Shown here: in pieces, positions 1 through 21,890 of the stretch | How the letters are laid out: the number at the start of each line of letters is the position of its first letter | Numbering within the stretch: position 1 is the first letter of the stretch | Source of the DNA: a virus | Lineage: Duplodnaviria; Heunggongvirae; Uroviricota; Caudoviricetes | Direction: 5' to 3' (one strand) | IMG/VR virus record: IMGVR_UViG_2531839180_000003 | Location: 1-21,890 of that record | DNA: 21,890 nt | The notes under the pieces: generated by a model | Database searches by the model: none | What the model was told of the DNA's origin: nothing | The model's input: the letters and a program-made list of their open reading frames with translations, nothing else | Translations under genes and position numbers: made by a program

Positions 1-57
1 TGTGTTGTCCTGCATAGCAATGCGCCGTAATACCTTACACCACGGCGCTGATGGTGA

Positions 58-363
58 TTACTCTGGTTCTTTGGTCTTGCGACGCTGGAGTTCTTCGCGT
101 GCAACGGTGACAAGCTGCCCGATTTCTTCCGCTGCTTTGATGCCGATTTGTTCGACCTTAGCCAGGGCATCCAGTGACGACACAAGGGGATTTTCTCCGC
201 TGCCTTCTGCTTGGCGGCGGGCTATTTCTCCGCGCATGGCGGTTACGATAAATCCGGCATTGCTTTCGCCGTCCAGCTTAACGGATTCCATCCCTTGCAT
301 AACATCTAGTGGGACTCTGACAGTTGTCAGTTGTGATTTTGCGTTTTTGTTAGCCGTTGCCAT
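58..363 (-). CDS. putative ribbon-helix-helix (Arc/CopG-like) transcriptional regulator
   Basis: 101-aa ORF. AGGAG Shine-Dalgarno (revcomp of 372-376) lies 8 nt upstream of the ATG. N-terminal strand-helix pattern LTTVRVPLDVMQGMESV resembles RHH folds. Sits back-to-back with the promoter/operator at 425-462. Family assignment is by eye only. Confidence 0.5.
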   Translation of the reverse strand: MATANKNAKSQLTTVRVPLDVMQGMESVKLDGESNAGFIVTAMRGEIARRQAEGSGENPLVSSLDALAKVEQIGIKAAEEIGQLVTVAREELQRRKTKEPE

Positions 364-424
364 TTCTGAAACTCCTAATCATCGGTGTGTTTCAGTATAC
401 ACAAAAAAAGAAATACAAAAAGCC

Positions 425-462
425 TTGACGTGTGTTTCATGCGCTCATAACATGAAACACAC
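425..462 (+). promoter_or_regulatory. sigma70-like promoter overlapped by a 12-bp perfect inverted repeat (operator candidate)
   Basis: -35 TTGACG at 425-430, 17-nt spacer, -10 TAACAT at 448-453. Inverted repeat GTGTGTTTCATG (430-441) / CATGAAACACAC (451-462) with a 9-bp spacer straddles the -10. Confidence 0.5.
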
Positions 463-560
463 CGAAAGGATTGTTGAAATACAAAGAGCAACGCCCCGCA
501 GTGCCGGAAACACATACGGGGCGTCTAACCACCAACGATAACGAGAGTATCGAGGCAGCT

Positions 561-764
561 ATGAGAAATCATACCATACACCCGCGAGGGCGGGATTCGC
601 ACAACCTGAATAAATTCACCTGGCGTTTTATCGCCCTGAGCGCCGCAAAACCGCGTGTGATTACCATCGTGGCCACCAGTGAACAGGAAGCCCGCCAGCA
701 ATCCCCGGCTGGCTGCGTGATGGTGTTCACCGCCCGTATCCGCAAGGAGGTGCGCCATGCCTGA
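561..764 (+). CDS. hypothetical small protein, first gene of rightward operon; start uncertain
   Basis: In-frame part of track ORF 471..764. ATG at 561 is preceded by GAGG. Stop overlaps the start region of the next gene. No recognisable motif. Confidence 0.3.
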   Translation: MRNHTIHPRGRDSHNLNKFTWRFIALSAAKPRVITIVATSEQEARQQSPAGCVMVFTARIRKEVRHA

Positions 765-1077
765 TATGTCAAATTACCAGTACCTGATTAATCCGCATTT
801 TAACTGTGAGCATGATATTGCTAAAAAGGTTTATTCCGCTGCGGATGGGGCTACTGACAATATATCAATGGCTGTTGCGTCAATTGGTAGCCTGATGTGG
901 CATGCGTCAGAAAATGAGGAATATGACGCAAAGGCCATGCGCATTGATATGGGTAATATCGGTTTGTTACTGGCAATGCTTGGACATTTTGATATTTCGT
1001 TACGGTGCACCATTGAAAATGCCACAGATGCATTAAATGCCATAAAGAAAGCGAATACTGATTCAAATCGGGGATAA
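757..1077 (+). CDS. hypothetical protein
   Basis: 106-aa ORF with a strong GGAGG Shine-Dalgarno at 742-746. Same strand and tight spacing with downstream genes. Confidence 0.55.
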   Translation: MPDMSNYQYLINPHFNCEHDIAKKVYSAADGATDNISMAVASIGSLMWHASENEEYDAKAMRIDMGNIGLLLAMLGHFDISLRCTIENATDALNAIKKANTDSNRG

Positions 1078-1083
1078 ATAATC

Positions 1084-1383
1084 ATGAGAACGTATTTATC
1101 TGGCTTGACTGCCAGCGGTTATGCACATCCCAAAATTATCCCCGGCGCTATTTATCGGGATAAGAACGGCAACAGAGTAACAGTAAAATCGATAATGTTT
1201 GACCGTGTGTACTTTATTCGTGATGGCTATTCATTTCATAGCTCGCTGAACGTGGAGATCTTTATTTGCAGATTCCGGCGGGAAATCCCGCCTTCCAGAA
1301 ATAACCATGTGTCACGTGTGGATGTGGATAAAAAACTACAGGAACTGAAAAACATGATTGCCGCGTGGAGAGAGCAGAAATGA
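1084..1383 (+). CDS. hypothetical protein
   Basis: 99-aa ORF with GGGGA upstream of the ATG. Its 3' end overlaps the start of the helicase gene, suggesting translational coupling. Confidence 0.5.
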   Translation: MRTYLSGLTASGYAHPKIIPGAIYRDKNGNRVTVKSIMFDRVYFIRDGYSFHSSLNVEIFICRFRREIPPSRNNHVSRVDVDKKLQELKNMIAAWREQK

Positions 1384-3197
1384 AAAAAGCGCCAAATTTA
1401 AAACACCAACCGCGTGACAAAATGACGGAAGTCATCATTTTTGCGGGTAGTGATGCGTGGGCACATGCGAAGCAGTGGCAGGAACAGGACGGGCGACTGG
1501 CTGGCGATAACGTGCCACCTGTCTGGCTTGGAGAGCAACAACTTGCCGAACTGGACAACCTGCAAATCGTACCAGACGGACGCTATCGCGTGCGTCTCTA
1601 TCAGGCGGGGTTATTGCGTCCGGGACTTGTTAATACCATCGGGCAGAAACTGGCAGCGGCAGGTGTCAGGGATGCTGATTATTACCCTGAAGGAATGCAC
1701 AGCCAGAAACGGGAGAACTGGCGCGAATATCTGGAGCGTGAGCGGGGAGAGCTGGCGGAAAAGAAAAAGGTAGTTGAACTGCCTGTAAAGAAAAAAGAGC
1801 GGGTAAAAGACGATAACGCTTCATCACTGGCGCTTAACCAGATGGGAGCAAGTCAACGCGGCGAAGTTCTCCTGGCACATTATGGTGGTGAACTGGCGAT
1901 TCATGCTGACTCTGACACTGTTCACCATTACAACGGCGTTGTATGGGAGCCGGTTCAGGATAAAGAGTTACAGCGTGCTATGGCGCAGATTTTCATTGAT
2001 GCGGAGATCAGCTATTCACAGAACGCTATTAAATCAGCGGTCGATACCATGAAGTTAAGTTTGCCTGTAATGGGGAATACAGCCCGTAACTTGATTGGAT
2101 TCAGTAACGGGGTATTTGATACCAGAACAGGTAATTTTCGGGAGCATAACAAAAACGACTGGTTGTTAATTGCCAGTGAATTACCGTTCAGCCCACCAGC
2201 AGAGGGGGAAACGCTGGCAACACATGCGCCGAATTTCTGGAAGTGGTTGCACCGTTCGGTGGCTGAGAATGATCGCAAAGCGGATCGTGTACTGGCGGCA
2301 TTATTCATGGTGCTGGCGAACAGATATGACTGGCAGTTATTCATTGAGGTAACTGGTCCTGGTGGAAGCGGTAAAAGCGTAATGGCGGAGATTTGCACCA
2401 TGCTGGCGGGTAAGGCTAATACAGTATCAGCAAGCATGAAGGCGCTGGAAGATGCAAGGGAACGTGCGTTAGTGGTTGGCTTTTCTCTGATTATCATGCC
2501 GGATATGACCCGCTACGCTGGTGATGGGGCAGGGATTAAGGCCATTACAGGCGGTGACAAGGTGGCAATTGACCCGAAACACAAAGCTCCCTACTCAACG
2601 CGTATTCCGGCAGTAGTGCTGGCGGTTAACAATAACGCCATGTCATTCAGTGACCGCAGCGGGGGGATCTCACGTCGTCGGGTGATATTCAATTTTTCGG
2701 AAGTTGTACCGGAGAACGAACGTGATTCGATGCTGGCGGAAAAAATAGAAGGTGAGCTGGCGGTAGTGATTCGCCATCTGCTTACACGGTTTGCTAACCA
2801 GGACGAAGCCAGACGCCTGTTATATGAGCAGCAGAAATCTGAAGAAGCACTGGCGATAAAGCGAGAGGGGGATTCGCTGGTGGACTTCTGCGGCTATCTC
2901 ATGGCGTCGGTAATGTGTGATGGCCTGTTAGTGGGTAATGCTGAAATTGTGCCATTCAGCCCGCGCAGATATCTCTATCATGCCTATCTGGCTTATATGA
3001 GGGCACATGGGTTTGGTAAACCTGTAACACTGACGCGCTTCGGTAAAGATATGCCGGGGGCAATGGCGGAATATGGCAGGGAGTATATGAAACGGAAAAC
3101 GAAGCACGGTTTGCGTTCAAACGTGACACTGACGGAGGAATCAGAAGACTGGATGCCATCATGTGTATCGGTCACTAATGACGATAGCAAAAATTAA
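1380..3197 (+). CDS. P4 alpha-family replication protein (D5/SF3-type helicase domain with Walker A GPGGSGKS)
   Basis: 605 aa from the ATG at 1380 (GGAGAGAG upstream; track ORF begins at 1365). Walker A TGPGGSGKS and Walker B-like LIIMPDM are followed by the motif layout typical of the phage/plasmid primase P4-family C-terminal region. An N-terminal primase active site cannot be confirmed by eye. The TGTTCACC iteron origin lies immediately downstream. Confidence 0.85.
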   Translation: MKKAPNLKHQPRDKMTEVIIFAGSDAWAHAKQWQEQDGRLAGDNVPPVWLGEQQLAELDNLQIVPDGRYRVRLYQAGLLRPGLVNTIGQKLAAAGVRDADYYPEGMHSQKRENWREYLERERGELAEKKKVVELPVKKKERVKDDNASSLALNQMGASQRGEVLLAHYGGELAIHADSDTVHHYNGVVWEPVQDKELQRAMAQIFIDAEISYSQNAIKSAVDTMKLSLPVMGNTARNLIGFSNGVFDTRTGNFREHNKNDWLLIASELPFSPPAEGETLATHAPNFWKWLHRSVAENDRKADRVLAALFMVLANRYDWQLFIEVTGPGGSGKSVMAEICTMLAGKANTVSASMKALEDARERALVVGFSLIIMPDMTRYAGDGAGIKAITGGDKVAIDPKHKAPYSTRIPAVVLAVNNNAMSFSDRSGGISRRRVIFNFSEVVPENERDSMLAEKIEGELAVVIRHLLTRFANQDEARRLLYEQQKSEEALAIKREGDSLVDFCGYLMASVMCDGLLVGNAEIVPFSPRRYLYHAYLAYMRAHGFGKPVTLTRFGKDMPGAMAEYGREYMKRKTKHGLRSNVTLTEESEDWMPSCVSVTNDDSKN

Positions 3198-3211
3198 ACT
3201 TATGGAATAAC

Positions 3212-3432
3212 TGTTCACCACTGTTCACCCTGTCATAAATATCTTTTATATCAGTATATTATAGGGTGAACAGTTATTTATGAACTGTTCACCAAACTAT
3301 TCACTGTTCACCTTTTTGATTGTTTATTGAGCTTCAAGGGTGAACAGTGGTGAACAGTTGGTGAATAGTTTTTGTGAAACTGTTCACCCCTTAACCTTAT
3401 GAATTAAAAGATAAAATATCAAAAGGTGAACA
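3212..3432. repeat. origin of replication: cluster of TGTTCACC iterons
   Basis: Exact TGTTCACC at 3212-3219, 3222-3229, 3286-3293, 3305-3312, 3381-3388. Exact reverse GGTGAACA at 3265-3272, 3339-3346, 3349-3356, 3425-3432. Degenerate copies at 3297-3304, 3360-3367, 3433-3440. An AT-rich spacer at 3232-3263 separates iteron groups. This octamer is the known binding site of P4 alpha in ori and crr. Confidence 0.8.
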
Positions 3433-3518
3433 GGTGAAGGGTTAAAACGCAAAAATTTTAATTTACTGCTGTGAGATAAAGACTATGACAGTAAAGCACA
3501 CAAAAATACGCGCTTGAT

Positions 3519-3719
3519 TTGACGGAACACTGGTTAAGGGTGTCGATAAAAATCATCGACCGCAACGCCGGGGAAGGATATGCGAAAGCACATCCCGAAC
3601 TGATTAGCGCATTCATGACAACGGCAGCTGCAAACTTTGCCACGCTGACAGAACGGGAGATTGCCGAAGCGGAACAGGTGACAACCATCAACGTTAAAAC
3701 CGGAGAGCAGACAGCATGA
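3519..3719 (+). CDS. hypothetical small protein (non-ATG start, uncertain)
   Basis: 66-aa ORF starting at TTG. Its stop overlaps the ssb start as ATGA, suggesting coupling. No clear Shine-Dalgarno. Confidence 0.35.
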   Translation: MTEHWLRVSIKIIDRNAGEGYAKAHPELISAFMTTAAANFATLTEREIAEAEQVTTINVKTGEQTA

Positions 3720-4141
3720 CAGCACAGATAGCGGCTTACGGGCGGCTGGTGGCTGACCCGCAGTTAAAGACCACCAGCAAGGGTACACAAATGACGATGG
3801 CTAGTATGGCGGTCCCCCTTCCGTGCAGCCAGGCAGATGACGGAACGGCGATGATGTGGTTATCCGTCCTGGCGTTTGGCAGACAGGCCGACGCACTGGC
3901 AAAACACCACAAAGGCGAACTGGTGAGCGTGGCGGGTAACATGCAGGTAAGCCAGTGGACAGGCCAGAACGGCGAAACGCGGCAGGGCTGGCAGGTTATC
4001 GCAGACAGCGTGATCAGTGCGCGAACAGCGCGTCCGGGCGGCAAAAAAGGCCAGCAGGGGCAGGCCACTGACGCACTGAACAGGGCAAAACAGCAGACGG
4101 GTCAGCACGATGATCCGTACGGGGACAACATACCGTTTTAG
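3716..4141 (+). CDS. ssb: single-stranded DNA-binding protein (SSB)
   Basis: 141 aa. OB-fold-like N-terminus (IAAYGRLVADPQL...), Gly/Gln-rich linker and C-terminal ...DDPYGDNIPF resembling the canonical SSB acidic tip DDDIPF. GGAGAG Shine-Dalgarno upstream. Confidence 0.8.
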   Translation: MTAQIAAYGRLVADPQLKTTSKGTQMTMASMAVPLPCSQADDGTAMMWLSVLAFGRQADALAKHHKGELVSVAGNMQVSQWTGQNGETRQGWQVIADSVISARTARPGGKKGQQGQATDALNRAKQQTGQHDDPYGDNIPF

Positions 4142-4163
4142 CGACAACAGAGGGGACATTCCA

Positions 4164-4406
4164 GTGACATTTGAAGAAGTCCAGCAACATAAAAAGTTTC
4201 ATGATTTTGATGATCTGGAAACCATGACAGCAAAAAAATATCGCCGTCTGCTTTCTTCCGATGCGTTGTTTGTTGTGGATCATCATGATTTTCTGCGTAG
4301 CTCACTGACCGGGGAAATTTTCGCAACCAACCGTGAGCAGGTGGAAGCGATGATCGAATATCTGTGGAAAATAAGGCGCAGAATGCGAGATCCCGTGAAA
4401 CGGTAA
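4164..4406 (+). CDS. hypothetical protein (start ambiguous between ATG 4110 and GTG 4164)
   Basis: Track ORF 4110..4406. The ATG at 4110 overlaps ssb by 32 nt. The in-frame GTG at 4164 is preceded by GAGGGGA. Followed by the terminator at 4415-4443. Confidence 0.4.
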   Translation: MTFEEVQQHKKFHDFDDLETMTAKKYRRLLSSDALFVVDHHDFLRSSLTGEIFATNREQVEAMIEYLWKIRRRMRDPVKR

Positions 4407-4414
4407 AATAATAA

Positions 4415-4443
4415 AGGCCTGGTAAAATCCAGGCCATTTTTTT
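4415..4443. terminator. bidirectional rho-independent terminator between convergent genes
   Basis: Stem AGGCCTGG (4415-4422) / CCAGGCCA (4429-4436), loop TAAAAT, then a T-run to 4443. The upstream A-run gives a U-tract on the opposite strand. Confidence 0.7.
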
Positions 4444-4948
4444 ACAGTAAGCCTATTAGGGCACTTGCGCCAGCCCCAACAATGCTGGCAACGGTACTGT
4501 TTTCCAGTAACTGCTTTAATACTGATTTGGCTTGTACATCCCCCGATTTAGCGACTTTTTCAACCAGTTCAGTGATGCTGATGTTTACCAGCATATGGTT
4601 ATGCTCACCTATCTGCACTTGATCACCACTAATTGAACCAATGTTAAATGTATTACTTTTAGTTGGCGTCATATGTTCATTTCCCGTGATATTTTCAATA
4701 TAGAGAGTCAACATATTTGGATGATTGGTTCCCTGTCTGCGGGTTCCATTGGGAAGCAACTTCATATCTATAATTTTTAGATTTATCTCGTTTTTACCGA
4801 CACGCTGGATAATGTGTTGACCAATAGTTACTTCCGGTTCATTTGTATATGGAATTAATACCTTGTTTTCTTTTGCGTTTCTTTTACCTCTGAATGATTC
4901 GCCATTAATTATGAAAGTATCAGGATATACCATTGCGCTTAAATTCAT
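4442..4948 (-). CDS. hypothetical AT-rich protein with short hydrophobic C-terminal tail (accessory gene candidate)
   Basis: 168-aa ORF and the only minus-strand gene inside the 363-11547 plus-strand block. AAAGGA Shine-Dalgarno upstream. Possible -10 TATTAT / -35 TTTACA on the minus strand at 4980-5010. C-terminus STVASIVGAGASALIGLL. No recognisable family. Confidence 0.65.
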   Translation of the reverse strand: MNLSAMVYPDTFIINGESFRGKRNAKENKVLIPYTNEPEVTIGQHIIQRVGKNEINLKIIDMKLLPNGTRRQGTNHPNMLTLYIENITGNEHMTPTKSNTFNIGSISGDQVQIGEHNHMLVNISITELVEKVAKSGDVQAKSVLKQLLENSTVASIVGAGASALIGLL

Positions 4949-5234
4949 GATGCGTCCTTTGTTGTAGTCAGAGACAGCAATAATAGGCCATGGTTTACTT
5001 CTTTTGTAAATTATTTGTTCGTGTTCTTTCGTGGTTGTTCGGTCTGACTGACAGGTGTTTACATACTGATTTTTATGTATATGTTGGAGCGTGGCACTCA
5101 GACGTGAGCCGCCACAATGCCGCCTGACCCCCTGCGCGATGCCGGGTTGATCTGCGAGATGCCGAGAGTGTCGGGCGGCGCTCCCCCCGTGTTGGTTTCA
5201 CGTCCTGAATCTTAACCAATACGAGAAAACCTTC

Positions 5235-6404
5235 ATGAAGAAATTAATCGAACTCCGCCAGCAAAAAAACGCCCTGAAAAACCAGATGCGATCCCTGCTG
5301 GAAAAAGCCGACAGTGAAAACCGTAGTCTGAACGCTGAAGAAGGCAAACAGTTTGATGAACTGCGTGCAAAAGCTGATGCCCTCGACACAGAAATTTCCC
5401 GCCTCGAGTCTGTGGCTGATGAAGAACGCAGCAAGCCAGGAACGGGCATCCAGAAATTATCATCTGATGAATTGCGTAACTACATCGTAACCGGAGATGT
5501 GCGATCACTGTCCACCAGCACTGACAGCGGCAGGGATGGCGGATATACCGTAATTCCTGAGCTTGATCGCGAAGTCATGCGCCAGCTACAGGATGACAGT
5601 GTTATGCGCGTGATCGCGACCGTGAAGACCGCAAAATCAAATGAGTTTCAGAAACTGGTTTCCACTGGCGGCGCAACTGTAGGACGAGGCACAGAAGGCA
5701 GCGCACGCAGTGAAACCAACACCCCGAAAATTGAACGCGTAACCATCAAGTTGAATCCGATCTACGCCTACCCGAAAACCACGCAGGAAATCCTGGATTT
5801 TTCAGAGGTGGATATTCTGGGCTGGTTATCCTCCGAAATTGCCGACACGTTCGCCAGCACCGAAGAGGATGATTTTGTTAATGGCGACGGTAACGGCAAG
5901 CCGAAAGGCTTCATGGCTTACACCCGTGCGGCGACCAGTGACAAAACCCGCGCTTTTGGCACCATTGAAAAAATAGTAGCGGCAAGTGGAACCGCCATTA
6001 CAGCGGACGAACTGATCGACATTCTCTACAAGCTGAAAGCGAAATACCGCAAAAATGCCGTCTGGGTGATGAACTCGGGCACGGCAGGGACACTACAGAA
6101 GCTGAAAAATGAGAACGGCGATTATATCTGGCGCGACAGCCTTAAAGAAGGTGCGCCGGATATGTTGCTTGGTCGTCCTGTTTACTGCCTGGAGTCCATG
6201 CCGGACATCGGCGCAGGAAAAGCACCGCTAGCGGTTGGCGATTTCAGTCGTGGTTATTTCATCGTTGATCATGTAACAGGGATTCGCACCCGACCGGACA
6301 ACATTACTGAACCCGGATTCTACAAGGTCCACACGGATAAATATCTGGGCGGTGGTGTGGTGGATTCAAACGCCATCAAAATTCTGGAAATGAAAGCTGG
6401 CTAG
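5235..6404 (+). CDS. HK97-family major capsid protein with N-terminal coiled-coil delta domain
   Basis: 389 aa. Coiled-coil N-terminus (LRQQKNALKNQMRSLLEKA...), then capsid body with the NGDGNGKPKG motif matching HK97 gp5 NGDGTG and a conserved C-terminal region. Confidence 0.9.
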   Translation: MKKLIELRQQKNALKNQMRSLLEKADSENRSLNAEEGKQFDELRAKADALDTEISRLESVADEERSKPGTGIQKLSSDELRNYIVTGDVRSLSTSTDSGRDGGYTVIPELDREVMRQLQDDSVMRVIATVKTAKSNEFQKLVSTGGATVGRGTEGSARSETNTPKIERVTIKLNPIYAYPKTTQEILDFSEVDILGWLSSEIADTFASTEEDDFVNGDGNGKPKGFMAYTRAATSDKTRAFGTIEKIVAASGTAITADELIDILYKLKAKYRKNAVWVMNSGTAGTLQKLKNENGDYIWRDSLKEGAPDMLLGRPVYCLESMPDIGAGKAPLAVGDFSRGYFIVDHVTGIRTRPDNITEPGFYKVHTDKYLGGGVVDSNAIKILEMKAG

Positions 6405-6416
6405 TCATGAGTAAGG

Positions 6417-6438
6417 AGGAGGCTGCGGCCTCCTTTTT
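6417..6438 (+). terminator. intrinsic terminator or attenuator immediately after the major capsid gene
   Basis: Stem AGGAGGC (6417-6423) / GCCTCCT (6428-6434), loop TGCG, then TTTT (6435-6438), 13 nt after the capsid stop codon. Confidence 0.55.
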
Positions 6439-6458
6439 CAGCTTTATGGAGTACACCG

Positions 6459-7019
6459 ATGAAAAACACCGATTTTGAAATCCGCACATCTGAACTGACC
6501 GCCAGCAATAAAAAGCTGGTGGGGTATGCCGTTCGCTGGAACAGCCTTTCAGAAATTATCTGGGACGAATTCCGCGAACAGTTCACGCCGGGGGCTTTTG
6601 CTGACTATCTGGCGACGGGTAATGATGTGCGCTGCCTGTATGAGCATGACTATACCCAACTGCTGGGGCGCACCAAATCCGGCACTCTGGTACTGACTGA
6701 GGATAACACCGGGTTACGTTTTGAACTGACACCGCCGGATACCCAGCTTGGAAAAGATGTGCTTACGCTGGTGGAGCGTGGCGACATTACAGGAATGAGC
6801 TTTGGTTTTCGCGCATTATGCGAGGAGTGGAGTATCGCGCAAAAACCGTATCTGCGTACCGTAACCGCCGCTGAACTCCGTGAAATCACAATAACGTCGA
6901 TGCCTGCTTATCCAGAATCTGGCGTGGAGATTGCCCACCGTTCGTTGTTTGCACAGCACCCTGAATTACGTCCGACAGGAAATAATCGTCATCGCTGGTC
7001 TGAGCTGGCGGGGTTGTGA
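6459..7019 (+). CDS. HK97-family prohead protease
   Basis: 186 aa with GGAG Shine-Dalgarno. Motifs such as GMSFGF and the overall pattern fit the prohead serine protease (S78) family. Position is adjacent to capsid and portal. Confidence 0.8.
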   Translation: MKNTDFEIRTSELTASNKKLVGYAVRWNSLSEIIWDEFREQFTPGAFADYLATGNDVRCLYEHDYTQLLGRTKSGTLVLTEDNTGLRFELTPPDTQLGKDVLTLVERGDITGMSFGFRALCEEWSIAQKPYLRTVTAAELREITITSMPAYPESGVEIAHRSLFAQHPELRPTGNNRHRWSELAGL

Positions 7020-7020
7020 T

Positions 7021-8235
7021 ATGTGGTGGCCTTTTAGTCGTAAAAAAAGCGAGCAGCGTAACCTGTCCATTGATGATTTTCTGGCGCTGTCCGGCGTACC
7101 GAATACCGGATCCGGAGAATATGTTTCTGCTGGGACGGCTGAATCATTGCCTGCAGTGATGAATGCGGTTTCTGTCATCGCTGAGGCGGTGGCCACGATG
7201 CCGTGTTATCTGTATCTGGTACGTAATGACAAGGGCAGGGAGGCGCGGGAATGGCTGGACAGTCACCCGGTAGATATTCTGCTGAATGAGCAGCCTAATT
7301 CGTGCCAGACACCTTACCAGTTTAAACGCACAATGATGCGTCACTGCCTGCTGAACGGTAACGCCTATGCGGTTATTGAGTGGGGGCAGGACGGGCAGCC
7401 AAAATCACTTCATCCTTATGCGCCGAGGTGTGTTGTACCGGAACGCACAGGCGCACACAAATACCGCTATACCATCACCGAACCCTGTACAGGAACGGTG
7501 CGCACGTATTTACAGGAAGAAGTTTTGCATCTCCGCTATGCCTCGGATGATGGCTTTCTGGGGCGTTCCCCCGTCACGATTTGCCGTGAGGCGCTGGGGC
7601 TTGGCCTTGCTCAACAGCGTCACGGAGCCAGCATTATGAAAGATGGCATGATGGCGGCAGGGATTATCACGTCAGGCGAATGGCTGGACGGCGTGAAAGG
7701 TAAACAGGCATTGGATGCTCTGGAACGCTACAAGGGGGCGAAAAATGCCGGAAAAACGCCAATCCTTGAAGGGGGCATGGATTACAGGCAACTGGGAATG
7801 AGTAACCAGGATGCGGAATGGCTGGCCTCCCGTCGCTTCTCCATTGAAGACATCGCCCGCATGTTCAACGTATCGCCTATTTTTCTGCAGGAATACAGCA
7901 ACAGCACCTACAGCAATTTCAGCGAGGCAAGCCGCGCGTTTCTGACCATGACAATGCGCCCGTGGCTGGCGAACTTCGAACAGCAAATCAAGGCCGCTTT
8001 GCTGGTGGCTTCTCCCGTACCTGGTACCCGTTATCTGGTTGAGTTTGATTCAGCCGATTTATTACGCGCCACACCCACCGAACGTTATGCCACGTATGAG
8101 AAAGGGATTAAGAACGGGATCATGAATCCGAACGAAGCCCGTGAGCGTGAGGGTATGCCGCCGCGTGAAGGTGGTGATGAGTTCAGCCAGGCATGGAAAC
8201 AGACTGTGGAAATTAAAGGGAGAAAAGATGAGTGA
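7021..8235 (+). CDS. HK97-family portal protein
   Basis: 404 aa from the ATG at 7021, directly after the protease stop (track ORF extends to 6931). Portal-like C-terminal region ...NPNEAREREGMPP. Confidence 0.85.
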   Translation: MWWPFSRKKSEQRNLSIDDFLALSGVPNTGSGEYVSAGTAESLPAVMNAVSVIAEAVATMPCYLYLVRNDKGREAREWLDSHPVDILLNEQPNSCQTPYQFKRTMMRHCLLNGNAYAVIEWGQDGQPKSLHPYAPRCVVPERTGAHKYRYTITEPCTGTVRTYLQEEVLHLRYASDDGFLGRSPVTICREALGLGLAQQRHGASIMKDGMMAAGIITSGEWLDGVKGKQALDALERYKGAKNAGKTPILEGGMDYRQLGMSNQDAEWLASRRFSIEDIARMFNVSPIFLQEYSNSTYSNFSEASRAFLTMTMRPWLANFEQQIKAALLVASPVPGTRYLVEFDSADLLRATPTERYATYEKGIKNGIMNPNEAREREGMPPREGGDEFSQAWKQTVEIKGRKDE

Positions 8236-8530
8236 AGCCAGAATTACACCTGATGAAGTCAGGGCACATCTTCGACTTGATGATGATTTATCCGGTGAAG
8301 GCGAACTTCTGAAAATGTATACCGATGCGGCGCTGGAAGCCTGCCAGAAGCATATCGGGAAACGTTTTGAAGACGGGCTGGAATTTACCCCGGCAATGCG
8401 TGTTGGTTGCCTGATGTACATCGCTTTCCTGTACGAGAACCGGGAAGCGGTTTCACCAGTGGAGCACTCGGAACTGCCTATGGCTATTTCTGCGCTCTGG
8501 TCAGTTTATCGTGACGTAGGGGTGTACTGA
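8228..8530 (+). CDS. gp6-like head-tail connector (head completion) protein
   Basis: 100 aa from the ATG at 8228, overlapping the portal stop as ATGAGTGA, with AGGGAG Shine-Dalgarno. Pattern RAHLRLDDD...AALEA...FLYENRE is typical of phage gp6-like connectors. Confidence 0.7.
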   Translation: MSEARITPDEVRAHLRLDDDLSGEGELLKMYTDAALEACQKHIGKRFEDGLEFTPAMRVGCLMYIAFLYENREAVSPVEHSELPMAISALWSVYRDVGVY

Positions 8531-8970
8531 TGCCGTGGCAACCATTAAGGCGATGCACTGAGCCTGGCTGTAATAAGCGCGTGAAGTCCGGCAAGTGTGA
8601 AGAGCACAGGCGGGCTGCATGGCGTGCAGAGGATGCCAGACGGGGACACCGCCGCGCGCGCGGGTATTCCCGACAGTGGGACAAATACCGCGCCCTGTAC
8701 CTGAGCAAAAACCCGTTATGCGTGCGTTGTCTGGCTAAGGGGATTTATACGCCAGCTCTTGTGGTGGATCACATCATTCCCATCAATGGCGGCGGTGATG
8801 TTCTCTTCTGGCCTGAGTGGAATCACCAGGCATTGTGCCAGACGTGCCACAACCGTAAGACGACACGAGAAGATCCAGCCACGAAAGCAAACCGTAAAGC
8901 GGGCATGTATCGCGAGCAGGAAGAACGGGCGGCACACCGTAACGACTGGATGTATGGCGATGATGACTGA
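8530..8970 (+). CDS. phage-associated HNH endonuclease
   Basis: 146 aa. Cys pairs (CTEPGC, CVRC, CQTCHNRK) and VDHIIP...N...H fit an HNH zinc-binding nuclease. Start overlaps the connector stop as TGATG. Lies upstream of terS as in HK97-type cos phages. Confidence 0.85.
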   Translation: MPWQPLRRCTEPGCNKRVKSGKCEEHRRAAWRAEDARRGHRRARGYSRQWDKYRALYLSKNPLCVRCLAKGIYTPALVVDHIIPINGGGDVLFWPEWNHQALCQTCHNRKTTREDPATKANRKAGMYREQEERAAHRNDWMYGDDD

Positions 8971-9258
8971 ACAGGAGCAAACCAGGCTGATACGTGGACT
9001 GATAAGGCAGCGTGACACATGGAAGACACAGGAGACAGAGCACAAAGCCAACAGGACTGGGCGCACAAAACGCACCACAGCGAAGCGATTAACCGACCGT
9101 GACCGCGAGGTCATGGAATGTTTTCGCAATCGCTGGTGAGGCCGTCAGAGGGGGTGGGGGTGGTTTTCAGGACGAAACCGTCCCTGCCGGACACCGACCG
9201 CCCCCTCAAATTTTTGTGCACGGTAATTTTTTTGAAAATAATTGGGCGAAAAAAGAAC

Positions 9259-9615
9259 ATGGCAAGACCACCAAAAGCCCCCGCTTACCTGGATGAAATC
9301 GCGGTCAGGCAGTGGAAGGAAAAATCGCGCCAGCTTTCCGGGCGGGAAGACCTTACCCCCGCCGACTGGAGCAATCTGGAACTGTATTGCGTTAACTACT
9401 CTATATACCGCAAAGCCGTCGAAGACCTTGCGACGCGCGGGTTCAGCATTGTTAACAGTCAGGGCAGCGAGAGCAGAAACCCCGCACTGAGCGCAAAGGC
9501 TGACGCAGAAAGAATAATGATCAAAATGGCTTCTTTGCTGGGTTTTGACCCGGTAAGCCGTCGCAGAAATCCACCGGAAACAGAGGAAGAGGACGAACTT
9601 GACCGCCTGGCATGA
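9259..9615 (+). CDS. terS: terminase small subunit (P27-family-like)
   Basis: 118 aa from the ATG at 9259; the track ORF from 9118 has a low-complexity N-terminal extension that is probably non-coding. MARPPKAP...LDE...W...LELYC pattern and position directly upstream of terL. Confidence 0.7.
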   Translation: MARPPKAPAYLDEIAVRQWKEKSRQLSGREDLTPADWSNLELYCVNYSIYRKAVEDLATRGFSIVNSQGSESRNPALSAKADAERIMIKMASLLGFDPVSRRRNPPETEEEDELDRLA

Positions 9616-11260
9616 GTACGCAGAAGGCGTAAAAAACGGCAAAATTACGGCCTGTAAACGACTGAAACAGGCTGTTAAACGGTATTTTTCTGACCTTGAA
9701 AACTCCCTTTACACGTTCGATCCGGAGGTCGTGGAGCGGTTTATTGCCTTTTCCCGGGTGTGCCCGCACGTAAAAGGCGCAATGCGCGGTAGCCCCATTG
9801 AACTTGAGCCGTGGCAGCAGTTCGCCTTTGCCTGCATCCTGGGATTTAAGGTTAAGGCCACCGGACGGCGCAAATACACCAGCGCATTCATTGAAGTACC
9901 GCGAAAAAATGCCAAATCCACGGTCGCCGCTATCCTGGCTAACTGGTTTCTGGTTATGGAAAACGGGCAGCAGGATATTTACACCGCCGCCGTGAGTCGT
10001 GATCAGGCGCGGATCGTGTTTGATGATGCGCGTCAGATGTGCCTTTTATCCCGACCGTTACGAAAGCGGGTAAATATTCAGGCGCACAAGGTGATACACC
10101 CGAAAACCAACAGCCTGTTAAAGCCACTGGCAGCAAAAGCGGCAACCATTGAGGGGACAAACCCGAGTCTTGCCATTGTGGATGAATATCACCTGCACCC
10201 AGACAACGGGGTTTATTCCGCACTTGAACTGGGGATGGGGGCGCGTCCGGAGGGGCTGTTATTTGCCATCACCACATCGGGGAGCAACGTTGTTTCAGCC
10301 TGTAAACAACACTACGACTATTGCTGCCAGATACTGGATGGTGAAGAGGTGAACGAATCCATGTTCGTACTGATTTACGAGCTGGATGATGAAAGCGAGG
10401 TTGACGATCCGGCGATGTGGATAAAGGCGAATCCCAATATCGATGTTTCCGTCGATCGTGAAAAACTGGCCTCAACCATCCAGAAAGCGCGGGGTATTCC
10501 GTCGCAGTGGGTGGAAATGCTCACCAAGCGATTCAATATCTGGTGTCAGGGGGCTACGCCGTGGATGGGTAACGGTGCATGGGCGGAGTGCGCCGGAACG
10601 TTCGCTGAGGCGGATTTATACGGGCAGGAGTGCTATGCGGGGCTGGACTTATCATCAACCAGCGATATTTCCAGCGTGTGCTATGCCTTTCCGGTCGGTA
10701 AAAAGATTATGCTGGTTTCACGTCACTATCTACCGGAATTTCAGCTACAGAACCCTGCCAATAAAAACCGCGCCATCTATCGCCAGTGGGCAAAGGCGGG
10801 CTGGATACGCACAACACCGGGTGACTGCATTGATTATGACCGTATCCGTGATGACATCATGGCGGATGCAGAGAATTTCAATATCAGGCTGGTGGGTTTC
10901 GATACATGGAACGCCACGCACCTGAGGACGCAGCTACAGGGAGCGGGATTTGAGGTGGAGCCGTTCCCGCAAACGTACCTTCGTTTTAGTCCGGCGGCGA
11001 AATCGTTCGAAGTTTTTGTTAACCGGAAGGTGATTGTTCATCGTGGTGATCCGGTGCTGGCCTGGTCAATGAGTAATGTTGTGATGCAGAGTGACGCGAA
11101 CGCCAATATCAAGCCGAACAAGAAAAAATCATCCAATAAGATAGACCCGAGCGTTGCGGCGCTGATGGCGTTTGGCACATTCCAGGCTGAGCATGAGGAA
11201 TTTGCATTTGATATGAGCGACAGCCAGAAAGAGCGACTTGCGGCATTTGATGGGGTATGA
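9599..11260 (+). CDS. terL: terminase large subunit
   Basis: 553 aa from a TTG start at 9599, preceded by GAGGAAGAGGA, overlapping terS by 17 nt. ATPase N-terminal domain and nuclease C-terminal domain pattern typical of Terminase_1-type large subunits. Confidence 0.9.
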   Translation: MTAWHEYAEGVKNGKITACKRLKQAVKRYFSDLENSLYTFDPEVVERFIAFSRVCPHVKGAMRGSPIELEPWQQFAFACILGFKVKATGRRKYTSAFIEVPRKNAKSTVAAILANWFLVMENGQQDIYTAAVSRDQARIVFDDARQMCLLSRPLRKRVNIQAHKVIHPKTNSLLKPLAAKAATIEGTNPSLAIVDEYHLHPDNGVYSALELGMGARPEGLLFAITTSGSNVVSACKQHYDYCCQILDGEEVNESMFVLIYELDDESEVDDPAMWIKANPNIDVSVDREKLASTIQKARGIPSQWVEMLTKRFNIWCQGATPWMGNGAWAECAGTFAEADLYGQECYAGLDLSSTSDISSVCYAFPVGKKIMLVSRHYLPEFQLQNPANKNRAIYRQWAKAGWIRTTPGDCIDYDRIRDDIMADAENFNIRLVGFDTWNATHLRTQLQGAGFEVEPFPQTYLRFSPAAKSFEVFVNRKVIVHRGDPVLAWSMSNVVMQSDANANIKPNKKKSSNKIDPSVAALMAFGTFQAEHEEFAFDMSDSQKERLAAFDGV

Positions 11261-11265
11261 CGAGA

Positions 11266-11547
11266 ATGACTGAAACTGATCTACTAAAAATAATTCGCCG
11301 CATTACCGGAATCAGTCAGCAGCCTGACGAACAGGCTACACAGCCGGACAGCGTGATAGCCGAAAATTACGCGCGTGTGGTGGCTGAGGTAATGCGCCGT
11401 GACGGTATTGAGCTTAACGGCGTGGATATGCGCAACATACGAACCAGAGTTCTTGAGTTGCTGGCATACCGTCGCCGTTCTCAACAACGGAGGGAGAGCG
11501 CGAAAAATACTTACCAGTGGAGGAAGCCGGAGCACTTACGGCGGTAA
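11266..11547 (+). CDS. hypothetical protein
   Basis: 93 aa from the second in-frame ATG just after the terL stop. No recognisable motif. Confidence 0.4.
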   Translation: MTETDLLKIIRRITGISQQPDEQATQPDSVIAENYARVVAEVMRRDGIELNGVDMRNIRTRVLELLAYRRRSQQRRESAKNTYQWRKPEHLRR

Positions 11548-11564
11548 CTGGTTGATATTACCGA

Positions 11565-11773
11565 AAGTGCAAAAATGCACTTAGCAACTGGTGGCGAGTT
11601 GCAGATCTGCAACTCGACTATGAAACTACCCGTAGTTTGGGTAGTAAGAGTAACACCCAGATTTTGGGGCTTACTCGCGATACCCAAATAAAGGGTATCG
11701 GTGTAAGAAATATCGTTTCTCATATGTGAGCACCGAGGGCGGAATTCCGCCTTCGGTTACTTATTGTGCTCAT
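11565..11773. repeat. array of five inverted repeats including a 22-bp perfect palindrome
   Basis: Hairpin AAGTGCA/TGCACTT (11565-11582). Perfect palindrome CGAGTTGCAGATCTGCAACTCG (11595-11616). CTACCC/GGGTAG (11627-11644). CGATACCC/GGGTATCG (11678-11700). Nested hairpin 11726-11773 with core CCGAGGGCGG-AATT-CCGCCTTCGG (11733-11756). Confidence 0.6.
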
Positions 11774-12152
11774 GCACAGGGAGGGGCGGGTCAAATCTCT
11801 GTACCCTGACGTCTTCCGGACTGCCAGCCCCATCGATTTTTTATACCCGCGAAAAATGAAAAACGCTTCACGCTGGTGGGCCTGATGCCGATATGGTGAG
11901 CCACATACCGGAAATATCCACCAGCACGGCAACGGCAGAATAGCCACAACACAGAAAACCCACGAATATGGGGTTTTTGTTATGGCATGGTCATGATGAC
12001 CGCCCCTGCTCTGAATGGTGGAAATCACCACGCAGATCATCCACCAGCTTCATGACGGATAGCCGGAAAATGATAACGGTTACGCAAAACCCCCAGCAAA
12101 TTTCCCTTTTGTTTGTTATTGTTCGTCGTTGTTCGTAGAGCTTCAACGAAAT

Positions 12153-12176
12153 GTGTGGTCAGTTGTGTGGTCAGTT
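12153..12176. repeat. tandem direct repeat TGTGTGGTCAGT x2 upstream of int
   Basis: Exact 12-mer at 12153-12164 and 12165-12176. Also GTTCGT x2 at 12121-12136. Located 190-250 bp upstream of the integrase start. Confidence 0.6.
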
Positions 12177-12368
12177 TTGAGGCTTTTAATTTATGCATTC
12201 TTAAAAACTTATTTATTATCAATTACTAACAGGAATTAGTAAGAAATACCCGTATTACCTGATCTGGATAATGCCAGCGTAGTCCTGGCGATTATTCAAG
12301 ATAAAATCAAAGACTTATCTGCGATTTTCGAACCGTTTTGTTTAGCCGATCACATCGAGGCTCACAAA

Positions 12369-13727
12369 ATGGGACACCAGACCATACGCCACACCATTAA
12401 ACGTAACGGGGTTTATTACGTTCGTTTCCGCCTGCCTGATAATAAGTTTTTCCGTAAGTCGTTAGAGACTGACAGCCACACCCAGGCGCAGTTGCTCATG
12501 TCTTTTGCTTCTCCTGTAATTCCTCTGGTTCAACGTGGAGCTATCCAACCGGATCACTTCGGTAAGCGTCTTTCTGAGTATGGCAATAGTCTGAAGCAGC
12601 AGAATGAACAATGGCTGGCGCACCAATTTCTGAATGATGCGCGGCGCAATATTCAGCCGATAGTTGTTCATGAAGACCGCGAGGTTGTCTCTCCTTCGGT
12701 AGATGAGGAAGAACAAACTGAAGCACAACCAGAACACGTGTTAACACTGGCTGGCGCGTGGAATATGTATAAAGAGGAGAAAGCCCAAAACTGGACGAAG
12801 GCTATCTCTCAAGCCAATGAGCGCTTTATGGAGGTGATGTTGATTGTCTTGGGTTCATCAACTGATGTAACCACGATTACCAAGCAAGACATTAAACAGG
12901 TAATGGAGGTTGTTGAAAACTTGCCTAAGCGTGTTGTGCAGCCTTATCGGTCAATGACGGTTCAGCAACTGATCGAGTGTGATGATGTTCCGCCAGAAGA
13001 TTTGGTTGGCGCTGAGTCTATCCACAAGCATTTGAAGATTTACAAATCGCTGTTTAAAACCTTCCTGACAGACAATAAAGATATTCTGGAGAAGTCTCCG
13101 ACTGATGGGATCGTCGCCGCACCGTCGAAAACGAGGTTTGGAGCATACAGTGCAGCAGAAATGAGAAAGTTTGTGGGGTGGGCGCTCAGGCAGCCTGACG
13201 GTTGGCAGAAGTGGATCACTCTTTTGTTGGCGTACACGGGAGCCAGAAGAGGCGAGATCGCAAAGCTGGAAAAATCTCATATCAAATATGATGAGGATAG
13301 TCAGCGGCACTATCTCCTTATCGCGGAAGGAGGACAGGGGAAAACTGAGAACGCGACTAGACAGGTTGTAATACATCCCAAACTGATCGAATGGGGATTC
13401 CTTGATTTTGTAAACCGCCAATGGAAAGAGAAAATATTCTCGCCTGTGTCGGGTAAGAACATGCCGAAGATCGGCAAAGTTTTAGCAGATGTGCGTGATC
13501 AGCTTGGTATTCCTTATCTTGATGACTATGGGCAGCGGCGATTGGTGCATAGCTTCCGACATACCATGATTTCAACCTGTTTAGCTGGCTGGGTTGGCAA
13601 CTTAGCGCACTTGCAGCAGGTTGTAGGGCATGAGAAAAGCGGGGCAGGGATCACTAGAAGATACTTACACATTTTTCCTCTGAAAACTGTGTGTTACGTC
13701 ATTGATGGATTGTGTTGGAATGGCTAA
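12369..13727 (+). CDS. int: tyrosine recombinase (phage integrase family)
   Basis: 452 aa with GAGG Shine-Dalgarno. Catalytic signature elements TGARRGE (Arg I), HSFRHT (HxxR box II) and GHEKSGAGITRRYLH (His...Tyr). Confidence 0.85.
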   Translation: MGHQTIRHTIKRNGVYYVRFRLPDNKFFRKSLETDSHTQAQLLMSFASPVIPLVQRGAIQPDHFGKRLSEYGNSLKQQNEQWLAHQFLNDARRNIQPIVVHEDREVVSPSVDEEEQTEAQPEHVLTLAGAWNMYKEEKAQNWTKAISQANERFMEVMLIVLGSSTDVTTITKQDIKQVMEVVENLPKRVVQPYRSMTVQQLIECDDVPPEDLVGAESIHKHLKIYKSLFKTFLTDNKDILEKSPTDGIVAAPSKTRFGAYSAAEMRKFVGWALRQPDGWQKWITLLLAYTGARRGEIAKLEKSHIKYDEDSQRHYLLIAEGGQGKTENATRQVVIHPKLIEWGFLDFVNRQWKEKIFSPVSGKNMPKIGKVLADVRDQLGIPYLDDYGQRRLVHSFRHTMISTCLAGWVGNLAHLQQVVGHEKSGAGITRRYLHIFPLKTVCYVIDGLCWNG

Positions 13728-13837
13728 TAATTTGGGTGATGTCATAGTTTTACTGAATTTTCAGTGATATAAATCATGTAAAAATAAGGTGTTCTACGTA
13801 AGGCTATTTTTCTATACACAGCTAGCATAAAGGATTA

Positions 13838-15286
13838 ATGATGTTTATTAAAAAACTGAAGATAGAAAATTTTAAAGGGTATCACGGGGAAGATAATGAG
13901 TTGGAATTCAATATCCCTGATGGAGAAACGGAAGGTAGTGGACTTAATATATTTGTGGGTGAAAACAACGCCGGAAAATCCACTGTATTTGAAATTATAG
14001 ATTTTATAAAGGATGGAACCAAAAAGAACATTGAGGATCTTATATGCAAATCAGACCCGGCTAATATTGCTGAGAAGCTTTCAGCCGAGCTAACCTTCAC
14101 TGGAAACTTATCAGAAGTAATTGCCGCTCATGTACAAGCTAATAAAGTTGCAGCATTCACCTCGCATGTTTTTGAGGACGAGGGTGTTAATTATTTCAGA
14201 GTGAAGAGGTGTAGTGAGGTAGGGGAGAAGAAAATATTATTTTGGAACGGAAATGAATTTGTTAACCCAAGTGGTATAGATGCCCCATTTAAGAAGTTTT
14301 ATGATAATAACTTCATTTGGGCTGATACAAACCCAAGCAATGAAGCAAAGTTTGGCTCTACAACTATATGTGGTTCGCTTCTAAAAGAAATTGCTTTAGG
14401 CCATATTGAAACGGATGAGTATAGAGCGTTTTCTGAGCAATATCATCGCGTATTCAATCATCCTGAATCTGAGTTGAGACAAAAAATATCATTAGTCGAA
14501 GATCAAGTTAGAACAGTTTTTTCATCTCAATTTGGCATGGCAGATATTTCTTTCATTTTTGAGGAGTTGCAGGTAGAGAATTTCTTCAAAACTATTTCCA
14601 TCATGATTGATGATGGGGTGAATGTCCCAATGGGCGAAAAGGGGCATGGAATGCAAAGGGCACTAGCCCTATCATTACTTCAGGTGTATGCTGACATAAC
14701 GTGTAATGCGCATGGCGCTGGGATTAGCAAACCATTTTATCTTTTCATTGATGAACCTGAAATATGTCTTCATCCATCAGGCCAGCAGAAGCTTTTAGAA
14801 GCTTTAATGATTATCTCCAAAAGCAGACAGGTTTTTGTCACAACGCATTCGCCTTTCCTTTTATCTTCCCCTTATCTTAAAAATGTTGGCTTGTTTGTTT
14901 TCAAAAAAGAAAATAATAAGAATGTTGTGGAGAGAGCTGATACTTCTCCATGGTTCCCTTGGTCTCCATCGTGGGGGGAGATTAATTTCAAAGCATACAA
15001 TTTAGCAACCGTTGAATTGCATAATGAATTATATGGTTATTTGCAGGAAAAAAACTCCTGTCCGAGCGAAAAAGCAATGGAACAATGGCTAAATTCAAAT
15101 GGAATTGCATTTGATAAAGTATGGGTTAGAGAATTTAAAGGTGCAGCACAACCGCCAGCGGATACTACATTACAAACATTCATCCGTAATCACATACACC
15201 ACCCAGAGAATGTTACAATGCAATCTAATCGCTATACACAACAAGAATTACTAACTTCAATCCAACAAATGGTTGGTCTTCTATAA
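13838..15286 (+). CDS. ABC-type ATPase of the OLD/AAA_15-like class with unassigned ~140-aa C-terminal domain
   Basis: 482 aa. N-terminus KKLKIENFKGY, Walker A GENNAGKST, signature-like GHGMQRALALSL, Walker B/D-loop LFIDEPEICLHP, H-loop VTTHSP. No Toprim-like acidic motifs seen in the C-terminus, which contains RNHIHH (about residues 450-455). Visibly AT-rich. Own upstream intergenic region and own terminator. Confidence 0.8.
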   Translation: MMFIKKLKIENFKGYHGEDNELEFNIPDGETEGSGLNIFVGENNAGKSTVFEIIDFIKDGTKKNIEDLICKSDPANIAEKLSAELTFTGNLSEVIAAHVQANKVAAFTSHVFEDEGVNYFRVKRCSEVGEKKILFWNGNEFVNPSGIDAPFKKFYDNNFIWADTNPSNEAKFGSTTICGSLLKEIALGHIETDEYRAFSEQYHRVFNHPESELRQKISLVEDQVRTVFSSQFGMADISFIFEELQVENFFKTISIMIDDGVNVPMGEKGHGMQRALALSLLQVYADITCNAHGAGISKPFYLFIDEPEICLHPSGQQKLLEALMIISKSRQVFVTTHSPFLLSSPYLKNVGLFVFKKENNKNVVERADTSPWFPWSPSWGEINFKAYNLATVELHNELYGYLQEKNSCPSEKAMEQWLNSNGIAFDKVWVREFKGAAQPPADTTLQTFIRNHIHHPENVTMQSNRYTQQELLTSIQQMVGLL

Positions 15287-15291
15287 AGAAA

Positions 15292-15320
15292 AAGGCGAGC
15301 CCTTTGGCTCGCCTTTTAAT
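15292..15320. terminator. bidirectional rho-independent terminator between convergent genes
   Basis: Stem AAGGCGAGCC (15292-15301) / GGCTCGCCTT (15306-15315), loop CTTT, then TTTTAAT. The upstream A-run gives a U-tract for the minus strand. Confidence 0.75.
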
Positions 15321-15321
15321 A

Positions 15322-15513
15322 TTAATTTAATAACTTGCGCTTTTTAGATAATAGCACACTTAAAGCATATTCAAACCCGTGTTGCGCCTCTAGACGGCAT
15401 AGGGTGATATTACAGATCCCCAACTCCTTACACAGCGCCTTTCGGTTAATTACCTCCGCCGCGCCAGATACATAGACTTGACCAGCGCCGGGGATATTGA
15501 TTGAAACTTTCAT
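15322..15513 (-). CDS. hypothetical small protein, possibly a truncated head-module gene
   Basis: 63-aa ORF with GAGGT Shine-Dalgarno. Lies directly downstream of the E-like capsid gene and abuts the terminator and the AT-rich int/ATPase segment. Confidence 0.4.
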   Translation of the reverse strand: MKVSINIPGAGQVYVSGAAEVINRKALCKELGICNITLCRLEAQHGFEYALSVLLSKKRKLLN

Positions 15514-15603
15514 GTGTTACCTCAGTGTAAAAGTAAAAATGAATATAACCGGAAGATATAACCCCCAGCCGTACCGGAAGGGCGCGACCGGGGGAAATGT
15601 GCA

Positions 15604-16632
15604 TTACTTCAGCGTGATAGTTGTAAGCCACTGAGGACGAAGCAGAAGAGGCAACAGAGAAAACTCTGACTGCATTTTAATCATCCCGTCATCGTCTACG
15701 CTGGTCCAGGCGTAGCGATCCTTAACGCCCCCCTTGACGGCCAGGCTTTGATTTCTGCTGCATGGCCCTGAAATTTTGCGCAAAAATGAATAATCGGAGT
15801 CGGTCATACGTGGGACAACCAGACCGGAGTTCTCACTCACCTTGTAAGTAGGGTCACCAGCCAGATCGACAAAGGTTACAGGACCCAGCGACATGGTATT
15901 AAAACCACTAAGCGCGTTAGGGATAACCACGCCGGAGATCTGCGCCTGCTGGACGCTGTGCAGAATAAATGCTTGGATCTCTTTGTTGGTGGCAATGACA
16001 TCATAGAGACCAGAATCACACAGGACATACAGACGGTCGCTATAGTTGCGGGCCGCGCCTAGCGCCTGGGAAACCTGGCGACGCAGTTTAGCAAGCTGTT
16101 GGTAAATAGAGGCATCCACGGAAGCATCCAGGGTGAAGGAAGCCGGGGAGGTCCCGAACACCTGATCGAAGGAGATGTCGCCGTCATCGGTATGGGGTGC
16201 GCTCACCTTACGCTCAAAGAGGGCCTCCGCCAGAGAAGTTTCCACAGTTCGGCGATAATCCTTTTCGAACTGTACAGCACGCTTGCTGATAACTTCAGTT
16301 ATTGCCATATCCTGATTAGTTGTTGGACTGATCAGCCCCTGCCAATCATGCGGGCGCACAAAGGCAGTCTCATGTACGACTGGGATCTCGGCATCACGGA
16401 AAACAGCGGTCGCCGCTTTCTGGTGGTTGGTGTCGGTGCCGTAGCGCGACACGGTTTCCAGTTTGGAATCTTCCGCATCAGTAATATCACTCACACGGGC
16501 ATTAGGGACGCTAGAGGAGCCTTTAGCGAACAGGTTCAAATCCTGAAGCAGGTAAGAGCCTTGTTTAGAATCCTTGATAGTTGCTACAAGGTCGAGCCCC
16601 TCATAGGTATTTTTAATATCTTTAACGCTCAT
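15604..16632 (-). CDS. major capsid protein, lambda gpE family
   Basis: 342 aa with GGAGG Shine-Dalgarno. C-terminal ...DRYAWTSVDDDGMIKMQSEFSLLPLL aligns by eye with lambda gpE ...ARYPKNWVTTGDPAREFTMIQSAPLMLL. Length matches gpE (~341 aa). Confidence 0.8.
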   Translation of the reverse strand: MSVKDIKNTYEGLDLVATIKDSKQGSYLLQDLNLFAKGSSSVPNARVSDITDAEDSKLETVSRYGTDTNHQKAATAVFRDAEIPVVHETAFVRPHDWQGLISPTTNQDMAITEVISKRAVQFEKDYRRTVETSLAEALFERKVSAPHTDDGDISFDQVFGTSPASFTLDASVDASIYQQLAKLRRQVSQALGAARNYSDRLYVLCDSGLYDVIATNKEIQAFILHSVQQAQISGVVIPNALSGFNTMSLGPVTFVDLAGDPTYKVSENSGLVVPRMTDSDYSFLRKISGPCSRNQSLAVKGGVKDRYAWTSVDDDGMIKMQSEFSLLPLLLRPQWLTTITLK

Positions 16633-16634
16633 TA

Positions 16635-16994
16635 TTAAGCCTCCATGCTGTTGTTATTGCCAATACGAATAGAACCATCTGCCGTTAGTCGCTTGATTGC
16701 TTCTTTCAGGGAGGCGGCATCTTTGGCGCGGAGGTTGAACGTGTTCATATATGCCAATCTGTCAACCACAACGATTGTCTTATTGTCGCCTGCGGAGACA
16801 TCTACCAGACAGATCAGAGGGGAGCCCTCGACAGCCTGATCGAACAATTCGTAGGTTTCAGCATTGAATACATCGCCACAGAATAGATCCGCTGGGACAG
16901 TGGCCCCTTTGATCTCGGTGCGGGAGAAGAGGTCGGAGGCGCTGTTAACCAGCACATCTGACATTCGTTTAGGGAACGACTCAGAAGTACGCAT
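16635..16994 (-). CDS. putative head decoration protein (lambda gpD-like position)
   Basis: 119 aa from the internal ATG at 16994 with AAGGAAA Shine-Dalgarno; the track N-terminal extension is low complexity. Sits immediately upstream of the gpE-like gene with a 2-nt gap. Similarity to gpD itself is not evident by eye. Confidence 0.45.
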   Translation of the reverse strand: MRTSESFPKRMSDVLVNSASDLFSRTEIKGATVPADLFCGDVFNAETYELFDQAVEGSPLICLVDVSAGDNKTIVVVDRLAYMNTFNLRAKDAASLKEAIKRLTADGSIRIGNNNSMEA

Positions 16995-18300
16995 AAAGGT
17001 TTTCCTTATGGAGGGTTTTAGACGTGGAGAGAGTCCACAGGGTGATCCGGTGCAACGCCGGATATAAGGACCGCCACAGAGGACAATCCGAATGATTGGA
17101 AGATGGGAGGCCGTGGATTGAATAGAAGAGGGCGGCATCATGCCGCCCTTTCTAATCTGGCTCTCTCTCACCCTCGCAGGGTGGGGGGAGGTGTAAACCT
17201 CTTTTTAGTGGTCACTCACCCGCCAGCGTCACGGGAGCAACCGCCAGCCAATGGGCAAATAACCACAAAAAAGAACCCGGAAGGAGACACCGGGATGAAG
17301 GCAATGTAACTTACTGTCTGATCACTTGTTTTCCTGTGTAGCCTCAGAGCCTTACATTATTTGCTTTCATGGTTCAGCAAAGAAGCCACAGAGGAAAACG
17401 GACGCCTGAAATACGCCCGGAAACCATCGAAGAAAATCAATAGTTTATCGTTGCAACTGGGGAACCACCCCGGCCCAACTGTGGACCCCGTGGAGGGTCG
17501 CTACAATCGAGGAGATCGCTTGTATTCTGAAGGGCCGCAGTTAGCGACGCTTTAGAATAGGGTCTGTGGCGCAAGCCCTATGATTAGAGGCGTTTTGAAT
17601 CATAGGAGTGTCATCAACTGGCGGAACTTGAGGAGTGGACCGCACACAAAGCATTCTGGCAAGTGGAGTTGAAAGAACGCTTTGGGTGAGGGCCGGGGCG
17701 GGGGAGAAGTCCGCCCGGCTCACTCAGTACAGACCCACAGGGGCTGGCTAAAGCACATGTTAATGAAAGTTCTGTACAGGTGTGAGGCGGTAAGCTGCAA
17801 AACGGCGATTTCGACATCCTCACCACATCACACACCATGAATACTATGTTATCACAAATGAGAATTATTATCAACAAGTATTAATTGCATTCCTCTTTTA
17901 TTTGTGGTCTTGCGTGGCTTCCCCACATATTGGGAAGAGAGGCAAATCAATTTTTATTAACTGGCGGGTAGGTTGTGGGTTTACATGTTGGCACTTTTGA
18001 CAACAAACCATGTAGCCCAAAAGGCACACAAGAGTATATAACTACATAAAACCTCGCTACGCTCGCCCTCCGGGCTACGGTTTTATTGATCTTATATTAT
18101 AACTTCATTCAATAACTAATTGTTTACACAATTAATTATTTCATTCGTTATAATGTGTTCTTGAAACCTTCCCGCCCTTCCGGGCTTACCAGGTTTTAGG
18201 CCGTTGGCCTGTTTTCCACAGTGTGGAGGCTCGCCTGTGTGGCTCACTCCAGGCAGGGACCCCGGAAATATTTTCCGGCCTGGGGTGTATCAATTTGAAA

Positions 18301-18346
18301 CAGGGGGGTGTGTCAGAATGACACAGGGGTGTGTCAAAATGGCACA
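18301..18346. repeat. tandem pair of dyad-symmetric sites (operator or iteron candidate)
   Basis: CAGGGGGGTGTGTCAGAATGACAC (18301-18324) and CAGGGGTGTGTCAAAATGGCACAC (18325-18346). Each contains GTGTCA-N3-TGACAC-like dyad symmetry. Flanking direct repeat ATAAGACTAA at 18349-18358 and 18374-18383. Confidence 0.55.
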
Positions 18347-18761
18347 CAATAAGACTAATTATAAAACTAACCCATAAGACTAACACCCAGGGCCAGGTCA
18401 AGACCTTTAAGGGAGTGTTGGGAAATCGTAGATTGATTGGTAAGAGACTGATCTCTTTAAGCGTCCTACAGACGCGCCTCTTTGGCAGCGCTCGCACCAG
18501 CGAGCAAGACCCCTTTGGAACACCGCACGATGTAAGGTGACCTCTGGGCGGCGGGGTGGCGGGCCCCCGGCCCGGTACACAGTGCCGCACAGCGTACAGA
18601 ACCACAAGCAGCAGAAGCCCCTAAACGCGCCGCTGTGGCGCTCTCTCATACGTAGAAAAGGAAACACCCTATAAACGCCCTCCGGCGCTCTGAGAGCCTT
18701 ACAGGGGGGCTGTGCATTTAGCACAATAAACAACCGAATGCAAGCGAATGCAAAAATATTC

Positions 18762-18790
18762 TTGCATTTTCATGTAAAATGGTGTAAAAT
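18762..18790 (+). promoter_or_regulatory. sigma70-like promoter with ATGCAA/TTGCAT repeats for the rightward operon
   Basis: -35 TTGCAT at 18762-18767, 17-nt spacer, -10 TAAAAT at 18785-18790. Direct repeats AATGCAA at 18737-18743 and 18747-18753 with inverted copy TTGCATT at 18762-18768. Confidence 0.45.
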
Positions 18791-18864
18791 AGATACCGTG
18801 ATGAGGTGGGTGGTTTGATATAAAAATCCCCATCATAATATAACGCACCTAACCGGAGAATGCA

Positions 18865-19290
18865 ATGAGTATTTACCTTGATGTTGAAAAAATGGTTGAA
18901 CGTATCGATCAGCGTGATTTGAGTCGTTCAACTCTTCAGGGACAACGTAGCCGATTCAAAGCCGCCGGGCGTACCGCTGAAGTGGAAGCAATCGGCAAGG
19001 CTCTGGAGATGACCAAATCCAGCGCCTCCGGCGTCCTCCGCCAGTCTCAGCGCCTTGCCACCAAAATTACAGAGATGGACGCAGAGAAAGCATTAGAGCT
19101 TAAAGCAACCGTTGCGCTGTTCGCTTCCAAGTCTACGGATCTGCAAGCCTCTATTGTGCTGGCTTTCCAATCCTTCTTTGAGGTTAAAGGTGTAACCCTG
19201 GACCACGATGAGGTGATGGCCCTGTTAATGTTGAAAGCATCAGCGGATTTTGAGGACATGACAGGCGAGCTACCAATTATTGTACATTAA
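18865..19290 (+). CDS. hypothetical protein
   Basis: 141-aa ORF with GGAGA Shine-Dalgarno. First gene downstream of the promoter at 18762-18790. Confidence 0.5.
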   Translation: MSIYLDVEKMVERIDQRDLSRSTLQGQRSRFKAAGRTAEVEAIGKALEMTKSSASGVLRQSQRLATKITEMDAEKALELKATVALFASKSTDLQASIVLAFQSFFEVKGVTLDHDEVMALLMLKASADFEDMTGELPIIVH

Positions 19291-19317
19291 TCAGTAACTT
19301 AATTTGGGAGGGTAACA

Positions 19318-19578
19318 ATGAATCACGTTTATACAGACTTGTCGGAATCCCGCCTGTTGTCTGGATATGCAAGCCAGATTGTGGAAGCTATCCAAAATGA
19401 TGAGTCTGCCCCGCACCTTTACGACGACATCCGCGAAATGCTCCAGCAGGTTAGCCCCTCTGGCATGATTACCATCGGTAACCCGGGAATTGTCGCCCCG
19501 GCGTCATGGTGGGGTGATTGGTTCGGCCTGGACCTCAGTGCTGAGGACATCGCAGAACTACAGGAGGTTGAATTATGA
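19318..19578 (+). CDS. hypothetical protein
   Basis: 86-aa ORF with a strong GGGAGGG Shine-Dalgarno. Stop overlaps the next start as ATGA. Confidence 0.5.
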   Translation: MNHVYTDLSESRLLSGYASQIVEAIQNDESAPHLYDDIREMLQQVSPSGMITIGNPGIVAPASWWGDWFGLDLSAEDIAELQEVEL

Positions 19579-19880
19579 ACGGTCTAACTATCCCGTTTGA
19601 ACATTTCCAGACCAACAAGATCGCCGGGGTAAATTTCACTGCTGTGATGAAACTGGTTTATTTCTTTCTTGATGCCAATAAGAACCAAGACGGCGTTATT
19701 CATATTTCCCAAACGGATCTTGCCGATATGGTCGGTGTCACTCGCGCAACAATAGGGAAGGTGATTAATAGTCTAAAAGAAATGGGCTTGTTGGTGAAAT
19801 CTGAACAGGTAGCGGGCAATGACATCCTGAATTACAAGACATTGCCTATTCGTCAATATGGGCGTGGTTACAGCAAATAA
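19575..19880 (+). CDS. winged-helix DNA-binding protein (paralog of 20044..20700)
   Basis: 101 aa with GGAGG Shine-Dalgarno. HTH-like segment ISQTDLADMVGVTRATIGKVINSLKEMGLL. Aligns with the N-terminal half of the 20044 product (shared FT..MK..Y, G.I, R.T, EMGL..K.EQV.G..LNY). Confidence 0.55.
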   Translation: MNGLTIPFEHFQTNKIAGVNFTAVMKLVYFFLDANKNQDGVIHISQTDLADMVGVTRATIGKVINSLKEMGLLVKSEQVAGNDILNYKTLPIRQYGRGYSK

Positions 19881-19889
19881 GGGGGTTTT

Positions 19890-20060
19890 ATGAAAATCGA
19901 CTTCCCGAAAGAACAAGCCGATCAGTTATATGCACTGGTAAGGGCGGGCGGTGGCGCTCCCCATACCATCGTTAAACAGGCGTTAGCCGCCTACCTTGAA
20001 AACCACCCTCTTTTAGTCGCTTCCGCAGAAGGAAAACAGCAAGATGACCACAGCAAGTAA
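19890..20060 (+). CDS. small ribbon-helix-helix-like protein (not in ORF track, under 60 aa)
   Basis: 56-aa ORF. ATG at 19890 preceded by AAGGGGG. MKIDFPKEQADQLYALV... has a strand-helix-helix pattern. Its 3' end overlaps the 20044 start. Confidence 0.4.
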   Translation: MKIDFPKEQADQLYALVRAGGGAPHTIVKQALAAYLENHPLLVASAEGKQQDDHSK

Positions 20061-20700
20061 CGGATTTGTAATGTTGGAAAATGGCCTCCTCAACCTGGGG
20101 AAGGTCGCCGGGAAAACTTTCACCGGGAACATGAAAATCACTTACAGCCTGATCCAAGGCTTTGAGAAAAACGGGCAGATCGCCTACTTCTCTCACTCGC
20201 ATCTTCAAACCCAGCTTGGAGCGAGCCGATCCACAGTGATCCGTATGTTGTCGGATATGGTGGAAATGGGCCTGATTAACAAAACCGAGCAGGTGAACGG
20301 CGGGACGCTGAATTACACAGTTAACCCGATCACCCCGGAAATGGTGGGAACCCCTGAAGCCGCCAAACCTGAAGCAACCAAACCAACCGCAGCACCCCAA
20401 CCCGTGGAGACCGTAGAGAATGCAGGAAGTAACCAGCCTGGAATTGTTAAGTGTGGATCTGACAGCGTACATAGAAGCCGCCCGGCGTCGCCTGGAGCTT
20501 CTCCTGTGGACCACAGCGGGGGCGCTGTTCGTCCCGCTCCTGTCCCTGTACCAGTAGAGCAGGGGGCCGCAAACGATGATTTACGCAACCTTGTTATTAA
20601 TTTTGTGGCTGGCTCTAATGTGTTGATGGTCAACGGCTTGCCTGTTGAATATTTGGAGCCAGAAGAAAGCGCCATTGATCAGTTTGGAGATGCCTTCTAA
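20044..20700 (+). CDS. winged-helix DNA-binding protein with Pro/Ala-rich linker and C-terminal domain
   Basis: 218 aa with GGAAA Shine-Dalgarno. N-terminal domain paralogous to 19575..19880. Low-complexity linker PEAAKPEATKPTAAPQP...PAPVPVPV. Confidence 0.55.
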   Translation: MTTASNGFVMLENGLLNLGKVAGKTFTGNMKITYSLIQGFEKNGQIAYFSHSHLQTQLGASRSTVIRMLSDMVEMGLINKTEQVNGGTLNYTVNPITPEMVGTPEAAKPEATKPTAAPQPVETVENAGSNQPGIVKCGSDSVHRSRPASPGASPVDHSGGAVRPAPVPVPVEQGAANDDLRNLVINFVAGSNVLMVNGLPVEYLEPEESAIDQFGDAF

Positions 20701-20777
20701 AAATCCTGAAATTGATTTCCCACAAATAACACTCTACACCAAACACCCGCCGTTTACAACCCTTTGGAGAGTCTCGC

Positions 20778-21344
20778 ATGAATAACTTTATCACTACTAA
20801 ATTCAACGCCTTAACCTCTGAAGAGGAAGCCGCAGTAAATGCACTGGCGGAGAAATTAGCAGCAAACAAGCCCCGTCGGATTATGGATGAGAGCCATTTA
20901 ACCCCGGATCAAATCCTGAAGATCAAGCGGGCCTGTATTCAGGGCCACAGCGCTAAAGCCATCATCGCGGCCTTTAACGTTTCGTTGGCCTATGTGCTGA
21001 GAGTAAAGCGCTCCCACAACCCTATGAAGTACCAGAAGACCCCGCTCACCTTGCCAGAAAAGGCAGTGTTGGCCCAGCAGATGGACGCCGATAATTTGAG
21101 CGTGGATAAAATGGCGGAACTTCTGGGGATCAACAGTAAGATGGTTTCCCTACTTCTTACCCAACCTTCACCCCGTTACCTGGTGGAGCAAATGCTCCCT
21201 TATGACCAAGTTTTACAGAACCTCCGCAGCGCCCGCTACGTGGAAAGCCCTGTATACAAAAAAGGGACGAGTATGCGCCGTGTGCGACTGATCGTTTCTG
21301 AAGCTCGTCAGCAGGCCCGCCAGGTAATCATTAAATCCCGGTAA
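20778..21344 (+). CDS. hypothetical protein with two HTH-like segments
   Basis: 188 aa with GGAGAG Shine-Dalgarno. HTH-like segments HSAKAIIAAFNVSLAYVLRV and LSVDKMAELLGINSKMVSLL. Confidence 0.5.
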   Translation: MNNFITTKFNALTSEEEAAVNALAEKLAANKPRRIMDESHLTPDQILKIKRACIQGHSAKAIIAAFNVSLAYVLRVKRSHNPMKYQKTPLTLPEKAVLAQQMDADNLSVDKMAELLGINSKMVSLLLTQPSPRYLVEQMLPYDQVLQNLRSARYVESPVYKKGTSMRRVRLIVSEARQQARQVIIKSR

Positions 21345-21346
21345 TT

Positions 21347-21529
21347 ATGTCCAACCCAACGGAATGGGACCTAAAGGATTACTTAGGTTCCAAACTGGTT
21401 AAGCGTCAGACAAGACTCTCTAACTTTCTCGCCTCCCTCCTCTATATCCCCTTTAAGCCCGCCTCCCTCTTCCTGTGGGGTGTGGTACTCACTTTACTTA
21501 TAAGGACTCTCTCAAATGCACCCCTTTGA
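21347..21529 (+). CDS. hypothetical small protein with hydrophobic C-terminal segment
   Basis: 60-aa ORF starting 2 nt after the previous stop. Weak Shine-Dalgarno. C-terminal LFLWGVVLTLLI stretch. Confidence 0.3.
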   Translation: MSNPTEWDLKDYLGSKLVKRQTRLSNFLASLLYIPFKPASLFLWGVVLTLLIRTLSNAPL

Positions 21530-21890
21530 ACTACTGAAACGCCAACTTGACGAAATGGCGAAATCCCGCCAGGTAGAGCAGGCCCAAGAGGAAGCCGCCG
21601 CCCGTGAACTCCGCAAGGCACAGGCCGATCTGTCACTGGATGAGGCTATCGCTCTGTACGTTACACAGTTGGAAGCCTCCACAGAGGCCGCAGACAGCGT
21701 CCAGAGGGGCCGCGCCATTAAGAGCCGGGGAATTGCTCTGTGTCACAAGGATCAGGGCTACAGCGCCAACGGTCGCCCGGTCTCTCTCCTGATCAAATCC
21801 GCAGACCTGCCAGCAGGTCACCGCCGGGTAATCATCAACAAGGCAGCAGGGCGCACCCTGAAGGCTATCAATCTAGAAGGGGCTGAATAA
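21516..21890 (+). CDS. hypothetical protein
   Basis: 124-aa ORF with AAGGA upstream. Stop codon is the last three bases of the window. Confidence 0.45.
   Translation: MHPFELLKRQLDEMAKSRQVEQAQEEAAARELRKAQADLSLDEAIALYVTQLEASTEAADSVQRGRAIKSRGIALCHKDQGYSANGRPVSLLIKSADLPAGHRRVIINKAAGRTLKAINLEGAE

Follow-up and report, generated by a model that had tools for sequence, protein, structure and literature searches.

The first 12,255 positions of the DNA stretch analysed here (21,890 nt in total, denoted the window) represent, with a probability of roughly 0.85, the right-hand 12.3 kb of an integrated, approximately 15.1-kb capsid-forming PICI (cf-PICI) of E. coli. A copy in E. coli 90-9280 displays 100% identity over 12,282 bp (window 1–12282). 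It is 15,131 bp long and carries a 14-bp direct repeat at both ends, the 14-mer AGAAATACCCGTAT being located at positions 9111 and 24242 of that locus, thus with a spacing of 15,131 bp. The copy lies in the chromosome between rcnR and thiM, with tail or lysis genes on neither side, and just left of the equivalent of window position 1 it harbors int, DUF6387 and alpA. Its integrase comprises the domains Arm-DNA-bind_3 and Phage_integrase, and its AlpA matches PF05930 (E 4.8e-16). As judged from identical copies elsewhere, the satellite's own int and alpA would lie in the left ~2.9 kb outside the window. The original prediction, which had proposed a capsid-forming satellite and suggested locating its boundaries in a complete genome, placed the element at 1380–11260; in fact it begins left of position 1 and ends at 12255. 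Near-identical copies are found in more than 100 sequenced E. coli genomes.

Close to the right end, the tandem TGTGTGGTCAGT repeats are probable arm-type integrase sites, because a block of about 70 nt containing them recurs in the 90-9280 copy beside attL, upstream of int, and because the integrase possesses an Arm-DNA-bind_3 domain. Neither tRNA nor Rfam scanning of the window returned a match, and the att site is therefore not a tRNA.

Defining properties of cf-PICIs were taken from the Methods of He et al. and from de Sousa et al. With 15,131 bp, of which 12,255 bp are in the window, the element falls within the size range of about 10–18 kb. An integrase at one end and an alpA module are present in the identical 90-9280 copy, whereas the replication module (primase-replicase) with its origin as well as the element's own capsid, protease, portal, HNH, TerS and TerL genes (61–93% amino acid identity to tested cf-PICIs) are situated in the window. 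As had been predicted, tail and lysis genes are lacking: no open reading frame of 1–12255 matches tail, holin or endolysin families in Pfam or PHROGs, and neither lysis genes nor a complete tail module are found there or in the 90-9280 flanks. The combination expected of a complete tailed phage, a tail module and holin/endolysin in one att-bounded unit, is absent. From the pair of head-tail joining genes (adaptor and connector) the gp6-type gene alone is present.

Table 1. Features of the satellite and its right-hand junction (window coordinates).
Feature	Position	Strand	Basis or context
YlcI/YnfO-family small protein, regulatory/early region	58..363	-	phrog_6522, E 1e-63; PGAP name in 90-9280 copy
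Icd-like protein (cell-division inhibitor / repressor family)	561..764	+	phrog_6196, E 2e-40; PGAP name
Hypothetical protein, 106 aa	757..1077	+	phrog_15327
DUF4222 protein	1084..1383	+	PF13973, E 2.4e-18; directly upstream of replication gene
P4 alpha-like SF3 helicase / origin-binding protein (Pri-Rep)	1380..3197	+	D5_N, DUF5906, Pox_D5 (Pfam)
Replication origin	3210..3434		10 iterons, both orientations, just downstream of helicase gene
Small conserved protein, upstream of ssb	3519..3719	+	phrog_1231
Single-stranded DNA-binding protein (SSB)	3716..4141	+	PF00436, E 1.8e-15
Hypothetical protein, 82 aa	4158..4406	+	phrog_1957
Accessory (cargo) gene, variable slot before packaging operon	4442..4948	-	phrog_5789
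HK97-fold major capsid protein	5235..6404	+	PF05065, E 1.9e-71, residues 102-385
Prohead serine protease (S78)	6459..7019	+	PF04586, E 6e-46
Portal protein	7021..8235	+	PF04860, E 1.3e-92
gp6-type head-tail connector (adaptor Ad1)	8228..8530	+	TIGR01560, E 4.8e-20; phrog_40; PF05135
HNH endonuclease, terminase partner for cos cleavage	8530..8970	+	PF01844, E 8.8e-10
Small protein between HNH and terS	8954..9139	+	77% identical to equivalently placed EcCIEDL933 ORF
Putative cos region	9140..9258		conserved intergenic block upstream of terS
Small terminase TerS, P27 family	9259..9615	+	PF05119, E 4.2e-23
Large terminase TerL, ATPase + nuclease domains	9599..11260	+	PF03354 and PF20441
Conserved 93-aa protein after terL	11266..11547	+	phrog_1561
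Tandem TGTGTGGTCAGT repeats	12152..12175	+	putative arm-type integrase binding sites (P' arm)
attR core AGAAATACCCGTAT	12242..12255		satellite right end, within thiM TPP riboswitch aptamer
thiM riboswitch spacer, 26 nt	12257..12282		between satellite and second island; junction comparison incl. 90-9280

The late region was compared with EcCIEDL933, the prototype cf-PICI from E. coli O157:H7 EDL933 (Alqurainy et al., bioRxiv 10.1101/2022.09.08.507074; PDB 9GYI), and EcCIGN02175, a cf-PICI from several genera (He et al., bioRxiv 10.1101/2025.02.11.637232), the latter read from a 100%-identical copy in E. coli GN06667 (Table S1; published host record CP041550). Nine packaging genes follow an order common to EcCIEDL933 (56–93% amino acid identity) and EcCIGN02175 (61–87%), which together with the capsid structure bears out the capsid-forming PICI reading; the homology searches suggested for the structural proteins thus lead to tested cf-PICIs. 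The capsid protein, in which a delta/scaffolding arm of about 100 residues precedes the Phage_capsid domain, matches the T=4 capsid of EcCIEDL933 (PDB 9GYI) with an E-value of 7e-154. It is 63% and 76% identical to two reference cf-PICI capsids, but at most 37% identical to the capsids of records of ordinary phage size. Matches above 60% comprise four records, three of 3.8–16.5 kb, including the induced prophage vB_KppS-Ant, and a 106.5-kb Klebsiella phage record. High identity to the reference cf-PICI proteins is also found for the portal (81–87%), HNH (80–84%) and TerS (83–88%), and the 93-aa protein behind TerL is 73% identical to the EcCIEDL933 gene product at the equivalent position. From gene order, the small reading frame between HNH and terS would be the positional counterpart of EcCIEDL933 gene 1792, the loss of which severely reduces transfer (Alqurainy et al., bioRxiv 10.1101/2022.09.08.507074). 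The block following it exhibits 85% mean column identity over four cf-PICIs with invariant blocks, and the linear record of vB_KppS-Ant terminates in the GGGGTGGGGG..GTTTTCAGGAC block, which suggests that cos is located here.

The HK97-type set had been described as complete. The genes named in the original prediction (helicase, iterons, SSB and the head and packaging set) are indeed all present on the plus strand, but the set lacks the SPP1 gp16-type head-closure gene (TIGR01563) that is present in every reference. A tblastn search of the window found nothing when closure proteins from two reference cf-PICIs served as queries, and the portal and connector genes overlap by 8 nt, with no closure gene between them. 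The 93-aa reading frame after terL was considered as a substitute closure protein and rejected, as EcCIEDL933 possesses this frame in addition to a closure gene. SatelliteFinder accepts elements missing one core gene as 'Type B' (de Sousa et al.).

Of 5426 complete E. coli genomes, about 159 (~3%) contain the closure-less portal-connector junction as one uninterrupted piece. The module occupies at least three insertion sites (rcnR/thiM, yhdJ/fis and the inside of a prophage terL), where its partner integrases and replication genes differ, implying continued mobility. In five genomes with the closure-less element, the annotation shows every other gene as intact. Of seven packaging genes compared, six have a dN/dS of 0–0.09 at dS values of about 0.08–0.17; the reading frame at 8954–9139 yields 0.67 in one of two comparisons, from only seven differences. 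The packaging module is therefore under strong purifying selection, and this, together with its frequency and its several sites, indicates that it probably works without a closure gene of its own, most likely with a borrowed closure protein.

These observations also bear on the possibility that the element is a decaying cf-PICI, in which loss of the closure gene blocks the formation of infective particles and leaves vertical inheritance only. Mutation of any packaging-module gene of EcCIEDL933 except 1792 abolished transfer (Alqurainy et al., bioRxiv 10.1101/2022.09.08.507074), so the closure-less lineage could be unable to transfer on its own, and rare incomplete variants may be defective according to de Sousa et al. 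Decay is nevertheless improbable in view of the clean junction with its 8-nt overlap, the intact remaining genes, the low dN/dS values and the presence of the module at different sites with different integrases and replication genes.

For a working module, one tentative proposal is that the closure-less lineage takes both its tails and the head-closure (stopper) protein from the helper. Reliance on a helper-derived closure protein would make it dependent on a helper within the same cell, and, in contrast to EcCIEDL933 and EcCIGN02175, it would release no stable DNA-filled capsids without tails that acquire free tails outside the cell. Closure proteins of cf-PICIs and HK97-type prophages are 48–53% identical, whereas their connectors share 24–36%. 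A helper-derived closure protein would furthermore fit the location of sister copies within terL of HK97-type prophages, which have lost their own packaging but still encode a closure protein, tails and lysis functions. In a scan of IMG/VR, the closure-less junction was recovered at 42 loci; with two exceptions these are predictions from isolate genomes, and the scan hence does not show encapsidation. The choice of usable tails depends in tested cf-PICIs on the adaptor/connector pair, and their spread between species is driven by stable capsids devoid of tails; a lineage that naturally lacks the closure protein is a test of which of the two partners does what.

The replication module resembles that of P4. 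The helicase is 47.7% identical to residues 290–771 of P4 alpha (E 9e-163) and has just 112 residues N-terminal to the matching part, the alpha primase domain being absent; to the EcCIGN02175 protein it is 76% identical. Allowing at most one mismatch, GGTGAACAGT occurs 12 times in the window compared to 1.1 expected occurrences, and 10 of the 12 lie within 225 nt. Nine of these ten origin iterons are exact copies of the P4 type-1 octamer TGTTCACC, annotated as 'ori type 1 repeat' in P4 NC_001609 (ori/crr repeats). The SSB and the small protein encoded upstream of it are 69% and 83% identical, respectively, to EcCIEDL933 proteins, the latter at the equivalent position. As judged from the sequence, the P4-type replication module is real. 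The combination with a capsid-forming element, highlighted in the original prediction as worth documenting, is not new, since EcCIGN02175 already carries the same module.

In the early region, the Icd-like protein is 52–54% identical to its EcCIEDL933 and EcCIGN02175 counterparts, and a DUF4222 gene is equivalently placed in the reference cf-PICIs (three loci compared). The 82-aa protein shares 35–43% identity with equivalently placed reference genes. The cargo gene following it has a local GC content of 0.43 compared to about 0.52, and in other cf-PICIs this slot contains different genes. Neither the cargo gene nor the small conserved reading frames gave a match in PADLOC, Pfam or NCBIfam.

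The replication module, the AlpA regulator (45% identical to P4 ORF88) and the arm-binding integrase could also be taken to indicate a P4-like satellite. This is very unlikely, as the similarity is confined to the replication and regulation module: homologues of sid, delta, psu and epsilon were not found by Pfam, PHROGs or blastp against the P4 proteins, and capsid, portal and terminase, for which P4 relies on P2, are encoded by the element itself.

The integrase gene at 12369–13727, formerly regarded as the right boundary, is part of a second, independent island starting at 12283, which has its own integrase and its own att duplication of roughly 70 nt and occurs without the satellite at the same locus in strain SCU-316. 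In a related genome, the gene for a PF20155 tape-measure-domain protein (E 3e-26) closely follows the position equivalent to the window end; a member of the tape-measure family is thus probably encoded shortly after the window, inside the second island. That the satellite belongs to an ordinary complete prophage with tail and lysis genes outside the window, the outcome that would have overturned the original prediction, can on this tape-measure gene hardly be maintained, because the gene resides in the separate island, 90-9280 contains the satellite without that island and directly between rcnR and thiM, and an element of 15.1 kb falls far short of the size of a tailed phage. Homology is lacking between the proteins annotated as tape measure in vB_KppS-Ant and in the second island.

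Insertion of the satellite splits the aptamer of the thiM TPP riboswitch, and carriers may consequently have lost thiamine control of thiMD. Two unrelated islands have att sites 26 nt apart in one riboswitch, the aptamer of which is restored by the second island. Published work linking thiM to a PICI and an integrase was searched for with no relevant result, the right-hand 9.7 kb of the window (12200–21890) had no match in the plasmid collection, and an Rfam scan of 17100–18900 with an E-value threshold gave chance-level matches only.

For the relatives, the life cycle, the dependence on tails of a helper and the necessity of each of the packaging genes are taken from the literature on the family; for the present copy, known from its sequence, the following steps are proposed by analogy with tested cf-PICIs. 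A helper phage would switch on alpA, located with int in the leftward ~2.9 kb, and the island would be excised at the 14-bp core. The alpha-like helicase would then bind the TGTTCACC iterons and replicate the element with the island SSB, primed probably by a host primase, since the alpha primase domain is missing. From the late operon, capsid protein, protease and portal would form small HK97-fold proheads, HNH, TerS and TerL would cut cos upstream of terS and package one 15-kb genome per head, and the gp6-type adaptor would cap the portal. The closure protein would be supplied most likely by the helper, or by a co-resident cf-PICI, before tail docking, and the helper would contribute tails and lysis.

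The family, its life cycle and a homologous capsid structure have already been published, and the element adds nothing to the cf-PICI concept; except for the absent head-closure gene it is an ordinary member. EcCIEDL933 is of similar size (~15 kb) and shares int, alpA, the Icd-like and DUF4222 genes, a replication gene, a small reading frame and SSB, followed by capsid, protease, portal, connector, HNH, small reading frame, TerS, TerL and the 93-aa frame, with 93% identity for TerL, 81% for the portal and 63% for the capsid within the range given above. It differs in having its own head-closure gene between portal and connector, a DUF927 primase, no TGTTCACC iterons and integration at roxA/phoQ. 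EcCIGN02175 shares the alpha-like helicase with a TGTTCACC iteron cluster just downstream, the packaging gene order and the accessory slot with opposite-strand genes ahead of the capsid gene, but possesses a head-closure gene, the yhdJ/fis site and other cargo genes, and has no annotated SSB. In common with P4 are the part of alpha responsible for helicase activity and origin binding (48% identity), an identical type-1 iteron octamer downstream of the gene, as crr is in P4, and the AlpA-type regulator with an arm-binding tyrosine integrase, whereas P4 alpha has a primase domain and P4 carries sid, delta, psu and epsilon but lacks its own genes for capsid, portal and terminase. With HK97 and HK97-type lambdoid prophages the satellite shares the HK97-fold capsid with delta arm, the S78 protease, the gp6-type adaptor and the packaging set of HNH, P27-type TerS and TerL. 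In contrast to these, it is devoid of tail, lysis and head-closure genes, its capsid protein is at most 37% identical, and its genes run from capsid, protease and portal to TerS and TerL instead of TerS, TerL, portal, protease, capsid.

The satellite whose right part occupies positions 1-12255 of the window belongs to a family that is abundant and already published, the cf-PICIs (phage-inducible chromosomal islands which form capsids). The window genes were identified by ORF listing and profile searches, by which the nine proteins named in the original prediction, from the helicase to TerL, were each confirmed, all on the plus strand. The remaining ORFs of 1-12255 match only phage families of unknown function or Icd-like, YlcI and DUF4222, and no ORF in this region matches a tail, holin or endolysin family in the profile searches.

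Genes of the satellite within the window
Feature	Coordinates	Strand	Basis or remark
Helicase, D5_N/DUF5906/Pox_D5	1380-3197	+	profile searches
SSB	3716-4141	+	profile searches
HK97-family capsid protein	5235-6404	+	Phage_capsid domain from residue 102, preceded by an N-terminal arm of ~100 residues
S78 prohead protease	6459-7019	+	profile searches
Portal	7021-8235	+	profile searches
gp6-type connector	8228-8530	+	profile searches
HNH	8530-8970	+	profile searches
TerS, P27-type	9259-9615	+	profile searches
TerL	9599-11260	+	profile searches

A 168-aa gene on the opposite strand (4442-4948) lies in a low-GC variable slot before the packaging operon, where cf-PICIs are expected from the literature to carry immune systems. 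It has no Pfam or PADLOC match, and other cf-PICIs harbor different genes in this slot.

Positions 1-12282 match E. coli O114:H49 90-9280 without a difference (100% identity), and many further E. coli chromosomes match at 98.9% identity or more. In 90-9280 the satellite extends ~2.9 kb further to the left, where a tyrosine integrase with an arm-binding domain, a DUF6387 protein and an AlpA regulator are encoded. It is bounded by the 14-bp direct repeat AGAAATACCCGTAT, the two copies of which are 15,131 bp apart (9111 and 24242 of the 90-9280 locus, L001), and its right end corresponds to 12242-12255 of the window. An ordinary prophage would continue into tail and lysis genes in unbroken synteny; this is not the case, because the flanks in 90-9280 are rcnR and thiM.

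The integrase at 12369, formerly regarded as the right limit of the satellite, belongs to an independent second island, which starts at 12283 and runs on past the window end at 21890. This island encodes its own 452-aa integrase, an Old-like ATPase (PADLOC Old, E 1.5e-45), O-like winged-helix replication proteins and, on the minus strand, a homologue of the lambda gpE-like capsid protein, which is found in only 14 clusters among 5.8 billion proteins and whose relatives carry PF03864. In E. coli SCU-316 it occupies the rcnR-thiM gap alone, with a length of ~13.5 kb (L003 ~18042-31534) and a ~70-nt duplication at its borders; directly past the equivalent of the window end comes the gene for a 704-aa protein, whose tape-measure domain is a true one (PF20155, E 3e-26), and a 188-aa recombinase is encoded as well. 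A tail-family gene thus probably lies just outside the window, within the independent element. The satellite and the second island each occur without the other. The structural genes of the second island are limited to one of a capsid family and one of a tape-measure family. This suggests a satellite of a type not yet described, which may be more novel than the cf-PICI finding itself.

A non-coding stretch of 91 nt within the second island (18006-18096) shares 98.9% identity with a piece of Cronobacter phage CR9 that bears no annotation, and 85-86% with related phages of Cronobacter, Klebsiella and Pectobacterium, 142-150 kb in size. As minus-strand RNA the stretch forms a long hairpin (-36.9 kcal/mol, z -3.87), and neither a tRNA nor an Rfam match was found in it.

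The 14-bp core lies inside the aptamer of the thiM TPP riboswitch, the 5' half of which is not restored by the right end of the satellite, and the whole 90-9280 locus gives no Rfam hit for a TPP element. In carriers of the satellite alone, thiamine control of thiMD may therefore be lost. In the window, 26 nt of the riboswitch stretch (12257-12282) separate the satellite from the second island. In the SCU-316 locus, with the second island only, Rfam finds a TPP element (74.9 bits), and a full copy of the aptamer is present at the far end of the island, so that the tandem arrangement probably leaves thiM regulated, the aptamer-bearing end lying outside the window.

The iteron GGTGAACAGT occurs 12 times in the window with at most one mismatch (1.1 expected), 10 of these copies being located within 3210-3434 in both orientations. 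It contains exactly the octamer TGTTCACC, annotated as 'ori type 1 repeat' in the P4 record, of which nine exact copies lie within 3212-3432. Like crr in P4, the cluster is positioned directly downstream of the helicase gene, and the helicase is 47.7% identical to residues 290-771 of P4 alpha, which is the part for helicase activity and origin binding. The match is preceded by no more than 112 residues; therefore the alpha primase domain is absent, and priming would fall to a host enzyme. The predicted P4-type iteron origin is thus real, by iteron count and exact P4 octamer, but its combination with a capsid module is not new, since in EcCIGN02175 (He et al., bioRxiv 10.1101/2025.02.11.637232) a protein with 76% identity is accompanied by the same octamer, in eight copies and at the same position. 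EcCIEDL933 (Alqurainy et al., bioRxiv 10.1101/2022.09.08.507074), unlike the window, harbors a DUF927 primase and none of the octamer.

The sole real difference from the reference cf-PICIs is a missing gene. In EcCIEDL933, EcCIGN02175 and vB_KppS-Ant (LR881103), a cf-PICI recovered from an induced prophage, portal and connector are separated by a head-closure gene of the SPP1 gp16 type (TIGR01563). In the window these two genes overlap by 8 nt, the connector starting before the portal stop, and tblastn with the closure proteins of two cf-PICIs gives no match anywhere in the window. The HK97-type head set had been predicted to be complete; its seven named members are present, but without the closure gene completeness does not hold. 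The closure-less module is a lineage and not an accident. Its junction is found in one piece in ~159 of 5426 complete E. coli genomes (at least 95% identity), the version with the closure gene in ~375 of the same genomes (~85% identity), and the integrases and replication genes to which the closure-less module is joined differ, its sites being rcnR/thiM, yhdJ/fis and the interior of a prophage. Values of dN/dS are 0-0.09 for protease, portal, connector, HNH, TerS and TerL (copies at dS ~0.08-0.17); the small ORF 8954-9139 reaches 0.67 in one of two comparisons, with only 7 differences behind the value.

In EcCIEDL933 transfer is lost in every packaging-module mutant except 1792; therefore the closure function of the satellite is probably supplied in trans. 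This fits the closure proteins, which are 48-53% identical between cf-PICIs and HK97-type prophages and 35-50% among cf-PICIs themselves, whereas the connectors of the three reference cf-PICIs and the window share 56-62% identity among themselves and only 24-36% with prophage connectors. It also fits the conserved C-terminal YRDVGVY motif, which closure-less connectors retain.

Sister cf-PICIs were observed inside terL of an HK97-type lambdoid prophage in E. coli 2014C-3075 (L007) and ETEC4085 (L008/L010), with packaging proteins 95-99% identical to those of the window except for the capsid protein (69%). The gene is split at codons ..VNF(F/L)TKH.., the core being roughly AATNTTNTTACCAA and the arm repeats GTGTATTGC; the terminase of the host prophage is lost, whereas its genes for closure, tail and lysis remain. 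That satellites can integrate in prophages is, according to de Sousa et al., shown in a preprint, and no description of prophage terL as a cf-PICI target was found in the literature.

The small ORF and terS are 119 nt apart, and this gap displays 85% per-column identity over four cf-PICIs, with long invariant blocks; the end of the linear vB_KppS-Ant record falls inside one of them. The stretch 9140-9258 is taken as the probable cos region. Directly after terL, vB_KppS-Ant carries a 765-aa gene (L009 2036-4333) annotated 'tail length tape measure protein', whose product is without Pfam hits and is not similar to the second island's protein with the tape-measure domain.

The window capsid protein matches PDB entry 9GYI (E 7e-154), according to the depositing paper the T=4 capsid of the prototype cf-PICI EcCIEDL933, and is at most 37% identical to capsid proteins in records of ordinary phage size. 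Four 'phage' records exceed 60%; three of these, vB_KppS-Ant among them, measure 3.8-16.5 kb, and the remaining one is a Klebsiella phage record of 106.5 kb. The specific interest of the satellite lies in its missing closure gene, its riboswitch target and its tandem neighbour island. For its life cycle the best model would be the published one of cf-PICIs, in which a helper induces alpA expression, the element makes its small capsids itself, packaging is exclusive and the tails are borrowed. For comparison, EcCIEDL933 was read from the EDL933 chromosome and EcCIGN02175 from GN06667, with the coordinates of Table S1 of the paper. The reading as a capsid-forming satellite proved correct and well founded: both references show the gene order of the window, namely capsid, protease, portal, connector, HNH, small ORF, TerS and TerL, with packaging-gene identities of 56-93% (EcCIEDL933) and 61-87% (EcCIGN02175), and EcCIEDL933 additionally shares with the window the SSB, the small ORF upstream of it and a 93-aa ORF after terL.

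Follow-up and report, generated by a model that had tools for sequence, protein, structure and literature searches.

A P4-type iteron cluster as the probable vegetative replication origin of an Escherichia coli cf-PICI

P4, PICI origins and related SF3 initiators

Satellite P4 replicates bidirectionally by the theta mode, and Ziegelin et al. reportedly described in 1993 the binding of its alpha protein to octamer sites. The P4 record annotates the octamer TGTTCACC as 'ori type 1 repeat'. P4 ori (9310-9413) contains six exact copies. The second P4 element, crr, consists of two 120-bp direct repeats directly 3′ of alpha, about 4.5 kb from ori, and holds five exact and five degenerate copies. SV40 large T antigen and papillomavirus E1 likewise combine an SF3 helicase with an origin-binding domain, and they act at dyad repeats beside AT-rich DNA. 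This arrangement of sites allows two oppositely oriented rings to assemble. To our knowledge, double-ring assembly is not known for P4 alpha.

The origins of Gram-negative PICIs lie immediately 3′ of rep and consist of two iteron sets around AT-rich DNA (Fillol-Salom 2018, PMC6092414). [quoted passage not shown] Deletion of rep or ori lowers plasmid maintenance, with the ori deletion making colonies fewer but not abolishing them (PMC6092414). SaPI and other Gram-positive PICI origins follow a similar plan, in which an AT-rich region 3′ of the rep helicase gene has iteron sets on its two sides (PMC6092414). [quoted passage not shown] We did not find their origins discussed in the searchable cf-PICI literature, including 10.1101/2025.02.11.637232.

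P4 type I iterons, the alpha binding domain and PICI origins 3′ of rep are thus all described already. Here we analyze a window of 21,890 nucleotides from a Caudoviricetes record (IMGVR_UViG_2531839180_000003), in which an earlier note had proposed a P4-type iteron origin. Sequence comparison makes positions 3210-3442 the likely vegetative replication origin (probability about 0.85) of a 14.9-kb cf-PICI located between rcnR and thiM in E. coli. Comparative and homologue data support the proposed P4-type origin, but the element that carries it is a cf-PICI and not a P4-like satellite.

The island and its initiator protein

The chromosome of E. coli O114:H49 90-9280 matches the window at 100% identity. 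The island is about 14.9 kb long, bounded by a 30-bp direct repeat (att), and its order is int, DUF6387, AlpA, Icd-like, DUF4222, initiator, cluster, small ORF, SSB, and then the packaging genes. RefSeq annotates the packaging genes as HK97-type capsid, protease, portal, connector, HNH, TerS and TerL, and Pfam matches in the island include AlpA, connector, HNH, Terminase_4 and Phage_capsid. Neither annotation nor Pfam places tail or lysis genes in the island, and tblastn gave no matches to sid, psu, delta or epsilon in the island-spanning locus. Judged from its genes, the island is a cf-PICI of the published description.

An island-encoded SSB (3716..4141, plus strand; Pfam SSB, E=1.8e-15) lies two genes downstream of the proposed origin and is likely a replication accessory. 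The same rep-ori-hyp-SSB order is found in EcCICFT073 and Sakai Sp7. The cluster region is carried by 689 of 5426 complete E. coli genomes. A median of 2 places per genome was considered as a sign of co-resident origins of the same specificity; this reading was rejected, as the palindromic query was probably matching the opposite strand of its own locus.

The gene at 1380..3197 (plus strand) encodes a 605-aa P4-alpha-like SF3 helicase with an origin-binding domain, as indicated by Pfam and by identity to P4 alpha. Its RefSeq entry, WP_000710154.1, is annotated 'DNA primase family protein'. The middle of the protein matches the Pfam domains D5_N, DUF5906 and Pox_D5 (SF3 helicase), and TIGR01613, 'phage/plasmid primase, P4 family', scores 95.5 bits, under its 108.7-bit cut-off. 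P4 alpha is 50% identical to the initiator over residues 145-595, a stretch that takes in both the helicase and the origin-binding part. The C-terminal winged-helix origin-binding domain (residues 497-593, encoded at 2868..3158 on the plus strand) matches PDB 1KA8, the origin-binding domain of P4 alpha (residues ~680-777), with a phmmer E value of 1.8e-24. These two matches agree with the earlier description of an alpha-like helicase gene upstream of the cluster. The cluster was also said to follow this gene directly, and it begins 15 bp past the stop codon.

One segment close to the end of this domain, around residues 570-580, is variable, and it changes in step with the iteron class described below. 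It may be the 'wing' of the winged-helix domain. An AF2 model of the C-terminal binding domain, built from a shallow alignment, reached a pLDDT of 36 and was left unused.

The N-terminal part of the initiator has no Pfam match in residues 1-167 at E<=10, whereas the N-terminus of P4 alpha matched Zn_Ribbon_Prim and Toprim in the same comparison. The fold of this domain (1380..1829, plus strand) is Toprim-like, without a zinc ribbon or the catalytic E / DxD residues: P4 AEG and DRD have become FAG and GLL. Because the zinc ribbon and the catalytic Toprim residues are missing, the initiator probably has no primase activity, and self-priming is unlikely. A primase-less initiator would make the island depend on host priming. 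This observation could serve to correct the 'DNA primase' label, since the protein is probably unable to prime.

Anatomy and conservation of the iteron cluster

Nine exact and three degenerate copies of the octamer had been reported for this region, and a recount confirms both the numbers and the coordinates. The nine exact copies inside 3212-3432 are divided between the plus strand (five, starting at 3212, 3222, 3286, 3305 and 3381) and the minus strand (four, starting at 3265, 3339, 3349 and 3425), and the degenerate copies bring the total to 12 sites. The consensus can be extended to ACTGTTCACC, of which the cluster holds eight exact 10-mers. That the octamer is the repeat of P4 ori and crr, as the earlier note held, is borne out by the annotation of the P4 record and by exact copies in both elements. 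A full-text literature search with the octamer returned unrelated primer matches only.

Repeats are generally abundant in AT-rich intergenic DNA, and a cluster of this kind could in principle be functionless debris of slippage or duplication. The intergenic region 3198-3518 does have 33% GC, against 49% for the window, and no ORF of at least 40 aa overlaps 3198-3457, so the region is non-coding. However, the whole window contains 11 exact copies of TGTTCACC/GGTGAACA on its two strands, a number reached by none of 100 dinucleotide shuffles, which gave 0.83 +/- 0.99 copies per window with a maximum of 4. This expectation is below one copy, in keeping with the figure of about 0.7 first claimed. 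At the rate taken from the shuffles, the Poisson probability of at least nine copies in 221 bp is ~6e-25. The spread of the region through E. coli, a layout kept across genera and the greater conservation of iterons than of spacers also speak against chance, a reading that is effectively refuted already. Two singleton octamers, at 724 and 1919, might have been a second site or a P4-like internal origin. This reading was rejected, as they are within the chance range, conserved only in close relatives and missing from a 74%-identical relative (L003).

The 12 sites form a 233-bp imperfect dyad with mirror symmetry, 3210..3442, centered at 3326. Relative to this point, the left site centers lie at -110.5, -100.5, -57.5, -36.5, -24.5 and -17.5, and the right ones, opposite in orientation, at +16.5, +26.5, +37.5, +58.5, +102.5 and +110.5. 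Each arm consists of two direct sites, a 35-36-nt spacer (19-20% GC), one inverted site, 13 nt and three direct sites, with the outer direct pair spaced by 10 bp in the left arm and 8 bp in the right. The earlier note had described octamers in both orientations, arranged as head-to-head pairs around an AT-rich spacer. The two orientations and the AT-richness are as described, but there are two spacers (3230-3264 and 3389-3424) rather than one, and the map of site centers is better captured by a single global dyad than by pairs.

The left arm (3210..3312, plus strand) reads ++ [AT spacer] - [13 nt] + (+) +. Exact octamers at 3212..3219 and, 10 bp from it, at 3222..3229, both on the plus strand, are followed by the left AT-rich spacer (3230..3264; 35 nt, 20% GC), a candidate melting region that contains an exact IHF-consensus match at 3249-3261. 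Beyond the spacer lie an exact minus-strand octamer at 3265..3272, which is GGTGAACA on the plus strand, and three plus-strand sites: an exact copy at 3286..3293, the degenerate octamer TATTCACT at 3298..3305 (two mismatches; relatives have TATTCACC or TGTTCACC here) and an exact copy at 3305..3312. A central spacer of 26 nt (3313..3338, 27% GC) surrounds the dyad center.

The right arm (3339..3442, minus strand), - - (-) [13 nt] + [AT spacer] - (-), is the left-arm layout inverted. It has exact minus-strand octamers at 3339..3346 and 3349..3356, the degenerate GGTGAATA at 3360..3367 (minus strand, one mismatch) and an exact plus-strand copy at 3381..3388. The right AT-rich spacer (3389..3424; 36 nt, 19% GC), a second candidate melting region, is followed on the minus strand by an exact octamer at 3425..3432 and the degenerate GGTGAAGG at 3433..3440 (two mismatches), where relatives have an exact copy. 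About 10 nt past this last iteron pair there is an A-tract/T-tract, caaaaattttaattta, at 3450..3470. This tract is kept across iteron classes and is also found after each P4 crr repeat. A single strand of the cluster folds into one long hairpin (dG -51.5 vs -22.6 kcal/mol for shuffles, z=-8.8), which is a mere signature of the dyad.

Plasmid iterons often double as copy-control and autoregulatory sites, and the cluster is flanked by rep on one side and by the following genes of that operon on the other. The sites might then serve mainly as a regulatory operator, for autoregulation, for control of hyp-SSB or for iteron 'handcuffing', rather than for origin firing. We consider this quite improbable. 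A scan of 3100-3800 found no sigma-70-like promoter or terminator, and the AT-rich spacers, the dyad layout and the collinearity with P4 ori are features of an origin. The homologous region of EcCICFT073 functions as an origin, and regulation would add to an origin role without replacing it; the cluster may have a regulatory or copy-control activity as a side role. A DnaA-box scan found no such boxes in the cluster, and an Rfam scan of window positions 1-12000 found no families.

We compared the region with 80 Enterobacterales loci, which encode relatives at 48-84% identity and came from a scan of one genome per species. Repeated octamers occur in most of these loci at common positions past the stop codon, at about 15, 25, 68, 89, 100, 108, 142-163, 184, 228 and 236. 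Octamers of the locus's class reach 14.4/kb in the 330 bp downstream and 0.051/kb elsewhere in the loci, a difference of ~280-fold. For nine loci of the TGTTCACC class, drawn from several genera and species, 73% of iteron columns are invariant, against 29% of spacer and other cluster columns (p=1.4e-11).

Six octamer variants are present across the loci, and they switch as a set while the layout stays. The TGTTCACC class comprises E. coli, Klebsiella, Citrobacter, Pectobacterium, Xenorhabdus and P4, the TGTCTACC class E. ruysiae, Kluyvera and Enterobacter, and the TCTCCACC class Yersinia, Rahnella and Edaphovirga. Serratia has two classes, TGTCCGCC and TGTCCACC, and Raoultella has TATCTACC. 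[quoted passage not shown] Such set-wise switching is what would be expected of sites read by one co-evolving protein, although the co-variation amounts to only ~5 independent switches between adjacent partners, to which linkage contributes. Besides cf-PICIs, the classical PICI EcCICFT073 carries the cassette, and so do Xenorhabdus/Photorhabdus elements; the initiators of the latter retain a P4-like primase domain. The Pantoea and Erwinia P4-like loci (L077-L083) have no TTCACC cluster.

The strong dyad symmetry, in an island with its own TerS, TerL and HNH, could also suggest a packaging (cos/pac) or recombination site, or a structural palindrome or cruciform that has no protein partner. This is very improbable. 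The cluster accompanies the alpha-like gene where packaging modules differ or are absent, as in EcCICFT073, the Xenorhabdus elements and P4, and in the island itself terS is ~6 kb away and the att repeat has a different location. Sequence conservation falls mainly on the octamers and not on stem pairing, and all copies switch together with the protein class.

Comparison with the P4 and PICI replicons

On its complementary strand, the P4 ori core reads ++ [35 nt AT] - [12 nt] +++, with spacings of 10/43/22/11/10, and the left arm of the island cluster is collinear with it. The left AT spacer and the P4 ori spacer share 63% identity (p=0.001), and the right one has 67-72% identity with the spacers of P4 crr (p<=0.001). 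The similarity of the P4 ori and crr spacers to each other is not significant. These matches give the locus the look of an ori-like and a crr-like module joined compactly into one, but they are no more than suggestive because the AT-rich spacers are so short. The P4 type II decamer CAYTTAAAGY has three scattered matches with at most one mismatch, against 5.7 expected, none of them in or near the cluster.

The resemblance to crr raises the question of whether the cluster is only a crr-like cis enhancer or loading platform, with initiation at a separate origin in the island. Its place just 3′ of an alpha-like gene is that of P4 crr, the right-arm spacer resembles those of crr, and an A/T tract beyond the final iteron pair is common to both. 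Yet the 38-kb locus spanning the island has no second octamer cluster, only singletons, the left arm has the same arrangement of sites as the P4 ori core, and in EcCICFT073 the gene and its immediate 3′ region are enough for replication. A separate origin is therefore improbable. Since the cluster sits at the crr position and is the sole one in the island, it would combine what P4 splits into ori and crr.

How might such an origin work? From the PICI literature, a helper phage would induce the island, and an AlpA-dependent rightward operon would then produce the 605-aa initiator. The C-terminal winged-helix domain would bind the twelve (AC)TGTTCACC sites; we propose this binding because of the homology to the P4 binding domain, the identical octamer and the co-variation of iterons and protein. 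As the direct repeats are 10-11 bp apart, bound domains would lie on one face of the DNA, and as the arms are mirror images, bound protomers would nucleate two opposed SF3 helicase rings. These rings would form at or beside the two AT-rich spacers and melt the DNA, starting bidirectional theta replication. For the melting site, the loading of a double ring and the bidirectionality, this model is an extrapolation from other SF3 systems, P4 among them. With a degenerate Toprim domain and no zinc ribbon in the initiator, priming would probably fall to host DnaG, and the island SSB would coat the unwound strands.

A probable origin, and a likely code for recognition of DNA by the initiator, can be pinned down for a satellite replicon that is very common in E. 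coli. The element is of a well-understood kind, ordinary though neatly organized, and does not reveal a new kind of system. Some details may be new: a cf-PICI with the exact P4 octamer, ori-like and crr-like arms joined in mirror symmetry, the primase-less initiator and the six specificity classes. The findings could be used to annotate satellite origins and to predict cross-replication or exclusion between satellites.

Given the shared octamer and the homologous binding domains, it is tempting to speculate that cf-PICI and P4 initiators fire or titrate each other's origins, and that the compact dyad is the ancestral form of the P4 replicon. We regard this as rather doubtful. If it were true, replication cross-talk or incompatibility would link P4-like satellites, PICIs and cf-PICIs that reside together into a network, and the six classes of iterons and protein segments would be escape variants from it.

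Compared with P4, the island has the identical octamer in both orientations and a homologous SF3 helicase with a C-terminal origin-binding domain. Its left arm follows the P4 ori core, its right-arm spacer and terminal A/T tract resemble a P4 crr repeat, and the cluster occupies the place of crr directly 3′ of the initiator gene. In contrast, the island has a single compact dyad with inverted arms where P4 has ori and a separate crr of direct repeats. Alpha has a zinc ribbon and catalytic Toprim residues that are missing from the island initiator, and the island encodes an HK97-type capsid and terminase and is without sid, psu and delta.

The likeness to EcCICFT073 extends to gene order (int-alpA-...-icd-like-...-DUF4222-rep-[iterons]-hyp-SSB) and to iterons immediately 3′ of rep, in two sets around AT-rich DNA, ++[AT]-+++. 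Its Pri-Rep is 48.7% identical to the island initiator over the full length, N-terminal domain included, and the downstream layout matches, with TGTCTACC/TATCTACC as the sites. The features of PICI-type origins are found in the island, namely a position 3′ of rep, iteron sets flanking AT-rich DNA and Rep homology, and where the PICI description has two iteron sets around AT-rich DNA, the cluster has two AT-rich spacers with iterons on both sides of each. The two elements differ in their iterons (TGTCTACC/TATCTACC vs TGTTCACC in the island) and in their C-terminal specificity segments. EcCICFT073 is a classical PICI that borrows helper capsids, whereas the island encodes its own capsid and terminase, and the replication function of EcCICFT073 was shown by experiment, whereas the island origin is predicted from sequence. 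A further relative, NZ_CP148328.1, is a 10.79-kb circular 'plasmid' record that represents an excised PICI. Its gene and cluster are 96.8% identical to those of the island, with nine octamers at identical spacing, and are its only evident replicon. This is compatible with autonomous replication, but the record could also be an excised, non-replicating form.

With SaPIs, the likeness is at the level of organization, a shared principle in which the gene for a self-loading initiator-helicase is immediately followed by two iteron sets around AT-rich DNA; the helicase, the DNA-binding domains and the iterons are probably all different. The analogy with SV40 large T antigen and E1 is one of layout only, as their DNA-binding domains and site sequences are unrelated to those of the island. 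Closer to the island, cf-PICIs, classical PICIs, Xenorhabdus elements and P4 have one modular cassette in common, 'helicase + binding domain + dyad iteron origin', and its specificity has switched several times.

Iteron classes and their initiator proteins

Six iteron specificity classes were distinguished in the 330 bp past the alpha-like gene, and a single origin layout is common to all of them. The loci compared over this stretch were L007, L011, L014, L015-L023, L067, L068 and L084. Each class goes with its own C-terminal protein segment, and some of these segments bear indels. The Pantoea, Erwinia and Serratia loci L077-L083 carry sid and delta and are true P4-like elements. Their alpha proteins are P4-like at the C-terminus, and no TTCACC cluster was found in them across about 9.4 kb.

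Indications of domain shuffling among satellite initiators

The rep product is annotated as a "DNA primase family protein". Its N-terminal domain of about 130 aa (window 1380-1829) has a Toprim-like fold, with neither a zinc ribbon nor the catalytic E/DxD residues. The primase label is probably wrong.

This N-terminal module also occurs in other protein contexts. At L085 4601-7110, in the EcCIEDL933-type cf-PICI Sp7 of E. coli O157 Sakai, it is present at 70% identity over 140 aa and is joined to an unrelated 710-aa helicase; 3′ of that gene, 11 copies of ATAACCCGCA replace the P4 octamer. The module is likewise joined to RepA-like AAA ATPases in the proteins P0137, P0138 and P0141. These arrangements indicate that satellite initiators have undergone domain shuffling.

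Island ends and relatives of the island

Copies of a 30-bp direct repeat, AAATGTGTGGTCAGTTGTGTGGTCAGTTTT, lie on either side of the island, at window 12149-12178 and at 12250-12279 of locus L001. The repeat is likely the att site, and the island size set by the two copies is about 14.9 kb. A circular relative, L086 (NZ_CP148328.1, 10,790 bp for the whole record), was deposited as a plasmid and is an excised PICI. It carries int, AlpA, Icd-like, DUF4222 and rep genes and one protease/capsid fusion. Its rep gene and origin are 96.8% identical to those of the window, and its morphogenesis module differs from that of the window's island.

Four database proteins have unusual fusions: in P0122 and P0123 (233 aa) the rep N-terminus is fused straight to SSB, and in P0007 and P0008 (793 aa) a portal domain is fused to most of rep. 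All four seem to stem from islands of this type in which a deletion has removed the binding domain and the origin.

Sequence features in and around the cluster

Two isolated octamer copies lie outside the cluster, one at window 724-731 and the other within rep, at 1917-1926, where it extends to the complete ACTGTTCACC. Their number fits chance expectation. The intragenic copy is kept in L086, and neither copy was found in L003, the 74%-identical relative. Within the left AT-rich spacer, window 3249-3261 fits WATCARNNNNTTR, the IHF consensus, exactly; the window holds five such matches against 1.56 expected. By-eye comparison places a site with one mismatch at the equivalent position in relatives and in P4 ori.

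About 10 nt past the last iteron pair lies an A-tract/T-tract, caaaaattttaattta (window 3450-3470), which is kept across iteron classes. It may serve as a bend, an unwinding element or part of a promoter. In P4, an A-tract/T-tract is likewise found after each crr repeat, as it is beyond the cluster here.

Follow-up and report, generated by a model that had tools for sequence, protein, structure and literature searches.

[quoted passage not shown] The window (the whole stretch of 21,890 nucleotides that was analyzed) contains a short gene to which a first-pass annotation had assigned such a role, on the grounds that the SSB is satellite encoded and that its tip reads YGDNIPF rather than the canonical DDDIPF. 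This alteration, it proposed, could redirect replication factors of the host or of a helper.

The ssb gene, as given by the list of open reading frames and the sequence itself, occupies positions 3716 to 4141 on the plus strand (stop codon counted in), with an ATG start codon at 3716 and a TAG stop codon at 4139 to 4141. It encodes a protein of 141 amino acids, and the translation ends in ...GQHDDPYGDNIPF. Pfam family PF00436 matched residues 5 to 99 (E = 1.8e-15; 57.3 bits, with the cut-off at 26), the NCBIfam model TIGR00621 scored 59.5 bits, above its curated cut-off of 53.95, and PHROG 44 (SSB) matched at 8e-38. The identical gene in RefSeq is named single-stranded DNA-binding protein (WP_000126652.1). 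We also generated an AlphaFold2 monomer model with an alignment of 58 homologues. Its mean pLDDT was 85.5, with residues 1 to 100 at 93 to 97 and a low-confidence tail, and its secondary structure comprised strands at residues 3 to 11, 16 to 19, 25 to 36, 44 to 54, 69 to 82, and 88 to 100 and a helix at residues 55 to 62. When the model was compared to the PDB using Foldseek, the 50 matches listed were all bacterial SSBs, and the best of them included the SSBs of S. aureus, B. subtilis, and M. tuberculosis (probability 1.00; target TM-score of ~0.8). The model and these matches place an OB-fold single-stranded DNA (ssDNA)-binding domain at residues 1 to 103 (3716 to 4024, plus strand). By family profiles and predicted OB fold, the product is a genuine bacterial-type SSB, and the first-pass annotation was correct in placing one here, a point on which Pfam, TIGR00621, PHROG, AlphaFold2, and Foldseek agree.

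The satellite SSB and the E. coli chromosomal SSB (P0AGE0 family) belong to the same Pfam/TIGRFAM family and share a single OB fold, a disordered linker, and an Ile-Pro-Phe end. Their OB domains, however, are only 25% identical, and the linker is about 28 residues long in the satellite protein compared to about 57 in the host protein. W48, F54, and W81 of the satellite SSB align with W54, F60, and W88 of E. coli SSB, and neither a tryptophan nor any other aromatic residue aligns with W40; we take these four E. coli residues to be the aromatic residues that stack on or contact ssDNA. In addition, host His55, which is presumably a tetramer-interface residue, aligns with Leu49 of the satellite protein. 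The satellite linker (residues 104 to 131; 4025 to 4108, plus strand) contains an RPGG[KR][KR] stretch and possibly a helix at residues 115 to 127. Its pLDDT was 55 to 68, and residues 118 to 130 are missing or substituted in some close homologues. The motif SARTxRPGG[KR][KR] at the border between OB domain and linker (residues 103 to 111; 4022 to 4048) is conserved, and R106 and P107 are near invariant across the wider clade, in relatives down to ~30% identity.

The surrounding genes indicate what kind of element carries this SSB. Positions 1 to 12282 of the window match an island in the genome of E. coli O114:H49 90-9280 (NZ_CP024240) with 100% identity. From its integrase to its last gene, that island measures 14.2 kb (13914 to 28148 of our extracted locus) and lies between rcnR and thiM; a tyrosine recombinase and an HTH regulator are encoded just upstream of window position 1, outside the window. 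By Pfam, the order of modules is DUF4222, a D5/P4-type primase-helicase, the ssb region, an HK97-type capsid protein, an S78 protease, a portal protein, a connector, an HNH protein, TerS, and TerL (matches to Phage_capsid, Peptidase_S78, Phage_portal, Phage_connect_1, HNH, Terminase_4, and the TerL ATPase and nuclease). No tail, lysis, or holin gene is annotated in the O114:H49 island. Capsid-forming PICIs (cf-PICIs) have been defined by capsid modules of their own, a lack of tail and lysis genes, and a size of 10 to 18 kb (PMC10085698; bioRxiv 2025.02.11.637232). Judged by its gene layout, the element is a capsid-forming PICI. It shares the defining modules, from pri-rep/ori to TerL, and the size of ~14 kb with the cf-PICI prototype EcCIEDL933. 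The description of the SSB as satellite encoded is thus borne out by the cf-PICI layout, the integrase at the left end, and the lack of tail and lysis genes.

A second, unrelated island abuts the cf-PICI and fills the remainder of the window (12283 to 21890). It contains an integrase-like gene (12369 to 13727), a gene for an OLD/AriA-like AAA_15 ATPase (13838 to 15286; PADLOC Old, 1.5e-45), a minus-strand gene whose relatives are annotated as "major capsid protein" (15604 to 16632), and genes for HTH proteins (20044 to 21344). The best genome match to this half of the window had 74% coverage and 94% identity, and among 5,426 complete E. coli genomes there was no instance of the two islands joined as in the window.

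Within the cf-PICI, ssb is embedded among replication genes. The D5/P4-type primase-helicase (Pri-Rep) is encoded on the plus strand at 1380 to 3197 and matched Pfam D5_N, DUF5906, and Pox_D5 as well as PHROG 864 (DNA primase; 2e-191). RefSeq names it "DNA primase family protein" and starts it at 1380; the longest open reading frame begins with a GTG at 1365. It is followed at 3210 to 3434 by 10 copies, in both orientations, of the 10-bp iteron ACTGTTCACC, which has 12 matches in the whole window against 1.3 expected. An iteron origin downstream of pri-rep is the replicon layout of E. coli PICIs (PMC6092414), and the cluster is presumably the replication origin of the island. Next comes orf66 (3519 to 3719, plus strand; 66 amino acids; phrog_1231), which lacks a Pfam match and whose stop codon overlaps the ssb start codon (ATGA). 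This gene is found upstream of ssb in most related loci, and its product is a candidate partner of the SSB. Downstream of ssb lies orf82 (4158 to 4406, plus strand; 82 amino acids; phrog_1957), the final gene of the replication operon, and the operon ends at a bidirectional terminator-like hairpin (4416 to 4435) recognized by consensus match only. The hairpin separates the operon from a convergent minus-strand open reading frame of 168 amino acids (4442 to 4948; phrog_5789), which is located between the replication and capsid modules and had no Pfam or PADLOC match. The order is therefore primase-helicase, ten iterons, orf66, ssb, orf82, and terminator, and this layout, together with the ATGA overlap, indicates that ssb is part of the replication operon. 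The association extends beyond this island: among 28 related loci, drawn from ~25 Enterobacterales species, ssb lies 3' of a primase-helicase homologue in 25, with at most five and mostly zero to two open reading frames between them.

We then compared the tip of the satellite SSB to that of the host protein. Direct reading of the sequence gives the tip as DDPYGDNIPF (residues 132 to 141; 4109 to 4138, plus strand), of which YGDNIPF spans 4118 to 4138, and the protein ends in HDDPYGDNIPF. The residues and their codons are D132 (GAT), D133 (GAT), P134 (CCG), Y135 (TAC), G136 (GGG), D137 (GAC), N138 (AAC), I139 (ATA), P140 (CCG), and F141 (TTT). The tip is thus indeed YGDNIPF and not DDDIPF, as had been reported. 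The host SSB of MG1655 ends in MDFDDDIPF, so that, counted from the C terminus, Asp is replaced in the satellite tip by Asn at −4 and by Gly at −6, and Phe is replaced by Tyr at −7. Both tips have Phe at −1, Pro at −2, Ile at −3, Asp at −5, and an aromatic residue at −7 (Y135 in the satellite SSB), and the satellite tip has extra Asp residues at −9 and −10. The IPF anchor (I139, P140, and F141) is therefore present, whereas the acidic triplet at −6 to −4 is reduced to its middle Asp (G136, D137, and N138). Within the last nine residues, the satellite protein has two acidic side chains and the host protein has four.

To see which tip positions are constrained, we examined 106 full-length close homologues, which had been prefiltered to those ending in F. 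D137 and F141 were invariant in all 106, although for F141 this follows in part from the prefiltering. I139 was kept in 101 and P140 in 103, and residue 135 was Y, F, or W in every homologue. Position 138 (−4), by contrast, was N in 52, D in 21, and G in 20 and was also found as E and S, so that no tip column was more variable and only one column of the whole protein was; position 136 (−6) was G in 87, E in 9, and S in 6. Within this family, then, alignment identifies −4 and −6, at both of which the tip differs from that of the host, as the weakly constrained positions. The 50 distinct alleles point the same way at the nucleotide level. Synonymous codons were found at the Tyr, Gly, Asp, Ile, and Pro of the tip (TAC/TAT, GGG/GGC, GAT/GAC, ATA/ATC, and CCG/CCA/CCC), F141 was encoded by the single codon TTT, and position −4 had six codons encoding three amino acids. 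Because these residues are conserved while their codons vary synonymously, the skeleton aromatic-x-Asp-x-Ile-Pro-Phe appears to be under purifying selection.

This skeleton reaches well beyond close relatives. A query consisting only of the OB domain, run against 1.84 billion cluster representatives, returned 4,609 matches, and a recognizable tip was present in 66 of the 119 representatives of at least 115 amino acids that we examined. These 66 had Asp at −5 in 62 cases, Phe at −1 in 59, and Phe at −7 in 42, and position −4 was again mixed (E in 20, P in 15, D in 12, A in 9, and G in 4). Only 4 ended in DDD[IL]PF, and the other 62 were noncanonical. The motif [FY]-[DN]-D-x-[ILV]-P-F was still present in relatives of just 35 to 50% identity, and IQF, ILF, and truncated variants occurred occasionally in the family. 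Across Enterobacterales, the endings of the satellite-type lineage include IPF, ISF, APF, TPF, PPF, DDF, and PEF. The exact GDN combination is, in these alignments, specific to this E. coli SSB family. A same-family SSB in an E. coli O157:H7 island (Z1769; 9001 to 9411 of that locus) has the tip PYGDDISF, and its ISF end represents the same Pro-to-Ser change as that found in the tip of ssb-113, a defective allele of the host ssb gene.

Whether such departures from the canonical tip are unusual was assessed with a sample of 8 phage genes, 4 plasmid genes, one published case, and the 66 cluster representatives. EcSSB-like proteins of enterobacterial phages ended in DFDDDIPF in 6 of 7 cases and in GFDEDIPF in the remaining one; by comparison of MG1655 with these phages, the host tip is invariant among the host-type sequences sampled, with GFDEDIPF as the one exception. 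The 6 canonical tips suggest that SSBs of host lineage retain the canonical tip. The four plasmid SSBs, also of host lineage, ended in YGFSDDIPF (E. coli IncF), PPMDDEAPF (Klebsiella IncF), DFEDDIPF (an IncY phage-plasmid), and DFDDDIPF. Tips in relatives of the satellite SSB from other Enterobacterales were DDETPF, DDEAPF, YDDDF, HEDDF, DDQIPF, DDLPPF, and NDEPEF. Judging from these sequences, then, whether a noncanonical tip is unusual for a mobile element in enterobacteria depends on the SSB lineage. The first-pass annotation had allowed that the variant might be common among ordinary phage SSBs. Noncanonical tips did prove common in IncF plasmids, in phage HK620, and in 62 of the 66 distant relatives, but the host-type phage SSBs were canonical in 6 of 7 cases. 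Because noncanonical tips are frequent in mobile-element SSBs, the satellite tip is, as far as frequency is concerned, largely unexceptional.

The plasmid and phage cases differ from the satellite SSB in other respects. The SSBs of IncF plasmids ("SSF" type) are likewise accessory proteins borne by mobile elements in the same hosts, and their tips, too, differ from the host motif, in their case at position −6, −4, or −3. They are host-like, however, with 75 to 88% OB-domain identity to E. coli SSB, whereas the satellite SSB forms a separate lineage. Their genes adjoin DUF905 genes, a position that we take to be the plasmid leading region, whereas satellite ssb sits in the pri-rep/ori operon. 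The SSB of the temperate coliphage HK620 is a distant homologue with a noncanonical tip that also ends in Pro-Phe (NDYPPF) and that is required for binding to its partner Sak4 (PMC5928155). There is no such Ile in the HK620 tip, which serves a recombinase encoded nearby, whereas the satellite tip is much nearer the host motif, and neither Pfam scans nor RefSeq annotation revealed a recombinase gene in the satellite island. One ending, DDEAPF, is found both in the host-like SSB of the Klebsiella IncF plasmid (L173) and in satellite-type SSBs from Buttiauxella, Shimwellia, Atlantibacter, Enterobacter, and one assembly labeled Chryseobacterium (L099, L101, L102, L104, L108, L110, and L116), which could reflect convergence or an exchange of tails between unrelated lineages.

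Published work on SSB C-terminal (SSB-Ct) docking indicates what the conserved skeleton would do. The terminal Phe sits in a hydrophobic pocket of the partner protein, its carboxylate is held by a basic lip, and Asp residues contact a basic ridge (PMC3159472, PMC10164576). Crystals resolve IPF or DIPF alone, and the upstream DFDD adds about tenfold affinity; Asp −4 lies within the DIPF segment resolved on ExoI, and a salt bridge between it and RecO R203 has been proposed from molecular dynamics (PMC10143822). All of the anchors named in this literature are kept in the satellite tip, namely, Phe with its carboxylate, Pro −2, and Ile −3, and so are the upstream aromatic residue and at least one Asp. 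Because the full anchor and part of the acidic patch are kept, continued, possibly weaker docking on host proteins is expected. With two fewer acidic side chains, the affinity of the satellite tip for host partners is probably somewhat lower than that of the host tip. Also, since Asp −4 contacts ExoI and, by simulation, RecO, a shift among host partners is possible, and Asn at −4 could alter selectivity among them rather than merely lower affinity.

We consider it likely that the protein is an ordinary accessory replication SSB, which coats ssDNA and whose tip docks generically on host proteins. It looks ordinary because the anchors are kept and its differences fall at freely variable positions. 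Upon induction, the primase-helicase of the island would open the iteron origin (3210 to 3434), and SSB made from the same operon, in translational coupling to orf66, would coat the exposed single strands and supplement a host SSB pool that may be limiting during the burst of satellite and helper replication. The tip would still dock in standard SSB-Ct pockets, such as those of the chi subunit of Pol III, DnaG, and PriA. Asn −4 and Gly −6 are accordingly best read from the alignments as, most likely, tolerated variation at weakly constrained positions and not as a retargeting device.

To test the alternative of a tip matched to the replication protein of the island, we compared the upstream replication protein to the SSB tip in 80 IMG/VR loci. 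SSBs with the same tip and 96 to 100% identity were found behind three unrelated classes of replication protein: a D5-type primase-helicase, an AAA_25 RepA-like helicase, and a DUF927 protein. In one locus (L004), SSB, capsid protein, and TerL are 100% identical to those of the window, and an AAA_25 helicase replaces the D5 primase. SSBs of 96 to 98% identity follow DUF927 proteins or D5 primases that are just 48% identical, and in the O157:H7 island the family SSB comes after a RepA-family (AAA_25) helicase, not a D5 primase. The tip thus stays constant while the replication protein is swapped among three unrelated classes, which argues that it is not tuned to that protein; we rejected tuning to a specific replication protein on the basis of these identical tips. 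From these comparisons, the order of replication protein, origin, and ssb is conserved although its parts can be exchanged, and this SSB lineage recombines freely with replication initiators of three unrelated classes. Among near-identical cf-PICIs, the replication initiator behaves as a swappable cassette.

The broader proposal that the tip is tuned to some satellite- or helper-encoded partner, recruited over host factors, has precedents in the HK620 SSB-Sak4 pair and in T7 gp2.5, which binds its own helicase-primase and polymerase. It would account for the tight linkage of ssb to a replication protein in 25 of 28 loci, for the translational coupling to the conserved orf66, and for the great diversity of tips across genera in the lineage, and SSBs of mobile elements have been predicted to bind cognate polymerases via variable C-terminal tails. 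By analogy, the HK620 tip NDYPPF, which binds a phage-specific recombinase, also counts against the reading of the satellite protein as an ordinary SSB. Nevertheless, we regard this proposal as unlikely. The pairing of one tip with D5-type, AAA_25, and DUF927 proteins makes a satellite-specific partner unlikely, the variable positions of nearly identical islands differ by single steps (among N, D, G, and E), the conserved part is exactly the generic SSB-Ct anchor, and the island lacks a recombinase gene such as the one that HK620 SSB serves. Thus, a redirection of host or helper factors by the altered tip did not find support, given the anchors that are kept, the variability of the changed positions, and the recurrence of the same tip with three classes of replication protein. 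A related idea, which we rate as improbable, is that the plasticity of the tip is itself selected, with different tips dialing in subsets of the ~20 host SSB-interacting proteins or evading defenses that sense the tip, and with GDN as one tuned state. Such a tip might, for example, still bind chi and DnaG for replication but no longer ExoI, RecQ, and RecO, by which satellite DNA could be degraded or processed. Also counting against the reading as an ordinary SSB are the canonical tips of the phage SSBs of host lineage and the tips that lack Ile-Pro in relatives from other genera (DDEAPF, YDDDF, and NDEPEF), which are hard to reconcile with strict docking on host pockets that do not vary. If tip variation were shown to change host recruitment, the natural variants would represent a ready-made panel for SSB-Ct selectivity.

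A further possibility is that the tip has become unimportant, with the SSB serving only as extra coating for ssDNA and the tip decaying under relaxed selection. The free variation of position −4 and of the linker, the occasional IQF, ILF, and truncated variants, and the ISF end of the O157:H7 protein, which matches the ssb-113 change, are consistent with decay. We find it quite improbable, however, since D137, I139, P140, and the aromatic residue at 135 are conserved despite synonymous codon variation, F141 is invariant, and [FY]-[DN]-D-x-[ILV]-P-F survives at 35 to 50% identity. Drift would also have erased the disordered tail of ten residues, which is still present. Least probable in our estimation, and very unlikely in absolute terms, is a role mainly in conflict, in which the SSB withholds host factors from the helper or acts as a decoy or trigger for defenses that sense SSB. 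Satellites often interfere with their helpers, and a weaker acidic tip could make the protein a poor recruiter that blocks ssDNA. The sequence, however, contains no specific pointer to such a role, ssb lies in the replication operon rather than in an accessory hotspot, and the cf-PICI prototype reportedly affects the fitness of its helper only negligibly. PADLOC gave no match for the SSB or its neighbors, and a defense role of the SSB was rejected on that basis.

The preferred reading, an ordinary accessory SSB, fits with the accessory SSBs already known from plasmids and phages and in that sense matters little for the tip itself; two side results, on the lineage and on its exchange of replication initiators, may be of use in satellite research. 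The ssb family matched 1,815 of 5,426 complete E. coli genomes (about a third), and in 1,083 the match covered at least 80% of the gene; there were up to six copies per genome, nearly always chromosomal. No record in the phage collection exceeded 35% identity to the satellite SSB, indicating that sequenced coliphages do not share this lineage. A plasmid origin of the satellite SSB was rejected, as only 45 plasmid records matched and few did so closely. PICI and cf-PICI papers searched by term, including PMC6092414 and PMC10085698, did not mention an SSB, and a library search returned it in unrelated contexts only. Because the gene is named in RefSeq yet absent from the PICI papers searched, it appears to be annotated but undiscussed. 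Collectively, these data suggest that a distinct SSB lineage, present in ~25 Enterobacterales species, occurs frequently in the replication modules of PICIs and cf-PICIs but has gone unremarked there. The SSB is not among the core markers of cf-PICIs and is also found in PICI-like islands that lack a capsid module.

What the first reader, a model, noticed from the sequence alone, without database searches (positions are those of the whole stretch)
4442..4948. Orphan AT-rich minus-strand gene embedded between the replication and capsid modules
This is the only minus-strand gene within ~11 kb of co-directional plus-strand genes. It is markedly AT-rich, has its own ribosome-binding site and a possible promoter, and shares a bidirectional terminator with the upstream operon. 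The 168-aa product has no recognisable family and ends in a short hydrophobic, Gly/Ala-rich tail (STVASIVGAGASALIGLL) that could act as a membrane anchor. This layout is typical of horizontally acquired accessory genes such as abortive-infection, superinfection-exclusion or helper-interference functions.
Basis: partly seen in the sequence, partly recalled or inferred. Interest (0 to 1): 0.7.

Follow-up and report, generated by a model that had tools for sequence, protein, structure and literature searches.

The report
RHIM-like tail-anchored satellite cargo gene
A small, foreign-looking gene sits in a fixed insertion slot of an E. coli phage satellite; it encodes a variable head, a short motif resembling the animal necroptosis (RHIM) amyloid motif and a greasy C-terminal tail, and is most likely an untested one-protein anti-phage suicide or exclusion switch.

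Summary
Window 4442-4948 (-) is a real 168-aa gene under purifying selection, with 38% GC against 50% around it. It lies in a capsid-forming PICI satellite, between the replication genes and the capsid gene.

It is optional cargo. Satellites with 98.5-98.7% identical capsid genes have this slot empty, hold a two-gene version, or hold a version with a different N-terminal domain. Outside Enterobacterales, relatives lie in prophage accessory regions and cassette-like gene arrays.

- a fast-evolving N-terminal beta domain;
- an invariant hydrophobic-Q-hydrophobic-G-x-x-N motif, predicted disordered;
- two helices;
- a conserved hydrophobic Gly/Ala tail at the extreme C-terminus.

The motif-helix-tail module is fused to at least 20 unrelated N-terminal domains. 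Pfam RHIM is the only Pfam hit, below threshold. A profile of the module searched against the PDB returns RIPK1 RHIM fibrils as its top four hits.

In the two-gene version, a tail-less paralogue that keeps the motif sits directly upstream of the tail-bearing gene. Gene pairs that share an amyloid signalling motif have this layout.

Best reading: a single-chain sensor-effector that self-assembles through the RHIM-like motif and damages the membrane. Function and mechanism are inferred, not shown.

The parts
4442..4948 (-). Complete coding sequence (168 aa plus stop) of the cargo gene, WP_001053662.1, PHROG 5789
   Evidence: dN/dS about 0.17
4673..4948 (-). N-terminal 'type A' domain, aa 1-92: small all-beta domain, proposed sensor or specificity domain, fast-evolving
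   Evidence: AlphaFold pLDDT 83-91 across most of the domain, six strands. dN 0.45-0.48 here against 0.07-0.08 for the C-terminal module. Replaced by unrelated domains in relatives. No significant fold match.
4574..4654 (-). RHIM-like motif, aa 99-125, NTFNIGSISGDQVQIGEHNHMLVNISI; core VQIGEHN = 4598-4618
   Evidence: Q112, G114 and N117 are invariant. Pfam RHIM 15.4 bits, below the cut-off of 20. Profile search of the PDB returns RIPK1 RHIM as the top 4 hits. Shuffle control 0/5000. pLDDT 47-61.
4499..4573 (-). Helical linker, aa 126-150 (TELVEKVAKSGDVQAKSVLKQLLEN)
   Evidence: helices 125-134 and 138-149; conserved L-V-E-x-V-A-x-S-x-D-x-x-A-K
4445..4498 (-). C-terminal hydrophobic Gly/Ala-rich tail, aa 151-168 (STVASIVGAGASALIGLL), proposed membrane-inserting element
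   Evidence: Kyte-Doolittle 1.91; helix 151-167; 135 of 202 family proteins end exactly here; lost in the tail-less partner paralogues
4955..4959 (-). Shine-Dalgarno sequence AAGGA, 6 nt upstream of the ATG
4980..5010 (-). Candidate hybrid leftward promoter: backbone TTTACA (5005-5010), 19 nt, cargo-borne TATTAT (4980-4985)
   Evidence: Not found by the scan. TTTACA lies in an 11-nt block invariant in 7 loci and also present in empty-slot elements. Other cargo alleles place TATGAT or TATCAT 16-19 nt from it.
4416..4435 (.). Bidirectional terminator hairpin shared with the upstream plus-strand operon. The left arm is backbone and the right arm arrives with the cargo.
4423..4985 (.). Approximate extent of the cargo insertion relative to empty-slot satellites
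   Evidence: alignment with KSC9 and OkiPb01704 elements

Best explanation
The gene is optional cargo (a 'moron') in a defined insertion slot of a capsid-forming phage-inducible chromosomal island (cf-PICI). It encodes a single-chain sensor-effector.

Shown here:
1. It is a real, selected, AT-rich insertion of about 560 bp that is present or absent in near-identical satellite backbones.
2. The protein has four parts: a variable N-terminal beta domain; a roughly 27-residue N/Q/S/T/G plus I/V/L/F motif with an invariant hydrophobic-Q-hydrophobic-G-x-x-N core; two helices; and a hydrophobic Gly/Ala tail at the extreme C-terminus.
3. The motif-helix-tail module is conserved while the N-terminal domain evolves about six times faster. 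In relatives the N-terminal domain is replaced by at least 20 unrelated domains.
4. The motif is reciprocally most similar to the RHIM amyloid motif of RIPK1, at sub-threshold scores.
5. In sister satellites, a paralogue that has lost the tail but kept the motif sits immediately upstream of a tail-bearing copy.

Inferred:
- The N-terminal domain recognises a phage-derived or infection-derived cue.
- Recognition releases the disordered motif to self-assemble into a RHIM/amyloid-like higher-order polymer.
- The polymer clusters the C-terminal tails in the inner membrane and collapses membrane integrity. The infected cell dies or stalls before the phage completes its cycle (abortive infection).
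- This protects the satellite-carrying clone against non-helper or competing phages.
- In the two-gene version, a tail-less sensor would signal to the tail-bearing protein through the shared motif.
For: Accessory status:
- The slot is empty in elements with capsid genes 98.5-98.7% identical, with precise junctions.
- The full-length gene is in 51 E. coli genomes, while 108 carry a capsid gene at least 90% identical.
- GC is 37.9% against 50.4%.
- In Kluyvera, Pluralibacter, Enterobacter, Klebsiella and Photorhabdus satellites it occupies the same slot, divergent from the capsid gene.
- Elsewhere it lies in a P2-like prophage accessory region next to HEPN and S8-peptidase genes.
- It also lies in a lambdoid phage between Rz and the terminase genes, and in arrays of small co-oriented ORFs separated by attC-like repeats.
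- Some neighbours match PD-Lambda-2, PDC-S02, PDC-S20 and a type II methyltransferase.

Modularity:
- 267 relatives in the exhaustive search.
- Of 202 proteins with the full module, 125 match the type A N-domain profile. The 55 others with an N-terminal region of at least 55 aa fall into 22 BLAST clusters, the largest of which is probably distant type A.
- dN is 0.45-0.48 in the N-domain and 0.07-0.08 in the C-module.

Motif:
- 186 of 202 proteins carry [IVLFM]Q[IVLF]GxxN.
- In the motif-anchored stack of 185 of these, the flanking 31 residues are 53% N/Q/S/T/G, 33% I/V/L/F and 0.4% Pro.
- Pfam RHIM is the only Pfam hit for the window protein (15.4 bits). It is matched by 7 of 38 family members, best 17.1 bits.
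- The module profile searched against 177,635 PDB sequences gives RIPK1 RHIM fibril constructs as hits 1-4 (E 0.06-0.11).
- None of 5000 composition-preserving shuffles of those RIPK1 segments reaches the real score (16.2-16.4 bits against a maximum of 10.4).
- The motif is the most conserved segment, yet it is predicted at low confidence in both N-domain types (pLDDT 47-61; below 50).

Gene pairs:
- The 254-aa upstream protein shares the motif and helices with its neighbour (BLASTP E 9e-7).
- For four tail-less partner clusters adjacency to a tail-bearing gene was seen directly. For four more it is inferred only from matching contig lengths.
- The one type B member with an intact tail whose context was examined stands alone.

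Precedent: amyloid-motif signalling drives an E. coli abortive-infection system, Bab/Agp (bioRxiv 10.1101/2024.11.07.622273). RHIM-like BASS3 motifs form prion-like fibrils (bioRxiv 10.1101/2020.01.06.895854).
Against: - There is no experimental evidence of any kind. No expression data, toxicity data or phage challenge were available.
- The RHIM similarity is below Pfam's gathering score and has E about 0.06-0.1 in the reciprocal search. A short N/Q/G/I/V motif could be convergent, or could simply be a beta-hairpin within a conventional oligomer.
- No PADLOC defence model matches.
- Defence-gene enrichment among neighbours was not quantified and is modest.
- In the window the gene is solo and the motif occurs only once. 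No signalling partner is therefore present.
- The motif is internal, not terminal as in known amyloid signalling pairs.
- The tail is only 17-18 residues and rich in small residues. It could be a protein-protein interface or itself a beta-forming segment rather than a transmembrane helix.
- Motif residues do not clearly co-vary within pairs: VQLG/VQLG in E. coli but VQFG/VQIG in Enterobacter soli.
- No fold match identifies what the N-terminal domain binds.
Confidence: 0.4

Rival explanations
1. Superinfection exclusion without cell death. The tail anchors the protein in the inner membrane. The N-terminal domain faces the cytoplasmic side and blocks genome entry or an early membrane-associated step of incoming phages. 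The conserved motif only mediates ordinary oligomerisation.
For: The hydrophobic tail sits at the extreme C-terminus. The gene occupies moron-type positions in a satellite and in a lambdoid phage between the lysis and terminase genes. Variable N-terminal domains would fit different phage targets. From general knowledge, phage morons such as HK97 gp15 and P22 SieA are small inner-membrane exclusion proteins.
Against: It does not explain why a disordered N/Q-rich RHIM-like segment is the most conserved part. It also does not explain why tail-less paralogues that keep the motif sit next to tail-bearing copies. A tail-anchored protein would place the N-terminal domain in the cytoplasm, away from the periplasmic side where most known exclusion proteins act.
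Confidence: 0.2
2. A satellite life-cycle function. Examples are interference with helper-phage capsid or lysis timing (holin or antiholin-like), or an assembly accessory for the satellite's own capsids, expressed divergently from the capsid operon's control region.
For: In Enterobacterales the gene always lies next to, and divergent from, the capsid operon promoter region. The leftward promoter appears to use a backbone element that sits beside conserved capsid-operon control sequences. A distant homologue follows the lysis cassette in a lambdoid phage.
Against: It is absent from satellites with near-identical packaging modules, including the O157:H7 element, so it is not needed for the life cycle. 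Close family members lie in contexts with no capsid module at all. It has only one hydrophobic segment, at the C-terminal end, which is unlike canonical holins.
Confidence: 0.07
3. A membrane-active toxin that stabilises its mobile element or acts in bacterial competition (addiction or post-segregational killing, or a bacteriocin-like peptide), unrelated to phage.
For: It is a small AT-rich gene on mobile elements and in cassette-like arrays. It has a hydrophobic Gly/Ala tail reminiscent of small membrane toxins.
Against: There is no conserved adjacent antitoxin or immunity gene in the window or in most loci. It has no signal peptide or secretion partner. The large conserved modular architecture with swapped N-terminal domains is more typical of sensor-effector immune proteins.
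Confidence: 0.08

Closest known systems
RHIM (RIP homotypic interaction motif, Pfam PF12721) of RIPK1, RIPK3, ZBP1, TRIF and viral mimics
   Same: Both have the core tetrad (I/V)-Q-(I/V/L)-G followed by N at +5 from the Q, flanked by N/S/T/G and I/V residues. Window VQIGEHNHM compares with IQIGNHNYM (mouse RIPK1) and IQIGAYNYM (human RIPK1) in the alignments. Each is the other's best match in profile searches, and the match is order-specific.
   Different: Scores are below Pfam's cut-off. The host is bacterial and mobile-element-borne. The motif is embedded between a beta domain and a helix-plus-tail segment instead of next to a kinase or a Z-DNA-binding domain. Amyloid formation is untested. 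Homology versus convergence is undecided.
BASS3 / Bell-NLR amyloid signalling pairs of filamentous bacteria (Dyrka et al., bioRxiv 10.1101/2020.01.06.895854)
   Same: Both involve a RHIM-like motif in bacteria linked to a putative membrane-targeting death effector. In sister loci, adjacent genes share the motif.
   Different: BASS motifs sit at the C-terminus of Bell-domain effectors and the N-terminus of NLRs. They were reported in multicellular Actinobacteria and Cyanobacteria. Here the motif is internal, there is no Bell, NB-ARC or NACHT domain, hosts are mostly unicellular Gammaproteobacteria, and the usual form is a single gene.
Bab/Agp (BASS11) abortive-infection system of E. coli ECOR25 (Ibarlosa et al., bioRxiv 10.1101/2024.11.07.622273)
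   Same: Both are carried on E. coli mobile elements and encode a small protein that combines an amyloid-type motif with a hydrophobic membrane-targeting element. The proposed outcome is abortive infection through membrane damage.
   Different: Bab is a 109-aa helical Bell-like domain with an N-terminal hydrophobic helix and a C-terminal BASS11 motif, and it needs the 1094-aa TPR-GreA/B-PIN sensor Agp. The window protein has a beta N-domain, a different (RHIM-like) motif, a C-terminal tail and no partner. There is no sequence relationship (no shared Pfam or PADLOC hit).
HET-S/HET-s and HELLP (PP motif) of filamentous fungi
   Same: The proposed logic is the same: an amyloid motif switches on a membrane-inserting segment of the same polypeptide.
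   Different: The fungal effectors use an N-terminal HeLo or HELL helical domain with the motif at the C-terminus. The order is reversed here and the domains are unrelated.
Immune cargo of PICIs, P4-like satellites and prophage hotspots (general knowledge: Fillol-Salom et al. 2022 Cell; Rousset et al. 2022 Cell Host Microbe); integron cassettes as defence reservoirs (e.g. PMC12614218)
   Same: Both are compact cargo at a fixed hotspot of a satellite, in variable alleles with an empty state, AT-rich and independently transcribed. Distant homologues lie in cassette-like arrays.
   Different: No described system in PADLOC v2.0.0 matches. This slot in cf-PICIs (replication operon terminator to capsid promoter) was not found described in the papers searched.

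Membership tests
Pfam RHIM (PF12721) | Score at or above the curated gathering threshold (20 bits) | tested here: not met
   15.4 bits for the window protein; best family member 17.1 bits; 7 of 38 members match at E<=1
Pfam RHIM (PF12721) | Core tetrad (I/V)Q(I/V/L/C)G with flanking N and beta-prone residues | tested here: met
   VQIG with N at +5. 186 of 202 family proteins carry [IVLFM]Q[IVLF]GxxN; in the motif-anchored stack of 185 of these the flanks are 53% N/Q/S/T/G and 0.4% Pro
Pfam RHIM (PF12721) | Reciprocal similarity to bona fide RHIM sequences | tested here: inconclusive
   Top 4 of 177,635 PDB sequences are RIPK1 RHIM constructs, but E is 0.06-0.11. The shuffle control gives 0/5000.
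Pfam RHIM (PF12721) | Forms cross-beta hetero- or homo-amyloid | not testable with these tools
   Only indirect evidence: low pLDDT of a highly conserved segment
Amyloid signalling gene pairs (BASS/FASS type) | The same short motif in the products of two adjacent genes | tested here: not met
   In the window the motif occurs once in all six frames. It is met in sister loci L015, L017, L020 and L041.
Amyloid signalling gene pairs (BASS/FASS type) | Motif at the C-terminus of the effector and the N-terminus of an NLR-type (NB-ARC/NACHT) receptor | tested here: not met
   The motif is internal (aa 99-125 of 168). No NLR, Bell or HeLo domain is found by Pfam.
Capsid-forming PICI (host element) | Integrase, AlpA/regulatory genes and a primase-type replication module, plus its own HK97 capsid, protease, portal, connector, HNH, TerS and TerL, with no tail or lysis genes | tested here: met
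   RefSeq annotation of the identical element in SMS-3-5 and 90-9280. The family is named from the literature.
Known anti-phage defence systems (PADLOC-DB v2.0.0) | Match to any defence-protein HMM | tested here: not met
   0 families at E<=10 for the window protein. 0 for the partner protein and for P0280.
Tail-anchored inner-membrane protein | A single hydrophobic segment within the last ~30 residues, and membrane insertion | tested here: inconclusive
   Kyte-Doolittle 1.91 over aa 152-168 and a helix in the model. The segment is only 17-18 residues and Gly/Ala/Ser-rich. Insertion is not testable here.
Integron gene cassette (for distant homologues only) | Flanking attC sites in an array next to intI | tested here: inconclusive
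   In Xanthomonas L004 there are 55-nt repeats (CTAAC, inverted repeat, GTTA) between small co-oriented ORFs, and other palindromic repeats flank the homologue. No integrase or attC model was searched.

The most novel reading that the evidence does not exclude
The motif is a genuine RHIM/BASS3-type amyloid switch. This family would then be a widespread class of one-protein anti-phage sensors on satellites, prophages and cassette arrays of unicellular Proteobacteria. More than 20 alternative sensor heads would drive the same amyloid-triggered membrane-killing tail. Tail-less sensors would signal in trans by templating their tail-bearing neighbour. That would be a minimal bacterial counterpart of RHIM-driven necroptosis, evolving on mobile elements.
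Probability: 0.25. Interest if true: 0.85.

Novelty: new variant of a known kind. Interest (0 to 1): 0.65.

Why it matters
If the reading is right, several things follow.

- RHIM-like amyloid switching would extend beyond animals, fungi and filamentous bacteria into ordinary enterobacteria and their phage satellites.
- It would appear in the simplest form so far: sensor, switch and killing element in one 168-residue chain.
- The family supplies a natural series of swapped sensor heads, tail-less signalling partners and empty-slot controls. The mechanism is therefore directly testable with point mutants and phage panels.
- It would define a new cargo hotspot in capsid-forming PICIs. This bears on how these broadly transferred satellites pay their way in the host.

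If the reading is wrong, the gene is still a clean example of presence/absence cargo with an unexplained, strongly conserved module.

Tried and rejected
Searches that found nothing useful:
- NCBIfam and PADLOC gave no family; Pfam gave only the sub-threshold RHIM hit.
- Foldseek of the AlphaFold model against the PDB and BFVD gave no hit at E<=0.001 with a consistent fold. Weak PilZ, split-barrel, sortase and Hcp resemblances were considered and dropped. TM-scores were 0.2-0.3, and the PilZ RxxxR and D/NxSxxG motifs are not present by inspection.
- The type B partner model also gave no fold match.
- A word-index search with the C-terminal 70 aa returned only fragments.
- Literature searches for the accession numbers, for PHROG 5789 and for RHIM-like phage defence found no description of this family.

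Leads rejected:
- Two apparent fusions of the N-domain to other C-termini (P0141 with a GNAT domain, P0147) were discounted as likely frameshift or gene-calling artefacts, because the motif region is scrambled.
- The idea that motif residues co-vary within gene pairs (VQLG/VQLG in E. coli) did not hold in Enterobacter soli, which has VQFG/VQIG.
- The invariant ATAATTTACAA block upstream of the gene first looked like the gene's own promoter. It is also present in empty-slot satellites, so it is backbone sequence.
- A Pfam L1R_F9L match in 6 members was treated, without inspecting the matched region, as probable similarity to the hydrophobic tail only.
Full report
1. What is in the sequence

The ORF at 4442-4948 (minus strand, ATG, 168 aa) exists as described. 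It is 100% identical to WP_001053662.1, annotated 'hypothetical protein', in E. coli SMS-3-5, O114:H49 90-9280 and other complete genomes.

RefSeq annotation of the identical element shows this gene order: integrase, DUF6387, HTH, Icd-like, DUF4222, primase, SSB, a small hypothetical gene, this gene on the opposite strand, then HK97-type major capsid, prohead protease, portal, connector, HNH, TerS and TerL. There are no tail or lysis genes. This is the gene content of a capsid-forming PICI, or cf-PICI (literature located).

- Composition: ORF GC is 37.9% (GC3 35%) against 50.4% for the island.
- Translation signal: an AAGGA Shine-Dalgarno sequence lies 6 nt before the ATG.
- Terminator: a GC-rich hairpin at 4416-4435 with T-runs on both strands sits between the convergent stop codons.
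- Orientation: one other minus-strand gene lies at the left edge of the window (about 47-352). Otherwise the block from about 550 to 11547 is co-directional.

2. It is a real gene and optional cargo

The word-index search gave 98 homologues of nearly constant length. The exhaustive profile search gave 267. Against a 93%-identical allele, dN/dS is 0.035/0.203.

In 5,426 complete E. coli genomes:
- 108 carry a capsid gene at least 90% identical;
- 51 carry the full-length ORF;
- 25 more match only its 3' part.

Elements in strains KSC9 and OkiPb01704 have capsid genes 98.5-98.7% identical, yet show a 275-nt intergenic region and no gene here. The slot is also empty in strain 700481 and in an O157:H7 cf-PICI.

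Aligning full and empty elements places the insertion at about 4423-4985.
- The left junction lies in the loop of the replication-operon terminator. The backbone supplies GGCCYGG and each cargo brings its own right arm.
- The right junction abuts a backbone block, TTTTGTAAATTATTTGTTCG, which is also present in empty elements.
- The 11-nt ATAATTTACAA that is invariant in seven diverged loci is therefore backbone sequence.
- Its TTTACA (5005-5010) could serve as a -35 element for cargo-borne -10-like hexamers 16-19 nt away: TATTAT here, TATGAT or TATCAT in other alleles.
- The consensus scan itself found no minus-strand promoter. Expression is therefore plausible but not shown.

3. Where else the family occurs

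In Enterobacterales it always occupies the same cf-PICI slot, divergent from the capsid gene. This holds for E. coli, Klebsiella, Kluyvera, Pluralibacter, Enterobacter and Photorhabdus.

Outside Enterobacterales there is no capsid module nearby. The contexts are:
- Pseudomonas: the accessory end of a P2-like prophage, beside HEPN_RiboL-PSP and S8-peptidase genes.
- A lambdoid E. coli phage: a 28%-identical homologue lies between Rz and the terminase genes.
- Xanthomonas, Shewanella, Marinomonas and others: arrays of small co-oriented ORFs separated by repeats. The Xanthomonas repeats look like attC sites (CTAAC, inverted repeat, GTTA).
- Further hits come from Campylobacterota, Thermodesulfobacteriota, Kiritimatiellales and Flavobacteriaceae assemblies.

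Among 141 neighbouring ORFs at 17 non-satellite loci, a few match PD-Lambda-2 A and B, PDC-S02, PDC-S20 and a type II methyltransferase. Others are Mu-like prophage or IS genes. This fits mobile accessory DNA with some defence neighbours, but I did not quantify enrichment.

4. Anatomy of the protein

AlphaFold with a 38-sequence alignment (mean pLDDT 79) gives:
- a six-stranded beta domain, aa 1-90 (pLDDT 83-91 across most of it);
- a disordered stretch, aa 93-100;
- a low-confidence hairpin, aa 103-113 (pLDDT 47-61);
- helices 125-134 and 138-149;
- a terminal helix, aa 151-167.

The tail STVASIVGAGASALIGLL is the hydropathy maximum (1.91).

In the family alignment the invariant residues cluster in the low-confidence segment: I103, Q112, G114 and N117, with G108 nearly invariant. 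The tail is nearly invariant too.

The N-domain diverges about six times faster than the C-terminal part. dN is 0.45-0.48 against 0.07-0.08 for the L016, L019 and L010 alleles.

5. The C-terminal module is shared by many different heads

Two relatives, P0096 and P0097, occupy the same cf-PICI slot. They have an unrelated N-terminal 105 aa joined to the same motif-helix-tail segment.

In the exhaustive search, many proteins of 147-251 aa match only profile positions about 90-168. Of 202 proteins with the complete module, 125 match the type A N-domain profile. The 55 others with an N-terminal region of at least 55 aa fall into 22 BLAST-unrelated clusters. One cluster is probably distant type A. 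Others include a zinc-ribbon-like head and several helical heads.

The module consensus is N-I-G-x-I-x-x-x-x-V-Q-[VIL]-G-N-x-N-x-Q ... N-I-x-I-x-x-L-V-E-x-V-A-x-S-x-D-x-E-A-K-S-x-L-K-x-L-L-E-N-S-T-V-A-S-I-x-G-A-G-A-S-x-L-L-x-L-L. In 135 of 202 proteins the polypeptide ends exactly at the end of the module.

A variable head on a constant C-terminal module is the usual layout of sensor-effector proteins in conflict systems. That is an inference from general knowledge.

6. The motif resembles RHIM

The only Pfam match of the window protein is RHIM (PF12721): aa 110-119, 15.4 bits against a cut-off of 20, E 0.014. Seven of 38 family members match it, the best at 17.1 bits. A protein with an unrelated head (P0257) matches it as well.

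I ran two controls on this similarity.
- Reciprocal search. A profile of 26 modules taken from different heads was searched against all 177,635 distinct PDB sequences. The top four hits were RIPK1 RHIM fibril constructs (9m6m, 8ib0, 9hr6, 8z93), at E 0.06-0.11. The alignment was i-n-i-g-n-i-n-g-s-q-v-Q-v-G-n-e-N-s-q-t-i against [21 protein letters not shown].
- Shuffle control. None of 5,000 composition-preserving shuffles of these RIPK1 segments reached the real score: 16.2-16.4 bits against a maximum of 10.4.

Across the family, 186 of 202 proteins carry [IVLFM]Q[IVLF]G-x-x-N. In a motif-anchored stack of 185 of these, the 31-residue window is 53% N/Q/S/T/G, 33% I/V/L/F, 0.4% Pro and 7% charged.

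The resemblance is therefore specific and reciprocal, but statistically sub-threshold. It supports 'RHIM-like' and does not establish membership or homology.

7. A natural experiment: tail-less partners

In some E. coli satellites (NZ_OX030728, MS6198; capsid 98% identical), in Enterobacter soli and in a metagenomic cf-PICI, the slot holds two co-directional genes. The first is a 236-254-aa protein and the second a 168-170-aa type A protein.

- The upstream protein has a different, helical head ('type B').
- It shares only the motif and helices with its neighbour: NIFNIATVNSQYVQLGTNNNINIQELSEFFSKIAS against NTFNIGNISGTQVQLGKHNNLIVNLSITELVEKVSQS (BLASTP 33.5 bits, E 9e-7 over 76 aa).
- It lacks the hydrophobic tail.

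The type B family of 21 clusters forms a series.
- P0280 has an intact tail and stands alone.
- P0169 and P0213, from the representative search, also have an intact or near-intact tail. Their genomic context was not examined.
- P0277 and P0278 have charged residues in the tail.
- The remaining members have no tail.

Four tail-less clusters were seen directly adjacent to a tail-bearing type A gene. Four more are inferred to share a contig with one, from matching contig lengths only.

The invariant N...Q-x-G-x-x-N is kept in the tail-less proteins. Its AlphaFold confidence is again below 50.

Adjacent genes whose products share a short amyloid-type motif are the genomic signature by which amyloid signalling pairs were discovered (10.1101/2020.01.06.895854). 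One such pair, Bab/Agp, is an experimentally shown abortive-infection system in E. coli (10.1101/2024.11.07.622273).

In the window itself the gene is solo and the motif occurs once.

8. Most likely mechanism, and how sure

I commit to the following model. It is a single-chain sensor-effector carried as satellite cargo.
- The N-terminal head senses an infection cue.
- The RHIM-like segment then self-assembles into a higher-order, probably cross-beta, polymer.
- The clustered C-terminal tails insert into and damage the inner membrane.
- The outcome is abortive infection, or at least arrest of infection.

My confidence by step:
- Real accessory gene: about 0.95.
- Role in phage or mobile-element conflict: about 0.6.
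- The specific assembly-plus-membrane mechanism: about 0.4.

Rivals:
- Non-lethal superinfection exclusion by a tail-anchored blocker (0.2).
- A satellite life-cycle or lysis-timing role (0.07). Empty slots in near-identical satellites and non-satellite contexts argue against it.
- A phage-unrelated membrane toxin (0.08). The absence of any antitoxin or immunity partner argues against it.

9. Comparison with known systems, and novelty

It works like RHIM, HET-S, BASS and Bab systems: a motif-controlled membrane effector. It is not a member of any of those families.
- The Pfam RHIM threshold is not met.
- It has no Bell, HeLo or NLR domains.
- The motif is internal rather than terminal.
- The hydrophobic element is at the C-terminus rather than the N-terminus.
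- The common form is one gene.
- It matches no PADLOC v2.0.0 model.
- I found no paper describing it.

I rate it a new variant of a known kind, pending experiments.

10. Limits

Everything functional is inferred.
- The motif statistics are marginal.
- Two of the structure-search libraries were unavailable.
- The N-terminal fold gave no lead.
- Neighbour enrichment for defence genes was not quantified.
- No multimer modelling or amyloid-propensity software could be run.

Noticed in passing
window 5058-5125 (and 5185-5234): The capsid-operon control region is strongly conserved across diverged cf-PICIs. A plus-strand promoter-like site, TTTACA-16-TATGTT (5058-5085), is followed at once by an invariant 25-nt palindromic block, GTGGCACTCAGACGTGAGCCGCCAC (5091-5115), and by an invariant GGTTTCACGTC near the capsid RBS. 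It is probably an operator or a 5'-UTR element controlling late (packaging) genes.
   Followed up: partly
window 12369-15286: Downstream of the satellite the window does not continue into thiM as in SMS-3-5 and 90-9280. It carries a second integrase-like ORF (12369-13727; Pfam Phage_integrase 25 bits, below cut-off) and a 482-aa AAA_15/AAA_21 ATPase (13838-15286; PADLOC Old 1.5e-45, also AriA/GajA-like) in 36-39% GC DNA. This may be a second integrative element with an OLD-family defence gene in tandem with the cf-PICI.
   Followed up: partly
L015 2476-3779 (NZ_OX030728), L017, L020 5159-6510, L041 6001-7240: A two-gene allele occupies the same slot: a tail-less 'type B' protein (236-254 aa) directly upstream of a tail-bearing type A protein, sharing only the RHIM-like motif and helices. 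Type B proteins show a graded loss of the hydrophobic tail (intact in P0280, charged residues in P0277 and P0278, none in P0260-P0270).
   Followed up: yes
L004 6689-11540 and 8859-9564 (Xanthomonas sacchari); L013 (Shewanella algae): Distant homologues lie in arrays of small co-oriented ORFs separated by repeats. In Xanthomonas, 55-nt repeats have attC-like ends (CTAAC ... GTTA) and an internal inverted repeat, and a second palindromic repeat flanks the homologue on both sides. This suggests chromosomal integron cassettes. In Shewanella algae the identical protein sits at two different chromosomal loci.
   Followed up: partly
window 3716-4406 versus L006, L008, L044, L045, L046: The segment between SSB and the slot is itself variable among related satellites. 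A PerC-family regulator or a ProQ/FinO-family gene is present in some elements and absent in the window.
   Followed up: no
window 4445-4498 (aa 151-168): The tail contains GAGAS, resembling the silk-fibroin GAGAGS beta-sheet repeat and the Gly/Ala-rich hydrophobic cores of PrP and A-beta (comparison from memory). The tail might therefore be beta-forming rather than a transmembrane helix.
   Followed up: no

Follow-up and report, generated by a model that had tools for sequence, protein, structure and literature searches.

Capsid-first gene order and a stem-loop behind the capsid gene in the packaging operon of a proteobacterial capsid-forming PICI

The head genes of HK97-like phages are arranged in the order portal, protease, and capsid. 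The locus studied here belongs to a stretch of viral DNA of 21,890 nucleotides (hereafter referred to as the window) and reads, on the plus strand, capsid, protease, portal, connector, HNH, TerS, and TerL, with a hairpin and a run of T residues located between the capsid and the protease genes. This raises the question of whether the arrangement is exceptional, as proposed in the first-pass annotation, and whether the hairpin could set a high capsid and a low protease and portal expression by transcriptional polarity.

Identity of the island and anatomy of its operon

The genes for head formation and packaging in this region form an operon that belongs to a capsid-forming PICI (cf-PICI) of the proteobacterial type. 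These PICIs are a known type of phage satellite, whose members are induced by a helper phage, form small T = 4 capsids, and employ the tails of the helper. A RefSeq locus identical to the window features the same coordinates for the capsid, protease, and portal genes and encodes an integrase, an HTH regulator, and a primase, but neither tail nor lysis genes. The integrase and HTH regulator genes are located just left of the window, as seen in a locus of 99.98% identity, and a primase/D5-type helicase and an SSB are encoded inside the window (Pfam). The right attachment repeat (attR, 12109–12184, no strand assigned) is 95% identical to a repeat lying directly upstream of the integrase gene in strain 90-9280 (locus L001, 1211–1288), both copies being approximately 76–78 bp long. 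These direct repeats delimit an island of about 15 kb, which is within the cf-PICI range of approximately 10–18 kb. Tail or lysis genes were neither annotated between the attachment repeats nor detected by Pfam among the ORFs tested, and all proteins on which the cf-PICI assignment is based had Pfam matches above the curated cut-offs. A bidirectional terminator-like hairpin (4416–4435, listed on both strands in the consensus scan), together with an accessory ORF on the minus strand (4442–4948, ORF list and RefSeq locus), sets the packaging operon apart from the genes on the replication side.

The operon starts with the gene for the major capsid protein of the HK97 fold family (5235–6404; PF05065, E = 1.9e-71; RefSeq), followed by the prohead serine protease (S78) gene (6459–7019; Peptidase_S78, PF04586, E = 6e-46) and the portal protein gene (7021–8235; PF04860, E = 1.1e-92), which starts 1 nt past the protease stop. 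Genes encoding a gp6-like head-tail adaptor/connector (Ad1, 8228–8530; PF05135, phrog_40), an HNH endonuclease (8530–8970; Pfam), the small terminase TerS of the P27 family (9259–9615; Pfam and RefSeq), the large terminase TerL (9599–11260; Pfam), and a conserved 96-aa protein of unknown function (11257–11547; phrog_1561) complete the series, all of them being encoded on the plus strand. The strongest terminator-like site of the scanned region (11732–11757, plus strand, consensus scan), featuring an 11-bp stem with 8 GC pairs, is the probable end point of the operon. Real intergenic gaps within the operon were limited to two, namely the capsid–protease gap of 54 nt and the gap between HNH and TerS, since all other junctions overlap or abut. 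By analogy to the phiP27 record, where cos is annotated between HNH and TerS, the latter gap is likely the cos region.

Upstream of the capsid gene, sequence comparison revealed a conserved box, TTTTGTAAATTATTTGTTC (5001–5020, plus strand), which is common to cf-PICIs of the Enterobacterales and of some Pasteurellaceae and may represent a regulator-binding site. It is followed by a weak sigma-70-like promoter deduced from consensus matching only (TTTACA, 16 nt, TATGTT; 5058–5085, plus strand), in a scanned region where promoter-like sites were not enriched over shuffled sequences. Its -10 element lies within a conserved block, and its predicted start is placed at the foot of hairpin P1. The latter belongs to a structured 5' leader of the capsid gene (5091–5234, plus strand), composed of P1 (5091–5115), the long and variable P2 (5119–5179), and P3 (approximately 5188–5223), with an alternative pairing of 5101–5107 with 5198–5204. 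The leader is conserved and features compensatory base changes. When the phage collection was searched with the leader by blastn, only cf-PICI records deposited as phages were matched. An Rfam scan of the whole window (E ≤ 1) provided no match at the leader or at the post-capsid hairpin. The sole matches obtained were weak microRNA-like ones at 3215–3437 and two others far below threshold elsewhere.

Gene order in cf-PICIs and in related phages

To place the gene order, the locus was compared with published cf-PICIs, other genomes, and IMG/VR contigs. The published description of cf-PICIs, in which HK106 served as a helper phage, gives the family norm as "capsid-protease-portal-head connectors, then hnh-terS-terL". 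The capsid-first order was found in all 83 genome loci (Enterobacterales, Pasteurellaceae, and Orbaceae) and in all 55 IMG/VR contigs with a capsid identity of at least 59%, that is, in 138 out of 138 family loci. Portal–protease–capsid was detected in all 25 IMG/VR relatives with capsid identities of at most 41%, and also in SfI, phiP27, ST64B, D14E, and HK97. No capsid relatives were found between these two identity levels, and on the basis of this gap (59% versus 41%) the capsid encoded in the window is assigned to the cf-PICI clade, separate from the phage capsids. Hence, the head-gene order is indeed inverted relative to HK97-like phages, as the first-pass annotation had stated, but it is the norm of the family and not an unusual solution. 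Capsid–protease–portal is the fixed order of proteobacterial cf-PICIs, which was already known; the finding holds, but is for the most part unremarkable. The suggestion of a lineage signature is right for the gene order, whereas for the hairpin it does not, because a hairpin is also present in 25 of the 28 phage relatives (see below).

The prototype of the proteobacterial cf-PICIs is EcCIEDL933 (CP-933C/O-island 51; Alqurainy et al., bioRxiv 10.1101/2022.09.08.507074; He et al., bioRxiv 10.1101/2025.02.11.637232). It shares the order from capsid to TerL, including the trailing small ORF, with the window, is of similar length (14.93 kb versus approximately 15 kb), and encodes a capsid protein that is 63–64% identical to the one in the window. 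Its capsid stop is followed by a hairpin in the same place, with an unrelated stem sequence. Differences concern the integration site (next to phoQ in EcCIEDL933, rcnR/thiM for the window island), a head-closure gene between portal and connector that the window island does not have, a PerC-like gene instead of the minus-strand accessory ORF before the operon, and the leader sequence.

The nearest true phages according to their capsids are SfI, SfII, SfIV, ST64B, phiP27, and Pseudomonas D14E (34–37% identity). Similar to the window, they feature the HNH/P27-type terminase module and a strong GC hairpin directly past the capsid gene; in contrast to it, they possess the canonical order, mostly T-less hairpins, and full sets of tail and lysis genes. 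HK97 (NC_002167) is more distant, its capsid being only 16% identical to that of the window in the alignment. Its genes belong to the same protein families, but its synteny (terS-terL-portal-protease-capsid-adaptor) is not matched by the window. In HK97, a "putative terminator" is annotated after gp5 (5192–5213), namely the hairpin GGGCGGG-GAAA-CCCGCCC-TTTT starting a few bases past the capsid stop, which precedes the adaptor and tail genes and not, as in the window, protease and portal. A second putative terminator of HK97 is located after its portal gene and, if efficient, would oppose capsid expression. Firmicutes cf-PICIs, which are of independent origin, likewise encode their own capsid and packaging proteins and do not have tail genes; unlike the window, they keep portal–protease–capsid, or their operon opens with hnh-terS-terL.

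The stem-loop behind the capsid gene

Sequence inspection, folding, and junction comparison confirmed the place of the hairpin and T-run reported at 6417–6438. The core stem AGGAGGC (6417–6423) is separated by the loop TGCG from its 3' arm GCCTCCT (6428–6434), which is followed by a run of five T residues (6434–6438). This core of 7 bp, which includes 5 GC pairs and encloses a loop of 4 nt, can be extended to 11 pairs (6413–6438, plus strand; dG -16.6 kcal/mol for the 11-bp form), so that the stem-loop with its U-tract begins 9 nt past the capsid stop, within the capsid–protease gap. Four of the five T residues are able to pair with the upstream AAGG. The consensus terminator scan did not list 6413–6438, because its G-T extension rule takes the T-run into the stem; given this omission, the site was checked by hand and by folding. 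Taken alone, the fold of the window sequence is weakly above chance (z = -1.87; 8 of 200 shuffled sequences fold as well). The Shine–Dalgarno sequence GGAG of the protease gene (6448–6451, plus strand, 7 nt before the ATG) lies outside the hairpin and is conserved in the sequence alignment. An ORF of 23 codons overlapping the hairpin (6407–6478) was rejected, as the relatives have unrelated sequence without a start codon at this position.

Comparison with relatives provided strong evidence for the element. Of 73 distinct capsid–protease junctions from genomes, 69 carried a hairpin, and these hairpins comprised 30 different arm pairs. Inclusion of IMG/VR brought the count to 101 of 108 distinct cf-PICI junctions. 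Perfect hairpins with dG ≤ -9 occurred in 57 of 65 capsid–protease junctions, compared to a background of 0.55 per kb in the remainder of these operons. The seven junctions without a hairpin, with gaps down to 8–21 nt, indicate that the element is dispensable. Covariation analyses (MAFFT alignment and CM-based alignment, model R1) gave scores about equal to those of slid controls, the GGG/CCC core hardly varying and the loop lengths being different. The case for the hairpin is thus based on its positional conservation and on the unrelated stems in distant relatives.

When a stable stem-loop beginning no more than approximately 30 nt past the capsid stop was scored, the element was also present in 25 of the 28 canonically ordered phage relatives, HK97 among them, and on this comparison the post-capsid hairpin is not lineage-specific. 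In most of the phage relatives, it contains a stable tetraloop (ttcg, tccg, or tacg) and lies, mostly without a T-tract, ahead of connector genes. Runs of at least three T were present in 81 of 101 cf-PICI hairpins (two or fewer in the other 20) versus 7 of 25 phage hairpins (p = 1.5e-4, a statistic that ignores shared ancestry). In cf-PICIs, the 8 nt past the GC core contain 4.9 T on average versus 1.9 expected from local composition, i.e., approximately 2.5 times as many. The tract length varies from 0 to 8 T. Many Xenorhabdus cf-PICIs have only CCCCTTTCC past the stem, and the members from Pasteurellaceae have 6–8 T, as in canonical terminators. Judged by these tracts, the cf-PICI hairpins do look more terminator-like than the phage ones.

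Possible functions of the stem-loop and significance

The stem-loop appears to be an RNA element travelling with HK97-type capsid genes, which carries a U-tract in cf-PICIs. We consider it slightly better than an even bet (probability of approximately 0.55) that, in a packaging operon of fixed order, this capsid-linked hairpin works as a leaky intrinsic terminator and/or shields the 3' side from exonucleases. In both cases, the mRNA of the capsid cistron would exceed that of the downstream genes. Capsid would be favored over both protease and portal because the cf-PICI order places the two genes behind the hairpin. About 240 capsid subunits are needed per 12-subunit portal, and 240 copies of the major capsid protein were described for the EcCIEDL933 capsid. 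It is plausible that transcriptional polarity sets the capsid-to-portal ratio. The richer T-tracts of cf-PICIs compared to phage relatives support this mechanism modestly, whereas it is weakened by the very variable T-tracts and by the hairpin-less members. Moreover, the mostly T-less phage hairpins ahead of connector genes argue against an ancestral role in termination adjusted to the protease and portal genes.

A precedent is known from phage T7, where the leaky intrinsic terminator T-phi, located directly past gene 10 (major capsid), enriches capsid mRNA over that of downstream genes. This function was demonstrated experimentally for a different polymerase and phage family, whereas for the window a corresponding function is what we infer.

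Possibly, though this appears rather unlikely to us, the hairpin is an mRNA stability element only, which does not terminate transcription but blocks 3'-to-5' exonucleases after endonucleolytic cleavage, so that the capsid portion of the polycistronic transcript would persist longer than the remainder. The capsid cistron would then be bracketed at both ends by protective structures, with P1 (5091–5115) as the 5' hairpin beginning at the start predicted by the promoter-like site. The stable tetraloops without T-tracts in most phage relatives, the Xenorhabdus members, and the higher conservation of the hairpin relative to the T-tract among cf-PICIs are all consistent with such a role, but the excess of T past the cf-PICI stems and the canonical tracts of the Pasteurellaceae members argue against it. 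Neither the hairpin nor the order would have a role in stoichiometry if translation initiation and translational coupling set the ratios, with the order being a frozen accident of module assembly and the hairpin a relic. The protease has its own Shine–Dalgarno sequence, the portal gene abuts the protease stop, comparable ratios are achieved in HK97-like phages, whose head genes run portal–protease–capsid, Firmicutes cf-PICIs retain that order, and seven family junctions are devoid of the hairpin. We nevertheless regard this explanation as quite improbable, since the order is invariant in all family loci, with capsids down to approximately 59% identity to that of the window, the hairpin keeps its position in nearly all junctions despite changing arms and loops, and the gene order would match a descending copy number. 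Finally, a perfect short palindrome within a non-coding gap could act as DNA, namely as a protein-binding site, a cos/pac element, or a recombination site. This is highly improbable, because pairing is maintained among members despite differences in arm sequence and loop length and the T-tract is confined to one strand; a cos site beside the capsid gene was rejected given the phiP27 annotation.

Public data and literature were consulted with regard to the leaky terminator and/or exonuclease barrier. In RNA-seq data of EDL933 (Table S4, PMC4048457), capsid, protease, and portal reached RPKM values of 0–4 in all conditions; the operon was silent, and nothing can be learned from it on read-through. 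A ciprofloxacin study (PMC11125564) mentioned CP-933C only in passing. The words promoter, terminator, and hairpin do not occur in Alqurainy et al. and He et al., and literature searches on terminators downstream of capsid genes yielded nothing beyond general papers on phage genomes.

A more far-reaching proposal, which is speculative and in our view unlikely, is that the enterobacterial cf-PICI capsid cistron represents a self-contained cassette, comprising the undescribed leader P1–P2–P3, in which GACGUGA would take part in two exclusive pairings, and the leaky terminator, with the remaining genes following by descending copy number. The capsid-to-portal ratio of approximately 20:1 would then be set at the RNA level in a lineage-specific manner not used by the phage relatives.

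For the family, the capsid-first order represents a clean and easily scored marker, which split proteobacterial cf-PICIs from HK97-like phages in every locus examined and is useful for annotation because several cf-PICIs are labelled as phages in GenBank. If the polarity mechanism is true, it would explain why proteobacterial cf-PICIs re-ordered their head genes, and the hairpin or its U-tract would offer a simple handle to tune the capsid-to-portal ratio when satellite particles are engineered. For studies of how helper phages switch on capsid production of cf-PICIs, the more promising lead is the 5' leader.

The cf-PICI island and its packaging operon

The chromosome of E. coli O114:H49 strain 90-9280 is 99.98% identical to positions 1–12,282 of the window and carries the operon genes within an island flanked by rcnR and thiM, which also harbors an integrase, an HTH regulator, an Icd-like gene, a primase, and an SSB gene; no tail or lysis genes were found between rcnR and thiM. 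This island of approximately 15 kb is bounded by a direct repeat of about 76–78 bp (window 12,109–12,184, with its counterpart immediately before the integrase gene), and represents a capsid-forming PICI (cf-PICI), a phage satellite with its own capsid and packaging genes. The non-coding stretch at 3215–3437, between the primase gene and a small ORF preceding the SSB gene, yielded several weak microRNA-like Rfam matches on both strands, indicating a region rich in hairpins that could be a replication origin. Beyond attR, the sequence (12,282–21,890) diverges from strain 90-9280 and features a second integrase (12,369–13,727) and an OLD/AriA-like AAA ATPase without the Toprim part (13,838–15,286; PADLOC Old, E = 1.5e-45), with several ORFs lacking a family match and HTH proteins downstream. 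This region resembles a second, tandem island at that site, which may be a defence island.

The packaging operon, as deduced from the ORF list and a Pfam scan of the window, lies on the plus strand and encodes the capsid protein (5235–6404, PF05065), prohead protease (6459–7019, Peptidase_S78), portal (7021–8235, PF04860), a gp6-like adaptor (8228–8530), HNH (8530–8970), a P27-type TerS (ending at 9615), TerL (9599–11,260), and a 96-aa product (11,257–11,547). Its genes overlap or abut everywhere except at the HNH–TerS junction and at the capsid–protease junction, where a gap of 54 nt contains the hairpin AAGGAGGAGGC-TGCG-GCCTCCTTTTT (6413–6438), with a 7-bp core stem at 6417–6434 followed by five T. 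The ORF list, Pfam matches, and junction sequence thus bear out, coordinates included, the head-gene order and post-capsid hairpin reported by the first-pass annotation.

Head-gene order in cf-PICIs and phages

The capsid-first order was found in all 83 genome loci retrieved with the capsid protein as query (Enterobacterales, Pasteurellaceae, and Orbaceae), as far as each contig extends, and in 55 out of 55 IMG/VR contigs with a capsid identity of ≥59%. In contrast, all 25 IMG/VR contigs with a capsid identity of ≤41% showed the order (TerL-)portal–protease–capsid, no contig falling between 41% and 59%, and the same canonical order was present in the nearest true phages SfI, phiP27, ST64B, and Pseudomonas D14E, as well as in HK97. 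The order is therefore inverted relative to phages and is a signature of the lineage, as had been suspected from the sequence. Its proposed novelty did not hold, since capsid–protease–portal–head connectors, followed by hnh–terS–terL, is the published standard arrangement of the described family (Alqurainy et al., bioRxiv 10.1101/2022.09.08.507074).

The connector genes are swapped as well: head closure precedes the adaptor in EDL933-type cf-PICIs (e.g., locus L002, 10,176–10,807), whereas the adaptor precedes head closure in phage ST64B (phage order at locus L086, 5777–6501). The window island encodes only the adaptor (8228–8530) and has no head-closure gene. The cf-PICI order of capsid, protease, portal, connectors, and enzymes appears to match descending copy number in the particle; in the capsid of the proteobacterial prototype EcCIEDL933, 240 MCP positions and a portal in place of one penton set the required ratio.

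Four GenBank records named as phages encode capsids 61–77% identical to that of the window, namely Klebsiella phage P12620-1 (PQ569648.1), Salmonella phage S.Kent 1-2-1 (OR850982.1), vB_KppS-Ant (LR881103.1), and Pasteurella phage Pmp8 (OR544139.1). Two of them are of satellite size (~15–16.5 kb), and all four are probably cf-PICIs or assemblies containing one. In a Xenorhabdus kozodoii contig (L035), two cf-PICI capsid modules are separated by about 1.9 kb that include a run of N, so that they are tandem elements or else an artefact of the assembly.

Putative promoter and leader of the capsid gene

Upstream of the operon, a 168-aa ORF on the minus strand (4442–4948; phrog_5789, unknown function) matched neither Pfam nor PADLOC entries and occupies the variable slot in which He et al. 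expect immune systems (bioRxiv 10.1101/2025.02.11.637232). Together with a bidirectional terminator-like hairpin at 4416–4435, this ORF parts the operon from the replication genes, so that an own operon promoter is needed. A weak sigma-70-like site is located at 5058–5085, its −10 element within a conserved block. The box TTTTGTAAATTATTTGTTC (5001–5020), upstream of this promoter region, is kept in Enterobacterales and some Pasteurellaceae cf-PICIs (L056, L071, and L079) and is a candidate regulator-binding site.

Between the promoter-like site and the capsid ATG, a conserved structured leader (~5089–5234 in the window) was detected in 53 out of 136 family loci, mostly from Enterobacterales. 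Its first hairpin, P1 (5091–5115), is paired in 100% of cells with compensatory double changes at three pairs; P2 is long and variable, with many compensations in the pairs at its base; and P3 adjoins the start codon. An alternative pairing of GACGUGA within P1 (5101–5107) with UCACGUC (5198–5204) is formed in 97% of cells, and one position co-varies with both alternative partners, although this is confined to five sequences from one clade. The EcCIEDL933 leader shows the same layout with other sequences (CCAG-GACG-CUGG; GUCCUGG...CCAGGAC). The leader had no Rfam match and, in phage genomes, no match beyond cf-PICI records. It may be a switch that acts on the translation or stability of the capsid mRNA. 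The presence of the leader suggests that the capsid cistron is flanked by structures on either side.

The post-capsid hairpin and the polarity proposal

A perfect hairpin within the gap (dG ≤ −7 kcal/mol) was present in 69 of the 73 distinct capsid–protease junctions from genomes, with 30 different arm pairs, and in 101 out of 108 cf-PICI junctions when IMG/VR was included. Hairpins with dG ≤ −9 occurred in 57/65 junctions, compared to a density of 0.55 per kb in the remainder of these operons. The commonest stem is AGGGGC/GCCCCT with loops of 3–8 nt, the window having GGAGGC/GCCUCC and EcCIEDL933 AAGGGGCU/AGCCCCUU; in covariation tests the GGG/CCC core was almost invariant, and slid controls scored alike. 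In Testudinibacter aquarius (L038), a 264-aa ORF (7232–8026) with a below-threshold likeness to lambda tail assembly protein I (E = 0.0013) is inserted between the hairpin and the protease gene.

A strong GC stem-loop also directly follows the capsid stop codon in the canonical-order phages SfI, ST64B, phiP27, and D14E, as well as in 19 out of 23 phage-like IMG/VR junctions (25/28 phage relatives combined), and the HK97 GenBank record lists a "putative terminator" right after gp5 (5192–5213; GGGCGGG-GAAA-CCCGCCC-TTTT). The hairpin therefore travels with the capsid gene: it commonly accompanies capsid genes of the HK97 type and is not satellite-specific, and the cf-PICI rearrangement altered only what lies behind it.

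Whether the hairpin attenuates transcription, as the first-pass annotation supposed, was addressed by means of the T-tracts. Behind the GC core, T-runs of ≥3 were found in 81 and of ≥4 in 57 of the 101 cf-PICI hairpins, and the following 8 nt contain on average 4.9 T compared to 1.9 expected from local composition, with 6–8 T after the stem in Pasteurellaceae. In phage relatives, only 7 out of 25 hairpins have runs of ≥3, and the T count averages 3.4 (Mann–Whitney p = 1.5e-4, a test that ignores shared ancestry, cf-PICIs being one clade). These values lend modest support to an attenuator in cf-PICIs. Against it counts that in many members, above all those from Xenorhabdus, the stem is followed only by CCCCTTTCC, and that the portal gene of HK97 likewise has a putative terminator behind it; efficient termination at sites of this kind would be counterproductive. 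The phage data fit a barrier against 3' decay at least as well. Promoters, terminators, and hairpins are unmentioned in the two main cf-PICI papers (10.1101/2022.09.08.507074; 10.1101/2025.02.11.637232). In the EDL933 RNA-seq atlas, the capsid (Z1847), protease (Z1848), and portal (Z1849) genes of EcCIEDL933 (CP-933C/O-island 51) showed RPKM values of 0–4 in all conditions (PMC4048457, Table S4); in the absence of a helper the operon stays silent, and the data are hence uninformative on read-through. Beside it, Z1846, just upstream of Z1847, reached RPKM values of 8–154 in all conditions (PMC4048457).

That order and hairpin together would set stoichiometry by polarity is a reasonable proposal with modest comparative support. 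The seven junctions without a hairpin all originate from Xenorhabdus, Photorhabdus, or related contigs (including L026, L033, L048, L066, L114, and L119), with gaps down to 8–21 nt. Because of these, the hairpin is to be regarded as common but dispensable, and the hairpin-less cf-PICIs represent natural controls for any hairpin function.

Follow-up and report, generated by a model that had tools for sequence, protein, structure and literature searches.

REP/BIME elements of the RIP/RIB type are mosaics of short palindromic units and IHF-consensus motifs that lie just past the last gene of an operon and are co-transcribed with it. Their hairpins reportedly stabilise the upstream mRNA. In phage lambda, the tI/sib region provides structured RNA between a transcription unit and att, and its target depends on whether the DNA is integrated or circular; sib targets those int transcripts that have passed through att coming from int, and it is an RNase III site. 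The lambda nut site comprises a single-stranded conserved motif, a short spacer and a 5-7-bp hairpin with an A-rich loop, and the corresponding N protein is Arg-rich. Terminator clusters of phage operons combine a GC-rich stem with a U-rich tail. In P4-related satellites, the CI RNA with its seqA/seqC and the C4/IsrK-type RNAs are non-coding and structured, and they lie in the early (Bro/eta) region (PMC10111431). Finally, the cos region of lambda and of PICIs (cosQ-cosN-cosB, with the IHF site I1) is non-coding, borders packaging genes, and combines an IHF consensus with dyad symmetry; in classical PICIs, cos is located upstream of rpp and orf93 (PMC9026076).

The non-coding module described here resembles each of these systems in some respects and departs from them in others. 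It lies in a window of 21,890 nt (the whole stretch of viral DNA that was analysed), whose positions 1-12241 are the right part of a capsid-forming PICI (cf-PICI), a satellite that interrupts the thiM TPP riboswitch. Its att identity block (12242-12256) is included in host thiM-leader sequence (12242-12282, + strand) that carries the 3' half of the TPP aptamer, and homology with the single-island SMS-3-5 continues through 12282 and then into thiM. A second island starts at 12283, and the integrase at 12369-13727 belongs to it. Hence, placing the hairpin stretch between the packaging module and the integrase, as the original prediction did, is misleading, because an island boundary separates the two. 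The cf-PICI has likely arm-type integrase sites of its own, a tandem pair of TGTGTGGTCAGT (12152-12175, + strand), and this block recurs beside the cf-PICI int at attL. The element also contains a P4-type primase and P4-type TGTTCACC iterons, clustered at 3200-3440 only, and its cos is likely the HNH-terS gap (9140-9258). In the excised circle, the module precedes int by about 460 bp, and the two have the same orientation.

The gene that precedes the module is orf93 (11257-11547, + strand), the last one of the PICI late operon for capsid and packaging. Its product matches phrog_1561 (PHROG, E = 3e-52), had no match in Pfam and NCBIfam searches, and is labelled hypothetical in RefSeq. The orf93 family is small, with 42 clusters at 50% identity among 1.8 billion proteins. 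The C-terminus is Arg-rich. An AlphaFold model of the product is helical (pLDDT 69.5), and no significant fold match for it was retrieved from BFVD. Between orf93 and the module, we could not detect promoter-like sites on either strand.

Folding of 11548-11775 yields seven consecutive hairpins (11549-11773). The original prediction had counted five inverted repeats; the consecutive run that it described is real and non-random, and the count rises to seven. As + strand RNA, this segment folds at -99.6 kcal/mol, compared with -58.9 +/- 4.6 for shuffled sequences (z = -8.8), and similar values were obtained for the - strand RNA (z = -9.1) and with DNA parameters (z = -8.6). Taken singly, all seven hairpins beat their own shuffles, the weakest being H5b (z = -2.8) and the six others ranging from -3.5 to -5.9. 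H1 (11565-11582, + strand; z = -4.0) has a 7-bp stem, AAGTGCA/TGCACTT, and an AAAA loop, and is the copy in this window of a unit made of a motif and a hairpin. H2 (11591-11621) contains the perfect 22-bp palindrome already reported in the original prediction, CGAGTTGCAGATCTGCAACTCG (11595-11616), with GATC at its centre and arms that are 100% complementary. H3 (11625-11645, + strand; z = -3.6) has an 8-bp stem, which is preceded in all other variants by a 9-nt GAAACTACG repeat that the window lacks. H4 (11648-11676, + strand; z = -3.5) is built in two tiers, an outer GAGTAA/TTACTC and an inner CCCA/TGGG, and H5 (11678-11700, + strand; z = -5.1) has the 8-bp stem CGATACCC/GGGTATCG. H5b (11701-11725, + strand) is weak and AU-rich (AGAAA/TTTCT).

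The last hairpin of the run, H6 (11726-11773, + strand), is a candidate intrinsic terminator. Its outer stem GAGCAC/GTGCTC encloses a GC-rich inner stem of 11 pairs (11732-11757), eight of them G-C, closed by a 4-nt loop, as expected of an intrinsic terminator. With the outer stem, H6 reaches -26.8 kcal/mol (z = -5.9), and a terminator scan scored it as terminator-like on the + strand. The stem with a single G-T position previously noted at 11733-11756 was confirmed here as an inverted repeat with 13-nt arms (11732-11757), 92% complementary and with one G-T. Like the terminator clusters of phage operons, H6 is followed by a U-rich stretch, TTACTTATTGT; with 5 T in 8, the tail TACTTATTGT is accepted by the scan, but its U-tract is interrupted. 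The rest of the module (11774-11870, + strand) is predicted to fold into a branched GC hairpin and an AU hairpin, with a T6 run (11837-11842) located 5 nt off its stem. A 16-nt inverted repeat (11548-11563 / 11909-11924) was considered as a closing helix or MITE end and rejected, as relatives do not keep it.

A covariance-model search found no known RNA family: the 4,227 models of Rfam gave no match in the whole window at the gathering threshold, and none inside 11545-11870 even at E = 10. ARAGORN reported no tRNA or tmRNA gene. The module shares with the P4 CI RNA and C4/IsrK-type RNAs the condition of a non-coding, potentially structured RNA in a P4-related satellite, but it differs from them in position and sequence, and no C4 or IsrK match is present in the window. 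Moreover, in the literature on cf-PICI cos, on PICIs and IHF, on the SpLE2 sRNA and on the palindrome sequence, we found no description of the module.

The hairpin stretch accounts for the front two thirds of a non-coding module that PICIs share and that measures about 325 nt, from 11545 to about 11870. Although PICIs are widespread and drive both gene transfer and interference with phages, their study has so far been almost entirely on proteins; the present analysis adds that, in 704 of 5,426 complete E. coli genomes (about 13%), the right end of a PICI holds this non-coding module. Copies per genome have a median of 1 and occupy a maximum of 6 places, and all those inspected are at PICI right ends. 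In every locus examined, the module follows orf93 directly and on the same strand. These loci include cf-PICIs as well as classical Rpp/lambda-cos PICIs, inserted at thiM, tqsA/ydgV, fis, clpS, yejO, ung-tRNA, or inside prophage late genes. The PICIs at thiM, clpS, ung-tRNA and fis are colinear up to about 325 nt past the stop codon and then diverge by att site. The module is common to PICIs that differ in integrase, att site (at least seven) and packaging system. Its 110-nt core, H2-H5, is nearly invariant in loops and stems and better conserved than the neighbouring gene, being 93-97% identical where orf93 DNA is 76-86% identical; this core is missing from some family members (L262, L013). 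Motif and hairpin units are duplicated two to four times in different PICIs, in varying order and number.

The doubt raised along with the original prediction that the region might not be conserved in related elements was dispelled by these data, and, as to a known repetitive element, the palindromes were not recognised as REP/BIME. Although the module recalls REP/BIME in its mosaic of palindromic units, its IHF-consensus motif and its position behind the last gene of an operon with which it is presumably co-transcribed, it has no sequence relationship to the REP Y/Z consensus, the inspected copies are confined to PICI right ends rather than dispersed over the chromosome, and REPs lack an invariant core of 110 nt.

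We next consider how the hairpins vary among relatives. For H1, we aligned 20 distinct sequences, comprising first-position hairpins and repeated motif and hairpin units from other loci. Compensatory changes were found in five of the seven pairs, and the score was matched by none of 500 shuffles; 90% of cells were paired, compared with at most 36% when the partners were slid. Overall, 40 distinct hairpins occur at a fixed distance behind the motif, many with mutually unrelated stems, and one element (L262) holds four different unit stems. Stems as varied as these are easier to reconcile with a single strand that folds than with a duplex to which a dimeric protein binds. Compensatory changes typical of a conserved RNA structure were also seen in two pairs of H5, the basal pair being C-G, U-G or U-A and an inner A-U being replaced by C-G in relatives, and H6 retains a stable stem via differing sequences. 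On the other hand, H2 is conserved as a sequence, without covariation: in 42 distinct variants, GATC changes to GATT or AATT only, and there is one arm change (L005). Since H2-H4 never vary, covariation is evidence neither way for them. Altogether, the idea that the region could fold as RNA has gained support, as pairing is kept by compensatory changes in at least one hairpin, H1.

As to which strand would fold, the wobble bias is towards the + strand. G-U exceeds A-C among the wobble pairs of H1 (14 vs 2), and a strand-symmetric count favours the + strand by 12 to 4, a modest asymmetry (p about 0.08). Over the whole region, G-U occurs at 23 pair positions and A-C at 18. One relative (L261) has three further + strand G-U pairs in H2 and H6; its H2 contains one G-T. 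A permissive strand-symmetric count of mismatches over all weak hairpins (81 vs 64) is too noisy, and although the + strand fold is the more stable one in 55 of 75 cases (mean -7.6 kcal/mol), G+T skew confounds this comparison.

Taking these observations together, we tentatively favour a reading in which the late operon of enterobacterial PICIs ends in a structured 3' UTR that doubles as its terminator and has a further, sequence-specific role. Co-transcribed with the late genes, the module would fold into a row of independent stem-loops, and the GC-rich H6 together with the later T-run hairpins may stop or attenuate the late transcript. In agreement with termination at this end, one classical PICI (L006) possesses a canonical + strand terminator located 77 nt past the stop codon. 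Such termination would shield the att site and int from read-through in the excised circle, and host genes in the prophage, which at this locus are thiMD, whose riboswitch is split by the island. H1-H5b could act as barriers to 3' exonucleases that stabilise the late mRNA, and possibly they are released as a stable structured RNA. Because H2-H5 are nearly invariant, loops included, a further sequence-specific partner, either protein or RNA, is implied. In this arrangement the module would resemble tI/sib, with structured RNA between a transcription unit and att and a target that changes with the integrated or circular state; unlike sib, it is part of the late operon, precedes int in the circle, and offers RNase III no long duplex. 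If the module does control termination and stability of the late transcript, it sets the yield of capsid and packaging proteins of the satellite, and it would also decide whether late transcription leaks into int or host genes. This leakage matters directly here, where the thiM TPP riboswitch is split by the island.

Several observations run against this interpretation. A generic terminator or stabiliser leaves the invariant loops of H2-H5 and the perfect palindrome of H2 unexplained. The U-tract after H6 is interrupted, the T6 run at 11837 is 5 nt away from its stem, a perfect IHF consensus covers the stop codon, and the wobble asymmetry is modest. Furthermore, two unit hairpins of L262 resemble - strand terminators, and the terminator scan of an EDL933-type island (L004) gave none on the + strand behind orf93.

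A serious rival, albeit an unlikely one, is that the module works at the DNA level, with IHF bending the DNA at 11545-11557 and a PICI or host protein binding H2 and its neighbours, in the service of a shared DNA transaction such as an enhancer of excision or integration, a replication enhancer or a packaging-related site. The conserved 13-nt motif at these positions overlaps the orf93 stop codon and reads TAACTGGTTGATA on the + strand and TATCAACCAGTTA on the - strand, the latter being a perfect match to the IHF consensus WATCARNNNNTTR, 40 bp upstream of the H2 palindrome. This candidate IHF site points to a DNA-level role. The window has five matches to the consensus, compared with 1.56 expected, and two of the four others are sensibly placed, one in the ori and one beside the att junction of the second island. 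Most relatives retain the match; the positions kept are mostly those that the consensus specifies, and variation falls mainly at the N and R positions of WATCARNNNNTTR. In keeping with a protein-binding site, H2 is conserved by sequence rather than by covariation, and the core is better conserved than the adjoining gene. However, position 12 of the + strand motif varies (T/A/G) in about a third of units, positions 5, 14 and 15 are invariant although the IHF consensus leaves them free, and about a third of unit variants (TGAAC, TGAGA) have a broken IHF core. The H1-type stems, moreover, covary through unrelated sequences even within one element, behaviour that a dimeric protein's duplex site would not show.

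The specific DNA transactions were considered as well. Since the module is shared among PICIs of differing integrase, att and packaging, it does not correspond to integrase arm sites, to cos or to an origin. Its distance to the att core is about 370 bp to the junction in one relative (L008) and about 700 bp in the window, and a distance that varies in this way, across at least seven att sites, does not suit a fixed arm-type or attP accessory site. Like the cos of lambda and PICIs, the module is non-coding, borders packaging genes and unites an IHF consensus with dyad symmetry; but no lambda-type cosN, GGGCGGCGACCT, was found in or near the region with up to two mismatches allowed, and the module accompanies different packaging systems. 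In the classical PICI L006, cosN is upstream of orf93. A P4-type ori or crr was rejected because the type I iterons are elsewhere, and their location also leaves the partition-like site of the original prediction unsupported. If the module proves to be a protein-bound site, on RNA or DNA, it would count as a new cis element, one that the engineering of PICI-based delivery vehicles requires; either way, it offers a concrete target of about 325 bp.

It is improbable, in our view, that the module is a functionless mosaic of recombination scars or selfish mini-repeats, in which a conserved TAAC..TGATATT joint promotes module exchange between co-resident PICIs and units of gene end and hairpin pile up as in REP/BIME. 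The variable copy number and order of the units would suit this scenario, as would the orf93 3'-end remnants (GGCGGTAAC) that some copies carry and the absence of the H2-H5 core from L262 and L013. In addition, an identical orf93 allele in PICIs at four att sites indicates frequent recombination of this end. However, hairpin potential is upheld by many compensatory changes, the core is more alike across lineages than the neighbouring gene, and all elements have the module in one fixed position at the stop codon, which together indicate purifying selection.

We assign a similarly low probability to a PICI-specific structured RNA of about 220-320 nt, derived from the 3' end of the late operon, whose motif and A-loop units would be bound by the Arg-rich orf93 product, while the helper phage or the host would be the target of the invariant 110-nt core. 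This would be a satellite RNA-protein device, nut/N-like or anti-helper, of a type undescribed for PICIs. The unit resembles nut in its single-stranded conserved motif, short spacer and short hairpin with an A-rich loop, and the orf93 product recalls N in its Arg-rich C-terminal helix. A lambda-type nut site proper was rejected: the motif is TAACNNNYTGATATT, the loops are 3-6 nt of A/T only, and neither boxA nor boxB was recognised. There is no boxA consensus CGCTCTTA, the tetraloops are AAAA, AAAT or AATT instead of GNRA-like pentaloops, and the unit lies at the 3' end of an operon, not behind a promoter.

RNase E prefers to cleave at RN/WUU, and the AUAUU of the motif suits this preference. 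A cut in the AU-rich motif past the stop codon might thus free a trans-acting sRNA of about 220-320 nt, running from H1 to the H6/T-run terminator, whose invariant core would pair with or sequester a helper-phage or host target. The layout is that of 3' UTR-derived sRNAs, with an AU-rich single-stranded motif, stem-loops and a terminator-like hairpin, and the core loops are invariant, as in seed regions. We nevertheless regard this as rather doubtful, given that Rfam returned nothing similar and that nearly the whole core is base-paired, so that little of it would be available as single-stranded seed, and given that some relatives lack it.

Still less probable is a gene for a small protein of 23-26 aa starting at ATG 11620, longer in EDL933-type islands, with H2 serving as operator for translation by moving a GGTGG from further upstream near to the start codon. 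An ORF of 23 codons (11620-11691, + strand; MKLPVVWVVRVTPRFWGLLAIPK) does cover H3-H5, and it has 26 codons in relatives. H2 followed by ATGAAA is retained even in relatives with another sequence behind it (L006, L105), the 9-nt indel preserves the frame, a hand count of 16 substitution events gave about 7 synonymous ones, and PGAP/RefSeq annotates a 52-aa version over the homologous core in one genome (L012). Nonetheless, the start codon is lost in L032, an early stop occurs at codon 14 in L005, the stop codon is not conserved (TAA, TAT, TAC, TTT), and the peptide belongs to no family and shows no evident fold. RefSeq leaves the hairpin stretch of the identical SMS-3-5 island without annotation, and most genomes have no annotation of this ORF. 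It is, from its sequence, probably not coding. No canonical Shine-Dalgarno lies at normal spacing. The absence of an ORF with a ribosome-binding site, noted in the original prediction, is no more than approximately correct, as ORFs exist on both strands, including two mechanical ones on the - strand (11511-11723 and 11720-12040).

That the stretch provides attachment-accessory, partition or regulatory sites for the integrase at 12369-13727, as first proposed and as the nearness of that gene and the wealth of palindromes would suggest, is very unlikely, because this integrase is part of the second island, hundreds of genomes carry the module without that island, and the cf-PICI has arm repeats of its own.

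Outside E. coli chromosomes, megablast and blastn searches of 50,697 phage records returned only one borderline match, 39 nt long and in T7-like phages of Yersinia (E = 2e-3), which we judged to be due to chance. Matches in the plasmid collection were limited to three records, namely an excised circular PICI, a mis-filed chromosome and the 32.6-kb CP088587.1, and lend no support to an oriT. A protein-pattern scan covered 185,579 species genomes (at least one locus), and in the scan of IMG/VR, 14-mers gave mostly random matches and were replaced by 19-mers. Further downstream in the window, a bidirectional terminator-like hairpin (11951-11975) consists of an A-run, a short stem and a T-run.

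We found that the region 11548-11775 folds as a row of independent hairpins. As RNA, its + strand reaches -99.6 kcal/mol versus -58.9 +/- 4.6 kcal/mol for dinucleotide shuffles (z = -8.8); z is -9.1 for the - strand and -8.6 with DNA parameters. The original prediction of five consecutive inverted repeats was right about the consecutive array and wrong about the number, as the fold gives seven hairpins: H1 (11565-11582), H2 (11591-11621), H3 (11625-11645), H4 (11648-11676), H5 (11678-11700), H5b (11701-11725) and H6 (11726-11773). Folded singly, all seven beat their own shuffles, with z between -3.5 and -5.9 for six of them and -2.8 for H5b, the weakest. The 22-bp perfect palindrome that had been proposed is present (11595-11616), and the nested hairpin is indeed an inverted repeat with one G-T position (11732-11757). 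H6, GC-rich and followed by a U-rich tail, is marked as terminator-like by a scan of the + strand; relatives keep a stable stem of differing sequence.

Alignment shows that the shared sequence runs from the stop codon of orf93 (11257-11547, + strand) to approximately +325 nt (window ~11870), beyond which it diverges by att site or cargo. The stretch first noted therefore represents the first two thirds of a larger module. At every locus inspected, the right end of a phage-inducible chromosomal island (PICI) carries this module directly 3' of an orf93 homologue. A 253-bp query matched 704 of 5,426 complete E. coli genomes, at one to six places in each, and 446 over at least 80% of its length; the conservation in related elements on which the original prediction depended thus extends to hundreds of genomes. 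The module was absent from the phage genomes and true plasmids searched. Carriers are capsid-forming PICIs (cf-PICIs) and classical PICIs with capsid/decoration genes plus a Nu1-like or DUF1441 gene, some of the latter embedded in prophage late genes. They occupy thiM, tqsA/ydgV, fis-dusB, clpS, yejO, ung-tRNA and prophage terminase or capsid genes, and one identical orf93 allele was found at four att sites. Three carriers (L005, L008, L010) sit inside the terminase gpA or major capsid genes of prophages, the 'helper-embedded PICI' configuration (PMC10111431). In addition, a 10,790-bp entry filed as a non-mobilizable E. coli plasmid (NZ_CP148328.1) is an excised circular PICI with int, alpA, primase, protease-capsid fusion, DUF1441 and orf93 genes, in which the module, ~460 bp upstream of int, has the same orientation as that gene.

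No Pfam or NCBIfam family covers the orf93 product, whose sole family is PHROG 1561, of unknown function. This family is tiny: a set of 1.8 billion proteins holds 42 clusters of it at 50% identity. AlphaFold predicts a helical structure with moderate confidence, and a fold search gave no match. Because the C-terminus is Arg-rich, nucleic-acid binding is a reasonable idea. No description of the module was found in the literature on cf-PICIs, Rpp/cos, the PICI census or helper-embedded PICIs, in Rfam, or by full-text search with the palindrome.

The orf93 stop codon is overlapped by a motif (11545-11557, + strand TAACTGGTTGATA), and H1 starts 5-8 nt after it. H1 stems differ wholly by lineage (GTGCA, ACGCA, GCGCA, GCCCA, GCTCA, TTCGCC, CCTCA, CCCCC and others), and the loop is always A/T-only. 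In a set of 20 distinct units, pairing holds in 90% of cells versus at most 36% with the partners slid; five of seven pairs have changes on both sides, and none of 500 shuffles reaches the covariation score. Many PICIs carry 2-4 copies of such motif-plus-hairpin units, and a distant element (L262) has four different unit stems. A second unit class, absent from the window, consists of CTAACCCGYTGATWYTTYC followed by a 5-bp stem (CCTCA/TGAGG, CCCCC/GGGGG, CAGCC/GGCTG) whose loop is ATT or AAC; an outer stem often encloses the unit, and many PICIs carry stacks of 2-4 such units downstream of orf93 (L262 3260-3700; the EDL933-type island L004 5750-5990; L192; L193).

Unrelated stems with complementary arms are found at one position, and a single element can hold several different ones; this favours folding of a single strand over binding of a dimeric protein to duplex DNA. 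That strand is more likely RNA, since PICI replication and packaging both use double-stranded DNA. Evidence for the + strand is modest. H1 wobbles are G-U in 14 cases versus A-C in 2; when 40 distinct motif-linked hairpins are counted strand-symmetrically, the figures are 12 versus 4 (p ~0.08), and locus L261 adds three further + strand wobbles. Over the whole region, G-U occurs at 23 pair positions and A-C at 18. The + strand has the lower folding energy in 55 of 75 variants, a figure confounded by base skew, and two units of L262 resemble - strand terminators. Since a promoter scan found no promoter-like site between orf93 and the module, late transcripts should enter it on the + strand.

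Our leading reading, held with slightly less than even confidence, is that the module forms a structured 3' UTR with terminator at the end of the PICI late operon. H6, with the T-run hairpins downstream of it, would stop or attenuate the late transcript before att/int in the circle, or before host genes in the prophage, and H1-H5b would hold back exonucleases or be set free as a stable RNA. The module is similar in kind to known clusters of 3'-end stem-loops and terminators.

This reading does not explain two features. The bottom strand of the stop-codon motif (TATCAACCAGTTA) is a perfect IHF consensus (WATCARNNNNTTR), and the H2-H5 core (11593-11703) is almost invariant, loops included, among 42 distinct variants, with 93-97% identity to the window even where an element's orf93 DNA reaches just 76-86%. 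A DNA-level complex of IHF and palindrome therefore stays a serious rival, although we consider it unlikely overall. Motif variation falls mostly at N/R positions of the IHF consensus, but + strand position 12 also varies (T/A/G); positions 5, 14 and 15 are invariant although free in that consensus, and about one third of repeated units read TGAAC or TGAGA, which breaks the IHF core. Comparing compensatory change with strict conservation, as originally proposed, was informative for H1 and not for H2-H4, which do not vary and hence say nothing on pairing; H5 shows pair exchanges (C-G/U-G/U-A and A-U/C-G). The window's copy of the core lacks one 9-nt GAAACTACG repeat (11620-11630) present in all 41 other variants retrieved, an in-frame, repeat-mediated deletion. 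In locus L105 (~5500-5560), four tandem 12-nt repeats (GCATGTATTGCA) take the place of the sequence that follows the palindrome and ATGAAACT.

Some family members (L262, L013) lack the core, and a recombination mosaic without function is a weaker candidate. The module is like REP/BIME mosaics with IHF sites in kind but fails their defining tests, and it likewise fails those of nut, cos, ori and att-arm membership. A processed trans-acting sRNA appears slightly less probable still; the suggested covariance-model search gave no match in Rfam, and a tRNA/tmRNA search likewise gave none. We regard a 23-26-codon ORF starting at 11620 as improbable, given that its start is lost in L032, L005 has an early stop, and its stop codon is not conserved. 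The attachment-site accessory role first proposed is highly improbable: the module co-occurs with many different integrases, and candidate arm-type integrase sites, tandem TGTGTGGTCAGT, lie at 12152-12175. A ~70-bp block (TTGTTCGT twice, then TGTGTGGTCAGT twice) flanks the att core at attR (12110-12175) and attL (L003 5760-5815), where it adjoins int, just upstream.

The replication origin and the likely packaging site also lie elsewhere. No P4-type iterons occur near 11565; at 3200-3440, directly downstream of the D5_N/Pox_D5 primase-helicase gene, at least 10 direct and inverted TGTTCACC repeats match the P4 alpha type I iteron, with an IHF consensus at 3249, and by its sequence we assign this cluster as the PICI replication origin. 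The module lacks lambda cosN, two copies of which are upstream of orf93 in a classical PICI (L006), in agreement with published maps placing cos before rpp (PMC9026076). In the window, the G-rich non-coding gap at 9140-9258 (GGGGGTGGGGGTGG...CCGCCCCCTC), from the small ORF after HNH to terS, is likely the cos site of the HNH-dependent packaging module.

The window is E. coli chromosome and matches strain SMS-3-5 at 99% identity over positions 1-12282. There, an island between rcnR and thiM encodes integrase, AlpA-type regulators, P4-like primase, SSB, major capsid, prohead protease, portal, connector, HNH, TerS (P27 family), TerL and the 93-aa hypothetical protein, the gene content of a cf-PICI (bioRxiv 10.1101/2022.09.08.507074). 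Compared with the empty K-12 site, host sequence starts again at 12242, with an att identity block at 12242-12256 (AGAAATACCCGTAT). The cf-PICI is inserted within the thiM TPP riboswitch aptamer (12242-12282; L003 ~5626) and splits it. Next to thiM only a half-riboswitch match remains (23 bits); the aptamer 5' half is displaced ~15 kb upstream of thiMD, presumably together with the promoter. As SMS-3-5 homology stops at 12282 and a second island begins at 12283, the integrase that the original prediction named as the module's neighbor (12369-13727; tyrosine type, weak Pfam match) belongs to another element, and the cf-PICI has its own int beyond the window, at the far left end of that island. 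The second island (12283-21890) sits 41 bp deeper in the same riboswitch and also encodes an OLD/AriA-like ATPase (13838-15286; PADLOC Old, 1.5e-45), HTH proteins and several ORFs without family; we take it to be a probable defence island, arranged in tandem with the PICI.

Follow-up and report, generated by a model that had tools for sequence, protein, structure and literature searches.

A lambda D/E-like gene pair at a thiM riboswitch belongs to a compact integrative element and is not a prophage stump

Two adjacent minus-strand genes resembling the D and E head genes of phage lambda lie close to an integrase and an ATPase gene in a 21,890-nucleotide stretch of DNA (the whole stretch analysed is called the window here), and the question they raise is whether they are what is left of a prophage or part of something complete. 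The original prediction took them for the remains of an older lambdoid prophage, cut by insertion of the int/ATPase segment near 15290–15420. Our analysis shows that the region 15287–17000 constitutes an entire capsid operon, which belongs to a compact integrative element some 13.6 kb long and is no prophage stump. We put at roughly 90% the probability that the D/E-like pair forms an intact, conserved unit within a compact mobile element rather than part of a truncated lambdoid prophage. The features on which this first part of the argument depends are:

12242–12282, plus strand: 41-bp att core (attL), a fragment of the thiM TPP riboswitch and the true left end of the element that holds the head genes
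12369–13727, plus strand: tyrosine integrase gene, 452 aa (PF00589, 1.8e-5; phrog_1, 3e-27)
13838–15286, plus strand: OLD/AAA_15-type ATPase gene, 482 aa, convergent with the capsid operon; exchangeable cargo and candidate anti-phage gene
15290–15317, both strands: bidirectional intrinsic terminator with a 12-bp stem, 7 GC pairs and T-runs on both strands
15322–15513, minus strand: orf63, 63 aa, a conserved small gene at the end of the capsid operon
15604–16632, minus strand: major capsid gene, 342 aa, a distant member of the Phage_cap_E (lambda gpE-type) family
16635–16994, minus strand: decoration-like gene, 119 aa, with an AAGGAA ribosome-binding site and translationally coupled to the capsid gene

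The local layout is as originally described: both D/E-like genes are on the minus strand, and the 63-aa ORF, the two-way terminator and the convergent AT-rich ATPase gene follow beyond the E-like gene. The larger setting is different. The att core matches positions 62–85 of the TPP riboswitch model, with attL, attR and the native site aligned, and a second copy marks the other end of the island in E. coli SCU-316 (L001 25571–25611), XJ34, DETEC-P829 and H8; in SCU-316, 13.6 kb separate the two repeats. A tRNA attachment site was also sought and none was found, the attachment site being the TPP riboswitch instead; scans for tRNAs, tmRNAs and Rfam families, covering the window and its ORF-free region, gave nothing above threshold. 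The integrase, whose PF00589 score of 25 bits falls under the Pfam gathering threshold of 27.1, is 99% identical to the SCU-316 integrase in the equivalent position. It is the island's own integrase and forms one end of the same att-bounded 13.6-kb island as the head genes; it was not inserted into an older prophage.

The island sits in the thiM TPP riboswitch directly behind an unrelated cf-PICI-like element (window positions 1–12184), which carries HK97 capsid, portal and terminase genes. The idea that the window is a single circularly permuted element whose integrase belongs to the cf-PICI was rejected, because positions 1–12282 are 100% identical to a complete cf-PICI-like element with its own integrase in E. 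coli 90-9280. From left to right, the island consists of the att core, the integrase, a cargo hotspot and then, on the minus strand, orf63, the capsid gene and the decoration-like gene; beyond these come a conserved stretch of about 1.9 kb that has no ORFs, the regulator genes, a gene for a replication-initiator-like protein and g124, after which relatives have a tape measure gene. Portal, terminase and sheath genes are absent from the island and from every related locus in Pfam listings and locus comparisons. The earlier observation that portal, terminase and tail genes are missing nearby is therefore correct within the island, but it does not extend to the cf-PICI-like genes at 1–12184 or to the tape measure gene of the relatives.

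The predicted boundary near 15290–15420 is real, and it has another meaning. Compared with E. coli XJ34, which holds three unrelated genes as cargo, similarity is lost at 13706 and returns at 15291, whereas similarity of E. coli H8 to the int-ATPase segment ends at 15313. Both endpoints, 15291 and 15313, fall inside the terminator hairpin, and EC24, Pantoea and the ydiI-site elements carry yet other genes in the variable interval (13706–15291). The boundary at 15291–15313 marks where a cargo hotspot ends and cargo genes are swapped, and the ATPase alone is exchangeable cargo. The ATPase matches AAA_15 (1.5e-29) and PADLOC Old (1.5e-45; residues 1–365 on positions 1–352 of 578) and gives AriA/GajA-like matches, with no Toprim nuclease domain match in residues 366–482; the GC content of its gene is 0.37–0.40 versus 0.49–0.55 in the capsid genes. 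In E. coli B, defence genes are known from the island adjacent to thiM (PMC5487053).

The capsid gene was identified through its relatives. The window protein itself has no Pfam, PHROG, NCBIfam or PADLOC match, none to PF03864 at E ≤ 10 and no BLASTP similarity to lambda gpE. PF03864 is matched by 10 of the 11 aligned capsid relatives (best E 7e-13), and the SCU-316 allele reaches 1.8e-15 and 57.3 bits versus a curated cut-off of 22.9. On these relatives and profiles, the window protein is assigned to Phage_cap_E by family transitivity. The family profile also aligns along the whole length of solved major capsid proteins, including 9ncf (9e-6), 9zbi (6.5e-5) and phi92 gp124 (1.5e-4), and 9c2d, another solved capsid protein, is matched end to end (E range of the set, 9e-6 to 8e-4); alignment with phiTE gp213 by hhalign gives E 1e-4 over 310 columns with a probability of 56%. 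The family is rare, with 81 clusters at E ≤ 1e-3 among 1.84 billion representatives.

The decoration-like gene ends 2 nt before the capsid start, in the position of D, and all loci have it immediately upstream of the capsid gene. A 178-aa GTG ORF was considered as the D-like gene and rejected in favour of the 119-aa gene at 16635–16994. PHROG family phrog_2680 ('head decoration') is matched by seven of eight homologues at 2e-4 to 4e-3, the window copy at 4e-3, and 41 residues are weakly similar to phiTE gp212; there is no similarity to lambda gpD and no PDB match. We call the protein decoration-like, as this identity is less well supported than that of the capsid gene. AlphaFold2 models of the capsid protein (11-sequence alignment, pLDDT 37) and of the decoration-like protein (10 close sequences, pLDDT 41) are both unusable, so that both folds are read from sequence profiles alone. 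The third gene, orf63, is the next gene after the capsid gene in every locus (33–97% identity) and matches no family in Pfam, PHROG, NCBIfam or PADLOC. By eye, it contains a helix-turn-helix-like motif, INRKALCKELGICNITLCRLEAQHG.

These three genes recur as a unit. The small ORF, the capsid gene and the decoration-like gene are intact and conserved together in at least 10 loci of seven enterobacterial genera, including Escherichia, Kosakonia, Pantoea, Pluralibacter and Enterobacter. Carriers of the core are E. coli SCU-316 and EC24, Pantoea cypripedii, Pluralibacter, one IMG/VR contig, Kosakonia and the ydiI-site elements L016–L019, and the core is retained even where capsid identity drops to about 30%. 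At least four different recombinases and at least three insertion sites serve this one core: tyrosine integrases of 452 aa (at thiM), 399 aa (at tRNA-Gly) and 559 aa (in Pantoea) and, at the ydiI site, a large serine recombinase. The genes are under purifying selection, with dN/dS of 0.06–0.15 for the capsid gene, 0.08–0.10 for the decoration-like gene and 0.05–0.08 for orf63. All three are full length, and neither truncation nor relaxed selection is seen in the surviving genes at these ratios (0.05–0.15). The 63-aa ORF, which had been proposed as the 5′ part of a longer gene, is complete at 59–67 aa in every locus.

The lambdoid-remnant reading has some points in its favour, namely the real similarity break at 15291–15313, the foreign base composition of the ATPase gene and the fact that most E. 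coli genomes hold only decayed remnants at this site. We nevertheless regard it as very improbable. The pair and the 63-aa gene are intact in at least 10 loci and always have the same non-lambdoid neighbours, which is the finding that the original prediction had named as its refutation; selection on them is strong; and the integrase and capsid genes are enclosed in one att-bounded island. Remnants of lambdoid neighbours (portal, protease/scaffold, FI/FII or tail genes) were found neither in the window island nor in any related locus. The head genes, for which a lambdoid origin had been assumed, show no gpE or gpD similarity by BLASTP, a tblastn search of 50,697 phage records gives no match to the capsid genes, and the other phage-related parts of the island point to Vequintavirinae myophages.

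Two further features of the capsid region are:

15617–16980, minus strand: swapped two-gene capsid cassette, a second mosaic and an exact cassette
16995–17890, minus strand: conserved ORF-free leader of the capsid operon, with 70–95% nucleotide identity among 7 elements

The flanks of the cassette are 95–97% nucleotide-identical to SCU-316, whereas both of its proteins are only 42–44% identical to the SCU-316 alleles and 83–93% identical to those of EC24 and Kosakonia. The leader contains a minus-strand promoter-like site (17874–17846) and minus-strand terminator-like hairpins at 17419–17399 and 17149–17129. Base pairs changed on both sides number 55, versus 20.4 ± 3.4 in shuffles and 12–19 in slid controls, and the leader is probably a structured RNA of about 850 nt with terminator-like hairpins. 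Neither the leader nor the rest of the ORF-free region has an Rfam match, and RNAalifold finds no consensus structure in a 100-nt element at 18468–18566.

The element could instead be a strongly reduced, defective prophage lineage derived from a small temperate phage, kept going by its integrase and spread mainly vertically or by general transduction, its phage genes being slowly decaying leftovers. It is indeed rare: its right-hand part occurs in 13 of 5,426 complete E. coli genomes, and a pattern-based scan of 185,579 species genomes gave 3 loci, which is a floor and not a census. Several copies are pseudogenised or deleted (decayed copies are found in XJ34, EA-1 and Kosakonia arachidis), and about 900 genomes keep an integrase remnant only. 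However, the same subset of genes, in the same order and with the same 1.9-kb non-coding region, recurs in distant genera behind unrelated recombinases, a pattern that independent decay would not produce. The strong purifying selection, the exchange of the capsid pair as an exact cassette and the compensatory base-pair changes in the leader also speak against leftovers, and we consider a defective lineage improbable.

The right-hand part of the element contains:

18006–18154, plus strand: 150-nt non-coding block shared with a divergent intergenic region of Certrevirus
18865–21529, plus strand: rightward operon of g141, g86, a 101-aa HTH gene, a 218-aa HTH_36/replication-initiator-like gene, a 188-aa DNA-binding gene and g60
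21516–21890, plus strand: g124, 124 aa, of the PF26210 Phage_phiTE_211 family

Synteny of the rightward operon is kept in all loci. Residues 62–95 of g124, a 34-aa motif, share 74% identity with the N-terminus of phiTE gp211; the gp211 gene is placed between the portal gene and the decoration and capsid genes. The motif is matched by 226 phage records, and among the matches listed most are myophages of about 140–150 kb of the Vequintavirinae type. The window ends exactly where, in relatives, the tape measure gene begins directly behind g124; the SCU-316 tape measure protein matches TMP_3 (3e-26) and phrog_5255 (2e-103), and the best phage matches of this protein are in Certrevirus at 39% identity. 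The 150-nt block shares 86% identity with phage CR9 and 77% with phiTE, and contains a sigma-70-like promoter site (18125–18154) directed at the regulator operon. It matches only Certrevirus phages of Cronobacter, Pectobacterium, Enterobacter and Klebsiella, and none in coliphages. Together, the tape measure protein, the 34-aa motif and the 150-nt block point to Certrevirus/Vequintavirinae myophages as candidate helpers.

The structural genes of the island are restricted to the capsid, decoration-like, g124 and tape measure genes. The island has its own integration, regulation and replication modules and lacks a full virion set, as phage satellites in general do. The full satellite model, in which it depends on a large virulent myophage of the Vequintavirinae/Certrevirus type, seems to us slightly better than an even bet. 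Under this model, helper infection would lead to transcription of the capsid operon from the promoter near 17860, and the transcript would cross the 850-nt structured, terminator-containing leader, which would probably gate expression. The island's capsid and decoration proteins could build a small shell fitting a genome of about 13 kb, while portal, terminase, neck and tail would come from the helper. The g124 protein would mimic an N-terminal motif found in the helper's scaffold/protease-position protein, and it may link the satellite shell to helper parts, and the tape measure homologue might either enter or disturb helper tails. The size of 13.6 kb is close to that of the genomes packaged in the small capsids of P4, SaPI and PLE. 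The gene identities, the shared architecture, the purifying selection, the exchange of integrases, cargo and capsid cassette as modules and the three sequence links to Certrevirus phages are observed; that the element depends on a helper and forms small capsids, and what the leader, g124, orf63 and the tape measure protein do, is inferred.

Several observations count against the satellite model. No portal, terminase or packaging-specificity gene is recognisable in the island, its capsid protein shares only about 17% identity with that of the helper, the 150-nt block is confined to Certrevirus phages of non-Escherichia hosts, and the element is rare with many decayed copies. In addition, we know of no precedent for a tape measure protein encoded by a satellite.

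Another reading is a domesticated, non-transmissible island, whose capsid, decoration, g124 and tape measure proteins act as dominant-negative poisons or decoys against incoming Vequintavirinae while the island itself is never packaged. The structural genes partly mimic helper parts, a defence-type ATPase is aboard, the site is a known defence locus and no packaging gene is recognisable; interference with tail assembly is a known strategy (PMC11364771). On the other hand, at least four recombinases, seven genera and several sites argue for horizontal spread, and a replication-initiator-like gene and long conserved cis-regions have been kept. A capsid protein 17% identical to that of the helper is unlikely to co-assemble with it, and interference would be compatible with satellite transfer, as in P4, PLE and SaPIs. 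We consider such a purely defensive island unlikely, though less so than a defective lineage.

Returning to the satellite model, the island may represent a satellite family of Enterobacterales that is new to description and exploits large virulent Vequintavirinae/Certrevirus myophages. Its equipment would be without precedent: capsid, decoration and tape measure proteins of its own, the copied helper motif in g124 and a structured leader RNA that gates capsid expression, without portal or terminase, and with a swappable capsid pair and a hotspot of defence cargo by the integrase. We hold this tentatively, at somewhat less than even odds. We found no description of satellites of Certrevirus, rV5 or Vequintavirinae, nor of satellites with capsid plus tape measure genes, in a literature search of incomplete coverage, and an earlier description is possible.

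If the island is a satellite, satellite biology in Enterobacterales would extend to large virulent myophage helpers, including rV5-, phiTE- and CR3-type phages considered for therapy and biocontrol. It would also add a third route to a small capsid, in which an own coat protein is combined with borrowed portal and packaging parts, beside the remodelling of the helper coat (P4, SaPI, PLE) and the full head module (cf-PICI). The tape measure protein and the large structured leader RNA would then be new devices of control or interference. For annotation, it would be wrong to equate calls such as 'major capsid protein' and 'tape measure protein' at loci of this kind with remnants of prophages. Satellite-like elements of different kinds can be stacked in tandem at the thiM riboswitch locus, alongside defence cargo.

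Among known systems, cf-PICIs resemble the island in being small integrative islands of a similar size class that encode their own major capsid protein rather than remodelling that of the helper, and the cf-PICI-like element in the window even lies in tandem with it at the same chromosomal locus. They differ in holding a PF05065 HK97 capsid protein, prohead protease, portal, connector, HNH, TerS and TerL genes, none of which is present in the island, whereas the island combines a capsid gene of the Phage_cap_E type with decoration-like and tape measure genes and a non-coding region of 1.9 kb. P4-like satellites share an integrase at one end, a variable hotspot of defence-type cargo and a genome of about 11–14 kb. 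Control in P4 is RNA-based and acts through a transcribed leader (the CI RNA), a possible parallel to the leader of the island. However, P4 uses the P2 capsid protein, Sid, Psu and the alpha primase, and the island contains no P4 marker genes; it has capsid, decoration-like and tape measure genes instead.

The PLE of Vibrio cholerae, a satellite of ICP1, is similar in that the apparent helper is a large virulent myophage and the genome fits a small capsid. PLE takes over the coat protein of ICP1 and resizes it via the external scaffold TcaP (PMC10945586). The island, in contrast, encodes its own coat and decoration proteins and shares no gene with PLE, and helper dependence has been shown for PLE while it is inferred for the island. 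The D/E genes of lambda, with which the question began, have in common with the island a small decoration-type gene directly upstream of a Phage_cap_E-family capsid gene of about 340 aa, with protein sizes similar in the two systems, but there is no pairwise gpD or gpE similarity and there are no adjoining lambdoid genes or remnants. A nearer structural analogue is the gp212/gp213 pair of the Certrevirus phiTE. This phage shares the gene order gp211, decoration, capsid, and has a beta-tulip decoration protein and an HK97-fold capsid protein (PMC11972413).

Two mobile elements lie in tandem within the window, in the rcnR-thiM region of the Escherichia coli chromosome. E. coli 90-9280 carries a cf-PICI-like (capsid-forming PICI) element that matches positions 1-12282 at 100% identity; positions 12242-15617 match, at 96.8% identity, an E. 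coli SCU-316 island situated between rcnR and thiM. This second island starts at 12242 and is 13.6 kb long from att to att; its 41-bp att core is a piece of the TPP riboswitch of thiM (TPP model positions 62-85). Because a complete cf-PICI-like element directly adjoins the island upstream, two different capsid-encoding elements are stacked at one locus. The features are as follows.

1-12184, cf-PICI-like element with D5-type primase, SSB, HK97 capsid, protease, portal, connector, HNH, TerS and TerL
12242-12282, 41-bp att core, with a second copy at the island's far end (25571-25611 of the SCU-316 locus, L001)
15290-15317, bidirectional terminator with a 12-bp stem
15322-15513, minus strand, orf63, a 63-aa ORF
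15604-16632, minus strand, 342-aa capsid gene
16635-16994, minus strand, 119-aa decoration-like gene upstream of the capsid gene, with a good ribosome-binding site

The cf-PICI-like element is flanked by a 78-bp direct repeat (12109-12184, equivalent to 3210-3287 of locus L003). The island's integration point lies inside the riboswitch (window 12206-12282; L001 25535-25631). At attR of SCU-316 and XJ34, the riboswitch 5' half is rebuilt from island-borne sequence and PGAP annotates a full riboswitch; at the copy beside the cf-PICI-like element (window, 90-9280), the 5' flank is AT-rich and unrelated, and no riboswitch is annotated. Regulation of thiM may vary among carriers. Most island-matching E. 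coli genomes (DETEC-P829 and ~900 others) keep only remnants at thiM, comprising an integrase pseudogene, an IS element, a 188-aa recombinase fragment and a duplicated TPP riboswitch; such decayed remnants are widespread in E. coli.

The original prediction took lambda D/E-like genes to be a prophage truncated by an int/ATPase insertion, with a boundary near 15290-15420. All the features it listed are present, including the 63-aa ORF, the bidirectional terminator and the convergent low-GC ATPase gene. The 342-aa ORF gave no direct family match, and BLASTP detected no resemblance to lambda gpE; however, 10 of 11 relatives match PF03864 (Phage_cap_E; E 1.8e-15 for the SCU-316 allele), so the 'E-like' label holds as distant family membership. 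Solved capsid proteins, phi92 gp124 among them, are also matched by the family profile over their full length. For the 119-aa protein, 'D-like' is backed by position, size and a weak profile match (for seven of eight homologues, to the PHROG 'head decoration' family, with modest E-values), but not by similarity to lambda gpD, which was absent. The island capsid protein had no match in any sequenced phage, and a search of 1.84 billion representative proteins yielded only 81 clusters of relatives at E<=1e-3.

Tracing the capsid protein into other genomes and mapping the window proteins onto each locus revealed a single recurring architecture. One strand carries orf63, the capsid gene and the decoration-like gene; an ORF-free stretch of 1.8-2.2 kb follows, and the opposite strand encodes ~141-aa, ~86-aa, small HTH/RHH, HTH_36 replication-initiator-like, ~188-aa DNA-binding, PF26210 (Phage_phiTE_211) and ~700-aa tape measure proteins. 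Carriers are E. coli SCU-316, 90-1, H2 and EC24, Pantoea cypripedii, Pluralibacter gergoviae, two Kosakonia species, Enterobacter sp. EA-1 (a decayed copy), one IMG/VR contig, and the elements L016-L019, which lie beside ydiI/ydiJ/ppsA and have capsid proteins sharing only 31-41% identity with that of the window. At least four unrelated recombinases serve this core, which occupies several insertion sites. They are a tyrosine integrase of 452 aa (thiM riboswitch), integrases of 399 aa (tRNA-Gly) and 559 aa (Pantoea), and a large serine recombinase (one element beside ydiI/ydiJ). The Pluralibacter core adjoins yciO and the trp operon.

In every locus orf63 is full length (59-67 aa) downstream of the capsid gene, and dN/dS is low (capsid gene 0.06-0.15, decoration-like gene 0.08-0.10, orf63 0.05-0.08). 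The capsid gene pair is a conserved unit rather than a stump, and a truncated lambdoid prophage is effectively excluded, since the unit recurs intact, the very outcome that the original prediction had named as refuting it. Homologues of portal, terminase and sheath proteins were found in none of the loci examined. A second, collinear variant (E. coli H8, 16747-25309 of locus L021; Pantoea, 13071-20118 of locus L004) runs through regulators, a DUF6945 protein, a PF26210 protein, sometimes a tape-measure-like gene, a decoration-like gene, a capsid gene sharing 22-24% identity with that of the window, and a small ORF, and can occur in tandem with the first type.

The true inter-element boundary is the 41-bp repeat, ~3 kb upstream of the predicted one. 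The position near 15290 is nevertheless a genuine modular boundary, although what flanks it had been misread. In E. coli XJ34, three unrelated genes occupy the stretch from integrase to orf63, and similarity to the window is lost at 13706 and returns at 15291; similarity to E. coli H8, which shares the integrase and ATPase without the adjacent capsid unit, stops at 15313. Positions 15291 and 15313 both fall within the terminator hairpin, and the integrase-orf63 interval is therefore a cargo hotspot. Its occupant here is an OLD/AAA_15-type ATPase (PADLOC Old, 1.5e-45); in E. coli B, the island next to thiM is already known to carry the defence gene EcoBLMcrX (PMC5487053).

On either side of the interval 15617-16980, nucleotide identity to SCU-316 is 95-97%, whereas the two capsid genes between share only 42-44% protein identity. 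Instead, the pair shares 83-93% identity with the alleles of EC24 and Kosakonia, where orf63 is only 53-79% identical to that of the window. The capsid and decoration-like genes were therefore swapped as an exact two-gene cassette, a second mosaic. In the 90-nt spacer between the capsid stop codon and orf63 (15514-15603), overlapping minus-strand hairpins (15580-15547) may attenuate orf63 expression.

The 1.87-kb inter-operon region shows 70-95% nucleotide conservation across elements with capsid proteins 42% identical, and promoter-like sites face outward from its centre. Its left block, read as the capsid-operon leader, has a consensus fold with 90% of cells paired (44-46% in slid controls) and 55 pairs changed on both sides (20±3 in shuffles, 12-19 in slid controls), although these sequences were also the source of the structure itself. 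The many compensatory base-pair changes include long hairpins; two terminator-like hairpins lie on the transcribed strand, and the leader may gate capsid expression. This leader (16995-17890, minus strand; ~850 nt, ORF-free, upstream of the decoration-like and capsid genes and better conserved than the proteins) is a candidate large structured RNA without an Rfam family. Tandem 21-nt repeats at 18300-18349 and 17986-18031 contain near-palindromes (TGTGTCAGAATGACACA, TGTGTCAAAATGGCACACA) that look like operators of a putative dimeric DNA-binding protein. A ~100-nt element (18468-18566) is 85-87% conserved even in the farthest relatives (L016, L018 and the Pantoea locus L004) and reversed relative to the capsid gene in L018 and L019; a search for a consensus RNA fold in it found none.

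Several links point to Certrevirus myophages. The tape measure protein best matches those of CR3, CR8, CR9, phiTE and others (~39% identity over 517 residues), and non-coding block 18006-18154 (150 nt) is 86% identical to a divergent intergenic region of CR9. Across such Certrevirus regions (CR9, phiTE, KaOmega, others) identity is 77-86%; the block holds half-sites similar to the repeats (GGCACACA) and a hairpin (AAAACC...GCCC-TCC-GGGC...GGTTTT) with an AT-rich promoter-like stretch after it. In the 124-aa protein at 21516-21890 (plus strand), residues 62-95 are 74% identical to N-terminal residues 6-39 of phiTE gp211, the remainder being unrelated. In phiTE, gp211 is encoded between the portal and the decoration/capsid genes gp212/gp213, the usual position of a scaffold or protease gene. 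The motif, matched in 226 phage records, may mimic a helper assembly motif.

The island is best read as a compact satellite-like element with its own coat and other parts borrowed from a Vequintavirinae-type helper; we infer helper dependence, the tape measure gene's role and foreign portal recruitment. The rival readings, both less likely, are an interference-only defence island and a reduced defective prophage lineage. No published description of such an element was found in the literature searched, whose coverage is incomplete. At 13.6 kb between att copies, the island would suit a small capsid like those of P4, SaPIs and PLE. In the phiTE virion, a shell of T=13 symmetry and HK97 fold carries trimers of a beta-tulip decoration protein (PMC11972413). 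Identity between phiTE gp213 and the island's capsid protein is only ~17%, and the two-protein shell scheme of phiTE is the same as that of lambda D/E.

Follow-up and report, generated by a model that had tools for sequence, protein, structure and literature searches.

The window, a stretch of 21,890 nucleotides from a Caudoviricetes record (IMG/VR IMGVR_UViG_2531839180_000003), contains a capsid operon on the minus strand and, diverging from it on the plus strand, the operon of a 141-aa protein. Between them the original prediction recognized a gene-poor stretch (17172-18864). The stretch is real, but its left edge lies at 16995 and not at 17172, because the neighbouring minus-strand gene begins at 16994 rather than at 17171: the 178-aa ORF with a GTG start at this edge is an over-extension of a 119-aa gene whose ATG is at 16994. 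The gap is therefore larger than first noted, 1870 nt. Its features and those of the genes concerned are as follows.

15604-16994, minus strand: capsid operon, the target downstream of the RNA; 119-aa gene (16635-16994) and capsid-protein homologue (15604-16632)
16995-18864, no strand: whole gene-free control region between the divergent operons
16995-17186, no strand: region immediately ahead of the capsid-operon start codon, with conserved hairpins at 17024-17038, 17045-17063 and 17130-17148
17187-17212, plus strand: intrinsic terminator, GGAGGT-gtaa-ACCTC then TTTTT
17256-17840, minus strand: structured RNA of ~580 nt, recognized by covariation and read as the capsid-operon leader
17256-17294, minus strand: terminator T2 at the RNA 3′ end, CCCGG-loop-CCGGG then UUCUUUUUUGUGG
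17328-17419, minus strand: T1 region; the U-tract of its terminator-like hairpin (17399-17419) is the 5′ arm of an 18-bp helix
17557-17606, minus strand: conserved helix (17557-17566 paired with 17572-17581) overlapping a 9-bp hairpin
17688-17721, minus strand: GC-rich hairpin with a variable tip; stem base kept, apical part replaced
17846-17874, minus strand: sigma-70-type promoter of the RNA, TTGATA-17-TAACAT (promoter scan and alignment)
17900-18005, no strand: hypervariable, indel-rich spacer between two promoter zones (gap fraction 0.3-0.44, unrelated inserts)
18006-18154, plus strand: cassette in common with lytic Certrevirus myophages; conserved box, two-tier hairpin (18048-18084) and AT-rich DNA with GATCTTATA
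18125-18154, plus strand: predicted promoter directed toward the repeats, TACACA-18-TATAAT (10/12 positions in the promoter scan)
18161-18258, plus strand: most conserved block of the gap, with H1, H2 and a U-run, a palindrome and H3
18262-18278, no strand: palindrome CCGGAAATATTTTCCGG, single copy here, a repeated iteron type in other lineages
18282-18348, no strand: three tandem 23-bp dyad iterons, GGGGTGTRTCA-N4-GAnACA, spacing 23 and 21 bp
18349-18383, no strand: AT-rich element, candidate DNA-unwinding element; three 10-mers ATAA(G/A)ACTAA, spacing 12-13 bp
18385-18725, no strand: conserved structured block from the repeats to the main promoter; RNA of the minus strand favoured in its right part (18594-18724)
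18737-18797, plus strand: main promoter of the rightward operon; -35 TTGCAT (18762-18767), -10 TAAAAT (18785-18790), spacer 17
18798-18864, plus strand: 5′ UTR with hairpin GTGATGAGG (18798-18806) / CCCCATCAT (18828-18836) and a GGAG ribosome-binding site
20044-20700, plus strand: 218-aa winged-helix protein, candidate initiator (PHROG matches, co-switching with the iterons)

A gene-free gap in a satellite-like element

The setting is a small satellite-like island and not the dense phage DNA that had been assumed. In E. coli SCU-316 the element spans ~13.6 kb between 71-nt repeats. It encodes an integrase, variable defence cargo, the capsid homologue, small regulators, the winged-helix initiator candidate, a PF26210 protein and a tape-measure-like (TMP_3) protein; it has neither portal nor terminase. 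Small, with att repeats, an integrase and some helper-related genes and with no complete virion or packaging module, the element has the characteristics of a phage satellite. The closest phage relatives of its PF26210 protein are Vequintavirinae genes adjoining the portal gene, an indirect clue to a helper. The capsid homologues of relatives belong to PF03864 (Phage_cap_E) and carry the RefSeq name 'major capsid protein'; for the capsid homologue itself, neither viral contigs nor a tblastn search of phages gave a relative.

A gene-free gap of 1816-2132 nt occupies the same position in every related locus, about 30 Enterobacterales elements from E. coli, Cronobacter, Enterobacter, Citrobacter, Pantoea, Pectobacterium, Pluralibacter and Salmonella. 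Scanning the genome_contigs collection for relatives returned one locus, as this collection holds one genome per species, and a metagenome pattern scan returned mostly duplicates. One variant of the gene adjoining the gap is present in 713 blocks of the contig collection. Nucleotide identity of the gap among relatives is 0.6-0.87, similar to that of the flanking coding sequence. Indels in the gap amount to 26 per kb per pair and are multiples of 3 in 20% of cases, against 73-92% in the flanking genes, and the alignment of relatives revealed no 3-nt periodicity of diversity. In E. coli relatives the homologous gap is free of RefSeq gene annotations, gene callers run on >20 related loci yielded no consistent gene, the eight longest gap ORFs had no match in Pfam, and ORF clustering showed that boundaries and frames are not kept across relatives. 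The lack of a convincing ORF, already remarked upon in the original prediction, is thus borne out by RefSeq, gene callers, Pfam and the indel and periodicity tests.

It had also been proposed that the stretch might be decayed coding sequence, made of frameshifted phage-gene remnants. ORFs of up to 139 aa do occur in the gap, two gene callers reported one ORF apiece in single relatives, the eight longest ORFs gave a single marginal PHROG match (E 0.009), and a weak diversity gradient is seen at 18491-18677. Yet conservation equals that of the flanking genes with no 3-periodicity and with 80% of indels not multiples of 3. The strong RNA covariation described below argues in the same direction, and the nucleotide and translated searches for pseudogene fragments, suggested earlier and now run, returned no translated similarity and no indication that the gap is made of phage-gene remnants. 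With very little doubt, decay is ruled out. Conservation like that of genes, combined with absent codon periodicity, frame-breaking indels and no family match, therefore points to functional non-coding DNA: on comparative evidence, the gap is shown to be non-coding and under selection.

Consensus folding of the gap exceeds that of column shuffles by 4.5-12.9 standard deviations. A covariance-model scan for non-coding RNAs, the other check that had been advised, gave no Rfam family at the gathering threshold and only chance-level matches in E-value mode (E up to 5); folded RNA was instead detected through covariation with RNAalifold. The CsrB/RsmZ-type sponge family RF00166 scored 22.1 bits on the plus strand of 17023-17156 (E 0.019, threshold 44) and 16.3 bits on the opposite one. 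Searches of the gap for tRNA and tmRNA were negative, a plasmid nucleotide search gave no match, and our literature search found no paper describing the region. A non-coding RNA, a replication origin and operators had been offered as alternatives; each suits a different part of the stretch.

A predicted minus-strand RNA and the capsid operon

Next to the capsid operon, the hairpin GGGCGGCATCATGCCGCCC, originally placed at 17132-17150, is present at 17130-17148 and has a folding energy of -21.5 kcal/mol (z -5.75). Two stems of the 16995-17186 region are swapped in a compensatory manner among relatives, GTGGA/TCCAC for GCGGC/GCCGC and GGGCGGC/GCCGCCC for GAGGTTCA/TGAACCTC. Strand tests on an RNA from 16995-17215 give conflicting answers, G.U counting being ambiguous, and neither the promoter scan nor reading of the sequence found a credible sigma-70 promoter for a plus-strand RNA across 16995-17207. 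The terminator at 17187-17212 (-11.9 kcal/mol, z -2.5) has its stem wholly replaced in at least four lineages, with the T-run kept.

The non-coding RNA suggested for the stretch has its support on the minus strand. In alignments of 19 sequences (loci labelled L001, L002, L011 and so on are relatives), RNAalifold predicted 87 pairs for 17256-17840, and compensatory changes occur at 33 of these. This number of covarying pairs was reached in 0/500 shuffles, and slid controls gave only 4-13. Paired cells amount to 95.8% compared to 89.4% in shuffles, consensus folding stands at z -12.9 against column shuffles, and the single-sequence fold reaches -209.8 kcal/mol (z -5.5). G.U counting is decisive for the strand at 17255-17845, the invariant G.U pairs of the RNA being valid on the minus strand only. 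A helix joining the 5′ and 3′ ends also covaries, with AU in 15 and GC in 3 sequences at one pair and GU in 10 and AU in 9 at another. The promoter reads TTGCAA-17-TAAACT in most relatives, and its spacer contains the 13-bp palindrome AATGATWATCATT. On comparative evidence, the left half of the gap is thus predicted to be transcribed from its conserved sigma-70 promoter into a highly structured minus-strand RNA of ~580 nt.

Two terminators lie in the 3′ part of this RNA. The T2 hairpin and its U-tract are present in 19/19 sequences, with a compensatory stem in L011 and L021. The T1 stem exists in six different compensatory versions with an invariant U-tract, and T1 is flagged by the terminator scan too. 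In the 18-bp helix, 17382-17399 pairs with 17328-17345 (helix 10, 97.8% paired). Singly, T1 and T2 are weak (-12 and -8 kcal/mol, z -1.6), and 17328-17419 as a whole folds at -28.6 kcal/mol (z -3.6). Further upstream, the 9-bp stem CCTATGATT/AATCATAGG of the original prediction does exist at 17577-17585 / 17598-17606, but its 5′ arm is deleted in 6/19 relatives and it competes with the better-conserved helix 17557-17566/17572-17581 (helix 3, 99.4% paired, 3 covarying pairs). The hairpin previously given at 17691-17720 was recovered at 17688-17721 (-21.3 kcal/mol, z -3.4); its tip is replaced in L002, L041, L043, L017 and L019.

About 260 nt separate the 3′ end of the structured RNA from the capsid operon, which lies downstream in the same orientation; the order is that of a terminator-controlled leader: promoter, T1 and T2, then the co-oriented operon at 16994. 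We infer from this arrangement that the RNA is a termination-controlled leader of the capsid operon. Premature termination would keep the operon off, and readthrough would require an antitermination signal, presumably provided by helper infection. No antitermination element (nut/boxB, qut, put, ops) was found via Rfam at or below threshold, and scans of ten element proteins revealed nothing Q- or N-like; such a factor could be encoded by the helper.

The RNA might instead be a stand-alone regulator that ends at T2 and acts in trans or antisense, for example in an immunity like that of P4 CI RNA or as a protein sponge, with the capsid operon having its own helper-activated promoter. The universal T2 with its invariant U-tract would suit such an RNA, the covarying helix that closes the ends speaks for an RNA that exists as a separate molecule, the fold is much more complex than a mere termination device needs to be, and the plus-strand terminator at 17187-17212 opposes T2 so that the two sides are insulated. 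However, a scan of 16600-19000 and reading of the alignment found no sigma-70 promoter between T2 and the capsid start codon, RNA and capsid operon are adjacent on the same strand in every locus, and neither target complementarity nor an Rfam match was identified. We consider a stand-alone RNA possible but distinctly less likely than the leader.

The leader reading has parallels in well-studied systems. P4 carries an integrase, defence cargo, a leftward capsid-modifying operon, a divergent control region and a rightward regulatory and replication operon, and termination within a long untranslated leader, which involves the CI RNA, is a control point there. The gene order of the element is analogous, and it too would have a long untranslated leader with the proposed termination control. 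In P4, however, the terminated leader precedes the replication operon and not the capsid operon, the RNA of the element is several times larger, and CI-like processing and seqA/seqC complementarity are known from P4. No similarity to the P4 leader or CI RNA was found with Rfam or with gap queries against the phage collection in distant mode. In lambdoid late control, the PR′ promoter is followed by the 6S RNA and the tR′ terminator, Q provides antitermination, HK022 uses put RNA, and the leader of lambda measures 194 nt. The likeness consists in the order of elements ahead of structural genes, first a promoter that looks constitutive and then terminators, so that expression would need processive antitermination. 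The element differs in that no Q, N or put-like element was found, the mechanism being one we infer, and in its leader of ~580-840 nt with a conserved complex structure.

Phage-related cassette, candidate origin and rightward promoter

To the right of the hypervariable spacer lies a phage-derived segment (18006-18154) that the original prediction had missed. Identity to Cronobacter phage CR9 reaches 98.9% over its 91-nt core, and 24 Certrevirus records match the 149 nt at 77-86%, with all Certrevirus matches falling in unannotated intergenic DNA. In the phage collection the gap matched only through this cassette of 91-149 nt, so that non-coding identity to phages is restricted to Certrevirus; queries with 16995-17900 and 18155-18864 in distant mode gave no match. 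The outer stem of the cassette hairpin covaries (AAAACC/GGTTTT, AAGACC/GGTCTT, AACACC/GGTGTT), as read from raw sequences because indels spoiled the register of column-based pair counting. The promoter at 18125-18154 is partially conserved in the alignment. Counting against the helper link proposed below, four lineages have an unrelated AT-rich block in place of the cassette, and this block (L002-type loci) had no match in phages. 'Enterobacter phage SS-2025' (PV358085) was considered as a packaged copy of the element and rejected: it is an unrelated lytic phage fragment with only the cassette in common. In this fragment the cassette sits directly after a gene end, and could there be a simple terminator-promoter unit, which also counts against the helper link. 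Sequence comparison thus shows a cassette of 91-149 nt common to the element and lytic Certrevirus phages, which makes these phages candidate helpers. Aimed at the putative origin, cassette and adjoining promoter would tie the firing of the origin, or rightward transcription, to infection with a Certrevirus-type helper.

The block that follows (18161-18258) has a column identity of 0.85. H1 (18164-18196) has the same architecture as the cassette hairpin; its inner stem changes from GC to CG in 7/18 sequences, with an outer stem of 8 bp that is nearly invariant. H2 and the U-run (18199-18215), the palindrome CCACAGTGTGG (18216-18226) and H3 complete the block, and G.U counting leaves the strand ambiguous for 18155-18262. 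Such hairpins may act as DNA, as packaging (pac/cos), single-strand initiation or recombination sites, and not as RNA. A satellite needs a helper-compatible packaging signal, none having been located so far, hairpins of single-stranded DNA tolerate G.T pairs too, and both the cassette and 18161-18258 are conserved in sequence with invariant internal loops. Against this, the 580-nt structured region is framed by a promoter and terminators of the same strand, its 87 nested pairs would be unnecessary for a packaging site, and the remainder of the gap has no phage similarity even in distant mode. A role at the DNA level therefore appears improbable to us, and we retain RNA as the preferred reading.

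The next features resemble an iteron-containing origin followed by an AT-rich region, one of the possibilities originally raised. The tandem pair of dyads first described at 18301-18346 is real, but is not a pair: it represents copies 2 and 3 of three units (18282-18304, 18305-18327 and 18326-18348). No further copy of the motif exists in the window, where chance alone would yield 0.26 matches, and relatives have 1-5 copies depending on lineage. The 10-bp direct repeat ATAAGACTAA was found where it had been reported, at 18349-18358 and 18374-18383, and a third copy, ATAAAACTAA, is located at 18361-18370. This AT-rich element is kept beside every iteron class.

The iteron class agrees with the class of the DNA-binding domain of the 218-aa protein in 16 loci. 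N-terminal identity of this protein is 86% within an iteron class and 38% between classes, and its C-terminal domain assorts, or recombines, independently: the window and L001, 97% alike in the C-terminus, belong to different classes of DNA-binding domain and iterons; L017, conversely, has the DNA-binding domain and iterons of L001, with a C-terminal identity of only 34%. Comparative evidence thus shows that the repeats switch sequence in step with the DNA-binding domain of a protein encoded 1.7 kb away. Winged-helix and RHH proteins encoded downstream had been put forward as binders of the dyads; co-switching singles out the 218-aa winged-helix protein as a candidate, and no RHH protein is implicated. 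A 101-aa paralogue (19575-19880) consists of the DNA-binding domain alone; it was tried as partner of the CCGGAAATATTTTCCGG dyad or the ATGCAA operator and correlates with neither. The 218-aa protein matches PHROG 'replication initiation / O-like' families over its generic winged-helix domain (E 8e-7 to 1e-5), Pfam and NCBIfam give only generic winged-helix matches below cut-offs, and no relative was found among PDB sequences.

We consider 18282-18383 a probable replication origin of the lambda type, with the 218-aa protein binding the iterons through its N-terminal domain and recruiting the host or helper replisome through its separately evolving C-terminal domain. The lambda ori combines iterons with an AT-rich region, and O has an N-terminal DNA-binding and a C-terminal recruiting domain. 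Common to both systems are tandem dyad repeats of ~19-23 bp about two helical turns apart, an AT-rich element directly after them, and a modular initiator, here a candidate with an O-like PHROG match, whose N-terminal winged-helix domain sets specificity. Unlike lambda, where the repeats lie inside the initiator gene, here they lie 1.7 kb upstream of the candidate gene; the element encodes no P-like helicase loader, the gap has no detectable sequence identity to lambda, and homology of the 218-aa protein to O is weak.

The dyads could also be operators, bound cooperatively at three sites by the 218-aa protein as an immunity or transcription regulator, in the manner of lambda CI at OR1-3; nearby promoters would then be controlled, and the origin would lie elsewhere or the element would not replicate autonomously. 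Three dyad sites of ~17-19 bp spaced by 21-23 bp do correspond to lambda-type operator geometry, immunity regions show swaps of domain and site specificity just as typically, the only similarity of the protein in Pfam and NCBIfam is regulator-like, and its paralogue is reduced to the DNA-binding domain. However, no conserved promoter lies over the repeats, the nearest predicted -10 elements being ~130 bp upstream and 440 bp downstream, and the conserved array of three AT-rich 10-mers always follows them. The best PHROG matches of the protein are O-like initiators and helicase loaders, its second, independently assorting domain is as in initiators, and the number of sites ranges from 1 to 5 across lineages. 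We regard operators at this position, and with them the lack of an origin here, as unlikely, and favour the origin.

Between the repeats and the main promoter, consensus folding of 18385-18725 reaches z -4.9 on one strand and -5.6 on the other. Two helices stand out on the minus strand, of 16 bp and 10 bp, with 8 and 5 compensatory pairs respectively; G.U counting is ambiguous for the left part (18385-18600). The promoter with ATGCAA repeats that had been predicted was recovered, with ATGCAA at 18738-18743 and 18748-18753, GAATGCAA twice, and an inverted TTGCAT that coincides with the -35, an operator-like arrangement. Among relatives the -10 GTGTAAAATA is invariant, and the dyads over the -35 change in sequence by lineage with their symmetry kept. 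Immunity-type operators, also foreseen in the original prediction, thus have candidates in the lineage-specific dyads overlapping the -35 of the main rightward promoter, where they may serve an element-encoded repressor.

The gap as a candidate satellite hub

Among satellites, the PLE of Vibrio cholerae has a RepA initiator that lacks helicase and primase domains, carries iterons in a non-coding region and replicates only during helper infection (PMC7145576). The element resembles PLE in being satellite-like, in its large non-coding region with a candidate origin, and in the RepA-like layout of its candidate initiator, which has a DNA-binding N-terminus and a lineage-specific C-terminus and likewise no helicase or primase domain. 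There is no sequence relationship between them and hosts and helpers are different; helper dependence is known for PLE and is a prediction for the element. A satellite-borne homologue of the major capsid protein, Ccm, is described for SaPIbov5 (PMC8569155). Both have a capsid homologue and not a full head module, a likeness that concerns the gene beside the gap; the homologue here differs in having no phage relative detectable by tblastn.

Taken together, the data lead us to propose, with a probability of about 0.6, that the gap serves a ~13.6-kb integrative phage-satellite-like element as its cis-acting hub, combining a putative origin, leader, helper link and promoter operators. More tentatively, and with the odds against it, the element may represent an undescribed satellite family of lytic Certrevirus/Vequintavirinae myophages, its hub containing a pirated cassette and a new class of capsid-gating RNA. 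The cassette, with its two-tier hairpin, invariant 11-nt bulge and modified duplicate (H1), would then let the origin and rightward transcription fire only when helper machinery is present, and the ~580-nt RNA would gate the satellite capsid gene by regulated termination or in trans.

To our knowledge, most known satellites of strictly lytic phages come from Vibrio (PLE, PICMI). How such satellites sense their helper and time their response is a general question on which the hub bears, and it would give enterobacteria a defined cis-regulatory satellite system. The swappable classes of iterons and DNA-binding domains would make satellite replication and incompatibility directly testable. The 580-nt RNA is a candidate new RNA family, with covariation enough for a model, located where capsid-size piracy would be controlled, and the 91-nt identity to phage CR9 is a lead to the helper and its signal. 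In practical terms, numerous clinical genomes of Enterobacter, E. coli and Cronobacter contain this DNA of ~1.9 kb, conserved and without annotation.

Two elements in the window and the gene-free gap of the second

The original prediction took the window for dense phage DNA. It comprises instead two units, the first being assigned by its encoded genes.

1 to ~12240: capsid-forming-PICI-like unit
12242-12282: attachment-repeat copy, 41 nt, at the junction with the upstream element
12369 onward: second, satellite-like island

The first unit encodes a D5-type primase-helicase (1365-3197), an SSB (3716-4141) and an HK97-type capsid protein (5235-6404), together with a prohead protease, a portal protein, an HNH nuclease, TerS and TerL. 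A 16.5-kb 'induced prophage' record and part of a Klebsiella phage match this unit at ~76% identity; the island follows it in tandem. The attachment repeat corresponds to the 3' portion of the thiM TPP riboswitch in E. coli SCU-316 (locus L003), where it brackets a 13.6-kb island at both ends (71-nt repeats, L003 2730-2800 and 16300-16370). The 41-nt copy at the junction thus suggests tandem insertion at one att site.

The left part of the island carries, in order, an integrase, an AAA_15 ATPase, a minus-strand capsid-protein homologue with a 119-aa gene, and the gap. Plus-strand genes encode a 141-aa protein, small proteins, two winged-helix proteins, a 188-aa HTH protein and a PF26210 'Phage_phiTE_211' protein; relatives additionally carry a ~710-aa TMP_3 protein and a short tyrosine recombinase. 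A tblastn search of the phage collection gave no match to the capsid homologue. Homologues of the 141-aa protein fall into 91 clusters, many on ~13-14-kb contigs, from E. coli, Cronobacter, Enterobacter, Citrobacter, Pantoea, Pectobacterium, Pluralibacter, Klebsiella aerogenes and Salmonella. In all retrieved loci, the small gene on the minus strand and the 141-aa gene on the plus strand are 1816-2132 nt apart, with no gene called consistently in between.

The slot between integrase and capsid homologue (13838-15286 and its equivalent in relatives) is a variable cargo site, resembling the defence hotspot of P4-like satellites. It holds here an AAA_15/PtuA-like ATPase, for which a partner nuclease is not evident, and in relatives an Abi_C protein, a DUF4145 protein or other genes. 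The E. coli SCU-316 island has a second unannotated stretch of ~1.3 kb beyond the window's reach, from the short tyrosine recombinase to the right attachment repeat (L003 14960-16294).

A gene-free stretch with hairpins, dyads and repeats had been predicted, and all of these features were found, some within 0-2 nt. The proposed start at 17172 was wrong: the interval is 16995-18864 (1870 nt), slightly larger than claimed. It starts at 16995 because the homologues, annotated or called, are 119-127 aa long and begin at an ATG equivalent to window 16994; the minus-strand ORF 16635-17171 (GTG start) is an over-extended call.

Conservation of the gap was measured on an alignment of 15 loci. Mean column identity is 0.60-0.87, the range of both flanking genes.

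Variation in the gap and in flanking coding sequence
Pairwise indels per kb: gap 26; flanking 1.2-4.5
Indels in multiples of 3: gap 20%; flanking 73-92%
Diversity by codon phase: gap flat, ~0.30/0.31/0.30; flanking 0.18/0.12/0.39 and 0.45/0.17/0.22

ORFs in the gap group only into overlapping, frame-inconsistent fragments on both strands. The eight longest gave zero Pfam matches and one marginal PHROG match, and RefSeq has no annotation in the homologous gap of relatives. Decayed coding sequence, the alternative raised in the original prediction, is contradicted by the indel spectrum, the codon-phase diversity and the inconsistent ORFs; given also the flanking-level conservation and the lack of Pfam matches, we rejected it. 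One sub-window, 18491-18677, has a slight phase gradient in diversity (0.21/0.16/0.13), which was treated as chance since no reading frame there survives the 2-, 8- and 12-nt indels that relatives show. Judged by these patterns of variation, the gap is almost certainly non-coding and functional.

Dyad repeats and the winged-helix protein

Both dyads of the predicted tandem pair are present, but they are copies 2 and 3 of a set of three.

18282-18304, 18305-18327 and 18326-18348: tandem dyad units, 23 nt each

Likewise, the ATAAGACTAA direct repeat has its two described copies, with a third, 90%-identical, between them. The three 23-bp dyads are directly followed by three AT-rich 10-mers, 12-13 bp apart. 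Within the 21.9-kb window the iteron pattern is confined to 18282-18348 (chance expectation, 0.26 matches). The dyad segment is the only one across the family in which the sequence is replaced wholesale yet the architecture kept: relatives have tandem dyads in 1-5 copies, a G-run stands ahead of every copy, and a CAATAA(G/T)ACTAAT...ATAA(G/C)ACTAAC element always follows. The dyad class switches jointly with residues ~45-100 of the ~220-aa winged-helix protein encoded 1.7 kb downstream (window 20044-20700).

Dyad classes and DNA-binding domains of the winged-helix protein (L numbers are loci of related elements)
GGGGTCAnATTGACCCC: L001, L008, L010, L017, L022, L043; domain residues ...RATLERYLGASRSTVKRLVNEM...VERKQGETIEW
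GCGGAAATATTTTCCG: L002, L007, L020; domain residues ...RRLGxTDRxVRNLLRDM...QIGGKTCHY
TAGGCAAAATCTGCCTA: L011, L012, L014; unrelated domain (...FGQAELADFLMCSLRTARNVIGALKKAG...)
Own dyad variants: window, L021, L018, L019; own domain variants

DNA-binding-domain identity is 86% within a dyad class compared to 38% between classes, and the C-terminal 100 residues assort independently of dyad class. The window and L001 proteins have 97% C-terminal identity and differ in DNA-binding domain and iterons; L001 and L017 are alike in both, with a C-terminal identity of 34%. Read from sequence, such co-switching is the behaviour of an initiator-origin or a repressor-operator pair, and the dyads are very probably bound by the 218-aa protein.

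That the dyads are operators is unlikely, even though a repressor-operator pair would co-switch in the same way: the sites have no overlapping promoter. An origin is favoured for this reason, because the AT-rich repeat element always adjoins the dyads, because the winged-helix protein is two-module, and because PHROG O-like initiators and helicase loaders match it (E ~1e-6, weak as homology evidence). We therefore consider the dyads a probable origin. RepA, the protein that binds the iterons of the PLE satellite's large non-coding region, has neither helicase nor primase, and the replication that it drives takes place only when a helper infects (PMC7145576). PLE is the closest worked precedent for the probable origin of the island.

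In all homologues of the winged-helix protein the C-terminus is an acidic tail whose last residues are D-(P/A)-F (...IDQFGDAF, ...NIDFGDPF, ...DLDPAF). The C-terminal tip of SSB (DDDIPF) recruits replication proteins. We take the tail to resemble this tip, and by analogy it may be a recruitment motif. A 101-aa protein (19575-19880), restricted to some lineages, has a DNA-binding domain only and is paralogous to the 218-aa protein's N-terminal domain, at 30-40% identity; comparison across loci revealed no DNA target for it.

A probable structured minus-strand RNA and the promoters of the gap

Leftward of the dyads, a promoter and two terminators define a predicted ~580-nt minus-strand RNA.

17874..17846, minus: sigma-70-type promoter, TTGATA-17-TAACAT, conserved across the element family
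17419..17399, minus: T1 terminator, a hairpin with U-tract, six fully compensated stem versions
17294..17267, then UUCUUUUUUGUGG, minus: T2 terminator of the same kind, in 19/19 sequences
17187-17212, plus: terminator facing T2

In most relatives the promoter reads TTGCAA-17-TAAACT. The 590 nt downstream of it, from 19 non-redundant loci, were aligned in the minus-strand reading. Of the 87 pairs in the RNAalifold consensus, 33 show compensatory double changes. Paired cells amount to 95.8% compared to 89.4 +/- 0.4% in shuffles, and the 33 covarying pairs compare with 14.1 +/- 2.3, a count that none of 500 shuffles reached. When 3' partners were slid by 1-3 columns, covarying pairs fell to 4-13. 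Moreover, many pairs are invariant U.G/G.U or switch between G.U and A.U/G.C, which favours the minus strand because the plus-strand equivalents are A.C mismatches; reading the same helices on the opposite strand lowers canonical pairing from 92% to 82%. The window RNA alone folds at -209.8 kcal/mol (z -5.5), and the aligned block scores 12.9 sd better than column shuffles. The T1 U-tract also pairs with 17345-17328, supplying the 5' arm of a helix of 18 bp (-28.6 kcal/mol, z -3.6), the T2 U-tract is complementary to a stretch ~50 nt downstream, and a short helix joining the 5' and 3' ends covaries. On this covariation, the existence of a structured minus-strand RNA is highly likely.

The capsid operon lies on the RNA's strand, ~260 nt downstream of the RNA's end, and no sigma-70 promoter was found between the two. 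We tentatively read the RNA as a termination-controlled capsid leader, at slightly less than even odds; its terminators would hold the capsid operon silent until termination is suppressed by some signal. A stand-alone regulatory RNA with this fold, rather than a capsid leader, is a serious rival. Between RNA and operon, 16995-17215 contains three more hairpins with compensatory swaps, for which strand tests gave no clear preference for either strand's RNA.

An ncRNA had also been suggested for the gap; in the Rfam scan no family passed, RsmZ included. The PrrB/RsmZ match at window 17023-17156 (+) scored 22.1 bits, below the gathering score of 44, and is probably a composition effect; this segment is GGA-rich and antisense to the capsid-operon 5' UTR. 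Neither sequence nor Rfam places the gap with P4 CI RNA.

In the spacer of the minus-strand promoter, most relatives (L001, at 6758-6770, and 21 other loci) have a perfect 13-bp palindrome, AATGATWATCATT. The window counterpart (17852-17868) is degenerate, and no match within 3 mismatches occurs in the window. The palindrome coincides with the core of the Fur-box consensus of E. coli, GATAATGATAATCATTATC, and could be an iron-responsive or an element-specific operator.

At the right end, 18385-18725 is conserved and folds better than shuffles (z ~-5). Its right part, read on the minus strand, has 16-bp and 10-bp helices with 8 and 5 compensatory pairs, which favours a minus-strand RNA there. 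Alignment indicates in most relatives a leftward TTGACA-17-TATTGT promoter, back-to-back with the main rightward one.

18762-18767 (-35, TTGCAT) and 18785-18790 (-10, TAAAAT), plus: main rightward promoter

The -10 context GTGTAAAATA is invariant. The dyads or repeats overlapping the -35 vary by lineage with their symmetry retained (ATGCAA...TTGCAT here, TCGCAA...TTGCGA in most loci, ATCAACAAATTTGTTGAT in others). The arrangement is consistent with an operator recognised by a repressor that the island encodes; comparing island proteins with the dyad variants identified no cognate.

A Certrevirus-like cassette and the reading of the gap

Between the minus-strand promoter and the dyads, 18006-18096 shares 98.9% identity with intergenic DNA of Cronobacter phage CR9 that carries no annotation, and 85-92% with other Certrevirus phages of Cronobacter, Pectobacterium, Enterobacter, Klebsiella and Pantoea. 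A more sensitive search extended the similarity to 18154, at 77-86%; the rest of the gap had no phage match. In Certrevirus phages the cassette sits between divergent gene blocks. Its core is a two-tier hairpin, AAAACC-[TCGCTACGCTC]-GCCC-TCC-GGGC-[TAC]-GGTTTT. Across phages and islands the outer stem covaries (A-T, G-C and C-G at one position) and the 11-nt bulge TCGCTACGCTC is nearly invariant. In three islands a G.T pair is compatible with the plus strand only.

18125-18154, plus: predicted promoter, TACACA-18-TATAAT, ~115 nt downstream of the cassette hairpin
18164-18196: H1, a second hairpin of like design, following the predicted promoter in islands

H1 shares its outer and inner stems with the cassette hairpin and differs in the conserved bulge. 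In 7 of 18 sequences its inner stem has C-G in place of G-C, and the hairpin lies at the start of the gap's most conserved block. Four lineages have an unrelated AT-rich block, without phage match, in place of the cassette.

A 75%-identical copy occurs in the partial genome PV358085.1, 'UNVERIFIED Enterobacter phage SS-2025' (L024 10018-10168), directly after a gene end; this record is an unrelated fragment of a lytic phage that encodes an HNH endonuclease, an ATPase and a phosphohydrolase.

We infer a phage source for the cassette: it would be a signal for transcription or replication, gained by recombination, and would tie the island to Certrevirus-type helpers. This link agrees with the island PF26210 protein (21516-21890 and L001 10203-10577), whose closest phage relatives are Vequintavirinae genes: its C-terminal 60-75 residues have 50-58% identity with a small Vequintavirinae gene adjoining the portal gene. 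That Certrevirus-type phages are the helpers has, in our estimate, an even chance.

Coverage of the full-text literature was incomplete; within it we found no description of satellites of Certrevirus, Vequintavirinae or rV5-like phages, nor of satellite leaders of the ~580-nt-RNA kind. Among known systems, the gap resembles three arrangements combined: an origin of the lambda or PLE type, a divergent control region like that of P4, and a late leader controlled by terminators. We give a probability of roughly 0.6 to the composite explanation, a satellite hub with a putative origin, a capsid leader and a helper-derived cassette. So read, the gap is a control and replication hub of the satellite, distinctive in its size, its candidate new ~580-nt structured RNA and its pirated helper segment.
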